Origin: Ramazzottius varieornatus
Lineage: Eukaryota > Animalia > Tardigrada
Direction of reading: 5' to 3'
Assembly: GCA_001949185.1 (NCBI GenBank)
Contig: BDGG01000005.1
Coordinates: 2,643,972 to 2,707,971, forward strand
DNA length: 64,000 bases
Program-made: the position numbers and the translations under genes
In this document: positions 1 to 64,000 of the stretch, piece after piece
How positions within the stretch are numbered: the stretch's first letter is position 1
Layout: every line of letters begins with the position of its first letter
The notes under the pieces: model-generated
The model's input: the letters and a program-made list of their open reading frames with translations, nothing else
What the model was told of the DNA's origin: nothing
Databases searched by the model: none

Positions 1-816
1 GCTCACCGATCTTCAAAGAACGCCCACTGTTCTGCGTTGCTCCATTGATGCCGCACGAAGGGGAAAAGAAAGATGATAGCAAATTAAAGGTAAAGTTCAT
101 GCTAGTCCAAAAACGGAATGGCGTTTATTCATGTGCCCGAAGTTTAGTTGCTCAATAAACTGATTGACCAAGCGCTACTTGATAAACAACCGTACAACAG
201 TGTGGGATGTATGATTTTTTAGATCCAAGGTTGGCTCGACCGTAAAAAGCGCGGATCGGTGGTCTACGTCGCCTTCGGTAGTTTGGTCACACTGCGACCG
301 GAACAGCTGACGGAACTTGGCAAAGCTATCGAAAACCTGGGACGACCTTACATCTGGTCTCTTTTGCCCAATCAATACCCGCATTTACCCAAATCGGTGC
401 AAGAGAGCGTTGACAACTGGGACGGTGACGGTCTGGTCTTGTCATGGGTGCCTCAGAAGCTGATTTTGGCGCATGACAGTGTGGGAGTTTTTGTCAGCCA
501 TTCCGGCCTCAACAGTACGGTTGAATCGTTAGCCGCAGGGAAACCAATGGTCTGTTGTCCCGTCAGCTATGACCATCTGGTTACGGCACAAAGTGCAGTG
601 CAGCATGGAGTGGGTGTATTGATCGGACCCCAGGGTTTCAAAAAAGATGCCGCGTTGATTCCTGCCAAAGACATTGAGGGGACTGTTAGGAAAGTTCAGG
701 AAGAATGTAGGCAGAAAGCCAGCGAGTGGCGAAAGAAGCTCACCCATGCTTGGGATGTCAGCGGCACAACTGCGAAAGAGTTCAATGAACTGGCTACTTC
801 TATTTCAAATATTTAA
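1..816 (+). CDS. UDP-glycosyltransferase (GT1 family), 3' part; intron about 91-222; 5' end outside window
   Basis: The exon from 223 reads IQGWLDRKKRGSVVYVAFGS...WVPQKLILAHDSVGVFVSHSGLNSTVESLAAGKPMVCCPVSYDH, the UGT signature/PSPG box. GT donor at about 91, TTTAG acceptor ending at 222, stop at 814-816. Confidence 0.92.
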
Positions 817-1397
817 CAAATGCAGGAAAATGATAAGTTTCTGCTTATCCGTTGTTTCTCTAAATGACTATCCGTGACATCCTTGACAGAAAAAACGTGG
901 ATCCAGATAGGTGTATGCTTGGTTGGTTACAGTACCGCAAAATCGCTGGGGTCATAAATGAAAGGTCAACAGCAGGAGTTTGTACAGGCAGCCGCCACTG
1001 ATTGGCGTTGTTGTCAGACGATATTTTGAGCAGGTACCGTTCGGCAGCATCGTTGGGACTTTGATCGACCATGAGGAAGCCTGGCTTTCATTAGTACTGT
1101 AGCTTATGAGATCTGTAAGGTCGCCCAGATGGAGTCGGCCTTCTGGCTGGCTCCAAAAACGGATGGTCCATAGTCGTCTCCCGGCCTATAATTATGTCAG
1201 GAACGTGTGCTGCATGTGCTGGTTCTTCACTCTGATGTTTTTCATGAAATGAGAGTAAGATGTTTGGGTGATCTGTTCATGAGCTTTCGCACATATCTAG
1301 ATAACATTTTTCTCGTGAAAGGAATGCGGGTTGATGAACATCTAGGAACGAAAGCATCTGTCTGAACTTCGGGGTATCGTAAAAACTAGAACGGAGA

Positions 1398-4038
1398 CTA
1401 GTCCAGTTGACTGCGGCGTGCAAAGCGTCGAACCTTTCGGTGATGTTTAGAAGACACTTGTTCGAGTAAATCTTTCTTCTTCTCGACAAAATCGAGATCT
1501 ACCGCAGAAAAGCATTGATGGAAAAACCCAAGCGGCCTTTTGATTAACGAGCTAGCGCGTACCTGATATGCTCACTCGATTGGTTTGCCCCGGAGATAGC
1601 CAGAAAGTTTCGACTTCTCCTTTGCCTTAAAGTCCGCGGAAAAACAGTTTCTAGTTGTTTACCAGCTTAAGGTTTTCTTGGTCGCGTTTCTAGTTTACCC
1701 ACTTTGATGGGAATGAGACCTCTCGATTCCAGTTTGAACCCTTCTCGTCCATCCAGCAGCTGATAAGCTGCTGTCGAGATTTGTATTCGGGACGCTGCAG
1801 TGGAATGCACAGTTCCTGAACAAATGTTAACGTGAAACCATGTGAACCAAAGTGTATGTACCTTCGCCAGATGTTTCCATCTTGCTGGCAGTGTTCACCG
1901 TATCGCCGAATCTGCAACAGGAACCAACATGCTTTTCGCTGGAGTGGCACAGAATGTCCTACCGGACAGAGCGGTTACATTGTGTAATGCGGGAGTTTCG
2001 TGCCAATAATTCCCGCGACGACTGGACCTAATCAACAAAAGAGACGAACAATCGTAGCCCAGCTTTTGCAATAAAACACTGGCCAGCAAATACGCGTGAC
2101 TTGTCGAATGCTTGTATCGGTATCTCTCACCAGAATGGATACCAACTCGAGCTTCGAAGACCATCCATTTTCCGAGCCGGTGTTCCTGGACAGTCGGCAT
2201 GGTTCCGACACCGTTCAACATAGCCAAAGCTAGGTTGGCCACCTCAGCAGCAAGCTGGTTCCCCATGTGAACTGGCACACCACCCACAATCTGGAAAACA
2301 GTAGGCAGTTCCCCTCGAGAGCATCATCTTTCAGGTTACAATATACGCAAATACGGTACTCCAAAGTGGACTGGGCTGAAAATGAAATTTTGACTTGTGA
2401 AACAAATATTTCGGCCAGAAGCATTAAGCTGATCAAGCTGCAGCCCAATCGTACATCTTTTCAAAGATGATAGCGTCTTCGGACCTGCCCATTTCTGGAA
2501 TACCTTATTTGCGTACACTGTAGACGTTCGAAGCGGGCGTGAGATACATACCATATAAGAGTCGCGGATAGTTTCTACTTTGAAGACTGTGAAACCAGCC
2601 ACAACAGCGTCCAGTGTGCGACACATGTGTTCCAGTATGGCAAACAACTGGAACGGCGAGACTCTACCGACGATTTCGGAAAAGATGGGTACATCCGAAA
2701 ACATAACCGTCACGCATTCGCAGTACTCGAGATCGATGTCCTCCGCTCGACGCAGTCGGCGGACAATGTCGTATGGAAGGAGGTCACTCAATAAACTATC
2801 CACCCGAACCGCTTCCGCCCTCAAATTTTCAGTTTGCAACAGCACTTTCCTGTAGAAAGTGGACGAAAACATTCACATTAATTGGAGCCAACGACAAATT
2901 CTTCGCGATTGCAAAGCTGTTTCATTCTCGACCTGAAAGACTCGTGCGAATCGGGTGAAATAAACAGTATGGTTCTGCAGCGATGTCCAAATTTCTCACC
3001 GTTATGTCTTCCAGCAACTCTTCAAACTTTGTTTCAGGATCCAGGAGTGCCACCATCAGAATGATATGAGTGTCTGCTCCCGATTCTTGGGCGGATATAG
3101 CTCGCGCCAAATGACGCAGAAAATTGCGTGATGTGTTTACTGGAGTGGCCAACACTTGCACTACAAAACACCAAGGCAAAAGATCGAGAAAAAATAGGAA
3201 AAGTTTGGCAGTATTGTGCCACGACCGTAAGTCGAGTCACGATGCAGTAGCATCCAACCAGATATCAGATTAGTCTTGCCTTTGGGCAGCTCCCATATTT
3301 CGGCCATAACATCGGCTGGGCTGTTTCTCTCGCGAGACGGGACACGGACATCGTACCGAATCACTCCGTCATCGCTCCTTCCTCCGTCCAAGCGGTGGAA
3401 GTTGAACTGGGTGGACCTGCATTCCCAGGTCGTCGAATGGAACCGTTTTACCATGAAATCGCCCATCTCATTCCCGTCGTAAATCAGTGTATACTTGTGT
3501 TATCCATGATGTTGTAGGAATGCTGCGACAGCACGGTCAAACTGCCTCAGTTCACGACTTGCCAGTTGCACTAGAGTAGGGTAGCGTTCTTGACCTGGTG
3601 TGGCAGTTTTCCTTAGAGTCAGAGATAAAGTGACGACGTTTTCTTCTGCTCGTGAAGGGAGAGAACAGAAACAATATCCAGCCTTCCGCCGCGATGTTAG
3701 TCAATGTGATATTAGTCGACTGCAGACATTTCCTTACCTCTACCGAGGTCCCCCAGAAGTGCGAACTCGGTCTTATCGCTGCCCGCTGTCAAAACGTCGC
3801 ACAGGAAAGACGACGCATTCTGGTGTGGCAACCGACAGTTACGGTTCAAGAATAACAGCGTCTTGCGGGCAATGAAATCTTCCGAGATCTGCCCGTAGTA
3901 TGATGCGACGTTTTCCACAGTGTGGGGTAACGCGAGCACGGGATCCAAAACTGCCAGCTTCGTCGTAGCCCGCTCGTAAGCTTCGTTGAGTGAAACGGAA
4001 TTCTTGCACAACAGGAAAACAGGTAGACAGATCTCCAT
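1398..4038 (-). pseudogene. Receptor-type guanylyl cyclase paralogue 1, probably damaged (no TM segment or kinase-homology core recognisable)
   Basis: Exons encode VTVMFSDVPIF...KVETIRDSYMV, GIHSG, GPVVAGIIGTKLPHYT, FGDTVNTASKMETSG, SRIQIS and GKGEVETFWL. The N-terminus MEICLPVFLL parallels copy 2. The region between the ectodomain exon and the cyclase is much shorter than in copy 2, and the acceptor before GKGEVETFWL lacks an in-frame AG. Confidence 0.75.
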
Positions 4039-5145
4039 GGCCGAAGTTTCTTGCTGTCTGAGAACCGGGCTGTTAGCACCGAAACTGCTCCTCGTTGCCA
4101 CTGCACTTTGACATTGATTTGTGAGAGAGGAAAGAGCACAAAGTCAGGATGAGTTCACTGTCTACTAAACATACGTCTGCTTGAAAGGAAACGCGTATGC
4201 AGGAAGCAGTCTACAGCGAGCTTGATTACAAGTCATTCAACAAAACTGGGCGAGGTCGCAGAAGATTACTGCTCGATATTAAAACTGGATGTGATCTGCG
4301 GCTTGGGGATGCCCGAATCCTTTCACCTCGAATCACAATGATTGTATCACCACGATAATACGAGTGACTTTGAGCTGTTTGGAGTGCCGGAGTTATTCAC
4401 AACGTAAACAGTTGCTTTTGGACACTCAGTGTCACAAATTACCGTAATATTTGACTCACAAAGCTCGCGCAATACGTCGTCGTAAACTCTAATCATTTCT
4501 GATGGAAGTGCTACCCGCTGAGACTTATGGGCAATTTGCGAGCTGAGCGTCTATCATGACCTTCCGCTCAACGTTCATGGTTCATCAAGCGTTACAGTGC
4601 GGTATAGCCCGGCAAAATTTTGTTGCCGCCGATACAGTGTGAGGCTATTACGTAATGCTCGCAGAGCTTAGTAATACAACCTTGCATGCGACTTGATACC
4701 CCATGCCAAACCACTTCAGGTGGTCTAACATGGGATTTTTGGGCACGAGCTGTCGTTGCGGAGCTGGTTTTGTTCGTAAGTTTGTGTTTGAGCCCCTCTG
4801 CTGAACTTTGCCCAGTGAAGGGCAAAGTACAACATTAGTGGAGATAAGCTTGTGAATGGAATGTGACTGAGGAGTAGCGAAAGTAGGTCACAAAAGAAGG
4901 AGATAAGGCTATCGCATTGTATTCTGAGTCATACGGAGTAATTCTCGTGAATGGATAAGCTTGTGATAAGTTTGAGGGATCGTGATGCTATGTATCGGCA
5001 GTTGATCTGGTGATCGGACGGACAAAGGCCAGGTGATCGTGAAGACAAAACGTTGAACTCCATAAGCGCGTTTGAATCATGAAAATCTGACCACTGCAGA
5101 GGGAGCTATAAATTGTTGAATGAAGTAAGGGGTGCTCGAGTACTT

Positions 5146-5333
5146 ATTGGAGAGAAGGGAAGGGAAATGAATTTCACATTTCTACCCCGAAGTTTTCACC
5201 GTTCTCACCGAACTATAATTTAATCGATACAACCGTAAGCCATTGATTGACTGATACTCGGAGAAGAACGATGAGAACTTCAGGAAAGAAAAGTTAAATT
5301 CACGTCCCTTCTCTTCCCTTCAGCTACTCCAAT
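5146..5333. mobile_element. Degenerate MITE-like inverted repeat
   Basis: GAAGGGAAATGAATTTCACATTTCT...GAAGTTTTCACCGTTCT pairs imperfectly with AGAACGATGAGAACTTC...AAATTCACGTCCCTTC. Confidence 0.5.
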
Positions 5334-5435
5334 GGTAAGGAAGCAATGACACGGTTCAGAACGCGCTAATCGAAACTTCGAATTGACCCCGTTAAATTTT
5401 AATCAAGAGGAGCAGTACGGAGTCGGAAGAATCAG

Positions 5436-8400
5436 CTACAATAGGTGACGCAGCTTACGATAATGTTTGGTTGAAGGTTTTCCGACAAGAATGGCCGGTT
5501 CATCGAAAAAGTCCATATCTAGACAAGCGCGGTTTTACTAGTACAGCGTTTATTAAAAACTGGAAACAAGCGGACGTAACTTTACCTGAGATACTGACGC
5601 AATTACCTTGGGAGGAGGTGAGCCAGAATGTTTCTACTACGCCTTTGCCCTATGAAGGAAGTGCGGTCACACTACATATACAAGGGCGGAGAGCTCAAAC
5701 AAGATACTTTAAACTACCGATCGAGTGGGACAAGATTGGTCCGGGTCCGTGTAAAAAGACAGGCTGGAACTAGCGGAACCTGCTGTTATGTGTGATGTCA
5801 TATCGATCAGCTGATCGGTACACACGGTTACCAGATATTTCACCCACGATCCGGGGAGTGTTTTTCCACGCCCCCGGACCCAATTCTGTCCCACTGGATC
5901 GGTAGTTTAGAGTACCTTACCTTGCTCCGAACATTGTTTATTTCCCATACCTTGATAGGAATTCGACCTCTTGATTCCATGACAAATTCTTTTCGCCCTT
6001 TTAGCAGATCGCAGGTTGCTGTTGAAATCTGGATGCGGGACGCTAAAAGTGAAACAACGTTATACTGTATACATACTGTACGTGCAAAGGCCACGTGGAG
6101 AAAAGCCCGACAAACTTTCGCCAGAAGTTGCCATCCTACTTGCGGTGTTCACGGTGTCCCCAAATCTGAAAAAACCAGATGGAAGCAAAGAAACAAATGA
6201 TAGTTTCGGAGCAAGGACCAGTCACATCGTGTAGTGCGGTAATTTCGTCCCGATTATTCCTGCTACTACAGGACCTGTTTGAGAAGAAAACTCTGTTCGT
6301 TTAATTGTGGAACGTCGATGGGCTGACAGATGACTCTAGGAGGTCAAGAACTGTACCAGAATGCATTCCGGCTCGAGCCTCGAGGACCACCCGTTCTTGG
6401 AGCTGATAGTCCTGCTCGGTCGGCATAGATCTGACAGTGTCCATCATGGCTAAAGCTAAATTGGCCACTTCGACGGCATGCCGGTTTCCTATGTGAACTG
6501 GAACACCACCCACAACCTACCGCAGAACTACAGTATTCGATAATTGTTTCAGACGACAACCCTGTTCGACTTCCCCTACTTACCATATACGAGTCACGGA
6601 TAGTTTCGACCTTGAATACCGTGAAACCATCTACAACGGCGTCTAGTCGACGGCACATGTGTTCCAGCATGGCAAACAGCTGGAACGGCGAGACCTTACC
6701 CACGATCTCAGAAAAGATGGGCACATCCGAAAACATAACCGTGACAGAGTCGCAGTATTCAAGGTCAATATCCTCCGCTCGACGCAGTCGGCGGACAATG
6801 TCGTAAGGAAGGAGATCACACAACAAATTGTCCACGCGTGAAGCTTCTGCAATTAGGCTTTCGGTCTGAAGAGCCACTTTGCTATTTGGATGAAAACACT
6901 CGTCTGAGCAAATATATCCATGAGTTTCAGATACCGGTGTTATACTGTCCATCTTACGCTTCCAGTTCATTGCTGTAATGTATGAGGCGATCAATGATGC
7001 TGTCACCAAACGACATTCCGGACCTTTGAGGATACACAGCAGTCAGAGTTTGAAGCATGGAATTTAGGTCAGGCCTATCATCCGGCTTTCGGGCCCAACA
7101 TGAATACATTAGCGCGGCCAGCTCGACGGGTGCACTGTCGAGGCCTAGGTCCCGCTGCGTTGGGTCAAATGTACCAGCTCCCATCTTCCGGGCCACATCT
7201 GCAATTTTGAAGGACAAGAGAATAAAGACCTGCAGTTTGTTCCACCCTTTATGCGAATTATTAGAATTCTACGAAATTAAAACCTTCAAACTCGACTTCG
7301 TCACATAGGGCGACGTTGAATGGCGCGTTCCTCGTGGACATCTCATAAAGGATGACTCCAAAACTGTAGGTGTCAGCTGCCTTGGTGAAGCTTTGTCGTA
7401 TGTCTGCGACTACCTCTGGTGCCATCCACAATCGCTGCATGTTCATCACCGGTCCGAAATAGTCGTCTCTTGGTTTTAATTGCTCCGGATGGCTACGGAC
7501 AAGTACGGCCATGTATGGCAGAATGCCGGTTCCAGCCAACTTTAGAGTAAAACGTTCGTCGACGTAGGCGCAAATGCTGGTCAAACATCCGTGACAACGT
7601 AACTTAGATCTGTGGACGTATTTTAGACCCTACACCGAACGGAAAACAGATGCACGTGTACTGATATCTCCTGTTGTGATTGGGAATTCCATGAAATTAT
7701 AAGGGAACAAATGTCCTATGGAAAGGGTGGGATATTTACCAACCAGAAACAGGTCCCACATGAGACAGAAACGAAGGTCCCAGTTCAACGCAAGGCTGTC
7801 GTCATCAATTACATGCCGGAGAAAGCCTTTCGTCGTATGCTCAGCAACGTACACCATGCTTTTCCCATAAATGTGATGGTTGGTGGTCCACATTATGCCA
7901 TAGAACTTACAAACGTTTGGATGATCAATGTCTCGCATCTGCAAACCCAGTTCAACAGAAGGTCCTTCTGTAATGTAGCAGGCTACCACCGCGAAAACAA
8001 GACTGTTAGTGCCACGATCGTGACGGTACGTACAAGTTTTAGAACCAGCTTGGCGAGCTGGTGTTTCTTGACAGTGTGGAAGTCGACGTAAAAAGGGAAG
8101 CTGACGCTAGTCGTGGTAATCCGTCCATCGTACACCATAACGACTCCTTGCATCGACCCCTTCTCGATCGGCACAGCCCATCTGCCAATCGTAGGGATCC
8201 AGGTACGAACGTATTCCATTTTCCTCTCATCGATAACCCAAGCAAGATTTGCAAAACGATGCAGTTTTTGCCTGCAAGAGTCGCGAATAGCCAGACACAA
8301 CTTCGAGAACATCACGATCATTAAATACGGTGAGGCTACTGGTTTCAGTAGATTTCCAACTCTTACCACATACGAGCGAATGATATCACGATGATCATCC

Positions 8401-9385
8401 CCAGTATCACGCCGAACACTGCCGCCACCGCATTGACGCTGCTTGTATCTAGGGTGAAACAAAGAAAGAATGATAGGCATGCGAACAACACGGATTTGCA
8501 GAGTCGCTGACCGTCTGAATTTTGTGGACCATACGAAGCAGTGGTTGATTGTTCGCTGTGTTCTTCAGAAAGGTTCTGCTGAGGGGAGCTCCAAGATCCA
8601 ACAAGCAGCCGTTCCAAAGTCAGCGGATCTGACGGCAGTGTGAAATTGTAAAAGTGGCTGGACTTTTCCAACATGTTTCTCAGACATTGCACCAGATTTG
8701 CTGCAGTTTGTCCACCTTGACCCGAACGTGAGCAGCGATCTGCTCGGGTGCTCAACTATGTAAAAAAATATCGGGCGTTTCACTACCGCAACACAAGGCT
8801 TTGTTTTTCCTCGAAATTCTTACCTGTGCCAAAAGCTGCATGCTTCCGAAGAACGCCTCCCCAACCTGCGTTTGTGAAATCGATGATGAGTTACCGATCC
8901 GAAAAGTCGGTAACTGTACAAGTGTTGGAGAGCGTCCACGATCCAGAAGTGAAGGACTCCGTCTAGTCAAAGACATCACCACCACATTCTCTTCTGCAAC
9001 GGATGGTCTGTTCAATCCACATCAACGTCTATGAGGTGCTGCTGGAATTATTGTGTCTTTAAAAAGTCATTTACAGTAATCTTACAGCACCTCTTCCAAT
9101 ATCGACAAGTAGCGAGGCCTCGGTCTCACTGCTACCAGCAGTCATGATAACACGGACGGGAGCCACAGGGGAAGGAATGAGCAGGGGACAGATGCGGTCC
9201 AAAAAGTAAAAGGTTTTCTCCAAAATGAAAGCTTGCATATCCTGTTCGTCCGATACTTCCACATTCCGGATGATGTTTGTAAACGACACTTGGTCAACGG
9301 CAACCCTTCGGACTGCGGTTTCAAACAAGGAATTCAGCTGTGGAGCGTTCTTGCCCAATAGAAACACGAGCAAGCAAATCTTCAT
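5436..9385 (-). CDS. Receptor-type guanylyl cyclase paralogue 2 (short ectodomain, TM, kinase-homology domain, cyclase); multi-exon, plausibly intact
   Basis: TM segment VNAVAAVFGVILGMIIVISFA. Kinase-homology motifs MRDIDHPNVCKFYG, GLKYVHRSKLRCHG, LWMAPE, DTYSFGVILYEM and CWARKPDDRP. Cyclase motifs FSDV, KVETIRDSYMV, PHYTIFGDTVNTASRMATSG and GKGVVETFWL. GT-AG introns join these. Confidence 0.88.
5707..5912. mobile_element. TA-flanked MITE in a cyclase intron
   Basis: CTTTAAACTACCGATCGAGTGGGACAAGATTGGTCCGGG on the left pairs with CCCGGACCCAATTCTGTCCCACTGGATCGGTAGTTTAGAG on the right; TA lies on both sides. Confidence 0.75.
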
Positions 9386-10152
9386 GGTGGTAGAAAAATG
9401 CACAGTTTGACTGATTGACAAGACGTCCTTACTTATGATTAAACTGTATAAAACTAAGGTTAGCTGGCTTCTAAGGGAACAGCCTTTTGCCCATCAAAAG
9501 GATGTACGTGGGGGAAGTCGGCAATCTGATGACGGTGATTACGGAACTATAAACTCGTATCTCTGAGGTAGCGGAAGGACCGACCCAGGGAGTCCTGAAA
9601 TTACGATTTTCCTATAAGCTGTTAGGGATGTCAAAATCTATGCTTACCGAAAACTTCATTCATTCTCTGACGGTATACGTTCTTGATAATAACCCACCGG
9701 CCACATTTAGATGCACACTGAGTACCGGGTGAAGGTTACGATTTACGAATATGCTTCGGACAATGCATTGACGCACGCCCTTGATTAATTACTCCCATCA
9801 AACCATGTTCATGGTGGATAATGAACGCTCCCATCACGCAGATTAATTTTCGACTTTCAGCGATGATTAAAATGTCATATTCTTTGCAACCTAGCGATCA
9901 ATGCGCGCAGTCAGTAGATCAGACAACAAATTAGCTGGGACACAAGATCCGCACACGGACAAAACGGGTGTATGAGGTTAAACGCCAATATTTTTTCCAC
10001 GGGCGAGGACGGCCAAACCGTTTCTAAGAGTCCTTTTCCCTGTAATTATCGAGCATGAAACGTGGCTCCGAATAATACAAGCAGCTGCGATCGAGAACAA
10101 CATACAGCATGACGTCACAGTCAGCGGTTGTGAAATGAAAGAATTTCTTTTA

Positions 10153-10301
10153 TAGAAGGCTCGGCGAAGCTAAGATAAGCCGCTTTAGCCGTTCTTAGTC
10201 GTGGCTTAAAGTATTTTAGCTGCTTTAGCCGCGGCTAAAATATTTTTAGCCACGGCTAAGAACGGTTAAAACAGCTTATTTCAGCTTCGCTGAAACTTCT
10301 A
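10153..10301. mobile_element. Palindromic MITE (foldback) in a cyclase-3 intron
   Basis: TAGAAGGCTCGGCGAAGCTAAGATAAGC... is the near-complement of ...GCTTATTTCAGCTTCGCTGAAACTTCTA. GAATTTCTTT is repeated at 10141-10150 and 10302-10311. Confidence 0.8.
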
Positions 10302-10433
10302 GAATTTCTTTGTACCTTGATGGGAACGAAGCCTCGTGATTCCAGCACATATTTGCCATTTCCTTTCAGCAGATCGTATGTTGCTTTGGAAATCTGTATC
10401 CGAGAAGTTAACACAATGCATAACGGACTCTGT

Positions 10434-10798
<365 letters not shown>

Positions 10799-10892
10799 TT
10801 TTATTCTGTTCGAATGCTAGCCAAGCTTAGCGCTGTATGAAAAAAATTGGAAGAAGTGAGGCAAGAGCGCCAGGAGAAAAAGCGATAACAAC

Positions 10893-11311
10893 TGGAGCAC
10901 GGAATCTGGCCGCATGCGCTGTACTGCACTGCAGAACAGCTGCAGCGCGTGAACTGACGGAATTTGTGCGGCACAGCACAGCATACAGCAGAGAGCCATA
11001 GACTACCGCGCAGATGCACCTACCGAAACCCAACAAAAACTACAGTTTTTGGGCATTCGAACGTCAGCCGTCTCAGCTTTGCCGTACTTTAAGGCAACGT
11101 ACTCCAGGTTGACTACCGATTTCGTTGACTGAATTACAAACCACGTCAATACATCGGCGTTCCATGCAGTTGCACCAGGTCAACGTGCAGCACAGCACAG
11201 CTGCTTAGCCACTGGGCAAGAAAGTTGTGCAGCACAGCGCAGCGTACAGCGCCCTGGTAATGTGCGCAGCACAGTTACAGCGTACTTTTGAACCTGCGGC
11301 CCAGTGCTCTG
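10893..11311. mobile_element. Non-autonomous hAT-type element inserted in the LINE 3' UTR
   Basis: Ends are TGGAGCAC...GTGCTCTG, with an 8-bp target duplication ATAACAAC at 10885-10892 and 11312-11319. Confidence 0.8.
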
Positions 11312-13707
11312 ATAACAACAGCACAAATTCTTTTTCGTTTTCTTTTCTAAAAATAGCAAGATTTAAACTAGCAGCACCGCGTCAATATGATTTTAGCACC
11401 ACTTAAAATTTGAAAAATTCGGAGCGTCAACATAGTGCTTGAAAGTTCCAAAGGCATTCAAATCAACAGCACTAGGGCAGAACAAAGAGTCTTTTAGCAG
11501 GGCTTCGGCGATGTAAGCAAATGAGCCGATGGTGGAATCAAGGAGGGAACGTGAAGAAGCGGCCATCGAAACTGGACTCAACATCAAGGCCACCCTACTT
11601 CTCGGAGGTGCTGATGGTATCGTTTGAAGTCCGGGTCGTGGCTTTGGTCTTCTTTTTCTGCTGGGCTAAGACGAATGCTTCGAAGGAACTTCTTCTGGAT
11701 CGATTCGAGCTGCTTTTGTAGGCTCTTGGTGGTGGTGAATCAGGAGGAGGATGCGTAGTCGGCAATCGATCGAACCAAGGATGTGAAGAGAAGTTGTTTC
11801 ACTGCTCCATAACGCTTAGGAAAGAGTCCATTGATACCGTAAAGTCTCTGCCTGCACTTTGCCGTAACTTTGTCCACCTGTACTGTCCACTCCATCTTGG
11901 TCGAGAGCTTGACGCCCAAACATTCAGCTTCGCTCACCAATGGAATCTTTTCTCTGTTGATCGTATAGCTGCCACTTGGCACCCCCACTTTCTTCATCTT
12001 ATTTGATATGCACAGATGCGGGGAATTTTCAGGATTCAGCTCAAGGCCAGTTTCTTTGCACCAGTCTTCAAGTCTCTGCAGGTCTTGTTGGAGCAAGGTA
12101 CAATCTTCTTTGCTTTTGATATTCCGCCATAGCACAATGTCATCTGCGTACTGCATCACGGTGCACTGCAGTCTTTTTGCCAAGTTGTTCACAGCAATAA
12201 TGAACAGGATCGGGCCAAGAACCGAGCCTTGCGGGACACCAGACGGGACAACGCACTCTGAAGAGAAGTGTCCCTCGACAGTCACTCTCTGACTTCTTCC
12301 GCGCAGGTAGTCGGACACAGATGCTCCAGCAAAACGAACAGCTGCAATGGCGAGATCTTGCCCACAATTTCTGAGAATATCGGAACGGATGTGAAAAAAA
12401 GCGTGACACATTCGCATTGCTCGACGCTGATATTTTCTCCCGAGCGCAACTTGCGCACTACGTCGTGGGGAAGAAGGTCGCGCAACAGCTTATCCACTCG
12501 ACTAGCTTCTGCTCTTAGAGTTTCCGTCTGGAGCGTCAGCTTCCTGTTCGAAATAATTTTGCTCTCAGAACAAACTCCAGCAGACAGACGATTGAGAATT
12601 TATTATTGATCTTCGAGCTCGTTGCTGTAGTGCATCAGTCGATCTCCAGAAGACATTCCTGATCTTTGGGGGTATACGGACTCTAGTGTTTCGAAGATGG
12701 CGTCGAGACTGGGACTTGTAGAATGTCTCTCGATTCCAACACGACATCATGAGATTCGAGAGCTTGGGAGGAACGGTATCAAGCTTTATTTAAAAATGTA
12801 ACCAGAATTAATTATTATCATTATGTGTTATTTTTTTTTAAATTTTAGTTTAGTTTCCGTCCATATATAACTGAAAAAGGGAGCAACCGACCGGTCGTGG
12901 TTGCCTGCTTTATTGATGTTAGATTATTTACTTTATAAAATTTTCTGTTCTTTGTATTTTTGTTTCTTAGTCTTATTTTGTTTATTATTCTTATACAGTG
13001 TCTTGTTTGTTATTAATTTCATTAATTAATATAATATGGAAGTTTAGCTTTGTGTGCGGGGTGCATTATTTAAAAACGTAACAAAGATCGAGACGAGAAA
13101 TGCAACGACACCTCCCAATTTGTAAGGGATTGCTCGTAAAATAGCGTATGCAAAGAAAAATATCATTCAGGTTGGATGACCAGAGGTAACTAAGCGTTTG
13201 CCGGAATAAAATTTTCCGCGTCTGTGAGAGAAAAGGGAAAACCATAATTAATTATTACAAATACAAATATAATCAAAAGTAAGGAAGTTAAATCTTTTAA
13301 AGAAAATAAGGGTGAAAAGTAATTTTGTCTATCCCCAGGCGCAGACCTAAGAGATTACTTGATTTTTGTTCATGAAGAAAAGTTAAATGTGTAATCACTA
13401 ATAGTCTGATAACGAAAGGTAAAACATAATGAAACAAGAAAAATCGAGCAAGAGTCGCGTCATTTACGAAGCAACCACCTCACACCCACTCGACTAACGG
13501 TGTTCCAATATATGGGATTGGTGACAATAGGTTTGTAATTACCGTCGCCCCCCAATAAAACATTTGACCCCAAGGTAGTACATAACCTAGAAAAGCCGTC
13601 ATTATAGATATTAAAAATATAATTACTCCCCTTTCTTTCTCCAGATGGTCCTCGTAAAAATCTGGAATTTCAAAGTCCCATTTGCCAGTTTAGTTCTTTT
13701 TACATAC

Positions 13708-13832
13708 TGTAAATATTTGCTGCGTCCGCGCAGTACGTACACGTACGTAACGATGCGCAATCCGTGAAACCAGAACGGAGCTGTACTTCACTTGTACGAT
13801 GACGTACTCCGCGGACGCAGCGAATATTTACA
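13708..13832. mobile_element. MITE with TGT...ACA ends and 4-bp TSD (Ginger-like pattern)
   Basis: TGTAAATATTTGCTGCGTCCGCG pairs with CGCGGACGCAGCGAATATTTACA; ATAC is duplicated at 13704-13707 and 13833-13836. Confidence 0.8.
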
Positions 13833-15525
13833 ATACCCATCTAAAACAATAAACATGATCTGAAGTCATCAACAAATATTGGTTTTGAGACTGAAAGCCT
13901 CAATCTGGAGATTGGCCGAACTGAACTTTCGGTTTTGTCGGACCTGAAAGTTTAAGGGAAAATCAAAGACTTACGCACGGTTAATGCGCCGCATACGTTA
14001 GTGCGACGGATCGAAAATGCTATTGGTAGTTCAACTGAACGACCAATCAGACTCAGTGGAACGCATGTGAGCCAGCATCGGGCTCAGTTTTTCGACAGGA
14101 TCTGCTGGATCTTCGACTGTTTACCTCGTGGAATTGCTAAATTTCCTCCGAATTTTGATAGTTTTCCAAATAGGAATCCCACCGTTCCAAACGGCCACCC
14201 CTCGGAACGGAATTCCAGGAATGGAATGGAATTTGGAAAGGAAGGAAATTAGGAATTTACAACCTTGTTAGTCACCCTCCGTGCACATCCCGTATTAGAT
14301 GTCTAATACAATCGAAAGCTAATCAAATTCTCTATGTATAAAGCGGAATTTATGATTTTAATTAGTGGTGATTTTTATGAGTATTCATCATAATAGGATC
14401 TTTTTATGGGCGTCTTATACTTAAATGTGATATATATCGTAGCGGTCAGAGGGATAAATGAATAGCATAGTATAAATGTAAACATATTATGATAAAATAG
14501 GTGGGCGAAATCTCTAACAGGTCTGTAAAGCCTGCCCGCTGGCTTAACAAGAACCCTAAAAGGTCGGTCAATGAAGAAGGAATGAACAAGGAATTGCTTC
14601 GTTGTAGACTGGCAGCATTGTTGGCATCGGATCGGACACGCTTTTCCAGCCGGACGGCGCGGTCGTTGTGCACCGTACCCGAGACTTTGGTGTGGCACTA
14701 CGACTGAGTAGGCGAATGGGAGCCGAAAACATGGAACGGCGGGCAACGCAACGAGAGGCACTATATGCGGTAGCCCGTGACGCTCTTCGTTGCGTGAGTG
14801 ATTTGGAGTCCAGTTTGCTGTATATGAATGATAATGTTATGATGGGCTGTGGATGAGTTTTCTTGTTTTCTCCAGGTACCCATGTATTCTGGTTCCCTTG
14901 ATTTTCCATCGTGGGAGTTCTTTCCGGCGTATTGTCGGGTGCTTGGTGCGTTCCCCTTGACGGAAGTGTATCTGTAGAGCGAATTTTAGCGTCGGAAGAC
15001 AGAAAAACGGTAAAGGATCAGAACAAAAAACATCTTATTTCTTACAGCGGCGTACATACACAACTGTAGTACACGGACAAAGGGCAGCAGTAGAGGAAGA
15101 AACTACCGCAAAGGAGGAAAAAACTGCTGAAGGACAGGTACAGAGCACAGAATAAAATAAGCCTATGAAACTAAAATATTTAGGAAAATAAAAACTGAAA
15201 CACAAGAAAATACAGGGTGCGATACAGGGTGCGATCCAGGCCAAATACTTTCTTTTGGGTCTTCGGCAACCTTTTCCCGGAAAAATTTCCTCGGACATAT
15301 TTATTTTTCGAACATTTTCATTTGCAACATCCCGTAATCAATCTTTTCTTGTTACGTTCTTTCCGACATTTTTTCGAACTGTTCATTTTCTTTTCACCGT
15401 AATTTTTTTTAAATAAGAACAGACACAACAAATTACAACTGTGATACAATACAATACACGTTACAATAGCGTAAGCTGATTTGAGCGCACACTCACCACT
15501 CTCCCTTGGTGGGTGGCGCGTCGGG

Positions 15526-16055
15526 CTAGTAGTCCGACTCTCGCGTCGCCTCTGCGATGTTGACATCAGTCTCCTCTTTAGAGAAGCCGTACTGGGAAAG
15601 GTCTCCCAGCCGGTCTTGGTCAAACATGATGAAATATTGGATGCACTTCAACTGGAGGATTGATCCTTTAATGATTGGGGTGTCCTGGCAGCAGTCAGCA
15701 TACCCTGTCTTGACTAGCTGCACGGTAACTCGACGTGAATTCATCCTTGTAGCTAAAGGAGATGGCGAATGAAACAGGTGTTGTTCCTCGTAGTTGTACA
15801 AAGGATTAGAAGCGTTGAATGGAAGGCTTCGAGGCTGAACAGGAGGTACTTCTCTAGTGATGCGTTTTTGAGGGGCATCCAGAGACTGAGCAAGTTTTCT
15901 CCAAGCTAGGAGAGTTGCGATGGTCTTACGGTTTTGCGGGTCGCGCAGGAACTGGCTAACCTGGGACGTTCCCAGGGTGGGGTCACTTGTGTGGTGGCAG
16001 TTGGCATGCCTGCCAGAACTATGCCGACAGCCAAGAGGAACAGGGATGAATGCAT
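15526..16055 (-). pseudogene. Accessory ORF B of the Gypsy element: signal-peptide protein of unknown function, one frameshift
   Basis: MHSSLFLLAVGIVLAGMPTATTQ, then a frame change into QVSQFLRDPQNRK...GYADCCQD...EATRESDY. It ends just before the putative PPT. Confidence 0.55.
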
Positions 16056-16496
16056 GTCGGTAGTGTGATATGATATGCCCAGTTGGTGAGATATAAAGAA
16101 GACTGCGCGATAAGAGGTTATAATCCGATGAGTCAGGAGAACTGCAGAATGAGAAAGGACGACTGCGGTATAAGTAGAGAAAACAAAGGTTCCTTGATGC
16201 TGCGGTAAGCAAAATAATGGATTTGCAGACGATGTAGAACGTGAGGTACATCGAAGTGATTTCAACCAAAAGCTGCGTCGGTCGGCACAAACGGGAAGGG
16301 CAATCAGGTAATAAGTCTGAAGTGTGTTGTTGTTTTTTAGTTTTGAGTGTTGACGACGTCGTGCTCGTCAAAAAGAAACATGTGATGCTGGGTATAAGTG
16401 ACTATCAGGTCGTAGTCGGTAAGGGAAAGATAAATGATAGATGATTGACTGCCGGTTGGTCGGTTAGAGATGTAAACCGGCCATTGGACAGGTAGC

Positions 16497-17186
16497 TCAG
16501 AGCAACTGAAGGAGCTCCTCAGGCATGTCGAATGCCGTGAAGAACTCAGCGCTTAGGTCGTGCCATTCAGGCATCATCGTCTCTCGTGGTTGAATGATGA
16601 GACAGGGTAGGAGGTACGTGTTGATGGTCATAGCTTTGACTAGCTGTTGGCCTCGACGAAGTATGTGCGCCGGTCGCGCGTACTGAAGTAAATGATGGTA
16701 ACGCTCGGTGTAGTTGATATTAGGGTCTAGATCAAGGTGGCCTCTATACTGTCTGAAGGTAGTGGAGCTGAAATCAAATTGATCCAGCGCTTCAGGAAGC
16801 CGTGCCAACATGAGGATAGGCCGCTTCAGGATAGACCACGTTGGTGACTGTACCGTCACAGAAGTAGTTGATAATGCTTGGATTGGTACGGAACAGCTGG
16901 GCTTGACCCTGCGTGTGGAAGATCGGAGCGTAGATGTCATACAGTGCCGTCATCCACGTGTTAGTGATGGCGATATCTTGGTGGTGAGTGTGCAGTACTG
17001 ACGGTACATCGGTATCTGCAACAGCGACATTTCGGAAATGGGTGGTTTCACGAAAGACTGAGTCGGTCGGAAACTAGCGCACGCGTCGGTAGGATAGAGG
17101 AAAAGGGAAACCATTAGGAGGGTGAATAGTAGTTGTCGGGTGGGATGCCGGGGTTGGTTGATCGTCCGGCAGTCGTTGATTGTCAT
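16497..17186 (-). pseudogene. Accessory ORF A of the Gypsy element: hydrophobic leader, unknown function, frameshifted
   Basis: MTIND...RQLLFTLLMVSLFLYPTDACAS. An alternative-frame middle (HQDIAITNTWMTALYDIYAPIFH...) joins EALDQFDFSS...MPEELLQLL. Confidence 0.5.
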
Positions 17187-17189
17187 TTG

Positions 17190-20110
17190 TTTAGCGTTTT
17201 GACAACCTCGGTAACCTCTTCGTTTAATTCATTGATTTGCTTCCTTGCTGGCTTCATCGGCGCAACATTCGGTGGCGCTGTCGATGGTAGCCCGTAGGAG
17301 TTGTTGTTGGTGGTAACTGGTGGTGGCCTGGTGAGGTTTCCTGAGGCATTGTCGTTCAGGGAGACCTGATCGTAATCGAAGTCAACTTGACTAGTGCGTG
17401 TGTCGAATCGTACCTTCGGAGACTTGCGTCGTGAGAATATTTTCCATGACTTGGAACGAGTTGTCAGCAGTGGCGCGGTGGATCTTGCTGTGGATCCGGG
17501 CGTGGAGTCGTTGTAGATGGAGTTAGACTCGGTAGGATGGTGCTGTTTTGGTTTCTTCTTAGGGCAGCGGCACGTCAGACAGCTGCGCAGAGTTTTCCAG
17601 CCACAGCATTTGACTATGATTAGGCCTACGATGACAATCGGAGCGAATACGAAGAGAACTATCTAGACATTTCTGAGAGAAGACACGAATCTCTCGATTG
17701 CCCCTTCGCCGATTACTGCAACGGTGTTTGTCTGTTCGCTGTCCTGTCGCTGAACGTGTCAATCAGGGAAGGGATTCCGGAATTTTCCATGATTGCTGAT
17801 AGCTCGCCGAGAAGGTCAAAGTAGCTGCGATCAGATGGCTCGTGCCAATTGGCCAACGACTGCATTGCAGTCGAGTCAGCCTCCATCTTGAACATGGCTG
17901 CCAAGTGATCATGGCTAATGGATATTGTTTGTTTGGCCTTCTGCCAGTCATGAGCATTTTCTTTGCATTCCATTATTTGATCGCCAACTGTCGTAAAGAG
18001 GCCACCGTGTAGGCAGGGAACGAAGGGATTGATCAGAGTGTAGCCACCAAGACTTAGAGAGGAGTTGAGGACGAACGGTTCCATTCCACACTTGGTCTTC
18101 TTAGCACTGATATCTGTGGTTACTTTCTGACACTGGTACAAAAGGGCTTGTGACGTCCCGTATGCCGTGATAGAATGGCAATCGTTTAGACCAATGAGTT
18201 TTGCGGCACGGACCCCTGACTGCTTCGCCATCATGGACAGGACGGCTGCTTTGTTGAAGCGGGATTGACAGTCCAAGTTGTGGACTTCATTATTCACAAC
18301 GTTGGAAATCTGGACTTGGTTACCGCGTAGGTACTGTAGGTGTGATATCAGGAACTCTTGGCGAAGATCACCAGAGGCTGCATACGGGAATACTTCCTCC
18401 ACGTCGGTATCGCTTGACTGGCGTAGTCGGTTCAGAAAGCCGACCTTGCTTTGTGCTCGCAATCCGGATTTTGACTGCTGCTGAGCTGGCTGAATAAACG
18501 GTGGCTGAATCTGTGGTAACACCAAGGGTAGAGCTACGGGTGGCTCAGGTTTACTTGGTGGGATGAATATAGGCTCGTGTTGCGGTGGTAGTACTTGCAT
18601 CTGCTTTGGTGCTTGCATGTAACGTGGGCCGTCGTAGAAGCTTTGATGATTGCGAGCGGCTTTGCTGATTCTATAACCGTCAGGATCATACTGTCTTCGG
18701 ACATCCGCCCGGAACTGGTTTTCAGTCTCGAGGTTGTCCTGCTCTTTTTGCAGCTGCTCCTGAAGGAGCCTTTCATCTTCCGTTCGAGTCCATTCCCCTT
18801 GCAGTCGGTGCTGCTCTAACCGGTCTTCGTACTCGGTTAGTTGTTCAGGAGTCAGGTGTTGCATGTTCGGAGGCTGAGGTGTCGTCTCTTGGTGTTGAGC
18901 GGGTCTTGACTCTATTCGCTCATTTGGTAGCGTTTGCGACAATGTCTGTGGTGGCGGTCGTTGTGGCAGGTTGACAGGGACCGGCACTGGTTGCGAAGTA
19001 CTGGTAATGTTGATTGGTCGTTGGTTTATGACTTGCTCCGTCGTTACGTTGATAATCGGTGGCATGACCATTTCAGGCATGACTCTTTTGGGTTCGGAAA
19101 TGTTGGTGGGGGTGCCTCTTCGCTGTTCTCCCAAGTCTACGTAGTTCGTACGGAGACTTGGGTCCAACCCATCTTGGACGGGAGGTTGGTTTTGCGCGAG
19201 GCTGTTGGGATTGACGTCTATATCGACTTGCGACCAGATCTAGGACGTCATCGTGCTCTTCTGATGTGTAGGTGAAGTTGCGGAGGACGTCGGAGAATCC
19301 TTTGACGACGTGACGCATGTCGACGAGCGTAGTACAGTTAGTTTACTGAGCTTGTTCAAATAGGATAAATTCAACTTACTTAGTAGGGTCCCGTAGACGA
19401 AGACGGGTCTTTTCGAGTTTGTACATAGTACCAGAACCGTTGGCGACAAGCTGGTACTCGCATTGTTTCTTCTTGGGCGATTGGTCAATCGCGTTCCATA
19501 TCACGGTCATGTGATTCTTGCTCGCATAACCTTTGTTGCGGTCGGCACCGAGCTCACCGAAAAACGAGATGATGAGTTCTTTCGGACCGCTCTGAGTGAG
19601 GACTGTATGTAGGTCAACAAGACAGTTCCAAACAGAGTTCTTCGTAGTGGCCATCCAGGAGTATTCACGGGAAGGCGGCCTGGTAAAGGCGTACGTCTCG
19701 GAATTCGGTAAGCGAACCATAGGGTTCCCGTTGCAGGAAAGCGTTTGAGCCATTCGCTTACAGTCTGCATCAGAGAGATCGACTGGGCCGGACGAAGGTA
19801 TCGTATCTGTGGCACCCCAGAAGGATTTGTAGGTTTCAATCTGTTGCAGCGTAGCTTTGCAGGTTGTTCCGATAAAGTACTGAGCGTCCTTTTTCATGGC
19901 GTAGATGGACGCCCAGCACTTTATCGGAACAACCTGCTTAGGCTCTGGCGCCAGCTTTTCACATGTAGTATAGGTGGCTGAATCCAGAAGGCCCAAAAAG
20001 TGTTGATTTTTGCAATTGCAGATGTCTGCCTGAATAGTAAAGGCCGTAGGCAGCATAATGAAACACAGTACGAATGTGAGCCAAGCAGGGAGGTGGTGCA
20101 TGGCATTCAT
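17190..20110 (-). pseudogene. env-like viral fusion glycoprotein (class III-like), with in-frame stops and frameshifts
   Basis: Signal peptide LPAWLTFVLCFIMLPTAFT; GTTC...YKSFWG...DLSDADCKRM...FTRPPSREYSWMAT...WNC; furin site RYRR (19214-19225); HLQY...NEVHNLDC...GVRAAKLIGLNDC...YQC; TM IVLFVFAPIVIVGLIIV (17612-17662) followed by KCCG...SCLTCRC. Confidence 0.8.
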
Positions 20111-20401
20111 CTGGCGTGGTGGTTTTGTACGGGTTGATCGGCGAACCCTTGCAGCCGACTGGGTTTGGTCCTGGAGGTCTTCGAGGCCCTCGTCGGACTT
20201 TAACATGTTGTCAGCGCTAAGGCCCGATAACATTCGGTTTCCTCGTTGTTTCTAGCTCTTTAGTACCTTGACCGCCTTGACCAAAGACGTTGTTTGCGGA
20301 TGAGTTCTCTGTCCGGATTGGCTTGGGCTGCCCTCCCGCTCAGATTTAGGAGGGTTTGCCGAGTTAGAAACGCTGCGGTATTTGCGTAGGATGGGAGGGT
20401 C

Positions 20402-23400
20402 TTAAATTGTTTCCAACCTAGGTCGAGGAGTTGCTTCCCGAGTGGTGGCTGCTTGCGGTGTCACCGGGCGAGGATCGGGAATCCTGAGAGGAGGCGGCAT
20501 GGCCTTCGATGCGATGTTCGACCTTCTTGGTGGAGTACGAACCCGTGGGTTGTCCAAGCTGGACTTCGGAAGTGTCTCGTCGGTTGTGGACTTGCTAGAG
20601 CGAGCAATCGTGATAGGTAGTTGCAACGTGTTGGGTCGGGTTGTAGGGTTTGTACGAGTAGGAGGTGGTTCGACTGTCGTTCCAGCAGACGTTATATAGT
20701 CGTCCTCTTCGGCGTCGTCGTCGTGTTGCTCGTTGAGTTTTGCAGTTGTAGCATTCCGCGATACTTGTGTAGCTAGTATTAGACGGTCATTCGCTGGAAC
20801 TGCTTCGTCATCAGAACTCTCAATGACTCTGAATTCTCTAGGGTGAAGTTCGTCGAAATCAGGTTCTTCGAGGTCCTCGTCGCTGCCGTTGCTTCTAACA
20901 TAACGTTTCAAACGAGCTATGCTAACAACGGTGCCCGTGTTTGAACCCGGTCGGTTGTAACTAATGCGGAAGTTGTTAGGACCAGTTTGTTGCAAGATGT
21001 CGTAGGGACCACCCCAATAGTGATGGAATTTGGATCCTACTCCTCTTGACCGCGCGGGCCTGAAGAGTAAAACTTGATCGTTTACTTTGAACGGAGTTCC
21101 CTTACGCTTGGGATTGTTATATGCAAAGTTGTATCGGCGTGACTCTTCCAGGTTAAACTGTGCGTAGGCTCGAATGTCTTCGAGATGCTGGTGTGTGTCA
21201 GCGAGGAAAGGTTCAGCGTAGTCGATCGGAAATGTGGAATCGGAACCGAAAAGACACTCAACCCCATACATAACTTTGTAGGGTGACACTTTGGTTGTTT
21301 CGATAGCTGACGCAATCATGGCGAAAACAGCGTAAGGAACGTGATTCGTCCAGTCCGACTGGGACTCGGCGCAAAGCTTGGTGAGCTGGGAACCCAGCGT
21401 GCGGTGTCGACGCTCAACCACTCCTGTGGTCGTAGGTTTCCACGCCGTGTTCTTCAGATGCTTCATGGCAAGCATTTTGAGCAGATGTTGTGTGATCTGA
21501 CCAGTAAACTCCACTCCCAAGTCCGACGGTACTACACTAAAAAACCCGTAGCGAAGAGCTACTTCCAGGAGGAACTTAGCGAAAGTGAGTGCCGTGTGGC
21601 TGGATGTTGTTTTGGCAACTAGGAAGCCGCTGAACTCGTCGATGCAAGGCAGGATGTAGGTGTTACCGTTAGATGACCTTGTGATGGGTCCGACGGTGTC
21701 GCATACCACCGAGTGCCAGACTCGAGGTACCACATGAATGTGTTGCATGAGTCCGTATTTCTCTGATCGACCAGGATTACGGGTCTGGCATGTGTGGCAA
21801 CTACCTACATATTGACGGATGTTGCGAGCCATGCCTTTCCAATAGAAGCGCTTATGGATAACTTCAAGGCACTTTTTGAAACCCAAATGGGCCAACCCGG
21901 TACGGTGGTCATGGACGGTCTCACAGACTTGTGTCCATAGTGTTTTCGGAAGGACTAGGTGCTGAATCCTATATCCCCATTGGTCGTTGGAAACGTGGTA
22001 GAGGATCCCGTTGTCGATGGTGAACATCTGGGCGAGACGTTGGACTCGTTCTGTTGTGTCCTGTGACTCTGTCGATGAGAATTCAATAATCGGTTTACAG
22101 AAGGGGTCCGTCAACTGTTCAGACGCAATATCCAGTGTTTGTAAGTCGAGCTGAGCGGACAGGTATAGAAGCGGGAACTCAGCAGGTTCGGTGCTATCCG
22201 GCGGAACGTCACCGATGGCATTGAGGCTGAAAGCTTCAGCATCTTTGTGCTTCGAACCCGAGCGATGGATATAAATAAACTGAAATTCGGACAACCGGAT
22301 GGACCAACGCTGGAGCTTCGCGTTTTGCGTTTTGAGGTTATTAATGGAGGTTAGGGAGATGTGGTCGGTGTAGACTACAACTCGTCTCCCAAGAATGTAC
22401 TTGCGCCACCGATCCGCGCAGTACAAGATGCCCAAGGCTTCACGTTCCGTAGTTGAAAGGTTTTGCTCAGGGCGGGAGAACTTGCGAGAGCAATACGCAA
22501 CCGGGTGAAAGTACTTGTCTGTACTTTTAAATTTCTGTAGAAGAACTCCTCCACAGCTGGAGTTACTCGCATCTACGTGCATGGAGTGCTCTGCTGCTCT
22601 CTCGTCGAAAAACGAGAGAAGAGGAGAAGAACACATCTTTCTCTTCAACTCTGTGAAGGCAGCATCCGCTTCTGGACTCTAGATTAGCTTTTGTGTCTTT
22701 GTGACGTTGGAACCTGCATACATTTGCGTAAGCGGATTAGCGATGCGGGCGAATCCATCGATGAACATTCTGTAGAATGAGAAGAGGCCGAGAAAGGAAC
22801 GGAGTTCGGTTACCGTAACTGGTTTAGGGTAGTCTCTGACAGCCTTTGGTTTGGCAGAGTCTTGGGAAATTCCCGCTTCATTGACGATGAAGCCGAGAAT
22901 CTTTGCCGATGGCATGGCAAACCGTGACTTCTTCACGTTGACTGTAAAGTTTGCTTCCCGTAGACGCTGGAACACACGGCGCAGCTTGGCTAGGTGTTCA
23001 TCGAAAGTTGTGGAGTTAATTGCCAAGTCATCGACGTAGATTGACACGTCGCGGTTCAGCATGTCGCCGGAGAGAGTGTTCATGGTTTGTTGAAAGATGG
23101 AACTAGCGAGGTTTACTCCAAACGGTAATACTTTATACCGAAATTTTCCAGCTTCTGTGATTACGCTAAGCTTGTCGCGCGAATCTTCGTGTACTAGGAT
23201 TTGGTTATATCCTTGTACAAGGTGAATGGTTGTAAAATAGCGGCCTCCACCCATGGAATCAAGGATATCCGATATGAGTAGCATACAGTATTTAGGCTCA
23301 ACTACTACCGTATTAAGACGCCGGTAGTCACCGCACATTCTCCAACTGGGGGGATCGGTGTTCTTTGGGACCAGGACTACTGGGGAGGCCCAAGGACTGC

Positions 23401-24230
23401 GACTAGGTTCGATGAGCCCTTGGTCGATAAGCTTCTTTATTTCTGCGCTGATTATCTCCCGCTCTTTCTGTGGCATCCGGCGCGCAGGCTGCCATATTGG
23501 CTTGGCATTCGCCGTATCGATACGAAGTGGCTCGACGTTAGCTACGCCAATAGGGTGCTCTGCTGAGGGAAAGAGGTCCATGTGTTCTCTCAAGAGCGCT
23601 TTTATGGCGAAAAACTGGTTTGGTTCAAGATGCTTCCCGAAGACCAGGTCTGGATCGACGGCATCTGTCCTCTGGTCAGGATCGTTTTCCACGAGATTTC
23701 CTGCTATGCAGTGTGTCAGCAGGCTGGCTACCTCTGCCGAAGGTCGTTTGTCCCACTTTTCATGCAAAGTGGCGTGATCATTCATCTGGTCACTGTCTTC
23801 CGTGGCGTAGAAGCAGTATGGCTTATCGCATGCGAATATTGTGTCACGTATATATTGTATCATCGTGCAAGACCAAAGATGTGTTTTCCACTGGTCTCGG
23901 TTGACGAACTACTGCTTACAGCCACACTCGAAATTAGGACCAAGGTGTTGTGCTGAAGCTTGTGGGCAGGAGAAGACATGAATGCGGTAGGCAAGCCATG
24001 AAGCATTTGGTGTCCCGCATGCACAGGTGAACAGATCTTTGGTTGACTCCAAGGTAAGAAGAGCCCTGTTTAGCCCAAAGCGAAGGATAGGGTTATCCTT
24101 GAAGAGGGCTAGTTGATCCATGTGATGCTTCGTGACGTTAATAGGAGGATATGTTGGACTCCTGATACACGATACAAACGTAGCGTTGTCCTTCTCGACT
24201 GTCTGTTGATTGGGTAACTGATCAGCGGTT
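20402..24230 (-). pseudogene. Gypsy pol: zinc-finger module, reverse transcriptase, RNase H and integrase (single frame, two premature TAG)
   Basis: RT: PWASPVVLV, CGDYRRLN, LPFG, YVDD. RNase H: VDAS, EREALG, YTDH. Integrase: HDH...HLG...CHTC, CDTVGP, SDLGVEF, VERRHRTL, GPY. The ORFs 23909-24358, 22679-23863 and 20402-22648 share one frame. Confidence 0.93.
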
Positions 24231-25063
24231 CCACCAGGAATCCGCTGAGTCACGGAAGCGTAAGGACGCATGTTCCACAATGTCCCTCGCTGGAATACGT
24301 TGAAGCTTGCAAGCCGTCTCAAACTTCTTGATGAACATACCGATTTCTTCGTCGTCATGGCCGTGGAACAACGGCATTGGAATGTTGATTTTTGTGGCAG
24401 CTATAGCCTCGATGAGGGTATCGGCATCGAGCTTGACTTTCTTCGGTATTTCGTTGCCGTTGTCATCTTCGTCGTCCTGCTGTTCGGTCTTAACTTCATC
24501 GACAGCGTCTGTTTTGGGCAAATTAACGAACAGACCTTTCGCTTCGTCGTTTCGTTTACCTCTTTCTCCCCCTTTTTCTTCATCGTGTCGTTCGATGTCC
24601 TCACTGTTGGCGTTCTTGGCCATTTTATATTATTGTTGTGCGGCTCTGGTTGCTTGAACGTGCTGGTGGTGGTGATGGTCTACCAGATCAGCGTTGATCG
24701 GAGAAATTGGTTGGTCCACGTCGGAGGCAGGTGAATTGATATGTCCTCCTAGTCGGCGGAAGGTGGACGCAACAATTGGCATTGCGTACTCAGTTGCCAA
24801 GCTGTCGGTGGTAGCGGAAGAAGTAGTCGAAGTTGACGACTGTAACGTGTTATAGGCAAGGGTGGTAGTGGCCTCGTTGAGTCGTGATGATCAGATAGAG
24901 TAGGAACTTCGGTATCCGTGTTAGTAACGTGCTTAGTTTTGACGACGGTTACTTCGAAACGTTGTTCTGTTTTCTGTGGTGACGTAGGGACTGACGAAGC
25001 GGTACGAGCTGTACCCTTTTCGGACGATGCTAGTATTGATTCAGATTTCCTTGGCGGAATTAC
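24222..25063 (-). pseudogene. Gypsy gag, N-terminal part only (capsid start); the rest of gag and the protease are missing
   Basis: PLFHGHDDEEIGMFIKKFETAC...ASLRFRDSADSWWN is a typical retrotransposon gag capsid N-terminus. The sequence then jumps into the pol frame, and no D(T/S)G protease motif was seen. Confidence 0.7.
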
Positions 25064-25832
25064 CATCAAAAACGGTAAGATGGTAATGAAGTGCAAGGCA
25101 GATTTGCAAACTGACAACCAGTCGTCGGCCAATCCAACCAGTATGCTACTGTGTTAATTGTAAGATACGAATATCTTGATGAAAATTTTGTTACTCGCAG
25201 GTCAGCTTATTATACGATAGAAAGGTCAGTTTGACGAAAGTAACACGGTAACGTATCAGCGTAGAATGCGCAAAGTAAGATACTGCTAATAGGAAAGTGA
25301 GACACTGCTAGCAGGACAATAAAGATATTGCTATTGTATGCGATTTCGCAAGGCGACGTGAGACGTGCGCGCGAAACCAAATTACCACGGTGGGTTACAG
25401 GAAGCAACGTATGGCCACGTTACAGACGTGCTCACGTTTTTGGTTACGACTATGGTTAGTTTCACGGTAGGCGACGATAAACGTGCACTCGTGTTCGGTT
25501 ACAGCTACCACCAGCTACAGCACAAGGCGACGTTAGACGTGCGCGTGCTTCTCTTTTTAGACCGTGAGTTACAGACAATTTTTTTTTGGGCAAGTTGCTG
25601 CCGGAACAGTGCAAAAAAGCTCGGAAGTAATCAATTTCGAAAGAAAATCGTAATGCTAGGTCTCAAGAGAAGGAAAGGAAAAAAGGAGTCCCGACTGTTA
25701 CTGAACAGTCGGTTTATATACTTTCACAGCGAAGCAGAAGGAAAGAGAAAGTTCTAAAAGTACGTGAAGTGTCCGTGCTGATTCAGCACGAGTGCTTTAT
25801 TACCGAGGTAAGCTCTTTACAGGTCTTTGGTT

Positions 25833-25910
25833 TAGAGAACGGAATCGGGCCGCATGCGCTGCACTGTACTGCAGCTGTGCTGTGCTGCAGCACAGCTGCC
25901 GCGTGGCTGT
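25833..25910 (+). mobile_element. Left end of a hAT-type element related to 10893-11311, cut by the DIRS insertion
   Basis: TAGAGAACGGAATCGGGCCGCATGCGCTGCACTGTACTGCAG versus TGGAGCACGGAATCTGGCCGCATGCGCTGTACTGCACTGCAG at 10893. Confidence 0.65.
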
Positions 25911-26146
25911 GCCGGAAAGAGAGTCAACGCCGAAAGGTGTTACACTGCCGTTAACGCCATTTCGGCATTTCCCTCATTACAGAATAGTAATTTGATTAGG
26001 TTGCCATGTGGATCCTGAGTAGCTTACAGTCTAAATTTATAGCTGGAGTCAGTCACTGTTTCACGAAGTGAGCACATCAGCTTTTTTCTCAGCTTTTTTA
26101 CGTCTCCTCGACGGCAAACTCGCGACCTCAGAGCCTACACGGGGCT

Positions 26147-28163
26147 ATGCCTCCGGTAGCCAGCGATAGCCCTAGTGGACGACACCGTTACGGTACCAAA
26201 TACCCAGCGCTCGGCGTTGAAAGACGTTCGTCGCGCGGTCAGTGTGGATCGGGCCTTGGAGCTGTTCGCAGAACCCGGACGAGAAGACCGACAGGGAAGC
26301 CCAAGCCGCTTGGAGAATGGATTCAGAAGACTGGAAAGTGGATCTGGAAGACTGGAAAGACAGGGAACTGGTCCGGAATTACTTCGCGTGTCGGATAGAT
26401 CAGGAAGACAGGAAAGAAGAATGGAATACGAAGGGAGCGCGTATGTTGGTGGCCAAGTTGGACCTGGTGGACACGACGTCTTGATGGGTCAAATGGGACA
26501 TTCTTCCGGTGGACGATTACAAGGCGAACAAGCAGGCCGAAATGGAAGGGATCCGTGGTTGCCTACCGACGCCACCTACCCGACACCAGAAGAGATTGCC
26601 GCCACCCTTCGTCATGTCAAGCAGCTGGAAGCTAGAAACGAGTCCCTCCATCGTCAGGTACGCTCCTCCCCAACGTACTCAGTCTCCCGGGCCCCTTCGC
26701 CTCTACCGCAGTACGGCAATCAAATACCTTCCTCACCTACCCCAGTTGTCTACAGTGTCGTTTCAAAAAAGCCACCTCCTTCTACTCATTTCAACTTCCC
26801 CCCAGTCACTCCTACTGTTGACAAGCTGCTTCGACAAAAATCAGCCTACGTGGGTTTTCCAGGATCTGGTTACTGATAGATATGTGCCTGATAACACCAA
26901 GCGCAAACAACCCGGTGACCATAGTACAGGACACTTGGTGATCGTTGACTTGCCCTCCTGGCAAGATGCGTTTTTGACTTTCTCTCTCTATCGGAGCTAC
27001 TATTACCCCGATATGGCTATACCTTTCCTTGTCTATAGTAGCATTATCCGGGGGTTGGCTTCACGAAAGCCTGACGTGCGCTTTTGGTTGGAATATGACC
27101 AACGTTCCCGTCAAAAGATGGCATTGCCGGATTCTGATGTAACCGGGTGGTACCACGAGAACCGTGATATCGTTAAGGCCGTTAAAAATAATTTCAAGCC
27201 AACTGCTACTACTACCACAGTTATCGGCACCGTTGCTCGAGGTCCATACTCTGAGTGGATTCGCACCGCTACCTGCCATATATGCAGCGAGAAGGGCCAT
27301 ATCGCAAAAACATGCCCCAGCAAGAAAGAAGGTGTGAATAGATCTTCTAATAGAATTTTTAACATAGTTAAGTTAAGGAAATTCAAGATTTGTTCACGGT
27401 ATACAAAGCTAGAGTGAAAGCTACTAAACGGGATATTCTTAGCATTTGCGGACAATTGGGCTTCGCAACCAAATGTATCCCGGCTGGCAGAATCTTCCTC
27501 CGAAGGATGCTCAATCTTGCACATAAGGTTAAACAACTCGACCATCCTAAACTGAAACTGAACGATGGCTTCAGAGCAGATCTGCAGTGGTGGATAGATT
27601 TTCTTCCGACATGGAATGGCTCGTGCAAGTTTCTTCGGACAAAATGGGTGGCGACTCCAAGTATGCATCTATTCACCGAAGCATCAGGTAGCATCGGTTG
27701 CGGTGGTGTTTACGGCGTAGAATGATGGCCAAGCTGGCTACTTGAAGCCACCCATCCATTGCTTTGTTGGAACCGTTGCCAGTTTTGATCTCGTGTTGTG
27801 TTTGGGGGTCAAACTGGCAGACAAAGCGAATCTTATTTCATTCCGACAATATGTCGGTGGTCCAGATCTGGGCAAAATGTACGTCATCAAATGTCGCCAT
27901 CATGACGGTGATACGCCGCATCTATTTTGAAGCGGCAAACAACAATTTCACGCTAAGAATAACGCACATAAGCGGTGTCGATAATACATTGGCTGATGCT
28001 GTGTCTAGATTCGACAACGCGCGGTTCTTCGAAAACCATCCCAAGGCCAATACCGAGCCCATAATGGTAGACAAACATCCTCGATTTTTTGCGGGAGATC
28101 ATGCTAGAACGCGGAAACTGTTCGAACTCGATGCAAGATCGCAAGAGCTCGTCGGTAAGCGAT
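26147..28163 (+). mobile_element. DIRS-order (Ngaro-like) retroelement: gag with CCHC knuckle, RT C-terminus/RNase H, start of tyrosine recombinase; RT core deleted
   Basis: gag: WQDAFLTF...FWLEYDQRSRQKMA...CHICSEKGHIAKTCP. RT/RNase H: LSICGQLGFATKCIPAGRIFLRRM, DLQWWIDFLPTWNG, LFTEASG, FHSDNMSVV, HISGVDNTLADAVSR. Confidence 0.88.
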
Positions 28164-28225
28164 NNNNNNNNNNNNNNNNNNNNNNNNNNNNNNNNNNNNN
28201 NNNNNNNNNNNNNNNNNNNNNNNNN
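28164..28225. other. Assembly gap (62 N)
   Basis: Run of N. Confidence 1.
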
Positions 28226-28840
28226 ATATCATCTTTCCGAACTTGCTCGCTTCTTCCACAGACATCTTTCTGCAACAATATTCGAGTTTCTCATTGCAGC
28301 ACTGTGTTAATCCGAGCTCCTGGGTGTTCAAAGGTGTTTGCTTACCTGGCTTTCTGTTGGATTTCAGAAGGTAGTACCGTTCTTCGTTTGGTAACGATTT
28401 TTCCACCAGCTGCCCGATATTTCTTTCCGACATTTTCGGATACCTCCTCATCTTCGCTCTTTCCGGACATTCCGCTTAAGTTACCTTCCATCGTAGCTCC
28501 AGTTTCACCAGCTACGGCGATAAATAGCGAGGCAGAAGAATAAGCCGTGAACAAAAAAAAGAAGTAAAACGTCGTGGTTTCTAATATGAACAACTGGGAA
28601 GATTATTCACATATTTCCGTTCGGTTACAGTCGGCACACGAAGTTGTTTCAGACGTGGCCTGCACGAAATGCAAGGCTACCAGTCAGCAGTTCTGTCGTC
28701 CTGCCCGAAAGAGCTGTGATTGGCACAGTGGCGACGCCGAAGATTCGCACGTCGAATCCAGAGAATTCCGTCTTTTTAGCAAATGTACTGCTGTGCGGCA
28801 GTCAGCTTGGTCTCGCTGCATGCTGTGCAGCGCTGCGCCC
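28226..28840 (-). mobile_element. Subterminal region and start of a putative transposase ORF of the same hAT-type family
   Basis: The reverse complement of 28650-28840 shares blocks (GCACAGCATRCAGC, GACTRCCGCRCAG, CCACGTC) with 10968-11150. A minus ORF EGNLSGMSGK...KMSVEEASKFGKMI follows. Confidence 0.45.
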
Positions 28841-28997
28841 TCTTGACGCCTGGACCTTCTTTAACTACGAAACGAACACGGAAGTACTTGGGGTCAATGA
28901 AGGTAAACTGTCAAGGTAGGCGGATATACACAATTGCGTAAACCATTTGCCCAGCCTTCGCACAGTCCCCACAGACCCCAAGCGAAGGCTGATTAAA

Positions 28998-29790
28998 CTA
29001 ACCTGAGATTCGCAGCATAGTTTGGGTCAAGGAGACCATATCTGGTCGGACGTATCGGTTTGAAACGTCGCTGCTCCATCTACCCATGGCCCTAATCTGT
29101 TCCATGGAGCATCCGGCTTTAGAAGCCGTCGAAGCCGCTCCTATCCGGAAACTATGAGAGGTAAAGCCATCCCCGAGAAAAATTTGTAGCTCGCGATTGA
29201 CACGTTGGCGAGTCAGGTAGCATCCATCATGGGAAATGAATAATGGTGTATGTCTTGCTGAAGATCTGACCAGCATATAAGCGTGAAGGGCTTGTACGGG
29301 ACAAGTATCCGTTTGAGTTTTTGTTAGATAAACTGCAGGAGGTGTGGTTTTGCGATGGGTTTTATCTCGCCGCAAACATATTTGGACCGAATCGCAGGAT
29401 ATTTGTAAGTCATTCAGGACAAGGTTTGATTTGTCAAAACTTGTCTCCTTCGAACTGGTATACTCGGACACACGTAACATGCCGTAGAAGGCCATGGTAA
29501 AAGCCGACCAAAGCATCAGTTGGTCGTGTCGAGGAAAGAGAGATCCGAATAGGTCAGCTTTGAGCTGTCGTAAATGTTCTATTGTCAGAGGCTTTCTCTT
29601 ATATGTGTCGGGACGGGTTTGATTGGTTAGACCTTTCAACATCATTGAGAGGTAATAGTCATTTCTACCAGGAACAGAGTATCCGGACGGATTTCTTGAG
29701 GGTAGAAGCCATCTATTTTCGAGGATCTGTCTGGTGTGGCGAACTTTGGAAGGCAATCGAGCTAGCCGGAGCTCCACCATCCTGTAAGTA
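28998..29790 (-). CDS. Tyrosine recombinase of a DIRS/Ngaro element (N-terminus damaged)
   Basis: Catalytic set GMLRVSE, DKT, CPVQAL, SHSFRIGAAS, GRWSS and RYVR. Confidence 0.92.
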
Positions 29791-29864
29791 ACTTCAATCA
29801 ACCGCACCAGCTGTTGATTTGTGGCATTACTGCCTGTGGCTGTCATTCTTTCTCTTCCTACAGA

Positions 29865-32800
29865 AATGACCGATGTCCTAGGGATGACCGCTAGGGAAAT
29901 GGGGAGACAACTGACCCTGCGCTATGCGAATCTCAATGGGATAAAGTCAAAGACGGAAGAGGTGAAGTCATGGACGGAGAAAGGCAAAGCTGACATCGCG
30001 GCCTTCGTTGAAACATGGGCTGACGACAGCGTAACGGATTCATTGATTGTTGACTTGGTAAAGTTCAACGTCTACAGGAAAGACAGAGTGGGATGCCAGA
30101 AAGAATGTGGTGGTGGTGGTATCGCGATCGTAGCCAAGAAAGACCTCCACACTCTGAGAACTGTTGAATATGAAGTGGATGGACTGGAGCTGATGTGGGT
30201 AAAGATTGTGGGGATGAAGATGGTCGCACTGGTTGGTGTCCTCTACGCTCCAGGATATGATATGGAAGTGTTTGCAGAGCTTCCATATCATATTGCAGAG
30301 CTGCTCAAGGGATTGCAGAGCCGATCCCTTGAGAAGATTCCACCGTACCTGCGAAGAAACCTGTCCTAGTAGGTGACTTCAACTGCGCAGACATCGACTG
30401 GGAAGACATGTCGGCTAAGAAACCCCGTACAAGAGAGCTGATATCTATCACGAGAGAGTTTGGTTTGTTCAAGAAGGTACGAGGTATCATCAGACAACGT
30501 AAAGAATCGTCATCCTGCCTTGACCTCCTCTTCGTAACTCAGCTTAGTCCGGTTCGTCAAGTCAGTATTCTTCCCAAGTTAACGTTCTCCAACGATCATC
30601 GTGGACTGCATTGTGCGCTGAGACTGTGGACGGTAAGCTTCCCAGCTCCGCCGAAGCCAATATGGGTGTTCGAGGCTGGAAGTCAGCAAGGTTTCCGTAA
30701 AGATGTGGACAGAGTCGACTGGAGATCGTTCTTCGATACTCAGTGTAACTCAGATATGGCAGCAGCTACCTGCGAAGCCAAACTGGTGGAAATTGCGCAG
30801 AAGCACTTCAGGTTGAAGAAAGTTGGACCCGGAAGTCTGAACCGACCATCACTCTCTCCACGGGTTATTGAAAGCCTTAAGAGACGTGACTGGGCTTTCG
30901 GGAAACGGAACAAGATGAGAAATTCAAAAGACTACAACTGTTGGGTGGACCGCGCAAGAGAAACAAAGAGGCTCCTGAAGGCAACCAGGGCGAAACAGCT
31001 CCGAAAAATCACCACTTTGTCAAGAAGGTGTCCAGAAGTGCTGTGAAAACATGTCAAGCGGTCGACAAAGTCAGAACGTCTTCTTCCTATCCCTCTACCT
31101 GGCGCTGAAGAGGAGTACCTAATCCATCCGAAAGAGAAAGCTAACCACATTGCCTCCGTCTTCCTGAAAGATTATGTCGACTGTGACCACCACTGCCACC
31201 ACCCAATAAACGAAGCTCAATCAACTGTGACCAAATGTAAGGAGTGGTTGCAAAACTCAAATGTTTCAGCACCGGAAGTATGGAATGTACTGAGGAACAT
31301 CTCTGTGAAGAAAGCAGCAGGCTCATCCCTTCTAACAAATGCTCTGATGAAGGCTGCTGGCTTTGCTCTCGTATATCCACTCCCTCGCCTCTTCAACCTT
31401 ATCCTTTCCACCAAGCAGTATCCTACCTTCTGGAAGAGGGCCGATGTTGTGCCGGTGCCGAAGAAGGGTGGCGCCACCTGGAGCCCACTATCTCTTTTAC
31501 CACTTCTGTCAAAAGTTTCTGAGAAGATTTTAGCTTTACAAATTTCGAGCTTCTTAGCGAAACACTTTGGTTTTAGGGCAAAACGGTCCACAGAATCCCA
31601 GCTGCTCCTTATGGTCCATCGGTGGTCACAATCGCTCTCCGAGGAGAAGGAAGTGGAAGCTGTGTGTCTCGACTGTACAAAAGCCTTTGATCGTATTCCT
31701 CATGAAGTGCTAGTGAGAAGTCTCCAAGACCATGGTGTTACTGGTGACTTGCTGGAACTGCTGGCAGGCTACCTACGTGGAAGGACTCAAAGAGTGACAG
31801 TTGGAGGCTACTATAGTGAATACAACGAGGTTCGGTCAGGCGTTCCGCAAGGTTCCGTTCTGGGCCCGCTGTTTTCCATTGTGGCGGTCAACAAGCTTTC
31901 CGACCAGGTGAAGTGCGAGCTCTTCCAGTACGCTGACGACTTGGTCGCTCACCATGTGATCGCTAGATCTGAAGACTGCCAAGCCTTTCAAGAATGTCCA
32001 AACCAGCTGGGTGAGAACTGTCAAGAAGCTAGGCTGAGTCTAAACCCGACGAAATCCCAACACATCCGCCTTTCCTTCAAAACATCTGGAAGTATTCCTG
32101 TCCCTCAAGGCAGCTATCACATTACCAGCCAGAATATCCCAACGGAAAGCCAGTCCACGTGCCTTGGTGTGGTGATCGACAGAAAGCTCAACTGGACCGC
32201 GCAGGTCGACGCAGTGTCTGTCAAGTGCCGGAAACGTCTCCACGCCATCCGCACGTATTTTCCACCACGCCGTGGTGCAGCCAGGCAACTCCTGTGCAAG
32301 AGCTTATTTCTTCCGGTCGCCGAATACGCCTGCTCAGTATGGAATCCAACAAACCATAAGCACCAAAGGCAACTGGAGCAGGTACAGAAAGATTTCCTGA
32401 AGAGCATCCGGCTGAGCAAGATACCAAAAGGACAACACGACAGCGATTTCAGCCAGTATCGCCAGCACCTGGCGGAAGTTCAGTGGGATTATCTGTGGAT
32501 GAGAAGAGCCAAGGCTGTGCTGGTCAACGCCTACCAGATTCGGACCGGAGGGTTCCCCGATGGAGAGCTCCTACTTACCAACGCTGGAGGCCTTCCGCAC
32601 CCTCGAGTCAACACAAGGAGCCAAGACCCGGCAAAGGTTCCTGACAGGAAGTTCCGAACTCAACCAGCCACAAGAATTAAAGAGGTTGACACTCTCAAGG
32701 TAACTTCTGATACGTTTGCCTATGTCGCCTCTGCTCTGGTAAATGATTCGAAATTTTGCCCATCTTCTGTAAATTGTCAAAGCTTGCCAGCCTTTAAATC

Positions 32801-32995
32801 TTTTCTCGATAAGCTGGATCTCCGTGGTTTTTCGTGGTGTGTGAAAAACATAGATAGTAGACTCTTGTAATTGTTACGTTTATTTGTTTGAACCTTTTTA
32901 TCTGGATCTCTTGCCCAATTTTTCATATTGTGTCATAGGCTGAGCACTTTGCTGGCGATTAAACACGATTAAAGCGAATAGTAATGATAATTAAG
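29865..32995 (+). mobile_element. Non-LTR retrotransposon (CR1/L2-group) ORF2: AP endonuclease plus RT, frameshifted
   Basis: APE: YANLNG, VETW, YRKDR...GGGIAI, GDFN, CLDLLF, NDH. RT: LDCTKAFDRI, GVPQGSVLGP, YADD. The ORF ends at 32870, followed by a 3' UTR and a short degenerate TAA-like tail. Confidence 0.93.
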
Positions 32996-33182
32996 TCTTG
33001 CTGTGTTGGGTCAAACGTGCCAGCCTTCATCTTCCTACCGACTTCTGCAACTTTCAACACTTAGACGTGAGAAACAGCGTGGTGTGATTTGGCCATCTCC
33101 GTATGAGAATGCGTCCAAAGCATTTTCGCCCGGAACTAGCCTTTTATGGCATCAAGTTCTTTGCAATGTTGAACCGAACCGT

Positions 33183-33321
33183 TATGGGCGGCGGATGCGG
33201 TTACCGTCCAAAGTAGCTATCGAAACTGACAGCTGCATGTTTCGATAGCTATCAAAACACGTACCAGATAGCTGTCAGTTTCGATAACTACTTTGGACGA
33301 TGACCGCATCCGCCGCCCATA
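33183..33321. mobile_element. MITE with about 50-bp terminal inverted repeats
   Basis: TATGGGCGGCGGATGCGGTTACCGTCCAAAGTAGCTATCGAAACTGACAGCT pairs with AGCTGTCAGTTTCGATAACTACTTTGGACGATGACCGCATCCGCCGCCCATA. Confidence 0.85.
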
Positions 33322-33378
33322 GTACCGTAGTCTCAATTTGCCAATTGCCGCACTCTGCCACGGTAATGAAATCAGAAT

Positions 33379-33420
33379 AGGGTGGGCGCGACCCGGCCAT
33401 GGTCGGGTCGCGCCCACCCT
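33379..33420. repeat. GC-rich palindrome with a perfect 17-bp stem
   Basis: AGGGTGGGCGCGACCCG-GCCATGGT-CGGGTCGCGCCCACCCT. Confidence 0.85.
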
Positions 33421-33888
33421 GAATCAGAACAAGTGGCTGAAAGATATAAAAATACCACTAGTTCCTAATTTCCTTCAGAAAACCAGATCTTCCTTTCTCA
33501 GCCTCGGATTTGAATTTTAAAACATTCAAACTACGTTTTGATAGAAAAGAATTGTTCCCAGTCACGGGACTTCTGTAAGGACCTGCCCAAAAAATCAAGC
33601 AAAAGGGTAAACTTTGGCCGCCTCAAAAAATAGCCTCTTTCTGAGCCTACCTTGCGCTATCCAACCGAGTCGAAACGTGCGGGCTCCATTACACACGCAT
33701 GCAACACACTGCACTACCGTCAGAAGAATAAATCAGGGCGATCGGAGGTGCGGCGGAGGCGCGGCACACGACGACCTAGCACGCATTCTAGCTCGGAGTT
33801 TGGAACTTGATATACCTAAGTCCCTTGTTCCTGAGTTTTTCCACCTAGACCTGTGTCTGTCTGGTAACCATGGATGGCTTTTGTGCAT

Positions 33889-35584
33889 AGGTTCCCAGGA
33901 TTGAATTTAATTTGTGCAGAAGAGGTAAGCTGGATATACGTCATCATTTTGCTCGACCAATGGGAAGAAAAAAATGGATTCTTCCGGGTGTCTTGAAGCA
34001 GGTCGATAGTACATGGTTCCTGAGGTGTAGGAAAAGAGAATCGAGCCGATCTGACGGTTAACTTCACTTTAATGACCGGTCGACTATTCCCAAACGGTAT
34101 AGTGTCTCAGTGGAGCCTTCTGTGCTTTTGATCATGATATTATAAGGTTAGTTTTACTGTAAATAATTAAACTTATCAACAACAGCACTGCGCATCTTTA
34201 TGTCACCCGTCACGCGACAAGCAATAATGAGCAATACCGACGCTCATAAACTTCACCGAACATCTGGAACCGTCCTATTAACATCGATACTGTCTAGTAT
34301 GACAATTTAAGGAAATGTGGGTCGACAATTTTATTATGTTTGACAGGAGCTCTTATATCGTTCGCCCAAACACCAAACGAACGAACCTAAACCGAAAATA
34401 TCTTGTGTAATGGATCGAGCTGAACGCTTCAGCATGACAAGTTCGGTTTCACAGAGCAAAGCAGATACTGCATAGGTACTCATCACAGAAAAAAGGAATG
34501 GTATTAGCGGCAAAACGAACGCAAATTTCTCTGTTCAAGAGGCGTGAGTTACGCAATCAAATCCGCGTCCGTTTGTTATTGGCAAGCACTTTAAGAAGTC
34601 CAATGGCATAATTTACATGCAGAAAATCGCATCTATAAAGCTGAAAAGGTACACGTCTCTTTTTGTATTATTCTCATTATTAACAATCGTTGTTTCTGGA
34701 TTGAAGATTGATCTCTTTCAGGTGAAAAAACGCGTTTCCCTAAAACTGCAAGCGAAACACTGAAGTATCTTATTAGCAACTTGTATACGGAGCGCTTCAG
34801 CGACGTCTACTCGCTCATGGAGATCTTTGCCGTTACCCCCGTCACTTCCGCAACAGGCGAACGTTTCTTCTCAAAGTTGAGGATTGAGAAGAATTACTTT
34901 CGTTCACGTATGGGCAACGATCGCCTCAACGGACTCACCCTAACCAATTTCCATAAAGAGTACCGAATCGACCACAAACAAGTCGCACAAAGGTATCTCG
35001 AGCGACCACTCGGCGACTTGCCGCTGACTACGGAGCCAACGCGCGAAGTTAACCTCGCGAACATGGAGGATGCGGATGAGATCGATCAACAAGGCCTGGA
35101 TCCAGAATTTCATGCGTTGGATGCGGACGAGTAATATCAAGATGTGCAATGCTTTCACTGATAAGCACGCTTTCATTATGGAAACAGCTCTTAAAAAATA
35201 TCTACAGAATGGTATCGTTTCGGATTTCCATATTATGTCCGATGATCACATAAGATTATTCCCCGTCCCTCTAATATCCAGACACATCAAATTCACAAGT
35301 CGATTAAAACATGATTTCCAGAACAAGAAGTTGTTATTCGAATTTTCGTTATGGCATTGCGGGCAAACCAGGACTGAATATAAACATCGTGAAACTCTGA
35401 GCGAACCTGCCAGAATTTTCTGAACTTGCATCTTGCTTGCGCTTACACCTCAGGAACCATGTACTATCGACCTGCATCAAGACACCCGGAAGAATCCATT
35501 TTTTTCTTCCCATTGGTCGGAAAATGATGACGTCTATCCAGCTTACCTCTTCTGCACAAATTAAAAATTCAATCCTGGGAACCT
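33889..35584. mobile_element. 1.7-kb unit bounded by about 140-bp inverted repeats (33889-34029 and 35444-35584), carrying a hAT transposase fragment
   Basis: AGGTTCCCAGGATTGAATTT...CATGGTTCCTGAGGTGTA is the near-exact reverse complement of TACACCTCAGGAACCATG...AATTCAATCCTGGGAACCT. Confidence 0.75.
34781..35134 (+). pseudogene. hAT transposase C-terminal dimerisation domain fragment
   Basis: PVTSATGERFFSKLRIEKNYFRSRMGNDRLNGL matches the hAT dimerisation motif. Confidence 0.85.
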
Positions 35585-35589
35585 TTGCC

Positions 35590-36760
35590 CTCGGGTCTTG
35601 TTCTCGTAGGTGTCCATGGTCAGCAGCGGTCGGGCTATATAAGCGCAGTCTAGACAGTCAAGCCCGCCATCGTCGGCTTGCTTGCGAACACTTTCCGTAA
35701 TGTCGAAGTAAATGCCCAGTTCGTCCATCATCTTGAACAAGACTGCCTTCCGCTGGTCGTTGTTTTCGAAGTTCGACAAAAATGTTTTGTCAAGGCGCAA
35801 GGTCACTTGCCTCACTGGGACGAATACCCAGCTTAGCACACCACGGAGCCATTGCTCCTAGGTTTCTGCAGTCCCATAGGTAAACGGTATTTGTTCCGGT
35901 CTTAAGCTGAATCCAAGTCTACACCTGTGCAATGTCACTGCATCGAATCTAACCAGTAAACTCTCGATCAGCTCGACGTATCGATCAGCGTAGTACGTAG
36001 TACCGTACAAAGTAACCGCCGTCACAGGCTGAGCTGTCTGGAGCAGCGATTTGAACACATGACTATGCTTGTGGACCAGCGCGATGTATTTACTCTCGCG
36101 TTGACGGGGATCGGGAAAGAACACGACCCGATTTACGCTATTTGGTTCGACAAGTAACAGCTCGTCAGACGAACGCTCCTTCTGAGCGTTACGCCGGAGT
36201 TCGACTTGATCCTTGCTATTGTCGCGAGAATTTCCTTCGGAATTTAAAATCAGAATTTTTCTACGAGAGTACGAGTACGACGAGTGTACGACTGATAGGG
36301 ATTTCCCCAAGGTATTAAGCCAGCCTACAGGCGGCGCTTCGTTAAAAGTATATAAGCTGGAAGCTGTCAGTTGTTCGACACTCTTTTTCCTTCAGTTGAA
36401 TGTTCATTAGTAAAGTACAGTACAAACTCCAGCTTTTGCCGGTCTTTTGTAAAGCCTAACTGGCTGACTGAGAGGTCTACGAGGTCCTCCAATCTTCCTT
36501 GGTGGATAAACCTGTCGATGGTCAGCGAAGCCTGAGTTTCCTGTAGGATCAAAGTCGAGGACGCTTGTCTAAGGCCTTTTGGAATACCGGGATCAACTGG
36601 CGGACACTGTCGAGGTAAATCTATGAGACGAACGAGTAGCCTACAGGTCCTAAAGGAAGAAAGGGTGACTCGTGTGACGGATAGGAACGTATCAGTGGTG
36701 GTTTGTCTGGAAGACTTGTGGAGTGGGGTTTTGCGTCGAACAACAGGCAGAGCGCCGGCA
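35590..36760 (-). pseudogene. Degraded intronless reading frame of unknown family
   Basis: Consecutive minus ORFs 36367-36552, 35858-36310 and 35561-35839 are separated by stops or frameshifts and truncated by the inverted repeat. Confidence 0.4.
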
Positions 36761-36982
36761 GCATCGGGTTCTCTACCAACTTGAAGTTTGGCTGAAGCTG
36801 ACGTCCGTTTAAAGTTCCTCGTTAGTCGGACGATAAAAATTATTAATCGAGATGCAGTGTGAATTAGCCCATCGCCCGAGCCAGCAATTTTGTTGCAGGC
36901 TTTTTGCCGTGGTGAGAGTTCTTTACGCTACACTAGCTTTGGTTTCAGGATACTGGAACGGAGGTTCGTCGGGAAAGAATGC

Positions 36983-37186
36983 TGTATTCCCTCGAATGTT
37001 CTGCGAATCACGTGACTGTCGTGGTAAATATCATCCGGCGGGGAGCAGAAAGTTTCTATACCTTCAATCAAAGACTGTTCCCCAGTCAAGTGCAATGATG
37101 GGCTACAATCAAACAATCAGCGATACCAGTGCGGGTGTAATCTACTGGCATGATGAGGTAATTCGCAGAACTATCGAGGGAATACA
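36983..37186. mobile_element. MITE with TGT...ACA ends
   Basis: TGTATTCCCTCGAATGTTCTGCGAAT pairs with ATTCGCAGAACTATCGAGGGAATACA. Confidence 0.7.
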
Positions 37187-37299
37187 GTATCGTACCCTTA
37201 TTGAATCTGGAGACCTTAAGCAGCGATGTCTTCCAATCGATCGACACCCTGTTAACAAAGTAGAAAAATTCACAACTCTCGTTGATGTCACTCCGCGAA

Positions 37300-38116
37300 T
37301 CATTCTTGTCTTCGAAAATTAGGTGAAATTCGTTTGGATATAAAATGGGCCGACCTGCATAATCTGCTGGACTGACCGACGTCCAAATAGGAGAACACTT
37401 CGTCGCGGATCAAGTACGCAATTCGACGCCACAGTTTTGCTTCGCTGTACGGACTCTCGATCTTGTGAATGTCTATCCCGATGCAGTGTTGCAGGACGCG
37501 AGAAGCAAAACCCTGCAAGAAACACGAAGGTTGCTGTTAACATATACAACCATACACATCGAAGAGCACCTTCCCCTAGACGGCTCATGCGATTGGACGC
37601 TATCTCGTGCGTATAGAAGCAAGACAAATAAAATCGTAACTTTTGACCCACAGCACGGTATACGGACCAGTGAGAAGTCCGGATGGAAATTATCCGTCCC
37701 ATTAATTCCTTCAGTCTGAGTTCCAGCTTGACCGTCCTCATCTCCCTCAGCCGCGCGATTTCGGTCTCCAGTTTGGTGTTTTTTCTCCGGAGAACCAGAT
37801 AGTCATCACCCATGTTACCTAGATCTCCAGCCACGAGATTCCCGAAGACTCCAAGGGAGGCCTCCACAACCACATTCTTGTTCTTCAGCTGAGCTTCCAG
37901 GAATACTTCACACGCTTCGTCTCCGTCGATGTTGAGACCCCCGTAGGTTGGGAACAATGAACTCTTCAGAACACCTCCGTTAGCTCTGCTGACTAGTAGA
38001 TGCAGAAGGCTATCAGCAGCTTGTGATCTCCTGCGCACATTGTCCATTAGTCTCTTGAATTTCATCAGCTCTGGATCGTTCTTCAGCAGCATCGCCTGAC
38101 TGACAACTGCCGCCAT
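37300..38116 (-). CDS. Hypothetical protein with a coiled-coil segment, probably spliced
   Basis: 265-codon ORF with coding-like composition (LRRKNTKLETEIARLREMRTVKLELRLKELM); no family recognised. Confidence 0.5.
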
Positions 38117-38562
38117 GTCTTTCCTCCTGTTGAAGCCGAAGGTCTGGTCTCAACTTGGAAATACCTCGAAAACAGAACCGCTATAGTCAGAGGAAACGTT
38201 TGAATTTCCTTTTGAAGTAAGGTTGTTGTGAAAAAAGACGACCGGAAACGGCGCGAATGAATGAAGCTTCTGAAGTAATGTCAGACCATGCAAGTCATGA
38301 CATCACATCCTTTGGCAACCATGACATGACATAACAACTTGACGTCAGCCAAGCCTCTGGAGACCAGTGTCCGCAAGTGTTTCTCAGTGAATAGATTTCT
38401 TGCGCATCCTCCATCAAAGTCGATCCTGTCCTTCCCTGCTTGTGGATTTCTGGCAGCTGTCCTCGTCACCAGGTGAAGTGAATCCTTGCGTTTTCTTCCT
38501 GTGTAACTTATGGAACTCTCCACGGAAGGACTGTTGTTTCGTTCCAGAAGGGAAACGGGGTC

Positions 38563-39187
38563 ATGGAGAGTCAACCCCCGCTATACAATCCGAAGCAGCC
38601 GATGCCTCCTTCTGCTCCCGCTCCTCCTTACAATCCTCAACAACAAGCCATGTATCAACCTCAACCAGCTTACCCGCCAAATCCCTACCAAGTTCCGGAA
38701 CAACAGCCCATGCTGATGCATCACAATTCTCAGCCGCAAGTCATGTACCAACCGAACCCTGTAAGTGGTTTTCTTTGCCCCGTGCAACGGCATCGTATTC
38801 CTCTGTTACTATGTATTTTTTTCCAGGGAATGATGCATCACACAAACACCATCGTTGTAGCTCCAGGAGGAAACACCGGACAAAGAACAGTCGTCATCGA
38901 GTGAGCTCCATTTGATCTGTAGTCGTTCAACTCAACTGGAAGTGAATCAAGAAAATGTATGTCAATCAATCGAATGATGGGTTTGTCTTTGCAGGAAGAA
39001 ACGCAAGATGCAGCACTGGCTTCATTGCCTGATTACCATTCTGTTCCCTCCGTGGGTCTTCGTCTGGATTGTTCTGGTAAGAGCACAAACCTCTAGCTTG
39101 TTCAAGATTCACCAAAACTCGTTCGTCTTTTTTCAGTGCATTTTCAACAGCAACAAGAAGCCGAAGCAGACGGTTGTGCAAGTCTGA
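38563..39187 (+). CDS. Small Pro/Gln/Tyr-rich protein with a C-terminal membrane segment; exons 38563-38760, 38827-38900, 38995-39076 and 39137-39187
   Basis: GT-AG junctions keep frame: MESQPPLYNP...PAYPPNPY...VVIEKKRKMQHWLHCLITILFPPWVFVWIVLCIFNSNKKPKQTVVQV*. Confidence 0.8.
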
Positions 39188-39534
39188 TCCAGAAAGAAGC
39201 TTTCCTTCTCGAAAAATGTTTACCGTGGCCGGCTGAGCTCCCTTGAGGTTTCTCCACACTTGGGATTTCGATGCTTTCTTGTACGGTCGTTTTCTCAGAT
39301 GACTTTACTGATACCATGAGTTTTGTGATTTTATCCGTGTGAAACTTTTGCTTCTAGTTCCATACTTTATTCAAATTTTTCAGCTATTCATTTGTAGAAT
39401 AGGTTTAAGGAACCTTTTATCATGTGATGTTCTCTCCTTTCATTCAAACCTTTGGATAAAAGTTCCCCTTTGAGTTTATCCTGATGAATACAAAATGTAC
39501 ACAGCGAATAAAACCAAACCGAAGCTGAGTAAGA

Positions 39535-42500
39535 CTACAGCTTCTCCTCTTTCTTCTTCTTGTTGAGTACCGTTCCCGGTTTCGTCTGGGCCTTCTTATG
39601 GTTATCCAGTTCCGGTGGACAATGACTGACCGGACTACTCTTCAACAGCAACCTCAAATCATAGAAGAGTTCTTCGTCAGGCGAGTTGGGTACCAGGAAG
39701 GAGATGGCCACACCGTTCTTGCCAGCACGACCTGTTCGACCGATCCTGTGCGTGTAGTCTTCGATGGTCTTGGCCATGTCGAAGTTTATGACTAGCGAGA
39801 CGTTCTGAATATCGATACCACGACCAGCAACGTCAGTAGCCACCAGGATGTCCTTGTCGCCCTTCTTGAGACTGGCCAGTGCGTATTCACGCTGTTCCTG
39901 GCCTTTACCACCGTGAAGGGTAACCGCCTTGAACTCTTGCTTCTCCAAAGCCTTAGCCAGAACATCAGCACCCTAAAAGCAACAGAAAGTCAAATTCCGG
40001 AAAAGTGGTATTCCAGAAGTAGTTCAGCAAACACGGCAAGATCGCTTTCATAAGTGGCGCACTCATGCAGCCGGTAACACTGAAAACGTGCGCCACTTAG
40101 GAAAGCGATCCGAGCCCGTTCCTAACTGGAGCCCTTCCCAAGTGGCGTGAGTTTACGGCCCTATTGACTGAATGCGTGCGCCGCTTGGGGCAAAGTTCTT
40201 GTCGGGTTCTCTGCCTCGGTCCTATTTCGAAAAGAAATCAAAAAAAAACATGGTGATTGAGTTTTACGGGTACCTTTTTCTGGTTGACGAATATAATGAT
40301 AGGTGGTTCATACTTCCCAGCCAGGATCTCCAGCAGCTTCTTCTTCTTCTGGCCTTCCGCCATCATGTAGACGATTTGTTCCACACGATCGACAGGCTTG
40401 CCGGCTGTGCCGATGTGGACCACGGCAGGACGACGAAGGTAGCTGCGCGCTAGACGTTCTACAGCGGCAGGCATGGTGGCTGTGAACATGACCGTTTGTC
40501 GGAACTTTTGCTTGGTAGCGAAGTTGGCAAGAAGAGCCTTGTCGTCCTCGGCTTCGTCCGTGTCGGGTTTTTGGTTCGTCAGCGGCATGTAGTCCAGAAT
40601 CTTTTGGACGTCACCTTCGAAACCCATGTCGATCATACGATCCGCCCTATCAAGAGAAAACTCGGTTCGAATCTAAACTTTATGAAAAATTGAGGTGCAA
40701 GTTGCACTTACTCGTCAAGAACGACGTAGGAACACTGCGATAAGACCAAGTATCGGTTCTCTAGGACGTCCAGAAGACGACCTGGAGTAGCGATGACGAT
40801 CTGGCATCCAGGCAAACGGAAGCCTTGGTCTTCTCTCGAGACACCTAGAAGCGGGAGAAAAGCGGATTACGCAAAACATTTGAGAAAGTACTCACAAGAA
40901 AACATTTACCTCCGATGACGGCAACAGTTTTGATGCCCAAAGGTTCCCCAAACTTGATCGTCTCTTCCTCGATCTGTTGGGCCAGTTCTCTGGTAGGTGC
41001 CATGATAATGGCATAAGGGCCCTGGTCTGTGTCCCCAACACGTTCCACCTTGGGTAGAGACGTGATCCACACCAGAAGAGGGATAAGGAACGCGGCTGTC
41101 TTACCGGAACCTGTCTCAGCTACACCAATGATGTCGCGGTTCTGCAGACCGATCGGGATGGCTTGCCGCTGAATGGGTGTGGGCGAGGTATATCCGACCT
41201 TTTTGATGACTTCCATGATCTGATCGGGAATGCCGGCTTCATCCCACGAACGGAAAGGATTCGGGATCTTACCTCCTGCAAATAAAGGGCAAATCACCTC
41301 CGGTCAATCAATAAGCAACCTGGAACCAATCAACTGGTACATCTAATCTCCAGCCGTTATGTGACGTCACCGCGATGTTTATCACGGGTGACGTCATAAT
41401 TGTGCCTTTGTTTTTGCGTATCAGTTAATACGATCAGTGCAAATCGTATTACCTTTGATGACGATGTTATAATCTTCGCGGAAGATTCTCCAGTCCCTTT
41501 CGTTCATCTCGTCGGGGTCTTTCTCCGACCAGTGACGATCATCGTACCTCGTCTTTGCTTCCTTCGCTCGAAGCTTGTCTTTATGCGTTTCCGCTTGCTG
41601 TTTCTCCGCCTGATTCCTCCTCTTCTCGATGAGGTCCTGGTAAAACTTTGCATTCTTCTTCTGGCTTTTAATATCCACCCCGCCAATATGGCCTCTTCCG
41701 AAGAACTGTATCTGGTGTTTAGCTTTGTATATCGGGTTATAATCTAAGCTCGTGTCTTCCCCTGCATCCCAGTCAAAGACAAACTTCCGTTCATTCAGCC
41801 GTCTCTGCCTTCTGCGGCGACGCTGCGTCACACCGAGGTAGCGTTCTTTGATCGCTTGCTCTTCTTTCAGCTTATCACTATCCGCTTCGCCATCCCTACC
41901 TCGCCGCCTGGAACCGCTGGGTTCGTCGTCTGATTCACTGCCATTTGTGTAGTCGGAGTCCGCTCCGCCTACCCTTCGGCGCTCCTGCTCGCGTTCTCTT
42001 TCTCGCCTCCGCTCGCGTCGCTCACGACTGCGCTGTCTTTCCCGTTCACGATCTCGATCACGGCGATCTCGACTCCCTGAACGATCCCTTCGTCCCCGAT
42101 CTGACTTCCTGGCTTCTTGCTCAAAGTCTGTCCTCTTCTTCCGTTCTTCCTCCTGCTTCGCACGGACAGCGGCTACTTCTTCCTGGCGTTTCCGTAAGGC
42201 TTCTGCAGCGCGCTCTTCCTTCGTCAGGAATTTCGGTTTGGCTTCTTGTTCTTCCTCAGCCTTCTTCTTCGCGAGAATCTCCTCCAGGGAGAGAGGTTCA
42301 GCTGCCTTTGGCTTGACTTCTCCGTCTTCCTCTTCTTCCTTCTTCACACCGTTTGTCTTGTTCGAGTGTCCAGGCTTATCATCTCGCTTCTTGTCCGAAT
42401 GATCGTCGTCACGCCGTCGTTTCGTCCCATTTCGTCCTGATGGGGAACGGGAGCGGGATCGATTACGTCTCCTGTCACCCTCAGCGTCTCGGGAACGTTC

Positions 42501-42626
42501 AGAATCACGATGTCCATCCCCTTTGCGATCAATATTGTTCCTGGTAGACGAATCTTGGTCATTATGACGGCTGCGAGAATCTGTCCTGTCGGAGTTCAGA
42601 CGACGTTGATCCACGGCTGAATCCAT
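39535..42626 (-). CDS. DDX23: DEAD-box RNA helicase DDX23/Prp28 (U5 snRNP), multi-exon
   Basis: RS/RE-rich N-terminus, [22 protein letters not shown]...[31 protein letters not shown] and [10 protein letters not shown]. Confidence 0.96.
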
Positions 42627-43246
42627 GTTCTTCAACCAGCGACCTCCAACATACTCGTTGATATCCGAACAAGAAATTATCAGTTCCACTTGGAGATGCA
42701 AGGGAGCGGATGAGAAACGGACCCGGAGGAAAACGGACTGGAAAGTTGGAAAGTGAGTGAAGAAAGTCAAGAAACAAATGAAAATTCATGGCTCAAACGA
42801 TTGATTGTCGCTCGCGTGTTGATCGATAAAGTCGCTTTCCAAAGTAGGCGTGTCCTTCTTTGAATGCGATTAGTCCAGCCACTTACGCATGTTACATATG
42901 ACATGACAGGACAAAACGGTTGTAACACTGAATGCCGACCGGAAGTGCGTGTGCAGGAACCAATGGATCTTGAACGGAAGATTCTCCTTGCACGGACAAG
43001 CCCTCTGATAGAGAGAATTAAGGCCTATCTAGAGCCCACCAGAAAAGTGGAGAATCCATGATCAGCGAGCTGGGTGACCTGGGTCGTCTCACTACGCGGT
43101 AAACCAACAACTTTCGCTAACAATGTCATAGAAGCTTTGAGCCAGTAGTAGTTACTGTAAGTCTATTCCTGGCGAAAAAATTCAGGACCACGGGTTCAAA
43201 AACTTAACAAGAGTGCTAACTACTCCGCATGACATGGCTTGTCTTC

Positions 43247-46200
43247 CTAGTCGAACAGCGGACCCCAGTCATCTGCCGGTTGGCAAAGATTTTTGACACA
43301 TTCTAGTACCGACATGTTCTGGTTCCGTCTGATGACTCGATATATCAAGGTCCCTGGAACCATGCTCACAGGGATCAGCGCGATCAGCCAGCCGACCACC
43401 TCGGCCCACAGGGGGAAACTGGGTTCTGTCAAGGTCCGACGATAGCTCGCCCAGTAGAACACCATAGAGCCCTTAACAGAAATGTCAGTTTGGCACCATG
43501 TAAAGGTTGACGTCTTTTGTGGATGAAGCGTCACGCACTTACTGTTATCAAGCTTGGAATGGATACCAGCCAGCAGAACTTCCAGTAGACGGACATCCTC
43601 ATCCAGGGCGTCGGTCCTAGCTGAAAGATGGAACCAAGCATAAAAAAAATCGAAAACGAGCATATCAGCCGTGACCGCTGCCAATCAAAATCGTCCGACC
43701 TAACCATCATTTCGATATCGTTGCATAACCGATTGATTCCGTAAACCTGTTAATAAAATGGCGTATTATACATTCATTAATATTTTTTTCCCACGCAGTT
43801 CGGTAAATGTCTTCATACTTGTATGACCTGGTGGAAACTTACAAATACAATGGCAATATTTTCGAGCAGGGCAATCACAAGCACGGTCCAGCTAGCTCCG
43901 TAGTCCTAGAGCACCAAGTAGAGTAGATTACTTTGCACTTCGCCATATTTTGGAAGTTTGATCTGCTTACGTTGAGCAGGGTGAACCAGTATAAGCCGGC
44001 CTATGGTGACGAAAAACAAGTAGGTACCTTAGTACGTCTCGAAAAACACTTGAAATAGTGATTAGAGCTCTCGTCACCCCAGTGCACATCGGAAGACCCA
44101 GCAGGAACAGCACAATGCAGCAACCCCATAATAAAGATGTCCGATGTGGCATGATGGCCGGAAACTTCTCCGCTAAGGCGATGACTACGGTCTCCAGAAC
44201 AGCTACCACCGAATCAGCCCCTGAAAGCGATAAACCAATTGTGCCAAAACAAAACCCAAACAAGCTTCGGTATCATATTATCTCACCCAGTGTGGCCAGC
44301 ATGAAAAAGAACAAAATGGACCAGAACGTCGGTATGGGCATCCGGAGAATCGCTTCGGGGAAAGCAACGAATGCCAATCCCGAACCTACGAGCAAGACGC
44401 AACAGCGTCAGGTATATATCGGCGTATTGTCCCATTCATGCAAGGTGCTATACGTTATACCGGCTTGCACAACGTCATGGATCGGCTCGCCACTTTCATG
44501 CGACAGGAACCCAAGGACCGCAAAAATCGCACACCCAGACAGGAAACTGGTCAAGGTGTCAGCGCAGAAAATTGTCAGAGCATCTCTAGAAAATATTCGT
44601 GAATTTATTTACCTACATTAAGTTTTTGGTGGGCTTAAGAGGGTAGTTCCTTTCTCACCTCAGACAATTATTCTGGAACCGATTGTAGCTGGACAAAGTC
44701 ATCAGACCTCCAAAAGCTACGCCCAGTGAAAAGAGCACTTGTCCTGCTGCGTCGATCCACATATTAGGGTCCGCCAGTCTTTTGAAGTCGGGCACGAGAT
44801 AATATTTCAACCCCGCTAGTGCACTAAAACAACGAGCATGTGCTATTTCGTCCAAAGCACGGCGGACCGAAAGTTGTTACCCTTCCAGCATCATCCCTCT
44901 GATCAGGAAGGCGAGCAAGACAAGATATGGAAAGGTCGCCGTGAAGTACACTATCTACGGCGAGCCAATGTTGATTTTCATTGCTTCAAATATTACAACG
45001 AGCTGCGCATCCTTCGCTCACCTTTCCTGAAAGCAAAACACAACGTCATCCATAACGCCGTCATATCGTGATGGAGGTTCTGACCTACGTACCCGAGGTC
45101 CGAATGCCTTTGAACAGACATACCAACGTCAAGGACCAAGAAGCGGCCAAACAAGCCACATTCTGCCAACGTAGTTCCCCCCAGTGATCGATGCCATCGC
45201 TCAGACCGAGAACGTTATACCTGTAAGAGTGGATGTAAGTCACTTTGGTCTCCCGAAACGATGTTCAACCCGACGTCTAACTTGGTTTCAGTACTTGAAA
45301 TATTCTTCGGTGGGGAGAACACGGTGTGTTGCGTTGACGAGCTCTTTTGTGATGTTGAGGTAGTCCGCTTCGACAAACTCGAAACACGTCTGGTTGTAAA
45401 ACACATTTGTCCCATTTTCTGCGATGCACGCATCGTCGTCTTCCTTGCGGAAACAATCTACAAAATTTCATCCTTTTGTCTGTCCTCCAGTGAATATTTC
45501 AAAGTTGCCTACGCTCTGTGTTCCACGTGAGGTTGCATAGCCTATAGGACACTTCTTCTCGGAAAGAGTCGAACAAATACCTGCAAGTGTGATGAATTTT
45601 ACAAATGAGGCTGTGGACCCTTGATCAAAAGGACAAACAGTACAGGCGCCTGGTCTAGTCACCGTTTTGGACAAAATTTCCGGCCACCGGCCGAAGGCGG
45701 CCGCCGCTGGCAACACTGAACAATCAATCGGAGCGCTGCCGCTTTCGGCCGGTGGCCGGTAATTGTGTCCAGAATGGTGATATTAGGCCAGGTGAGTGGA
45801 CTAACATGATGACCCAGCCGTTCAAGACGTTGTAATAGAACGTGATAAGCAACGATGCGGCAACCATGGCGTACCCAATGCCTGAAACAATGAGCAATAC
45901 AGTATTTAATGCCGGACTTAACCTATCCGTAGACAGAGGATTGTCAATAATTATGTTAGTCTCACCTTCAAACAATGGACAGGCCTTCCACACGTTTAGA
46001 GACCCACAACGTGAAAACTGCCCCAGTGACATCTGCGAGAACAGAGCGTACTTTCAACTTGGAGGATAGGCAGGAGTTGCAAAAAGCAAGGTCCTTACCT
46101 CCAGGAAAAACAGTGGCCATCCCACGAAAATCAGCATGATGAAATACGGTACGAAAAATACAGCCCCGCCGTTTTTGTACACTAGGTACCTGTGAAAGGT

Positions 46201-46640
46201 AACTGTCGTGGCTTTGGCTTCCGGTACCGTGAGCCAACGTGTCGAAGCACAGTACTTACGGGAACCGCCACATGTTTCCAAGTCCGACGGAATATCCCAT
46301 ACAGCTCATAAGAAAGTCCAGCTTGCCCATCCATTCTGCTTTCTTGGTTCCCGGCCCTTCTTCCTCTGCTACGTAGTTCAGCGAAACGGGCGATATCTTG
46401 CGGTGGAGAACATCATGTGGAATCGGAGGTGAAGGAAGTGGCACGTCGATACAGACCTAAAAATAGTGGAATCGTCTTCTCATTTCCTGTCGATACGTCA
46501 CTAGCAGAGGAATTTGACGGACCTCATTGAGGTCGACGGCATTTTCTTCCGGGATCTCCACGTCATCGTTCTCGTTACAGCACGAACACACGCTAGTTTC
46601 CGACAGAACGGAAGTCCTTCCATGCTGCTCTGCGGTCATG
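43247..46640 (-). CDS. SLC6 sodium/chloride-dependent neurotransmitter or amino-acid transporter, multi-exon
   Basis: [74 protein letters not shown] and PADDWGP. Confidence 0.93.
45643..45798. mobile_element. MITE in an SLC6 intron
   Basis: TGGACAAAATTTCCGGCCACCGGCCGAAGGCGGC pairs with GCCGCTTTCGGCCGGTGGCCGGTAATTGTGTCCA. Confidence 0.75.
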
Positions 46641-48058
46641 TCGGTGATCTTCGCGCATCGTCTAGCGGTAAAATCAGAATTGATGTGACTTTCATAAGCA
46701 AGCAAAGGATCTTGTTCAGCAGTTATGCTCGAAGGAGGTTGCCATACCCGTGTATCCGATCTTCAGTGGTGAATGAGGTACGAAAGACCAACTTGAGGCC
46801 ATGACAAGTACCGGCTCCAAGAGCTCATGCCGGAAACCGACCATTAACCCAATTGCTCAGACAAGGTTTATTCCGGCTTTGTATGTACATGAGTATAACA
46901 CATCGCTCGACACCAAATCGGTCCAACAGGTACATTAATTTATGCGACGAACCATTCTGCGAGTACTGTACTGTGGAAACATTGAGAATGTACCATGAGT
47001 GAGCCCTGTAAAAGACCACACGGTTAACACTCTTCTCCGTACAACGCCAGAAGTGGTCATTGGCCATCCTCAAACAACCTATGTACAGTATGCAATCCCT
47101 TCTTCCTCGTCCACTTCCTTCTCGCTGTTTTCGTTCTGATCCGGGTCGTCTTCTGCCACCAAATCAGGTTTCCAGCCAGAATGGTACGATTGTTCCGTCC
47201 ACGGGTTATCTAAGCGCTTAAGATGAAGATCAAGATGCTCGTCGTGGAAGTAGTCCCGTCCGCCACCACGAGCCCACTCACAGTCAAAGCGCACCTGCAT
47301 GAAGATAGTTTTGAGAATATATAGCGCAGTCGCGTGGGGTAGGGATCTGCTTTTCATAGATTCTGGGAAATCCCGGGACGCAGTACAAAAACCGACGAAC
47401 CCTAGAAAAATCTATAATTATCGTTACTGGTACGATTAGCCTAAACGCAGTACAGTAGATCAGAAATGTCGGTTAATTCGATGTCGTAGGGAGCTGTATC
47501 CAGTACCAGCTAGAGGTGCGACGACAGCTCACAGCGCTGCTTCTTCCGTCCGGTAACGGATAGGCTGGGTTCCCCGACGGTTCAATGACGCAGAAAACTT
47601 GGTTTCTGCAACAATCAACAACATAATTATAGAGCGGGTGGTGTATGTCGAATTGATAGTACTGTAGTGCTACCAAATTATCGCGCACTCAACCACGTGA
47701 ACAGTAAATGATGCCCGGGTGAGAGCCAGCAGGGCTAAACTGATAAAATCTGATCGCACTGGGCAGCGATGACTCATCACGTGGCTCAGTGCGCGATAAT
47801 TTGGTAATAGAGAGGTTGATGTCTGACTTGATCAGTGTTCAGCACAGGTTTAGCACAGTAAGCAAGCTCCGCCCCTTGGCTACACTAAACCAGCAGAGGT
47901 TGCGGCTTGCACTACGCAAACTCGTGATTAGCATACCTCACGTACGTACGCGTTCGATAAATTTTTAATTTTATTTTTCGCCTTACCAGTAACTGTAGGT
48001 TTGCCCTACTTTCAGTCCTTAACTGTGTAGTTTTCCTCGAAATTTGTAGCTGTACACC

Positions 48059-48828
48059 ATGCCTCTCCGTAGCGGTCGTGTCCTTAAGCTTCCCAGAGAA
48101 AGTTCGACAACGGTCCCTTCTAAGAACAAGAAAGAGCCTAAGAAGAAGAAGCAAGGTACAACCCCTGTTGAGCCGGCCTCAGTTGTCAGCCCTGTACGTT
48201 CGCCTTCTCCGCCGATAGTCCTTCCTTCCCCACCTGCGCCTGTTTTGCCTCTTCCCACTGCTACTGCTCAAACTATCCCCGGAGAAGAGAACTTCCCACC
48301 TCCGGTTGCTTCAACGCGGTTCAAGCGTCTCAACGCCAAAGTGACAAAAACATGGTAAGTCTATCTGCTGTACATACATTGATTGACGGTGTTGACTAAG
48401 TACGTTCCGCAGCGCAGACAGACTTACCAACCTTTCGTCACTTAGGCTTCTGGGAATGTTTGAGCTTGACGCGTCAACCGACGTAGATCGTGATGGCGCC
48501 ATCGACTGCTTGTTTGCTCAAGGAGAATGTGGAAGAACAGGAGAAGGATCAGTGGACCAAGAAAACAGTCCACAGTCTGGCCACCAGTGTCAGGCTCAAT
48601 ATTCGACTCGTCTTCGCACAAGCAGCAGAGTTCTCTGGGATTAACGTTCCGGTCATCTCAGGAAACGGAAACGATGACAAAAACAAGCTTCGTAGAGTTC
48701 GGCCAACGAACACCGCCGTGGACATTATGCAAGAACGTGAGTGCTTGTGTTCTACGTTTGACGTCACTTTGTATTTTGACAAATCGTACCTTCCGTATTT
48801 GCAGATTTCCCTGGACATCCTTTCTTGA
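48059..48828 (+). CDS. Extra spliced ORF inside the Harbinger element, unknown function
   Basis: MPLRSGRVLK... Lys/Pro-rich exon ending at a GTAAGT donor (about 48355); downstream ORF 48490-48828. Confidence 0.4.
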
Positions 48829-49117
48829 TCGAAAGATTTGGGTGAAGAAACTTGTCATTTGGTTCTAGTGCTCAGTAGAGTGCGTTTTAGAAACGTCCTT
48901 TGATCTATTGTTGGCTTCTCTCGTCTCTGACAATCTAACATACCACCTGGACCTGCAGTTAATATTTAACTGCAAATCCAACAAAGCTACAGTTGAGCCT
49001 ACAGGGAAATCCAAAGTAAACGCAACAGTAAAAGCTACGGTGAATAGTACAGTAAAGGCTACAGTCAGGATAACAGTTCAATGTACAGAATCAGAAAACC
49101 AACGAAGAAAGATGCAG

Positions 49118-49773
49118 TTAACCCCACAGTTGAGGGTGAGGTGCGGTGATTCCTGCTAGATATTCTTCCAGCGAGGGTGCCAACACGCCGAATGTTATTC
49201 CACACAGAGATTCATAACAGCAAGTGTGAAGACTAGTCAAAGCTACGGATACAATGTACTGCTTCGCGACCGGCTGTAGCAGGATTTTCTGATTTTTGTG
49301 AAAGTCCGTGAAGGCAAATTGTTGCACTATTTTCCCGAATGACCTCTACAGCTACTCTCACCTGCGCCAAGATTTCGTTGTAACGGATTTCACGCTTACG
49401 CTTCGCATTCCGATGTGGTGTTATGAGAACATCGCTCAGTAAGTAGGCTGGATCGCCGTATAGACGGAACATTTTAACAATGGTAGCATTTTACTCTGTA
49501 ATCGTTCCAGCAAGCGACTTTCCCGAAATATGTGCGAATCGTGCCTCGCTCATTCGACAGGTCCGGCCAGATGCACTCTGCTAAATCCACCAAACGGCAC
49601 GGGTAGGAGAGTCGGTTCAGCAACAAGCAGAGGACTTCTTCTGACGCAACCACCATACGATTTCGCAGTCTGAAGTTGAGCGGAAAATGTAGCAGGGTGT
49701 GGATACGGATGATGTCCGCCTTGAGGAATCGGAACGTCTCCACACACTTTCTCTCTGACATCCAACTCAGCAT
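49118..49773 (-). pseudogene. Harbinger-type DDE transposase with the central region deleted
   Basis: FRFLKADI...LLLNRLSYPCRLVDL, then LYGDPAY...YNEILAQVRVAVE...FAFTDF...LTSLHTC...FGVLAPSLEEYL. Confidence 0.85.
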
Positions 49774-49845
49774 GAAGGGATTCTTCTTCCGCCATCTGGT
49801 TCATCGTCTCTGACTCCAAGTCTCTGACTCCAACTGCCTGATATT

Positions 49846-50514
49846 TCAAAGCATCCATTTGCGTACAATGGTAGCTTCAATATCTACCTTCTTTTTCTTT
49901 TTCTTCATCTTTCTCGAGCTTTCCGAGCAGCTGTCACTTTCGGTTGAAGAGTCATCATGAGTAGAGCCATCGTTATCTGGCTTCTTCCTGCTATAGATTT
50001 CCATGGCCTTCTGTCGGATCTCCTTCCTTTTCTCGTTGCCCTCAAGTAGTCGCTTCTTCTTGAGAGCAGGAGCTGAAGCTGGCCCAGCGCAGGTGGAAGG
50101 AACGATCTTCTCGTCCGTAGCAGCGTTTTCGATATCAGCGTCACGCTGTAACGCGAACAGATTCGCCTGGCCCACCTTTAGCTTGGTGACACTTTCTGTC
50201 GTTCCACTCTTCCATCTTGCTTTGTTGTCGTTGGCTTGAAACTTCTTCAGTAAGTTATCGTAGTGAAGCTTGTAGCATCGCACTTCTCGCTGGAATCCGT
50301 TGAAGGCGTCCATAGCGATTTTGACATCTTTCCAGCCGGCCTGAGCGGTATTAAACATCGACTTCTTCTCCTCGATTCCGTTGCATAAAGCAATCTCTTC
50401 TTCCAGACTGAAGTCCCTCCGTGGTTTACCTGAGCTGGAAGTTTCTGCTATAGACAGGTCATGAGCGTCTGACCCATCGACTCGTCCATCGTGATCACTG
50501 ATATCAAAAACCAT
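49846..50514 (-). CDS. Myb/SANT-like DNA-binding partner protein of the Harbinger element
   Basis: FSLEEEIALC...WKDVKIAM...CYKLHYDNLLKKFQANDNKARWKSG follows the trihelix/Myb-like pattern and lies directly upstream of the transposase. Confidence 0.75.
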   Translation of the reverse strand: MVFDISDHDGRVDGSDAHDLSIAETSSSGKPRRDFSLEEEIALCNGIEEKKSMFNTAQAGWKDVKIAMDAFNGFQREVRCYKLHYDNLLKKFQANDNKARWKSGTTESVTKLKVGQANLFALQRDADIENAATDEKIVPSTCAGPASAPALKKKRLLEGNEKRKEIRQKAMEIYSRKKPDNDGSTHDDSSTESDSCSESSRKMKKKKKKVDIEATIVRKWML

Positions 50515-51683
50515 GGAAATACACAGAAAAAGTTTTAAAGTTTCCGTTCGAATTTTTTTCCGGAGAATAGACGACGGTTAAACTTTACCGTGTTGCCCTA
50601 AGATTCGTGTTACCGACAGTAATTTATGCCCCGAAGAGAAATAGCTGAATTGCTATGCAAGCTCCAATAAACATCGGAATAGCGTCCCGCATGCGCTATG
50701 CGAAGTTCAGAGCTTGCATAGCATAGTGGGTTCAAGCGGTTCAAGCCGCCTCCGTGGTCTATTCCGGTTGGCTCGTTGCTTTGCTAAACCTGTGCTAAAC
50801 ACGCATCAAGTCAAATATCAACCTCTCTAATACTACAATCCAGACGTTGAAGCGGCTGGATCGCGTAGCGTGTCTCAACCTCAGCCGATTAGAGTAAGGA
50901 ATGGGAGGGGCCAAAGTCTTACGCTACTCAGATTTCTTGCGCTGCTCGAGTTCCGTATCAACAGAGAGGTTATTGGTACGGAACTCGAGCAGCGAATAAT
51001 CAATAACCGAAGTTAAACCCTGAAAGATGCAGTTAGAGGGGCAGTTGGCACCTCGGTGGGCCGTCTTGAAAGCAAATCTGAGGCTTTGAAAAACTTTTGA
51101 GAAGAAATACTCACAGAAAAGCTTAGTTGGAACGTTACTCGGATTTCTTACGCACTCGAGTAACGGCCCATATGCTTTACTCGGGAATTAAGCACCGAGC
51201 ACATTAGTGGGTTCAGTCAGTTCGGCTCCTCCCACGTGCTCCCTTTCAATTGGTTTACTCCTACGCTAATCCGATTTCTTGCTCTGCTCGAGCGCCGTAT
51301 CAATCTCTGGAATCTCTCTAGTATTTGCGGTAAGCGCAGCATATACTCATGTCGATAATGTTCGCACGAGGCTCACTCCCAGCTTCAACCTCCGGGGAGT
51401 TCTGCAGAGACCGCAACAGCAATGGGTTAGAACTTGGAAATCAAATCACCGAATGGGGGCAGGGGACTAATTTTACTGAGTCCTGACTCCTGAGTTCCCG
51501 CAGGTACAGTCGCTAACTTGCGACTGCGCAAGTCTTTGTTCACCGCTCGCCATGACTTATGACGTCAGGTTGGTTGTGGTTTTCTTGAGCCTAACCACAC
51601 TCACCGATAGTGCAAGATGGTGCACTTCGAAAAGTGACTGTTGGCCTGTTGCCTTCTCGTGTCTAGCTTTAACCTCAGCCACC

Positions 51684-54600
51684 ATGCCTCGCCGGAAACA
51701 AGAGGCATTTACGGATGCTCCGGCTGCGGAGAACAGCGTCACTGGAGGTCGGCCGAAGCGCGCCTGCACGCAGCGCCATGTTCCACAGTTTCGAGCTCAA
51801 CCGGATGTCTCCCAACCGACAAGGCTGAGCTTCAGCGATCTCCTCGTTAACCGAGCTTGGCCTGCCGGATACTTCGGTTTTGGAACAACCTTCTCCGCAG
51901 CTGACTGTCGGAATCCCCGCGTTACTTTGGACGGATGGAAGGAACGCACGTTCAAAGATCTGATCCGTCACTGTGCCCGCAGAAATCTTATTCTGCAGGT
52001 GTAAAATCGTATAAGATGTATGTGTTTGCTGCAGTAATGACAGTAATGAACGGATTCTTTCCAGGAAAAGACCCCGTTGGCCTATGGTTCAGCGTTTTTA
52101 TCGTGCGGATCCCACAGGTCGAAAAGAAGAATACACAGACTGGGGTAAGTTTAGCTTTTCGAACATGTTGCAGTCATTTCGGCGTGACGTAATTGTTTCT
52201 GGTGATACTGAATGCGCTGGAGATGCGTTAATTTGTAGTTGTCGTGACGTCGTGCGTTGAGTGGTGTAACTCGACTTAAACTTTTCACATTGAAGGTCCT
52301 CAGGGATGATTGGCACAGACAACTGTCGCACGATGCATCGTTTTTCGTAAGTCCTGAACCAGCCTACCGTTTACTTGCTCACAAGATAAATAGAAGTGCT
52401 TTGCAGGATCGTCGATGGGATTTTGAACCTGAGAAAGCTGTACTCCAGAGATACCACAGCACCGGAAACAGTGAAGTTGAGGCACTTCTCGAACAGTCTT
52501 TTCTTCGTGAACCGAAACAATGACGACAAGGCCTCGTTCGACGTAAGCGAACAACAAGGACGATTCGGCGATGAAACTCGACGAGATCGTTTTGCGAAGT
52601 AGCGCATGCTCTCAGTGAAACGGGCTTATAGCGTCAGCCACTTGAGGAAAACCATCTGGTCGAGCTTGTCTGCCGAGCTCCCAATTATGGGTAACCTAAA
52701 CGACAAAAGTGGAAAAGTTCTGTGATAGGACGAGTTTGCTGAAGCCGACTGGAAATCTCCGCTCAACTGCTCCGATCTGCTACTCACAACAGAGGCTACT
52801 GCAATGAAAGAGTCTGTGATCAGGATTGCCTCACTGGAGACGGGCAAAGCTCTTCGCATCATCTGGCTTTCGAGCACCACGTCCTTCAAGTAGGTGAGTG
52901 TGTGGACATTTATTTTTGCCTGTACTGGAGTGAGTCATTGATTTAGGAAATTGTCTTCTCCTCGCGTATCTAGAGCCTTCGACGGCCTGTACGGATCTAC
53001 CGGGTTCGCCTGTGGATCTTCTCGGGACTGTGTCAATTGCGAAAGCAGTGGTTGTGTGATCCTCTTCTGGGACCTTCATCCGTTCCGCTACAAGGGCGGA
53101 GTGTCCATCAGCGCGGCCGTTTTCGGGAAGGATGTCACAGCGGCGGATGTGAATGACGATATCCTAATGATCCGACACGGCAGCCAGAAAATTCGTCTGT
53201 ACAGCTTCATGTCTTTCACAAAACAGGTGAGTTCCAATTTCGAAAACAGAACCACGACTTCAGTCTGCAGATTCACCCGTGACATCTACCAGATGGAACT
53301 CGCGGAAGGGATTAAATTTCCGCGAGTCAGTTGGGAGCTTCGTAAACAAAATCGACAAGATTGTTCTCCTGAGTCGCGCACGCTGTCACTGGTATTGGCT
53401 GGAATGGTGCGCCACCTGGGAGATTGCCGAGCTCCCAGTTACATCTTCCCTCTTTTCTGCGAGAAATCTGTCGAAGGCCGAAACTTTACTGGGCACAGAT
53501 CTGACAGGCATTTTCGTGGCAAAGTGGGCTGTGTCGACAGGGCGCCTGAAATTATGAACTGGCGTAGTCCGGTGAAATGTTTGCTTCTTTATCCGGCTCG
53601 AACGATTACTCTTCCAGAAATTGCCTAAGCCGGTCGAACTCGGAGAACCTTGGGACCTGACAGTCTATCCACACAGCACTTGGTTTAAGCTGTTTGAGAG
53701 GCCGCCTTCGGCAAGTGCCACATACGGGACTCGGGGAAGCGGAATGCCGATCACATTCTTCTTCAAGGGTAACAAACACTTCGATTTCTGAATTTAATTA
53801 TTCCCGAGCTATAATCCCACATATTCTTTTGGCAGAACGTCCACCTCTCCTATACGAAGTCCAGACAGACCACGATTACTTCACAACGGCCATGAAACAG
53901 CACTTGGTCCTGGTCGCTGACAAGAAGGCCCAAGAACTCGTGCTGCTCAACGTTTCCACTGGAGAAAAGAAAACTGGAAGAGTAAGCAAATAGCGCCGTT
54001 GAATACTTTTCCAGAACAGTTACTCTGAAAGGACGGATTTCTGTAGGTCCGTGGTTCAGTCTTGAAAACTGGAAATGATGCTGGAGGCAACACGTTTGAA
54101 GCTCGGAACGCAGTCGTGGCTTTGTCCAACCCGGAAAGAATCGTCATCTGGAATGGGCAGCACCTCTGGTACGCCGAACAATATTTATTCGGTTTTGTTT
54201 TTAGTGAACTCACACTGCTAACATTCATTTTGTAGTTTTTATGGAGTTCAAAACGCGGACTGTGTAGCCAAGTTCGAGCTGAAGCAGGATTTTGTCGGAA
54301 TTTCGCCAGATATCGAGATATCCAGATACACAGAACAGTTTGTTGTGAGTGTTCAAATTTGCTTTGTACGATGGTGAACTAAAATGTTGATCGTCTGGTT
54401 TCGCTCTGCAGACGTGTGGATTTCTATCCTACAGTGCTAGCCTGAACGCCGTACTGGTCATCTTTGGCCTGAACGAGACCCGGTTGTTGTATATTATCGA
54501 CGCTGTCGATGGCGTAGTATTGAGTGTTACTAATTTGCCAAAGTTTATCTATTCCACGGTAAGTTCACTCCGGTCACGTTTTGATACGCCTACGAGTTGT

Positions 54601-54770
54601 CGACTGTTAAGAACTGAATTCGGTTTTTGTAGTCTTTGGAAGATGTTGAAGTGGACGAGTGCGGACTAACTTATTATCGCGAGTTCGCTGATAGTCAGCC
54701 TAATTGTATGGAGTTCTATGCTCTCCAAGATCTTCCTTCCCTGTTGCCGGAACTTGTTCTGGGACACTGA
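51684..54770 (+). CDS. DCAF17: DCAF17-like (DDB1- and CUL4-associated factor 17), multi-exon
   Basis: IRIASLETGKALRIIWLS, FWDLHPFRYKGGVSISAAVFGKDVTAADVNDDILMIRHGSQKIRLYSF and ERPPLLYEV parallel remembered DCAF17 segments (LRISATTGKILEKIYL, FGNVTDA...VRLYSF, PPLLFEV). Exon boundaries are approximate. Confidence 0.7.
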
Positions 54771-57700
54771 TCGTCCAGAGAGTTGTTTGTTGATGGGTAT
54801 TTTGTTGACAGATTAATTTTTTTTATTCGTTGTGCTGGAGAACTATTGATATCACATTTTTCCCTAAAGCTACGTGAGTTTGAAACTTTTTTTCGATCTT
54901 GTTCGCAGAGCAAATAATTTTCTGTACGAGTTTTTCCAGATTATCTGTTATGTTACTTATCTTTAGTAAACTTATTGTTCATTTGTGTACCAGAGCCCAG
55001 AGGAGTGTTAAGAGCGATATTTGTAGTTGTGCCAATCAAAAAGCTAGTCGCGAACGTTGAGAGGGAGGTGCTTGCTGTGAACAGAATCTACCAGGCGGGT
55101 CAATCTACCAGGCGGGGCAACGGCGGGTTCGTTGTGACGGAGAACTTCAAGTTGACCAACAAGAAGGTTCATGCAGAATCAGTGTCAAGAGGTTCTTCGC
55201 TGAACAGCCCGCGTAGCGGTTTTTCGTCTCCCTCCTCACAGCCAGCTTTGCATAACTCGGGCTCTACAATCTCTCCATCCTGGTCCAAAAGTATTTTACG
55301 CTTCAAATACTGTATATCCTGAAAAAGTCTACGTTTTCTCTGTGAAGTTCGTCCAACGGACTATGGGTCCTTCGTGATCAGATTTGCACTTTCTGCGTTC
55401 ATACGGGTAGATGGTCTTTAAAATGAGACAGTCCCCCATGTTCAGCCGATGTCTGTGATACATCACTTGTGGAAACCCAGCGCAGTCCACATGCGACCGA
55501 ATCCTACGAACAAATTACTTCGAGTTTCAGCACGATCAGTGTCGCATGTTTTCGAACTTACCGATCCGTTCGTACATAACGAAGAGCAATTTTATGAGCC
55601 TTGGCCAAACATTTACAGAGTTTGGGGTACTTCGATTTTATCGAAATAAACCATGGCTTTGTACAGCTTTTGGTAACGGGTTTTCTCGTCCAGATCTTCT
55701 TTCTCATAGCTCAGCAAGAACTTCCGGAAGTGAGCCCCACAACGATACATGTCGCGGTTTGTATTTGGTCCCCCAAACTCGGAATCCTCCCAAAAGACCG
55801 TGAAGTGGCTCCTGCACAGGGTAAAAGTGGAGACCGTCTTGGAGTAGACAGCCAAATAATCTCCCGAAATTGTTCCGACGACGATTGTGAACTTGTTGAT
55901 CTCGTCTCGAAGCGTGTCTGCACAGTTGAAAGCTGCGATGCGCATTGCATTCGTATGCGTACCTGTCACCATTCGCGCCTGCATCCTCGAAGAGAAATGG
56001 GACGTTCATAATGAGACCAGTGACATTCGTCCGAACAGTGGGGGTATGCGGTTCAGAGTATGGTCGTAGATTTAGAAATGCAGATTGGGGTTGACGCCCG
56101 TAAACAATGTTCCGCATGAGACGACGATCATTGTCGACAACGCCGCAATGAGATCATTCATCACTACGGTGTTTATCCGAGCCACTCATCGGAATTTACT
56201 CTGGTTTGTCACGTTAAAATGGGGGAAAATTTCTCTGCGTAGTATTGGATGAACCGTCTGCGATTCATTGCCTTGTCTGGTCGCCAGCATGCCTTCTAGA
56301 TACCGCAGAAAAAGTCTTTATCCTTTGAGGAACTGCAAGGATATCATCGGGGCCAGTACACCAGATATTTTGGTCCACGGGAAAGAAAAGCTGATTCGTA
56401 GGCTGGAAAATGGGAATTCGAGAAATTAAAGGGTGGATAATTTGGATTTGAAAAGATATTGCAGTCACGTTGATCAGACAACCAAGCGGCGCGCAAATAA
56501 ATTGTTCCATCAGGACGTATACGCAGAACGCATGGAATCTGTTTATGCTGATCGGTACTATCAATATAATACAGTGCGTTGCAGAGCCGGGATACCTGAA
56601 ACCGGCGTCCATATAACCTGTAGGATATATGGACCCTGCCGAAACTAAATCATAACAATGAGCAAAAGACCTATGGCACATTTGGTAGAGCTAGCTAATG
56701 AGTTCCAGGATTACCCTGTTTATTCCCAAAAGATCAAAATGCAGATGCTCTGTTGAAAAACATAAAATTCAATGACTGTCTTATTCCGGGCAAGAGATTG
56801 ATCCATGTTCCTCCACCCTAATTCTGCACCCGAAATGATGTATTGATAAGGATGAAGGAGTAGTTGTGAACTTTGATGCTGTTGCGAATTCCCTGGTCGA
56901 GATTTGTTAAATTCGCCTTTGGCAAAGTGGCGGGTTCTCCGCTCTGAAGTAGGCGAGATTTCTCGATCGATTCCGCTACCTAAGCTGGGTAAGTGGCGTC
57001 ATCTCAGCTCACTCGACAAAGACAGGCTCAGCAAAAGCCAGACACTACGGGCAGATTGTACCGAGGTACAGCCGGAAATCGCTCTTGGTGGAAGTGCTTT
57101 GCGAGATGGCTGTAAGCACAACAAGGTAAGGTAAGGCCTCTTTGCTTGGCTAGCGAGCACATGCTTCCAGCCACTTATTACGCTCGGTGCCGGTATGAAC
57201 TGGTTCCTCGAGCTACCTCATACCTGTACCTATCTCCGTACAGATCTGCCAGCTGCGAATATTCGATAGTCGATGCAACGTTAGCAGCCCTTTTGTCAAG
57301 ACATTGGACTTGGCTGCTACAGCAAGAGTCAGCGATTGCAGAGCCTGTATTTAGACGCACTGAACTGATTGATCCGATCTCTTCTTGTCGTGTACCCCGT
57401 CTTGTCTTACATTCGAGCATTTCGCCAACGTCAAAGCGTACTTCTCTGTCGAGGTACCTTGTACTTTGTGTGCTAGCCTTCAATACGTGGTGGCAGCATC
57501 AACAAATCCATTACTTTGTGGTCCAAGGTTACGGCACGACAGTTTGAGCGATTTAGCTTGACGGTGTTGAGCACCGCACTGAAGTACCCCCAGACTATGC
57601 GCGCAAGTTGTTGTGACCGTCAACCTCTTGCGAAAAAGCATCAACGCGGAAACAACACGTCCTGATATCCATCTGCATAGCCAACGTCGACGCTTTCGAA

Positions 57701-58818
57701 AGGTCTGCCGATAATTTTGTCAGTGTGGTCCGAATCTTCGGGAAGAATATTCGTAGAAGCGGAGCGGAAGAGTTGCGCCTTCCATAGTCCATCTATCCTG
57801 CCTCCAAAATGCTTAGATATCACTCGTTATGGTTATCGTGGGAACTCGTGGCACTAGTCCTCCTTTCACTGGCGTGTTTCGCTTTAGGTGAGTACTACCG
57901 AAAAATTCTTACTTCCTTGTTCGGCTAATTTCATCCACCTAGAGCAATTTAAGAGCTCTAAGCAAGGTGATATCTTTTTCTCAACGATTCTCATTAAATG
58001 ACATGTCCGCCGATCGACGTTGACTTGTGTGTTAGTAGAATAGCGCATGGACCGTGTTTTTCTGCGAAATTTTTCGGAAAAGGGGAATTCTGAGAAGGTT
58101 TTGATACATTGTACATTGGAACACGTCGAGCTGAAGGCATGTATTGTAAAGTTCAATGCTAGTCCATACCGGTATATGCAAGCAGACAGGGGCCATGGCA
58201 CTTGGAATGTTCGAAACCAGTATGGATGCTCAGATCTGGTAAACGGAAAACAGGTTTTCCCCCTGGTCACCTTTGAACTCGTCAGTTGAAAATACTCGAT
58301 CACGCGACACTTTTTTGCCGATTGTTTTGATGGAAAATTCTCAGTGAAATTTCGAGATCGTGGTCAATGACACTTTCCATGGTCATCGATTCGCCAGAAG
58401 CCATCCATCATTTGTACATGTAAACTCCCTTTACGTGCTCAAATAATTCAATGCAGGTACAGCTTACCCACCTGCCCTGTCAGGTTGCAATGAGATATCA
58501 GGTCCCTTCCCGTGTCATCACAAAGACATTTCTACAGGGTAGCCAAAACAAGTTCCTGAAAGAAAAATTCATAAGATTATGATTCATTTATTGCTTCATC
58601 AGAAAAAAGGACTGATAACCTTGTGTTAGCATAAACTGGTTTTTCACAATGTTTTGTTTGTTGGACACTTGAGAATGTGCTTAGACAGCAGTGTCGAGAC
58701 CCTAGCTAGCGGAGGTTCTGGTGGAAGCTCTAGTGAAGGTTCTAGTAAAGGCTTTAATGAAGTTCCCGATGAATCACTTCCTTGGTGAATCATCGCGGGA
58801 TCCTCTTATCTTCTGCAG

Positions 58819-59126
58819 GTCAATATGGTAACCAGTATGGGGGAATGGGCGGAATGGGAGGTGGAATGGGTGGCGGCATGTACGGCCAACCAGGAGGAAT
58901 GGGTATGGGGAACCAAGGAGTTTATGGATACGCAGGATCGGGGTCAATGTACGGCCAACCTGGAGGAATGGGAGGAGGAGGAATGTATGGCAACCAGGCT
59001 GGCATGTACGGACAAGGAGGATATGGTCGAACCTACGGGGGATATGGCTACTACGGCGCGGCGGGAGTATCCAGCCTCAGCTGGTTAGCCGGCACTGCAG
59101 CTGCCCTACTTCTGGTTCTTTTGTAA
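58819..59126 (+). CDS. Gly/Tyr/Met-rich small protein with GPI-type C-terminus (last exon; first exon not located)
   Basis: Acceptor TTCTGCAG, then GQYGNQYGGMGG...YYGAAGVSSLSWLAGTAAALLLVLL*. Confidence 0.75.
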
Positions 59127-59684
59127 AGCTTACATGGCTTCCGTTATCGATTTGTTGGATGTATTAGCTCTGTTTGGAAAGAAGGAAGAGACCTACCGGA
59201 TATGTGCACAGCCCCGTGACTGCTTGCTTTAGCTTGACTTTGTTAGGATTATTCGCGCCTATACGTATACATATCTGTCCGCCTGAAGATACTTGTATTT
59301 TTATTGTCACCTTGTCTAGTTACGTTTTCCTTCCTTTCGAGACTTGGAATTTCGCCTTGTGTAGTCTCTGACATTGGTTCTACTTTCTGTCTGTTATCAA
59401 GAACTGGCTTTTGAGTCATATTAGTGCTATCTTTAATAATTCTGTTCATCATCATCAGAATCCAGCTCAGAATATTCCAGCGTTCCACATAACCGTGAAA
59501 CTTGGGCGTGGTCCAGAGTACTATACCAACTTCATAACCGGGAATTTTCTTATCAACATACTTTTTCTCGTAAATGTGACATCGTGAGAGCCAAATGCAC
59601 ATGCGCCCATAAAACTTTACTTCGTCCATCGAGCAAGAACAAACCAAAGTGAAAGTACCTCCGTTTGTCTATGCCGCTACCGGA

Positions 59685-60360
59685 TCAGAATCGAATTAAG
59701 TAATGTAGCGTCAAGCTGCAAAATACAAGCGTTATTGAAAGACAATTTGTGGAGAGAGACGGAGCTCCAGCGAGGAGCCAGTAGACGTCCGGATCAATGT
59801 AGGGATACTGGTTGGACTGTCCGCCACCAGGTCTCCTCAGTCCACCGGCTGCTAGACCACCGCCCAGACCTCCATATCCTAAACCACCGATACCGCCAAG
59901 GCCGCCACCGATCCCGTAGCCACCCAAAGCCACAGGCTGCGCCCCATAAATACTGCTGATAGGTCCGTAACCGCTATATCCTCCGTATCCTCCGTACCCA
60001 CTACAAAAGGTTGAAGAATCATGTAGTACAATGGTGCAGTTCATCCAGTCTGCCATGCAAATTCAGAATTGGGAACCGTCAGCAGCTTACAGTCCGCCGC
60101 CGTAGTATCCGCTCATCATGTTGATACCGATTCCATATTGGCCTAAAGCCGATAACAAAAATCAGTTTTACAACTCGGCCTTGCGGACGTACACAGTGGT
60201 CAATAACATAGACTTACCGGTAACGGCTGACAGAGTCACCAGCAGATAGAAAATGGTTTGCCATGGTACTGCTGGAAACCAGGAAGAGAGATCGAAACTC
60301 TGGGAGTAGCGGACTTTGTACTGTTGCCCAGATCTGGCAAGACCCAGAACCCACATTTGA
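59685..60360 (-). CDS. Gly/Tyr-rich small protein with GPI-type C-terminus, at least 3 exons; start codon uncertain
   Basis: WQTIFYLLVTLSAVTG / QYGIGINMMSGYYGGGL / GYGGYGG...WLLAGAPSLSTNCLSITLVFCSLTLHYLIRF*. Confidence 0.72.
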
Positions 60361-61512
60361 TCAGTCACATATTTGGGACAACGCCAACAGTTTCGCCACA
60401 ATCTGCGAAGTTGTGGACTGGCCTCTCGCCAATCCAACGACCGGCGACGAGAGAACGAGTCGACCACAGATCCTGCTGGGACCTCCAGAAGATAGTGATC
60501 GATTTTAGACGTTTGTGACAAGGAAGTTTACAGTGCTGTAACCCGCGCACGATAACATTGTGTTATGACCATGCAGGTGCGATGATGGAGCTTGTCGAAG
60601 GTACGAGTGTGTGTTGATGTGGTACAACATTGATCGGGTGTTACTCAGATACACCGTTGGGTGTGTACAACGTAACGAGGGCCGTGGTGAAAGTATGCGC
60701 CATTTTCTTTCTCAACGGTCGGGCGCGCGGGTCAAGGCGATCGAATTTTGTGCTTCGATAACTGAGCCAACGACGTTGAAGGACCATTATCTGAGTACCG
60801 AGCGAGAAAACCGGGATAACGTACAAACATTGTGAAAGTAAAGTACAGTAGATGCAATTCTTATCAGGGAAAACGGGTTACCTTTATCGAAAACTACCAA
60901 AGAAAACGGCTTCAAATTGTTGTCCACAGAATAACCTCGCCAATGTTTGTTGGCAGTATTGTTTGACTTAGATGTTTTGTATGAGTTTTACACCGTCGTC
61001 AAAGTGGGTGTGGGTGAGAACGTGCATTACGTGGCCGGGGCGGAAGCGGTAAATTTCATAGTCAACACAAAAAGGTAGAATGATTCTATCGATTGCCGGC
61101 CAGTTTAGGGTGGAATGGTCACACACACGACTGACTTTGATATTTTTATCGGCTACACCGGTTACTGGTCACTTCCGTCCATTTTCCGGTTTACTGTTTA
61201 AACCCTTCTGCGCTCTACCTCTCTCTTCCGTTTAAAATCGAGTCAGAGCATTGACCTGTGGAAGATGCTACTGGTATACGCTCAATATCGATCGAGGATT
61301 ATACTTCCTGCTTTCAAACCAATCCACCATTCAATGGATGAGAAACAGCAATTAAAACCTCTGAACTGGATGAGCGGATTTTATGTTCTACGGTTTTCCA
61401 AAAAATAACAAAATGGTAACTGCAGGAGTACACTTTAATTTCCTGCGAAAGGTACGAAGGTTAGTCGGGGTAGGAAAAAAACAGTTCAAGGAAACTATGC
61501 ACAAATACTTTA

Positions 61513-62014
61513 TCAGAAAATAAGGGTAAAGAGCGAAGTAATGTACAAAGTAAAGGTTGCGATCAGGCAGAAATGTGTGGAATGTCGGGAAGGTGCGCTA
61601 TTGTATGCGCCCATGGCAAAGTTATATCCACCTCCACCAGGTACCACCTGTGCGCCAGCTCCGCCGAAGTACGCAGAGTCAGGCTGCAGCTGGCCCACGT
61701 TGCCAAGACCTCCGTAGAACCCGGTGTAGGAAGGATTCAGCCAGGCCAGAGACCAGGGCAGAGCGGCGAACTCGCCCATGTAGGAGGATCGTTGGCTGGA
61801 CTGTACCAGCTGGGCTGCAACAGAAACAGATGTCAAACTACGTAAAATTAGATGGTACTACCAGAATGAAACGTAGTAAAACTGTCCGTGGTTTTTCTGG
61901 AGGGAAAAAGGATGGGTTACTGAAGAGTCCAATCAATTCACCTGTAGCATTCTCAACCAGATATGCGAATATTGTGCACAAAGGGATGAGGCTAAATTTT
62001 CTGCCGGACCACAT
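61513..62014 (-). CDS. Small secreted Gly/Tyr-rich protein with GPI-type C-terminus, 2 exons
   Basis: MWSGRKFSLIPLCTIFAYLVENATA / QLVQ...NPSYTGFYGGLGNVG...YNSAPSRHSTHFCLIATFTLYITSLFTLIF*. Confidence 0.75.
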
Positions 62015-62663
62015 TTTTGAACAAGGAAGTACCAGGACGATGCAGGCGTGGCTATCGTTTACATAATCTGCATAAGATCAGCCTCACTTTTTGCCTGTAC
62101 TCAGGCAGTAAGATACTGGACGAATAAGTTTCAATCGTGCCGAAAGAAACAGCTGATTCGGAACGAAGACGAACATCAACAACAGAATAAGTTCCTCAGC
62201 ACGACATTGCTTGTTCAGACGAGAAACTTCGACGAAAGTCGCGCACGCGGCGTACTCTGTCACAGCTCATAACACCGATCACTTTTGCAAACTTTGCAGT
62301 TAGTTCAAATCAGACGTTCAGTTCGACCAGGTGTTGTACTCCGCCGTAAGACAAGAGCAGCTGCTTTTTCGAAAACAAGGTTAAAGCTCGACATCGTTGA
62401 CATTAATCGGATGGGCAAAGTAAAAAACAATCGGCTCATCTCCAACGCTTGAGAATCAGAAACTGGCATTTTAACGTGGGAAAGTAATTAATGGTTCAAC
62501 CGCTAACGAGCGTGTGAGTTCGGGGATTCGGGCATTTTCCACAAATAGCTTTCCATGTTTTGTGAATCTACTGAAACCAATAAGTACAAACGAGCAAGTA
62601 TGAATTTCAACAATGCAAAGTGGTTCGCAATCGGGGAAACAAAAACAAAGAATAGCATTTTGC

Positions 62664-63112
62664 TTATAGTTGAATTACAGCAATCAAAGCAACAACTGAG
62701 GCTATTAAGAACGAGGAAGGAGAGACCAGGCTTCCAGCACCAAATCCAAAACCGCCACCGCCAAATCCACCACCACCCATTCCGCCACCCATTCCTGGCA
62801 CAGCCATGCCGGTAGAAATCTGATAGCCGAGTGGATTCATGTGGCCCATGTTCCCGAACCCTCCATAAAAGCCGGTGTAGTAGGGGTTCATGTACATGCC
62901 CATTCCGTACATCATGGGATTTATCGCTTGACCTGCATAAATTAACAAAAGATGAGCGATTTGGCAAAGAACTTGATGAGCGGAATCACTCTGCGCAGTG
63001 TTTGTTTACGATTGCTAATTTGAGGTATTACACCACACTAACCTGCTGACATGGCGAGATAGGATAGCAGGTAGACAAACGCTGCGGTAAAACACATCTT
63101 CAGCCTGTCCAT
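62664..63112 (-). CDS. Small secreted Gly/Met/Tyr-rich protein with GPI-type C-terminus, 2 exons
   Basis: MDRLKMCFTAAFVYLLSYLAMSAG / QAINPMMYG...NPYYTGFYGGFGNMG...FGAGSLVSPSSFLIASVVALIAVIQL*. Confidence 0.8.
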
Positions 63113-64000
63113 CTTCCTTCCTGTGGAGTTCCACTGGCGACAAGGTCCGTTCGTACAGGAAAAGAAGGTTCAGACGTTGGATTTGATTCGTTGATTAGGT
63201 CATCCTAGCTATTGAGACGTCCGGTTCATCGGAGGTTTGTCCGCAGATTCGGACTATGATTATCTACGACAGTTCAATGCTTTACAGATAAAGTGAAATA
63301 CTTGAAGGTAAGCAAAATCGTCGGTCGATCTAGGGAGGTTTTCGGACAAAGTACCCCGATCGCGATGCTGCACCTGGGAAATCAAAAGCCGTACCTTACG
63401 GTATGTGTTGGGGGGAAGTTGAGTAATCGGCGGGATTCTGAGTCAGAAGGTCCACAAGCCGACGAGAAGAAATTTCGACGAAGCACCTTCCAGCGTTCAC
63501 TTATTATGATGTATTGGTACAGGCGTGGAATATGTACGAAGGGAAACAATAATAACCATCGGTTGAAAGCTTTGTATTAGAAAATCGTTCACAACATGAC
63601 TCGAACGAGGTTGTAATACCTTCGATTTTGAGCGAGCTGTGCACATGGCATCTCGTAGCTGCGATCAATGTTAACGCTGTACTACCGGCGCGCTAAGGTA
63701 CGCGAAAAAGCCCTGGAAGCTGCGAGCATACGCGTTCATAACAAGCCAGACTGCTGCGTGTCGGTCCGAAGTATACCGTGTATCGACCATGTATCGAGGC
63801 ACAACGGAAAGATCTCTTCGTTTTTTACAGCAGATCTTGAGCTACATATCATACCTTGTTGTGACACATTTCGGATTCACGGACGCTGATGACCAGTGGA
63901 ACAAGTTTTTTACCGTAGCATTGAACCCCGGTAATCGGCCAAGTGCAATGGTCACTTACTGTTGCGTGTTATCATCACACTCGGCACGTGACTTTGTTTT

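What the first reader, a model, noticed from the sequence alone, without database searches (positions are those of the whole stretch)
17190..20110. Gypsy element carrying an env that resembles a class III (negative-strand RNA virus-like) fusion glycoprotein
Seen: downstream of integrase, reading across three stops and about two frameshifts, is a type I membrane glycoprotein with signal peptide, Cys-rich ectodomain, RYRR furin site, TM (IVLFVFAPIVIVGLIIV) and a Cys-rich cytoplasmic start (KCCG..SCLTCRC). Known: insect errantiviruses use a baculovirus F-derived env, and nematode and mosquito Bel/Pao elements captured phlebovirus-, herpes gB- or chuvirus-like glycoproteins. Inference: the pattern G-x2-C...SFWG...C-x2-M...F-x2-PP-x3-Y-x-W recalls the bipartite fusion loops of rhabdovirus-type G, and the later helix-Cys-...QC block recalls nyami/chuvirus glycoproteins. 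This may be a poorly described lineage of enveloped, potentially infectious Ty3/Gypsy retroviruses from an independent env capture.
Basis: partly seen in the sequence, partly recalled or inferred. Interest (0 to 1): 0.9.

Follow-up and report, generated by a model that had tools for sequence, protein, structure and literature searches.

The report
Tardigrade retrotransposon with viral fusion gene
This is a broken copy of a tardigrade jumping gene whose envelope gene is predicted to fold like the cell-entry proteins of rabies and herpes viruses; such elements were described in 2026, but this one also carries two extra, likely secreted genes of no known family.

Summary
Observation confirmed. 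The minus strand holds a Ty3/Gypsy element (RT-RNaseH-integrase) followed by a broken env: leader, Cys-rich ectodomain, RYRR, TM, three stops, two frame changes. The class III reading holds. The N piece hits Pfam rhabdovirus fusion domain (E 0.001, below cut-off); a family profile ranks rabies G first in PDB; a model of an unbroken natural relative matches herpes gB end to end (Z 11) and rhabdovirus G in the fusion domain (Z 9, 3.3-3.7 A), and chu-, nyami- and rhabdo-like G rank above gB among viral models. Host: a tardigrade, most likely Ramazzottius. But the kind is published: Chary and Hayashi (eLife 2026) list 'HSV/gB-type' env Gypsy elements in many phyla, five in tardigrades; Hduj_errantivirus_6 is a close relative. 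Not found in that paper's text: two leader-bearing ORFs after env, one conserved in a distant relative (29%, E 3e-12); env in one frame with integrase in relatives; and a variable slot inside env that holds a 270-aa low-complexity stretch here and ricin-type lectin domains in 21 of 60 scanned homologues. This copy cannot make Env. New member of a known kind.

The parts
24225..24629 (-). gag, broken piece
   Evidence: 34.8% over 69 aa to the gag of relative L001, E 1e-7; the L001 gag hits Retrotrans_gag weakly
22682..23908 (-). reverse transcriptase (YVDD at 23038-23027), ends at a stop
   Evidence: Pfam RVT_1 E 1e-24; 47.6% to L001
20402..22678 (-). RNase H, H2C2 zinc finger, integrase core and C-terminal domain, low-complexity tail
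   Evidence: Pfam RT_RNaseH 1e-28, Integrase_H2C2 2e-17, rve 6e-6
20114..20143 (-). RRSTRTKPPR motif in the env frame just ahead of the env leader; resembles the basic motif at the end of Gypsy integrases (recalled), hinting that env once ran on from pol
   Evidence: the piece aligns in the pol-env frame of L001 from this point
20036..20110 (-). env start and predicted signal peptide
   Evidence: hydropathy 2.1; sequence; no signal-peptide predictor was run
19250..20035 (-). env fusion domain (loops SFWG 19825, YSW 19663) and PH-like domain; stops at 19378 and 19345
   Evidence: PF00974 E 0.0011, 20.1 bits, cut-off 22; profile-to-rabies G E 0.0011; model of relative vs Mokola and VSV G, Z 9.4 and 9.0
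19214..19225 (-). RYRR, predicted furin site, followed by polar residues
   Evidence: RFKR in L001, RYKR in Hduj_errantivirus_6
18370..19200 (-). about 270-aa Cys-free P/Q/E/R-rich insert in the domain II-III linker; frame change near its start
   Evidence: composition; like stretches in L001, P0003, P0005, P0007; in the L001 model it is low-confidence except one 86-residue helix
17716..18360 (-). env central helix and crown (gB domains III-V equivalent); frame change near its end
   Evidence: 49% to P0003; model helix 570-616 then beta domain, aligned with gB
17183..17662 (-). env TM (17662-17612), Cys-rich start of tail, cytoplasmic tail; stop at 17665 just ahead
   Evidence: hydropathy 3.2; profile positions 488-552
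16497..17186 (-). ORF-X: extra ORF right after env, hydrophobic leader 17132-17088, broken over three frames, no known family
   Evidence: follows env also in two Ramazzottius gene models P0002 and P0004; no Pfam hit; Atlas no usable hit
15526..16055 (-). ORF-Y: second extra ORF, hydrophobic leader 16055-16005, frame change near 15960, no known family
   Evidence: 29.5% over 139 aa to the second extra ORF of L001, E 3e-12; z 23, 0 of 300 shuffles; no DNA-level match there

Best explanation
A decayed copy of a tardigrade Ty3/Gypsy retroelement whose env is predicted to be a class III (gB/rhabdovirus-G-like) membrane-fusion protein that would, in unbroken relatives, let particles pass between cells. 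Shown: gene order gag-RT-RH-IN-env-ORF-X-ORF-Y, the breaks, kinship to published tardigrade 'HSV/gB-type' errantiviruses, env in one frame with integrase in relative L001. Predicted from a model of that relative: gB-like five-part layout with a rhabdovirus-like two-loop fusion domain. Inferred: env is made either as the end of a long polyprotein and freed by signal peptidase at the internal leader, or from a shorter RNA; it trimerises, is cut by furin in the domain II-III linker as herpes gB often is (own knowledge), and its FWG and YSW loops enter the target membrane, likely at endosomal pH; the likely use is soma-to-germline spread as in Drosophila gypsy. The linker is an exchangeable slot, likely for attachment or shielding. 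ORF-X and ORF-Y are likely secreted helper proteins of the element (my odds: host modulation 0.4, entry or attachment partner 0.25, other 0.35). This copy makes none of these proteins whole.
For: Pfam pol domains in Gypsy order. PF00974 on the window's own piece. 344 homologues at E<=0.001. Of 60 of the 150 listed that I scanned: Monjiviricetes_fusion in 5 (1 above cut-off), Rhabdo_glycop_FD in 5 (none above cut-off), herpes gB families in 0. Family profile vs PDB: rabies G first, E 0.0011; pseudorabies gB E 0.11. Model of L001 ectodomain (core pLDDT over 90, pTM 0.52): Foldseek PDB top rows all gB, E 5e-11; VIA Z 11.2, 410 aligned, rmsd 14 A to HSV gB, Z 9.4, 122 aligned, rmsd 3.7 A to Mokola G; all 5 of 48,161 chains with Z>=8 are class III fusogens; BFVD top rows rhabdo-related, chu-related, Nyavirus, xinmovirus G, best herpes gB rank 12. 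Window N piece 38% over 227 aa (E 4e-50) to Hypsibius exemplaris BV898_19789, which by eye is nearly the row Hduj_errantivirus_6 of PMC13524379 supplement 2; by eye 44 of 95 ungapped positions identical between window and that row. Named near homologues are all tardigrade.
Against: The fold was modelled on a relative (39-43% identical to the window pieces), not on the window's protein; the window piece alone gave pLDDT 34. Whole-chain TM-scores are low (0.13-0.30) and rmsd to gB is 14 A, which I put down to the insert and hinge motion but did not test by folding single domains. The Pfam hit is below cut-off and the L001 pieces hit no fusogen family. No LTR pair or primer site was found in the window. 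No fusion or infection data were found for any gB-type Gypsy env; the paper itself calls the entry mechanism unknown. Signal peptides rest on hydropathy only; the first extra ORF of L001 did not pass my hydropathy bar.
Confidence: 0.88

Rival explanations
1. A separate, later capture of a negative-strand RNA virus glycoprotein (rhabdo-, nyami- or chu-like) by this Gypsy lineage, unrelated in origin to the other gB-type envs.
For: By sequence and by predicted fold the nearest viral proteins are negative-strand RNA virus G, not herpes gB. By eye the fusion domain shares G-x2-C, ETY-x2-F-x-G and YSW with the rabies G row of the paper's supplement, far more than with the mosquito BEL rows. PMC13524379 built no global tree of class III proteins.
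Against: Identity to any viral G is 8-17% in structure alignments; 344 homologues diverged to about 20-30% point to great age; like Cys layouts (C2) occur in water fleas, nematodes, bryozoans, rotifers. Direction of transfer cannot be told; the viruses could have taken the gene from retroelements.
Confidence: 0.3
2. A viral glycoprotein fossil (non-retroviral endogenous element) that landed by chance next to an env-less Gypsy.
For: Such glycoprotein fossils near Gypsy fragments are reported in insects (PMC10084718, abstract). In this copy pol and env are in different frames.
Against: Relative L001 has RH-IN-env in one unbroken frame, with matching pol (43-48%) and env (39-40%); Paramacrobiotus gene model P0191 joins RT, RH, IN and both env halves; published tardigrade elements carry the same env.
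Confidence: 0.02
3. ORF-X and ORF-Y are host sequence or neutral filler beside or inside the element, not element genes.
For: ORF-X has no significant match outside Ramazzottius; no known family; only one distant lineage tested.
Against: ORF-Y is conserved as protein, without DNA likeness, at the same place after env in L001; both L001 extra ORFs have clusters of 21 and 23 members, mostly full length among those listed; ORF-X follows env in two other gene models.
Confidence: 0.12

Closest known systems
HSV/gB-type errantiviruses of tardigrades, group Tardigrada_C2 / C2c, above all Hduj_errantivirus_6 (Chary and Hayashi, eLife 2026, PMC13524379)
   Same: Ty3/Gypsy pol, gag-pol-env order, leader plus TM, same five Cys of domains I-II (by eye), FWG and SW loops, furin site followed by a long low-complexity stretch (seen in the Hduj_6 row), tardigrade host.
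   Different: This copy is broken and is not among the five listed elements; Ramazzottius had one candidate region and no curated element there. The text does not mention extra ORFs after env, the insert or lectin domains (the supplement notes 'extra domain' for two water-flea envs). Whether Hduj_6 has ORF-X/Y could not be checked.
Rhabdovirus G (rabies, Mokola, VSV) and Monjiviricetes G (chu-, nyami-, xinmovirus)
   Same: Two-loop fusion domain superposes at 3.3-3.8 A over about 122 residues; best sequence-profile hit in PDB; best predicted-structure hits in BFVD.
   Different: The match to rhabdovirus G stops after domains I-II; the env is longer, has a furin site and a large insert, and sits in a retroelement.
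Herpesvirus gB
   Same: End-to-end layout: fusion domain, PH-like domain, cleavable linker, long central helix, crown (Z 11, about 400 residues aligned).
   Different: 10-13% identity, smaller domains, no Pfam gB hit; gB needs gH/gL, for which no counterpart is known here.
Mosquito Bel/Pao elements with chuvirus-like G (Dezordi 2020, PMC7642597, search listing only; sequences seen in PMC13524379 supplement)
   Same: LTR element with a class III env.
   Different: Pol here is Gypsy-type; Cys layout differs by eye.
Bdelloid rotifer LTR elements with extra ORF3 genes (PMC5408684, abstract only)
   Same: Extra ORFs in invertebrate LTR elements.
   Different: Those are env, GDSL lipase or DEDDy exonuclease; here two unknown leader-bearing ORFs come in addition to env.

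Membership tests
Ty3/Gypsy (Metaviridae) | pol order RT - RNase H - integrase with Gypsy-type domains | tested here: met
   (RVT_1, RT_RNaseH, Integrase_H2C2, rve, weak Integrase_p58_C); relative L001 adds Retrotrans_gag, aspartyl protease, SH3_Tf2-1
Ty3/Gypsy (Metaviridae) | flanking LTRs, primer binding site | tested here: inconclusive
   no LTR pair in the window; contigs of other copies join 14583 to 25650, which may mark LTR remnants; L001 shows TG...CA followed by a TGG primer-site-like motif, by eye
Ty3/Gypsy (Metaviridae) | RT phylogeny | not tested
   no reference RT set on hand
HSV/gB-type errantivirus (PMC13524379) | env after pol, ectodomain between leader and TM | tested here: met
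HSV/gB-type errantivirus (PMC13524379) | gB-like class III fold, domains I-V | tested here: met
   on relative L001 (39-43% identical):
HSV/gB-type errantivirus (PMC13524379) | hydrophobic fusion loops in domain I | tested here: met
   SFWG and YSW; F, G, W conserved in the 112-row alignment
HSV/gB-type errantivirus (PMC13524379) | C2c cysteine-bridge layout of tardigrades | tested here: inconclusive
   same Cys positions as the five tardigrade rows by eye; the figure that defines C2c is not held
HSV/gB-type errantivirus (PMC13524379) | trimer, fusion activity | not testable with these tools
   monomer model only; no assay
Catalogue of intact elements in PMC13524379 (an inclusion rule, not a lineage trait) | unbroken gag, pol and env | tested here: not met
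   stops and frame changes in all three genes
F-type (baculovirus F / gypsy) env | furin site followed by a hydrophobic fusion peptide; Baculo_F match | tested here: not met
   RYRR is followed by QSQQPRAK; no Baculo_F hit on window pieces; 2 of 60 homologues hit it weakly, at the TM end only
Bel/Pao with class III env | Bel/Pao-type gag-pol markers | tested here: not met
   no Pao-type Pfam family at E<=1 in window pol or at E<=5 in L001; marker names recalled

The most novel reading that the evidence does not exclude
Tardigrades host 'complex' enveloped Gypsy retroviruses: one long gag-pol-env frame, a class III env nearer to negative-strand RNA virus G than to herpes gB, with a swappable attachment slot (low-complexity stalk here, ricin-type lectins in a sister clade), plus a new family of secreted accessory proteins that act as the missing trigger or receptor-binding partner of the gB-like fusogen.
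Probability: 0.2. Interest if true: 0.75.

Novelty: new member of a known kind. Interest (0 to 1): 0.4.

Why it matters
The kind is published, so this dead copy adds a host species and little more. Three side results bear on open points of that paper. (1) It says cell entry by gB-type env is unknown because herpes gB needs partner proteins; here a variable slot in env, holding lectin domains in many homologues, and two extra leader-bearing ORFs are candidate attachment or helper parts. (2) It left the origin of gB-type env open; profile and fold searches point to rhabdo-, chu- and nyami-like G as the nearest viral kin, so 'HSV/gB-type' may be a misleading label. (3) Conserved accessory genes after env would make these invertebrate elements resemble complex retroviruses.

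Tried and rejected
No whole genome is held, so copies of this pol without env could not be counted. Single-sequence fold of the window's N piece: pLDDT 34, not used. phmmer of that piece and 2-5-row profiles vs PDB: nothing meaningful. Word-based search with the N piece among longer proteins: 0 of 948 candidates. Viral contigs: no relative in two scans. LTR search by repeat finder, blastn and Smith-Waterman: best score 30, below 10 of 10 shuffles. ORF-X as paralogue of ORF-Y or of the first L001 extra ORF: weak at best (ORF-Y profile on ORF-X piece 3.9 bits, 1 of 200 shuffles as high; reverse tests null); left open. Expression: no RNA holder listed; contigs of runs only guessed to be RNA cover parts of ORF-X, ORF-Y and the env start, which shows nothing on expression. 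gp41 and spike rows are TM-proximal composition matches, rejected. The top BFVD row has TM 0.13 and rmsd 45 A and is not relied on. GP64 and other class III families low or absent in the VIA lists are not excluded by that. Env tree is a quick tree without bootstrap; 86 rows, hits with under 150 aligned residues left out. No earlier scan findings. No complex prediction was run. Literature: 9 answered searches found no paper on extra ORFs or lectin inserts in gB-type Gypsy env; subscription journals, figures and the authors' GitHub files were not seen.

Full report
Observation. The env runs from 20110 to 17183 with stops at 19378, 19345 and 17665 and frame changes at about 19240-19050 and 17764-17716. 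Upstream lie a broken gag (24629-24225), RT (23908-22682) and RNase H-integrase (22678-20402) in Ty3/Gypsy order. No LTR pair is detectable. All work on the window's env used its separate open pieces.

One gene, many relatives. Both large pieces map in order on one natural metagenome protein, P0003. A metagenome scan gave four loci (4 of 102 pattern matches; L001-L003 are near-identical, L004 92%) of a related element with pol 43-48% and env 39-40% identical to the window. In L001 RNase H, integrase and env lie in one unbroken frame, and gag, protease and RT in one frame; the stretch between the two is not held. A full HMMER search with the L001 ectodomain found 344 proteins at E<=0.001. Of the 30 proteins looked up, those with an animal name are Ramazzottius, Hypsibius or Paramacrobiotus; one member of one cluster bears a bacterial MAG name, likely misbinned; most have no name. 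Two Ramazzottius varieornatus gene models are 87-89% identical to the window's env, so the host is most likely that species or a close one. Contigs of one public run show at least three variants of the env tail region (identical, and two with different deletions): a small, decayed family.

What the env is. The window's own N piece hits the rhabdovirus fusion-domain model (E 0.0011, 20.1 bits, cut-off 22). Among 60 of the 150 listed homologues (chosen for length and score), 5 hit Monjiviricetes_fusion (best E 5e-8), 5 Rhabdo_glycop_FD, none a herpes gB family. A 112-row profile ranks rabies G first in PDB (E 0.0011, profile 67-206) and pseudorabies gB at E 0.11. The AlphaFold model of the L001 ectodomain has core pLDDT over 90. 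It aligns end to end with herpes gB (Z 11.2, 410 residues, rmsd 14 A) and tightly, in the fusion domain, with Mokola and VSV G (Z 9.4 and 9.0, 122 residues, 3.7 and 3.3 A). All 5 chains of 48,161 with Z>=8 are class III fusogens. Among predicted viral structures, chu-related (E 4e-13), Nyavirus (1e-12) and xinmovirus G (3e-12) precede the first herpes gB (rank 12); 5 of the top 50 rows are named gB. TM-scores over the whole chain are low (0.13-0.30).

It is known. Chary and Hayashi (PMC13524379; seen: abstract, sections 5 part 1, 6, 8, 9 part 1, 14, passages, and parts of four supplement tables; no figures) report 1,512 intact env-bearing Ty3/Gypsy elements with F-type or 'HSV/gB-type' env, five of the latter in Hypsibius and Paramacrobiotus. 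Their row Hduj_errantivirus_6 shares by eye 44 of 95 ungapped positions with the window, the furin site and the start of a long low-complexity stretch; within their tardigrade group the seven pairwise identities I saw were 17-42%. The Hypsibius protein P0008, near-identical by eye to that row, is 38% identical to the window piece over 227 aa. Ramazzottius was screened, with one candidate region and no curated element. Fused POL-ENV frames appear in their labels for two other elements, so the fusion is not new either.

What is not in that text. (a) A variable slot. In 65 of 152 stored proteins with both env halves, the gap between them runs from about 16 to 630 residues. In the window, L001, P0003, P0005 and P0007 it is a nearly Cys-free stretch of about 230-340 residues with an E/R/Q/K-rich core, modelled as disorder plus one long helix; these fall in one 14-row group (SH-aLRT 94, quick tree). 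In 21 of 60 scanned homologues the slot region holds ricin-type lectin domains (10 above cut-off); the 20 of these in the tree all fall in another group (99). Their hosts are unnamed. The paper notes only 'extra domain' for two water-flea envs. (b) Two extra ORFs after env. ORF-X (17186-16497) and ORF-Y (16055-15526) start with hydrophobic leaders and are broken here. L001 also has two ORFs between env and an LTR-like stretch; its second is homologous to ORF-Y (29.5% over 139 aa, E 3e-12; 0 of 300 shuffles) with no DNA-level match, which points to selection on the protein. ORF-X follows env in two other Ramazzottius gene models but has no significant match to L001. Neither has a known family.

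How it likely works. Shown: anatomy, kinship, breaks. Predicted: class III fold. Inferred from class III fusogens and Drosophila gypsy (own knowledge): in unbroken members env enters the ER by its leader, made from the long frame or a shorter RNA; a furin cut in the domain II-III linker leaves the halves together; the slot serves attachment or shielding; the two loops drive fusion; particles from soma reach the germ line. ORF-X and ORF-Y would be secreted helpers. None of this is tested, and this copy is inactive as a source of whole proteins.

Verdict. A real feature, well read by the first stage, but a decayed new member of a kind published in 2026. The extra ORFs, the lectin-bearing slot and the closeness to negative-strand RNA virus G are worthwhile leads. 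Interest 0.4.

Noticed in passing
window 26100-29950: A likely DIRS-type (tyrosine recombinase) retroelement abuts the 5' end of the Gypsy element: zf-CCHC at 26485-27414 (+), RNase H-like piece at 27746-28540 (+, by recalled motifs), Phage_integrase hit at 29001-29921 (-). It may have cut the 5' LTR.
   Followed up: partly
homologues P0014, P0019, P0040, P0041, P0045, P0050, P0055, P0064, P0087, P0093 and others: Class III env homologues with one or two ricin-type beta-trefoil lectin domains inside the ectodomain; one clade; hosts unnamed; not found in print in two searches.
   Followed up: partly
L001 8190-12590: The gag-pol frame of the relative seems to hold more than one aspartyl-protease-like repeat between gag and RT (by eye; Pfam scores one at 884-971).
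   Followed up: no
L001 7806-8096: Two 145-bp direct repeats (90%) in the leader ahead of gag.
   Followed up: no
window 1700-12800: Tandem receptor guanylyl cyclase-like genes or pieces on the minus strand (Guanylate_cyc at 6347-7042; repeats), one interrupted by a LINE RT piece at 11740-12489 and a long AAT repeat at about 10430-10800.
   Followed up: no
window 30333-32867: LINE element (endonuclease-like piece and RVT_1).
   Followed up: no
window 33885-35588: 147-bp terminal inverted repeats, 95% alike, 1.4 kb apart: likely a non-autonomous DNA transposon.
   Followed up: no
window 14050-14270 and 25833-25900: High-copy short repeats at both outer ends of the element (many loose ends in laid contigs).
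   Followed up: no

Follow-up and report, generated by a model that had tools for sequence, protein, structure and literature searches.

The 64,000-nucleotide (64-kb) stretch of the Ramazzottius varieornatus genome analysed here, which we call the window, carries on its minus strand the remains of a retroelement whose env gene lies in the same reading frame as pol. This raises the question of whether such an Env is made as part of a polyprotein or from an mRNA of its own. We give a probability of roughly 0.7 to the following reading: this is a decayed Ty3/gypsy element with an envelope gene, its intact relatives have Pol and a gB-like Env in one frame, and host signal peptidase likely frees Env from the polyprotein at an internal signal peptide. 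To our knowledge, env expression has not been studied in this group of invertebrate endogenous retroviruses. The parts of the element are listed in Table 1.

Table 1. Features assigned to the element, in window coordinates
Feature	Position	Strand	Basis or remark
gag 5′ fragment	24225..24623	-	P0002 residues 92-157 match 24416-24225 (33%, E 1e-5)
pol: Cys/His-rich pre-RT region, RT (YVDD), RNase H, integrase with GPY motif	20900..24160	-	Pfam, motifs
Linker of low complexity (integrase tail), sharing the frame of pol and env and holding both linker stops	20111..20899	-	open in P0032, P0001, P0002
Stop codon 1 (TAA)	20402..20404	-	private to the window copy among copies seen
Stop codon 2 (TAG)	20252..20254	-	private to the window copy among copies seen
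Predicted internal signal peptide of env, ~25 codons	20036..20110	-	hydrophobicity; mature start predicted near 20035
env ectodomain, predicted class III (gB-like)	17663..20035	-	tblastn of P0001; weak Pfam; fold of relative P0034
env transmembrane helix (from 17662), Cys-Cys juxtamembrane motif, cytoplasmic tail	17185..17662	-	P0001 transmembrane helix at 2163-2177
Extra domain, ~190 residues, behind second signal-peptide-like segment	16503..17156	-	P0001 2327-2546 matches 17156-16503 (37%)
Small ORF with signal-peptide-like start, frame change near 15960	15526..16055	-	covered by related contigs in runs X1, X13, X18
Purine-rich tract then TG: candidate PPT and 3′ LTR start	15490..15507	-	sequence

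The frame of RNase H and integrase runs for 758 codons (22678-20405) and is closed by the TAA. A further 49 codons in the same frame lead to the TAG, beyond which the frame is open for 291 codons (20251-19379), reaching into env; at 20110 the signal-peptide-like segment has its first Met. Only two stops thus part pol from env, as a reading of the sequence alone had stated. Taken as a whole, the pol frame (24160-19139) comprises 1674 codons with six stops, the other four falling in the pre-RT region (23909-11), at the RT/RNase H border (22679-81) and in env (19376-78 and 19343-45). Over the 98 codons of 20110..20404, two or fewer stops occurred in 30% of 5000 shuffles (mean 3.6), which is unremarkable alone. 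Over the 263 codons between the integrase end and the signal peptide the paucity of stops is remarkable (P = 0.0015; 2000 shuffles, mean 9.8); in the remaining two minus frames this stretch has 14 and 6 stops. As judged from these sequences, the continuity of the frame is convincing only once relatives are added.

The R. varieornatus copy itself is dead, having six stops, several frame changes and a loss of most of gag and the protease. At 24224 the sequence jumps to the pre-RT region, which accounts for this loss; contigs from run X4 end abruptly at 24224/24225, and residues 158-896 of P0002 have no match anywhere in the window. The env ectodomain is further broken by frame changes near 19140-19080 and 17750-17715. 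The four stops outside the linker and these frame changes agree with the earlier view that stops elsewhere reflect point decay. No partner LTR or LTR pair was found, the best local score being 30 against 33 for shuffles.

Sibling copies were compared through contigs from sequencing runs and through protein collections. P0032, an R. varieornatus gene model, is 85% identical over 124 columns and has a residue opposite each linker stop; the single gap in its alignment lies past both. At position 20404 the first codon base differs in two of the three covering X1 contigs, and in the one from X13, giving a sense codon. At 20254 another letter is found in both listed X1 contigs and in one of two from X3 (X1 and X3 represent one sample). 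There is no indel within 20170-20490 in the contigs, and their other differences (n = 31; 8 silent and 23 replacement) are as expected without selection on sequence. The stop at 20402, whose conservation across copies would have spoken against a continuous frame, is not conserved: contigs and P0032 read sense there. On this comparison neither linker stop is common to the sibling copies.

One X1 contig without the second stop carries its own stop at 20246-48. The linker is therefore closed in two of the three R. varieornatus copy types seen, two of the stops lie within three codons, and three were observed against ~1 expected from the decay rate of the copy (estimated P ~0.09). Such a pattern might be produced if the element had a built-in stop between pol and env that was read through or bypassed with low frequency, as in programmed read-through. 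We regard this as highly improbable, since the linker stops occupy three different codons, none of them common to the copies, and the four further stops and several frame changes elsewhere are ordinary decay. In addition, the frame is open in P0032, in P0001 and in all seven other listed members of the P0002 cluster that reach the junction.

The open frame is seen in the relative P0001 (2547 aa). Its tblastn alignment is one piece of 1680 columns, 66% identical, that stays in one frame across 24160-19139 and has a residue opposite all six window stops. From RT on, the identity of the two pol sequences is 66-86% per 100 codons. P0001 begins just ahead of RT, and the window's own family is thus documented as Pol-Env only. 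P0002 (3068 aa) contains Retrotrans_gag, aspartyl protease, RT, RNase H, integrase and Monjiviricetes_fusion in that order. Its cluster has 34 members; among the 14 others listed, six span 2985-3421 aa with a 97-98% match to P0002, P0026 also crosses the junction, seven are fragments elsewhere, and none starts or stops in the linker. The open path in relatives leads from RT through integrase and a linker of ~290 residues to a signal-peptide-like segment and env. The ISYNRPG-to-LPxW spacing is 291 residues in the window, 289 in P0001 and 298 in P0002; linker length is kept, yet sequence identity falls to 20-48%. An RRS-x-R motif lies at the linker end (20143-20114). The same order is found in P0184 and P0038 from Paramacrobiotus metropolitanus, whose Pol core is 32-34% identical. 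P0032, P0036, P0038, P0184, P0103 and P0161 are gene models in which predicted introns could mask stops, and P0032 is without a signal peptide and has further gaps. The intact relatives, with their single Pol-Env or Gag-Pol-Env frames, uphold the proposal that env is a C-terminal extension of Pol.

A fusion of this kind could also be an accident, or an artefact of gene calling, given that several of the supporting proteins are gene models. In type 1 HERV-K(HML-2) a 292-bp deletion creates a Pol-Env fusion through loss of the pol stop (PMC11659944). There is very little to recommend this explanation here: the env N-terminus is complete, with signal and first Cys motif; P0001 is collinear with the window DNA in one frame; and the layout recurs in three tardigrade genera and two further families, with Pol cores 32-80% identical. 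Metagenome contigs scanned with P0001 gave no match. Word-based searches, a method that missed known relatives, found the env N-terminal half in none of 948 candidate longer proteins and the P0001 env region only in itself among 7718.

On its domains and its matches annotated as gypsy-type Pol, the element is classified as an envelope-carrying Ty3/gypsy (Metaviridae). Pfam matches in the window pol are RVT_1, RT_RNaseH, Integrase_H2C2 and rve. The gypsy-type RNase H, H2C2 zinc finger and GPY/F integrase tail are present (PF17917, PF17919, PF17921, PF22938), and the domain order is that of Ty3/gypsy: RT-RH-IN in the window, where the protease is absent, and Gag-PR-RT-RH-IN in P0002 and P0019. 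The active site is YVDD in the window and YVDD, YIDD or YLDD across the window and its relatives. Membership of the Belpaoviridae (Atlas/Cer13 type) was rejected, the element having YVDD instead of YVDN and a predicted class III Env instead of a phlebovirus-like class II Env; the single Gag-Pol-Env polyprotein that the P0002 cluster has in common with that family is a functional likeness only.

Structural modelling places the Env as a class III, gB-like fusogen. In the window env, Pfam Rhabdo_glycop_FD gave a match under the cut-off (E 0.0026). The relative P0034, whose identity to the two halves of the window env is 33% and 48%, was modelled with a mean pLDDT of 66 and a pTM of 0.31; the best PDB matches of this model were herpesvirus gB and VSV G (E 2e-6 to 1e-4, with global TM-scores of just 0.11-0.14), and against a viral library they were rhabdo-like G and gB (best E 4e-15). 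An Atlas feature search on Env class had gB as its top match at 0.90; with a 244-residue piece from the window it gave weak unrelated matches only (0.78-0.82). A PDB sequence search with alignment A1 gave no fusogen; the lectin insert present in distant relatives dominated its matches. Cysteine positions run parallel between P0001 and P0002, and a furin-type RYRR (19225-19214, read by eye) followed by a Pro/Gln-rich insert has matching sites in both. Under the operational definition of an HSV/gB-type errantivirus (Chary and Hayashi), a class III ectodomain between signal peptide and transmembrane helix is recognized here through the P0034 model; gag, pol and env are intact in P0002-type relatives, though not in the decayed window copy.

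The predicted signal peptide is the sole hydrophobic segment over threshold within the 1674-codon frame and sits exactly at the Pol/Env border, consistent with the suggestion that Env is released there. Its cleavage site was set by eye, guided by small residues at -3/-1 and by where free-standing relatives have their N-termini. Polyproteins with internal signals are known from flaviviruses and bunyaviruses, which serve as models. By analogy, the ribosome would produce Gag-Pol in the cytosol, and the internal signal would then dock the nascent polyprotein to the ER. The Env ectodomain would pass into the lumen and be cut free, with the transmembrane helix halting transfer and furin cleaving at RYRR; a second signal after the env tail would export the last domain. 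The signal stub would stay on Pol, anchoring its C-terminus in the membrane, until the disordered linker was cut by the element's protease.

Whether env could also be started independently depends on the methionines near the signal. Ahead of the signal the window and P0001 retain a Met, which precedes the first Cys motif by 27-30 residues. An inner Met at 20 is present in all P0002-type members, and P0038 and P0184 have one at 56; the Met preceding the signal is Leu in three of the eight P0002-cluster members that cover the site. Independent initiation is possible, from sequence, where such a Met exists (window, P0001, P0002-type, P0038/P0184). In P0036 (Hypsibius) and P0161 (Daphnia) no Met could start the whole signal peptide, the next upstream Met being 145 and 156 residues off, respectively.

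The frame could be continuous while most Env came from an mRNA spliced or internally started at or into the linker, the polyprotein route being minor. Cer1 CERV lies within the polyprotein numbering although its mRNA is spliced (PMC10309623), and the Oikopleura Tor env mRNA is spliced or arises from an internal promoter, sometimes inside pol (PMC4402516). The window has a pyrimidine-rich AG at 20484 (12/15 pyrimidines), and a single frame would impose equal amounts of Gag, Pol and Env. This arrangement is unlikely as the main route, although clearly less so than a designed stop or an accidental fusion: it leaves the missing pol stop unexplained in families just 32-49% identical in Pol, and P0036 and P0161 have no usable Met. 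The four contig sets contain no intron-like joint near the linker, which weighs little since contigs drop rare forms. The single frame in relatives favours a polyprotein, whereas the earlier wording that it replaces a spliced mRNA went too far, given the Cer1 precedent and the Met before the signal.

Drosophila errantiviruses (gypsy, ZAM) and Oikopleura Tor are likewise Ty3/gypsy elements with env 3′ of pol, but as a separate env ORF, and in the Drosophila errantiviruses the env mRNA is spliced. The Env of the latter is F-type (PMC13524379). The tardigrade HSV/gB-type 'ancient errantiviruses' (Hduj_errantivirus_4/5/6 and Pmet_errantivirus_4/5; Chary and Hayashi, eLife 2026, PMC13524379) have a Ty3/gypsy pol followed by a gB-type env, as in the window, and their five rows include no Ramazzottius element. 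By eye, the domain I row of Hduj_errantivirus_6 (supplementary file 2) has long motifs in common with P0002, P0036 and the window, although that element is labelled GAG-POL, unlike the Pol-Env of the window's family. The nematode, bryozoan and flatworm GAG-ENV-POL elements of the same paper also have a gB-type Env in Ty3/gypsy, but between Gag and Pol instead of after integrase.

The sequence-only reading had called a Pol-Env frame unusual for Ty3/gypsy. It is indeed scarcely discussed: the main text of PMC13524379 does not take up polyprotein, single ORF, in-frame fusion, splicing, frameshift, subgenomic mRNA or internal promoter for env, and in the literature outside subscription journals we found no discussion of a described Ty3/gypsy Pol-Env polyprotein. 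However, the supplements of PMC13524379 contain five labels reading GAG-POL-ENV or POL-ENV, the tardigrade one being that of Pmet_errantivirus_4, which is given as GAG-POL-ENV. The layout is thus known in other retroelements and hardly discussed for the tardigrade gB-type Ty3/gypsy group. In Cer1 (Caenorhabditis elegans, Ty3/gypsy) the ORF at the env position is continuous with the polyprotein, as in the window's relatives, but it encodes CERV, a nuclear RNA-export factor and no fusogen (PMC10309623). Atlas virus and nematode Belpaoviridae have one 2828-residue Gag-Pol-Env without stops or introns, with Env C-terminal and predicted proteolytic sites (PMC9094657). This likeness, together with the Gag-Pol-Env frames of the P0002 cluster, bears out the comparison with nematode Bel/Pao elements. 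Atlas is nevertheless Bel/Pao, with YVDN and class II phlebovirus-like Gn-Gc (PMC9094657), whereas the window element has a Ty3/gypsy-type integrase tail and a predicted class III Env; it works like Atlas but is not a member. The Gag-Pol-Env layout of nematode Bel/Pao is thus also present in Ty3/gypsy with another fusogen class, and therefore arose more than once.

The polyprotein reading is a concrete, testable expression strategy in which an env-specific mRNA is unneeded, Env and Pol would be made 1:1, and Pol would be briefly membrane-bound. It also carries a warning for annotation, as an env of this type hides in long 'pol' proteins or is mis-started at an inner Met.

Downstream of env, the extra domain is in frame with env in P0001 and split by frame changes in the window. 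It has no Pfam match, and the accessible part of PMC13524379 does not mention this window/P0001 feature. The post-env domains of P0001 and of P0019, P0021, P0027 and P0031 have no mutual similarity. The small ORF beyond, also without a Pfam match, probably belongs to the element. A tentative and rather doubtful extension is a flavivirus-style arrangement: one frame would encode Gag-Pro-Pol-Env and an exchangeable exported cargo, unrelated between the P0001 and P0002 families, with two internal signal cuts. The stub would tether Gag-Pol at the ER beside Env, coupling assembly to envelopment with no env mRNA, and extended and free-standing env would have switched several times. Most distant env relatives speak against a polyprotein: 89 of 150 matches start at their own signal peptide, 88 of them with Met, and 12 have more than 40 residues in front. 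In a quick env tree, from which 37 of 153 rows were omitted as short matches and in which P0002 was mislabelled as unextended, the extended forms are scattered, with 9 changes where shuffles averaged 10.7, and 20 of 500 shuffles as low.

The RNase H and integrase frame of the element runs from 22678 to 20405 on the minus strand and is terminated by a TAA at 20402–20404. After this stop there are 49 codons to a TAG at 20252–20254 and then 291 open codons, which continue into env in the same frame. The sequence-only reading, in which env shares the frame of pol with two stops in between, is confirmed by frame translation, by shuffling and by relatives that are open throughout. Within the 98 codons considered in that reading, two or fewer stops arose by chance in 30% of shuffles. 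Over the whole 263-codon linker between the integrase and the signal-peptide-like segment of env, two stops are fewer than chance would produce (P = 0.0015, shuffles); the other two frames of the linker hold 14 and 6 stops. The entire pol-env frame (24160–19139, minus strand) comprises 1674 codons with six stops, and we consider it almost certain that this frame is continuous in the element's family.

Three independent lines of sequence comparison agree in indicating that the two linker stops are decay, since intact relatives, a sibling copy and non-identical contigs from sequencing runs of the same organism lack them. Among the intact relatives, the Pol-Env protein P0001 (2547 aa) aligns to the window in a single frame over 1680 columns with 66% identity, and has a residue opposite every one of the six stops. 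P0002 (3068 aa) is a single frame that extends from Gag through protease, RT, RNase H and integrase to env. Its cluster has 34 members, of which 15 are listed; besides P0002 itself, 6 of the 14 listed are 2985–3421 aa long, one more spans the junction and seven are fragments elsewhere, with none starting or ending within the linker. P0184 has the order RT-RNase H-integrase-env. The Pol cores across the P0001, P0002 and P0184 families are 32–80% identical, and the Pol-Env layout is therefore old.

The sibling copy P0032 aligns collinearly across the linker, with a residue at the position of each stop. In the contigs (22 of 26 records compared; X1 and X3 are one sample), the first codon base at 20404 differs from the window in two of the three covering X1 contigs, in two from X3 and in the single covering X13 contig. 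At 20254 the window base is replaced in both listed X1 contigs and in one of two from X3. Pieces identical to the window were found in X13 and X17 at 20254 and in X17 at 20404, and the listed records contain no indels within 20170–20490. Comparison with other copies, which the sequence-only reading had proposed as a check, thus finds neither stop common to the siblings. Two observations count against an open linker: one X1 contig carries a separate stop at 20246–48, and the other copy differences (8 silent and 23 replacement, n = 31) give a neutral ratio. The family looks old and of low copy number in this genome. Between fixed motifs the linker measures 291, 289 and 298 residues (window, P0001 and P0002, respectively) at 20–48% identity; its sequence is free and its length kept.

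The window copy is dead, because it has six stops, frame changes in env, a gag that is mostly lost (its first part only, then a jump at 24224) and no LTR pair that we could find for the element in the window. Pfam matches comprise RT, gypsy-type RNase H, the integrase core and an H2C2 finger; the element also shows a YVDD active site and a GPY motif in its integrase tail. The closest named relatives are all from tardigrades: Ramazzottius varieornatus (P0032, 83–85% identity), Hypsibius exemplaris (P0033, P0036) and Paramacrobiotus metropolitanus (P0038, P0184). They point to a tardigrade as host. By eye, the active protease of P0002 is seemingly preceded by a degenerate stretch resembling a protease and by two CCHC knuckles.

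The sole hydrophobic segment above threshold in the window frame lies at the Pol/Env border; P0001 has two, the second being the TM helix of env. In form the border segment matches the signal peptides at the N-termini of free-standing relatives, and it is preceded by RRS-x-R, a motif that is a putative marker of gypsy integrase ends. As the motif also lies near the C-terminus of an ordinary Pol (P0010, one of 15 checked), env appears to be joined directly onto a natural integrase end. The internal signal would direct co-translational ER targeting and be cut by signal peptidase, the TM helix would act as stop-transfer, and furin would cleave at RYRR (19225–19214; RYKR in P0001, RYRR in P0002). 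Env could instead come from a spliced or internally started mRNA, and an independent start is also possible in the window, in P0001, in all P0002-type members (inner Met) and in P0038 and P0184 (Met at 56). Against this, P0036 and P0161 have no Met able to start the whole signal peptide, and the Met ahead of the signal is Leu in three of eight P0002-type members. We infer the route through the internal signal, and put the probability that Env comes mainly from the polyprotein at roughly 70%.

In the list of 150 env hits, the signal is preceded by more than 40 residues in 12. Another 89 begin at the signal, 88 of them with Met (this group wrongly includes P0032), and 49 begin within env. Integrase matches occur in three of the 12 extended hits: P0038, P0103 (Daphnia sinensis) and, weakly, P0161 (Daphnia magna). 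P0001 and P0002 are missing from the list, whose longest hit is 1186 aa, and long fusions are therefore seemingly under-counted. Extended forms are scattered on a quick tree (116 rows), and part of this scatter could be gene-calling noise.

Pfam matches for env are weak: Rhabdo_glycop_FD in the window (E 0.0026) and Monjiviricetes_fusion in P0002 (E 1e-4). For the relative P0034, the top Atlas match was herpesvirus gB (0.90). The best PDB matches to its structure model (mean pLDDT 66, pTM 0.31) were gB and VSV G; against viral models, rhabdo-like G and gB matched best. Together these matches support Env as a class III fusogen, in class and not in detailed fold because global TM-scores were low (0.09–0.15). 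A Ricin_B-type lectin domain lies mid-ectodomain in 13 of 27 scanned relatives (P0043, P0045, P0047, P0060, P0061, P0070, P0071, P0104, P0144, P0152, P0164, P0167 and P0179), approximately where the window family has the furin site and a Pro/Gln-rich insert; it is possibly a receptor-binding module in a gB-like Env. Lectin and ricin are not mentioned in the text of PMC13524379.

That paper describes five tardigrade gB-type elements, and its supplement labels Pmet_errantivirus_4 and rotifer, springtail and water-flea elements GAG-POL-ENV, and a bee element POL-ENV. We read these labels as fused frames, which the main text does not discuss; the layout is thus already implied there. Judged by eye, window-family env is similar to the domain I row given for Hduj_errantivirus_6. 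The element belongs with the tardigrade gB-type errantiviruses; judged from the layout of its genes it would work like Atlas-type belpaoviruses, but is not placed with them. In Cer1, an ORF that is continuous with the polyprotein is expressed by splicing (PMC10309623), Tor env uses splicing or internal promoters (PMC4402516), and type 1 HERV-K has an accidental Pol-Env fusion (PMC11659944). In the literature searched, we found no paper discussing a Pol-Env polyprotein in Ty3/gypsy; such an account may exist in older or subscription publications.

Beyond the env tail, P0001 has a second signal-like segment and a domain of ∼190 residues, also present in the window. P0019, P0021 and P0027 have an unrelated domain of ∼260 residues, and P0002, P0018, P0023 and P0029 end before such a domain. 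Neither domain has a Pfam match, and the position resembles a slot for exchangeable cargo. P0031 also has a post-env extension. The small ORF following env has no Pfam match.

Positions of features in the window and in related proteins
Feature	Position	Strand	Basis or remark
Cys/His-rich, zinc-finger-like region before RT	24160–23700; P0001 1–150; P0002 890–1010	−	Between protease and RT
Post-env domain	17156–16503; P0001 2327–2547	−	P0001 similarity
Small ORF, signal-peptide-like start, broken by frame change	16055–15526	−	Between env and PPT-like tract
Gag-like ORF with CCHC motif, and RT/RNase H-like pieces	within 26160–29921	+	Motifs
Tyrosine-recombinase-like ORF	28998–29921	−	Motifs
LINE-like endonuclease and RT frames, decayed	29818–32870	+	
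LINE-like endonuclease and RT frames, decayed	11740–12489	−	
Pieces related to the LINE-like frames	2129–2844; 5948–6876		
Perfect tandem array, 51-base period, ∼7 copies	10435–10797		
Short dispersed repeat of high copy number, immediately upstream of the element	25822–25903		Many contigs enter or leave there
40-base piece related to the dispersed repeat	10895–10934		

The region 26160–29921 resembles a DIRS-type element, judged by its motifs. At 12282–12599 (minus strand) there is a fragment that we take to resemble the catalytic domain of a guanylate cyclase; its motif residues are altered.

What the first reader, a model, noticed from the sequence alone, without database searches (positions are those of the whole stretch)
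23762..24031. Three tandem zinc fingers in Pol immediately upstream of reverse transcriptase
Seen, in the pol frame: FTCACGTPNASWLAYRIHVFSC (C-x-C-x12-H-x3-C), FECGCKQ*FVNRDQWKTHLWSC (same spacing) and FACDKPYCFYATEDSDQMNDHATLH (C-x4-C-x12-H-x3-H). These have classical C2H2/C2HC-type spacing, not the CCHC gag knuckle or integrase HHCC. Known: canonical Ty3/Gypsy Pol has no such array between protease and RT. Inference: a captured nucleic-acid or chromatin-binding module that could affect targeting or packaging.
Basis: partly seen in the sequence, partly recalled or inferred. Interest (0 to 1): 0.72.

Follow-up and report, generated by a model that had tools for sequence, protein, structure and literature searches.

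The report
Zinc-finger trio in tardigrade retrovirus-like Pol
A broken retrovirus-like element in a tardigrade genome carries three predicted zinc fingers just ahead of its reverse transcriptase, a likely old add-on that may help the enzyme grip its nucleic-acid template.

Summary
The three Cys/His motifs are real: they lie at 23762-24031 on the minus strand, in the Pol frame of a decayed Ty3/Gypsy element (gag-pol-env-like ORF) of Ramazzottius varieornatus. No shuffle gave three such motifs (0 of 20,000). They are two C-x-C-x12-H-x3-C fingers and one C-x4-C-x12-H-x3-H finger, predicted as beta-beta-alpha units (low confidence, Pfam sub-threshold). Other copies in the genome carry the array. 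Two distant relatives keep 11 and 12 of 12 ligands at about 20% identity elsewhere. One of them appears to run on into the helix before RT, so the module is probably an old, selected part of Pol. 0 of 66 other Gypsy Pol proteins have such a motif between protease and RT. Best guess: an RT-side nucleic-acid-binding accessory in a family whose Gag model lacks a CCHC knuckle. Function is inferred, not shown. New variant of a known kind (gB-type errantivirus).

The parts
23966..24031 (-). Zinc finger 1, F-x-C-x-C-x12-H-x3-C (C2HC)
   Evidence: ligand codons checked; weak Pfam C2H2_ASCIZ_4th E 0.049
23867..23932 (-). Zinc finger 2, F-x-C-x-C-x3-F-x5-W-x2-H-x3-C (C2HC); broken by an in-frame stop at 23909-23911 in this copy
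   Evidence: weak Pfam zf-C2H2 E 0.057 and C2CH-4th_BIRD-IDD E 0.18
23762..23836 (-). Zinc finger 3, F-x-C-x4-C-x12-H-x3-H (C2H2), acidic helix
   Evidence: matches a host-type multi-C2H2 protein P0129 at 39% over this finger
24032..24224 (-). Pol-frame spacer upstream of the fingers; no family assigned
   Evidence: not matched by a profile of 36 other protease-RT spacers
24224..24225 (.). Junction of an internal deletion that removes the rest of Gag and presumably the protease in this copy
   Evidence: loose ends on both sides in runs X1, X2, X4; P0134/P0135 match stops at 24225 and their Gag continues
24225..25066 (-). Gag remnant (N-terminal part, frameshifted near 24860, and start of the capsid domain)
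   Evidence: 81-92% identical to P0134/P0135, which carry Pfam Retrotrans_gag further on
23591..23650 (-). Helix that precedes RT in Gypsy Pol; shared colinearly with relative P0127
   Evidence: profile match from residue 203 on
22883..23371 (-). Reverse transcriptase core, YVDD at 23038
   Evidence: Pfam RVT_1 E 1e-24
22283..22585 (-). RNase H; a second in-frame stop lies just upstream at 22679-22681
   Evidence: Pfam RT_RNaseH E 1e-28
20402..21949 (-). Integrase: HHCC, core, GPY motif at 21010, then a low-complexity tail; no chromodomain hit
   Evidence: Pfam Integrase_H2C2, rve
17183..20110 (-). Broken env-like ORF: hydrophobic N-terminus, Cys-rich ectodomain, RYRR site, Pro/Gln-rich insert, membrane-like segment near 17668
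   Evidence: Pfam Rhabdo_glycop_FD E 0.0026, 18.9 bits, under the cut-off of 22

Best explanation
Three Cys/His motifs sit in the Pol frame of a decayed, env-bearing Ty3/Gypsy element; they are predicted beta-beta-alpha zinc fingers, likely an old, selected accessory module of Pol that would help reverse transcriptase hold its RNA or cDNA template inside the particle. Shown: the motifs, their frame and position, their presence in other copies, ligand conservation in distant relatives, and decay of this copy. Inferred: zinc binding and fold; that an ancestor took the module from a host or viral C2H2-clan protein; that it stays on the RT N-terminus or is cut free by the protease; and that it binds nucleic acid without reading a fixed sequence, adding to the basic Gag tail of a family whose Gag model has no CCHC knuckle.
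For: Not chance: 0 of 20,000 shuffles. Conserved: P0127 keeps 11 of 12 ligands with 15 of 76 other positions identical, and P0128 keeps 12 of 12 with 14 of 75. P0127 aligns colinearly from finger 1 into the pre-RT helix (28% over 152 columns; the post-finger part alone beats all but 2 of 5,000 shuffles). Fold: the AlphaFold model of P0128 shows three strand-strand-helix units. 43 of 45 Foldseek rows shown for the window's own model are C2H2 arrays, though none is significant. Atlas neighbours of P0128 and P0127 are C2H2-clan proteins, including zf-met and dsRNA-binding jaz types, and P0128 has weak jaz/zf-met Pfam hits. Long non-TGEKP linkers argue against base-triplet reading. The Gag model of another copy has no Cys after residue 430 and ends in an Asn/Gly/Arg-rich tail. 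Position next to RT.
Against: No binding was tested. Models are weak (mean pLDDT 57) and fold searches gave nothing significant. The relatives were found partly through the Cys/His/Trp matches, which inflates ligand conservation, and there are only three. P0130 has lost 7 of 12 ligands. P0127's Pol context rests on about 20 residues: it ends before RT proper and did not score against a profile of 36 other spacers (-2.5 bits). The window's array is not basic (6 K/R, 8 D/E), though P0127's is (14, 6). Drosophila Gypsy Gag works through an unstructured NC-like peptide (PMC1635307, abstract), so lack of a knuckle does not call for a substitute, and P0135 is an automatic gene model. Copies in this genome show no purifying selection: 18 of 20 differences examined change the residue, and one copy lost both His of finger 3.
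Confidence: 0.45

Rival explanations
1. The array is a protein-binding adaptor: it docks Pol on Gag or on a host factor (particle assembly, nuclear entry or tethering of the integration complex).
For: C2HC fingers with aromatic helices (13 aromatic residues in 90; conserved Trp in finger 2) and neutral to acidic charge. Weak matches to ASCIZ and BIRD-IDD C2HC fingers. That C2HC fingers such as FOG's bind proteins is recalled, not from a call.
Against: Known targeting modules of Gypsy elements are chromodomains C-terminal to integrase (PMC13524379, section 8). This array is separated from integrase by RT and RNase H. No partner identified.
Confidence: 0.25
2. The array reads target DNA and steers integration, like the N-terminal zinc fingers of R2 non-LTR elements.
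For: R2 clades are defined by N-terminal zinc fingers that take part in target recognition (PMC11204384, abstract). Foldseek's nearest rows are DNA-binding C2H2 arrays.
Against: No TGEKP linkers, linkers of 8-11 residues, acidic finger 3, and helix residues that differ between relatives. A profile search of solved structures returned no R2 protein at E up to 10. In LTR elements integrase, not RT, engages the target (established knowledge).
Confidence: 0.1
3. A passenger: a zinc-finger fragment that landed in frame in the tolerant protease-RT spacer and has no role for the element; the relatives are unrelated C2H2 proteins or dead copies.
For: Copies in this genome decay neutrally. P0130 has lost most ligands. 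P0128 ends 15 residues after finger 3 and may be a free-standing protein. Only three relatives among 1.84 billion representatives.
Against: Ligands kept at 11 of 12 while other positions fell to 20% identity, in a protein that also shares the pre-RT helix in register. The same unusual C-x-C / C-x-C / C-x4-C order is kept.
Confidence: 0.2

Closest known systems
HSV/gB-type 'ancient errantiviruses' of Tardigrada (Chary and Hayashi, PMC13524379; five elements from Hypsibius and Paramacrobiotus, none from Ramazzottius in the table rows found)
   Same: Tardigrade host; gag-pol-env order; Gypsy RT-RH-IN; class III-like env signal; LTRs not listed for 4 of their 5 tardigrade elements, none found here.
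   Different: The paper's main text has no occurrence of 'zinc' or 'C2H2'; the only extra Pol domain it treats in the sections read is the chromodomain. This copy is broken.
Chromodomain-bearing Ty3/Gypsy elements
   Same: A captured accessory domain inside Pol.
   Different: Chromodomains lie C-terminal to integrase; this module lies before RT and is a zinc-finger array. No chromodomain hit here.
R2 non-LTR retrotransposon N-terminal zinc fingers
   Same: A short zinc-finger array upstream of RT in a retroelement polyprotein.
   Different: R2 is a non-LTR element with target-primed reverse transcription; no sequence link was found. A likeness of layout only.
Classical C2H2 (PF00096) clan, incl. 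small C2H2/zf-met/jaz proteins of Nucleocytoviricota
   Same: Ligand pattern, hydrophobic core positions and predicted fold. Atlas feature scores 0.92-0.95.
   Different: C-x-C first pair, terminal Cys in fingers 1-2, long linkers, all Pfam scores below cut-off. Atlas rows do not show descent.

Membership tests
Ty3/Gypsy LTR retrotransposon (Metaviridae) | Pol order RT - RNase H - integrase with YxDD, HHCC and GPY/F | tested here: met
Ty3/Gypsy LTR retrotransposon (Metaviridae) | Gag with retrotransposon capsid domain upstream of Pol | tested here: met
   Truncated in the window; Retrotrans_gag in 81-92% identical copies P0134/P0135
Ty3/Gypsy LTR retrotransposon (Metaviridae) | Aspartic protease before RT | tested here: inconclusive
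   Absent from the window; the stretch where it belongs is deleted; no protease-bearing copy could be read
Ty3/Gypsy LTR retrotransposon (Metaviridae) | Flanking LTR pair, PBS | tested here: inconclusive
   No direct repeat between the two ends. Both ends abut other repeats, and joints 14583>25650 and 25822>14593 in contigs may reflect split LTRs. PBS not tested.
Errantivirus, HSV/gB-type env | Third ORF with signal peptide, Cys-rich class III ectodomain and membrane anchor | tested here: inconclusive
   Layout fits; Rhabdo_glycop_FD E 0.0026 is under its cut-off; no PDB sequence match; no fold was predicted for it
Errantivirus, HSV/gB-type env | Placement in the RT tree with tardigrade errantiviruses; C2c cysteine bridges | not tested
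   Reference sequences not available; best RT identities among fetched Pol were 41% or less
Classical C2H2-clan zinc finger | C-x2-4-C-x12-H-x3-5-H/C ligand spacing | tested here: inconclusive
   Finger 3 fits; fingers 1-2 have C-x-C and a terminal Cys
Classical C2H2-clan zinc finger | Pfam score at curated cut-off | tested here: not met
   zf-C2H2 14.3 bits against 25.2; none of 4 alignment members passes
Classical C2H2-clan zinc finger | Beta-beta-alpha fold | tested here: inconclusive
   Predicted at low confidence; Foldseek rows are C2H2 arrays at E 0.43 or worse
Classical C2H2-clan zinc finger | Zinc binding | not testable with these tools
   Needs bench work
Kruppel-type DNA-reading array | TGEKP-like five-residue linkers and basic recognition helices | tested here: not met
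   Linkers 11 and 10 residues; finger 3 has 1 basic and 5 acidic residues

The most novel reading that the evidence does not exclude
A lineage of enveloped tardigrade errantiviruses acquired a three-finger module of the kind found in small giant-virus or host proteins and kept it for a long time as a Pol-borne nucleic-acid chaperone in place of the Gag zinc knuckle: a new accessory slot in Gypsy Pol, before RT. The family may also travel as a larger LTR-poor unit with a tyrosine recombinase, which lies upstream of its gag at three loci.
Probability: 0.2. Interest if true: 0.75.

Novelty: new variant of a known kind. Interest (0 to 1): 0.5.

Why it matters
Fixed extra domains in LTR retrotransposons are considered rare and point to host-element interactions (PMC9289625, abstract passage). 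The known ones in Gypsy Pol sit at the integrase end. A conserved zinc-finger array before RT would be a new place for such a domain and a small, testable unit. It bears on how knuckle-less errantiviruses handle their RNA, and gives a marker for a little-studied tardigrade lineage. The weight is limited: the copies seen are dead, relatives are few, and function is untested.

Tried and rejected
No whole genome is held, so other loci were seen only through gene models and contigs. Word-based protein search with the array region against 703-2239-residue proteins: 0 hits among 122 candidates. Profile search of 336-2000-residue proteins: only the window's own protein among 2,919 candidates; both are weak negatives. 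Of 6 hits, P0125 is the window's own, P0126 is a chance repeat match and P0129 a generic C2H2 array; these were dropped before the ligand count. Peptide-pattern scans of viral contigs and metagenome contigs: none confirmed. DNA ligand-pattern scans: 65, 10 and 12 loci. None had RT, and nearly all were stop-ridden frames; the best, L015, was a single finger-like match at 13 bits. Fold searches of the P0128 model: nothing significant in PDB, BFVD or VIA-wide (best Z 3.0). VIA-wide for the window's model was not run. PHROGs: weak only. No RNA holder listed; a contig from a run guessed to be RNA covers fingers 1-2 but is not evidence of expression. The idea that the stretch before finger 1 is a protease end or dUTPase-like spacer got no profile support. 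R2 origin: no support. One of 119 control Pol proteins (P0024) has Cys/His repeats before RT but of another pattern and was not among the hits. No earlier findings. Literature searches for such an array listed no paper whose title or abstract start describes it; most subscription papers and repeat databases were not searchable.

Full report
Observation. The three motifs are in the sequence as written, on the minus strand at 23966-24031, 23867-23932 and 23762-23836, in the frame that continues into RT, RNase H and integrase. Finger 2 holds an in-frame stop at 23909-23911, and a second stop lies at 22679-22681. Three such motifs within 100 residues never arose in 20,000 shuffles of Pol, of the pre-RT part, or of the array's own 100 residues.

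The element. Pfam gives RVT_1, RT_RNaseH, Integrase_H2C2 and rve in Gypsy order, with YVDD, HHCC and GPY motifs. Downstream is a broken ORF with a hydrophobic start, Cys-rich parts, an RYRR site and a membrane-like segment, and a sub-threshold hit to the rhabdovirus glycoprotein fusion domain (E 0.0026). Cluster members of the window's proteins are named Ramazzottius varieornatus. [quoted passage not shown] I found no LTR pair here. The element works like, and most likely is, one of these gB-type errantiviruses, but tree placement was not tested.

The protease is not in the window. The gag frame stops at 24224, contigs of other copies leave the window on both sides of 24224|24225, and two gene models from other scaffolds match the window up to 24225 and then go on through the capsid domain. 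This copy therefore has an internal deletion, and 'between protease and RT' is inferred. The longer model, P0135, has no Cys after residue 430 and ends in an Asn/Gly/Arg-rich tail, so no CCHC knuckle. It is an automatic model and may be incomplete.

Other copies in the genome. Contigs from all four runs laid (three samples) cover part or all of the array. They differ from the window at the stop codon, so the stop is not shared. Of 20 listed differences in the Pol frame that I examined (the table showed 40 rows over a wider stretch and hid 21 more), 18 change the residue and 2 are silent. None hits the eight ligands of fingers 1-2, and two remove both His of finger 3 in one copy, as in gene model P0132. 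These copies look dead and say nothing about selection. A curation paper lists no R. varieornatus LTR subfamily with ongoing activity (PMC11071193, passages).

Distant relatives. phmmer of the 154-residue region against 1.84 billion representatives gave 6 hits: the window's own protein, a chance repeat, a generic C2H2 array, and three true relatives. P0127 keeps 11 of 12 ligands with 15 of 76 other positions identical; P0128 keeps 12 of 12 with 14 of 75; P0130, a decayed relative of P0127 (47 of 88 identical), keeps 5 of 12. P0127 aligns colinearly from finger 1 to the helix that precedes RT. That last part alone scores above all but 2 of 5,000 shuffles, but it did not score against a profile of 36 other spacers and the ORF ends before RT proper, so its Pol context is probable, not certain. 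P0128 ends 15 residues after finger 3 on a 721-base contig; its context is unknown. The search favours Cys/His/Trp matches, which inflates the contrast. Further searches found no more relatives.

Control. The Pol search listed 120 of 262 hits; 119 had an RT match, at 41% identity or less. In 66 a protease motif was found before RT, and 0 of these 66 have a finger-like motif between the two.

What kind of fingers. Pfam scores are about half the cut-offs. AlphaFold gives three strand-strand-helix units for P0128 and matching helices for the window's segment, both at mean pLDDT 57. Foldseek finds nothing significant, but 43 of 45 rows shown for the window's model are C2H2 arrays; the P0128 model gave no such pattern. 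The atlas places P0128 and P0127 among C2H2-clan proteins, several from Nucleocytoviricota, at 0.92-0.95. That is a lead on fold, not on origin. Linkers are 8-11 residues without TGEKP, finger 3 is acidic in the window and in P0128, and net charge varies from slightly acidic (window) to basic (P0127). This does not fit a Kruppel-type DNA-reading array.

Mechanism. I put most weight (0.45) on a Pol-borne nucleic-acid-binding accessory beside RT. The reasons are its position, the jaz/zf-met likeness, the long linkers and the knuckle-less Gag model. Against it: nothing was assayed, the window's array is not basic, and Drosophila Gypsy Gag manages with an unstructured NC-like peptide (PMC1635307, abstract). 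Rivals are a protein-binding adaptor (0.25), a passenger (0.2), and R2-like target reading (0.1; PMC11204384, abstract; no sequence link).

Novelty. Five literature searches (listings only) showed no description of such an array in Gypsy Pol, and the errantivirus survey's main text never mentions zinc. Repeat databases and most subscription papers were not searchable. The element type is known; the module in this slot appears to be undescribed. Verdict: real feature, new variant of a known kind, interest 0.5.

A side lead. Both gene models from other scaffolds splice a tyrosine recombinase, 94-96% identical to window 29004-29642, onto this family's Gag. The recombinase thus lies upstream of gag, on the same strand, at three loci. 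A nested DIRS/Ngaro insertion copied with the element, a segmental duplication or a true composite would all explain it; I could not read those loci.

Noticed in passing
window 28998-29846 (-) and 24225-25036 (-): A tyrosine recombinase lies upstream of the Gypsy gag here and, by spliced gene models P0134 and P0135, on two other scaffolds (94-96% identical): a co-copied unit, nested insertion or composite element.
   Followed up: partly
window 26160-28160 (+): DIRS/Ngaro-like remnant: gag-like ORF with a CCHC knuckle, then what reads as the RT end and RNase H with most of RT missing (by eye), cut by the N gap at 28164-28225; opposite strand to the recombinase.
   Followed up: partly
window 18350-19100 (-): A long Pro/Gln-rich, mucin-like insert in the env-like ORF after the RYRR site; no Pfam hit.
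   Followed up: no
window 15526-17186 (-): Extra ORFs downstream of env (241, 147 and 78 residues) at a contig depth like that of the element's interior; no Pfam hit for the 241-residue one. Possibly accessory genes.
   Followed up: partly
window 14583/14593 and 25650/25822: Contig joints link the two ends of the element in both directions although the ends share no similarity in the window; may be a split or permuted LTR.
   Followed up: partly
window 23551-23728: Another copy lacks these 178 bases between finger 3 and RT (runs X1, X2, X4).
   Followed up: no
window 29866-32870 (+) and 11740-12489 (-): A LINE-like element (endonuclease and RT) next to the recombinase, and a separate RT fragment.
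   Followed up: no
window 33885-35588: A 147-base inverted-repeat pair (95%) around about 1.4 kb, like a non-autonomous DNA transposon; hairpins also at 33183-33321, 45649-45792 and 47671-47806.
   Followed up: no
window 10435-10797: A perfect 51-base tandem array.
   Followed up: no
window 1700-6900, 41421-42785, 52942-53628: Host genes: duplicated guanylate-cyclase-like exons, a DDX23-like and a DCAF17-like ORF.
   Followed up: no
protein P0024: An unrelated Gypsy Pol from an ENA record with tandem Cys/His-rich repeats (27 Cys in 266 residues) before RT.
   Followed up: no
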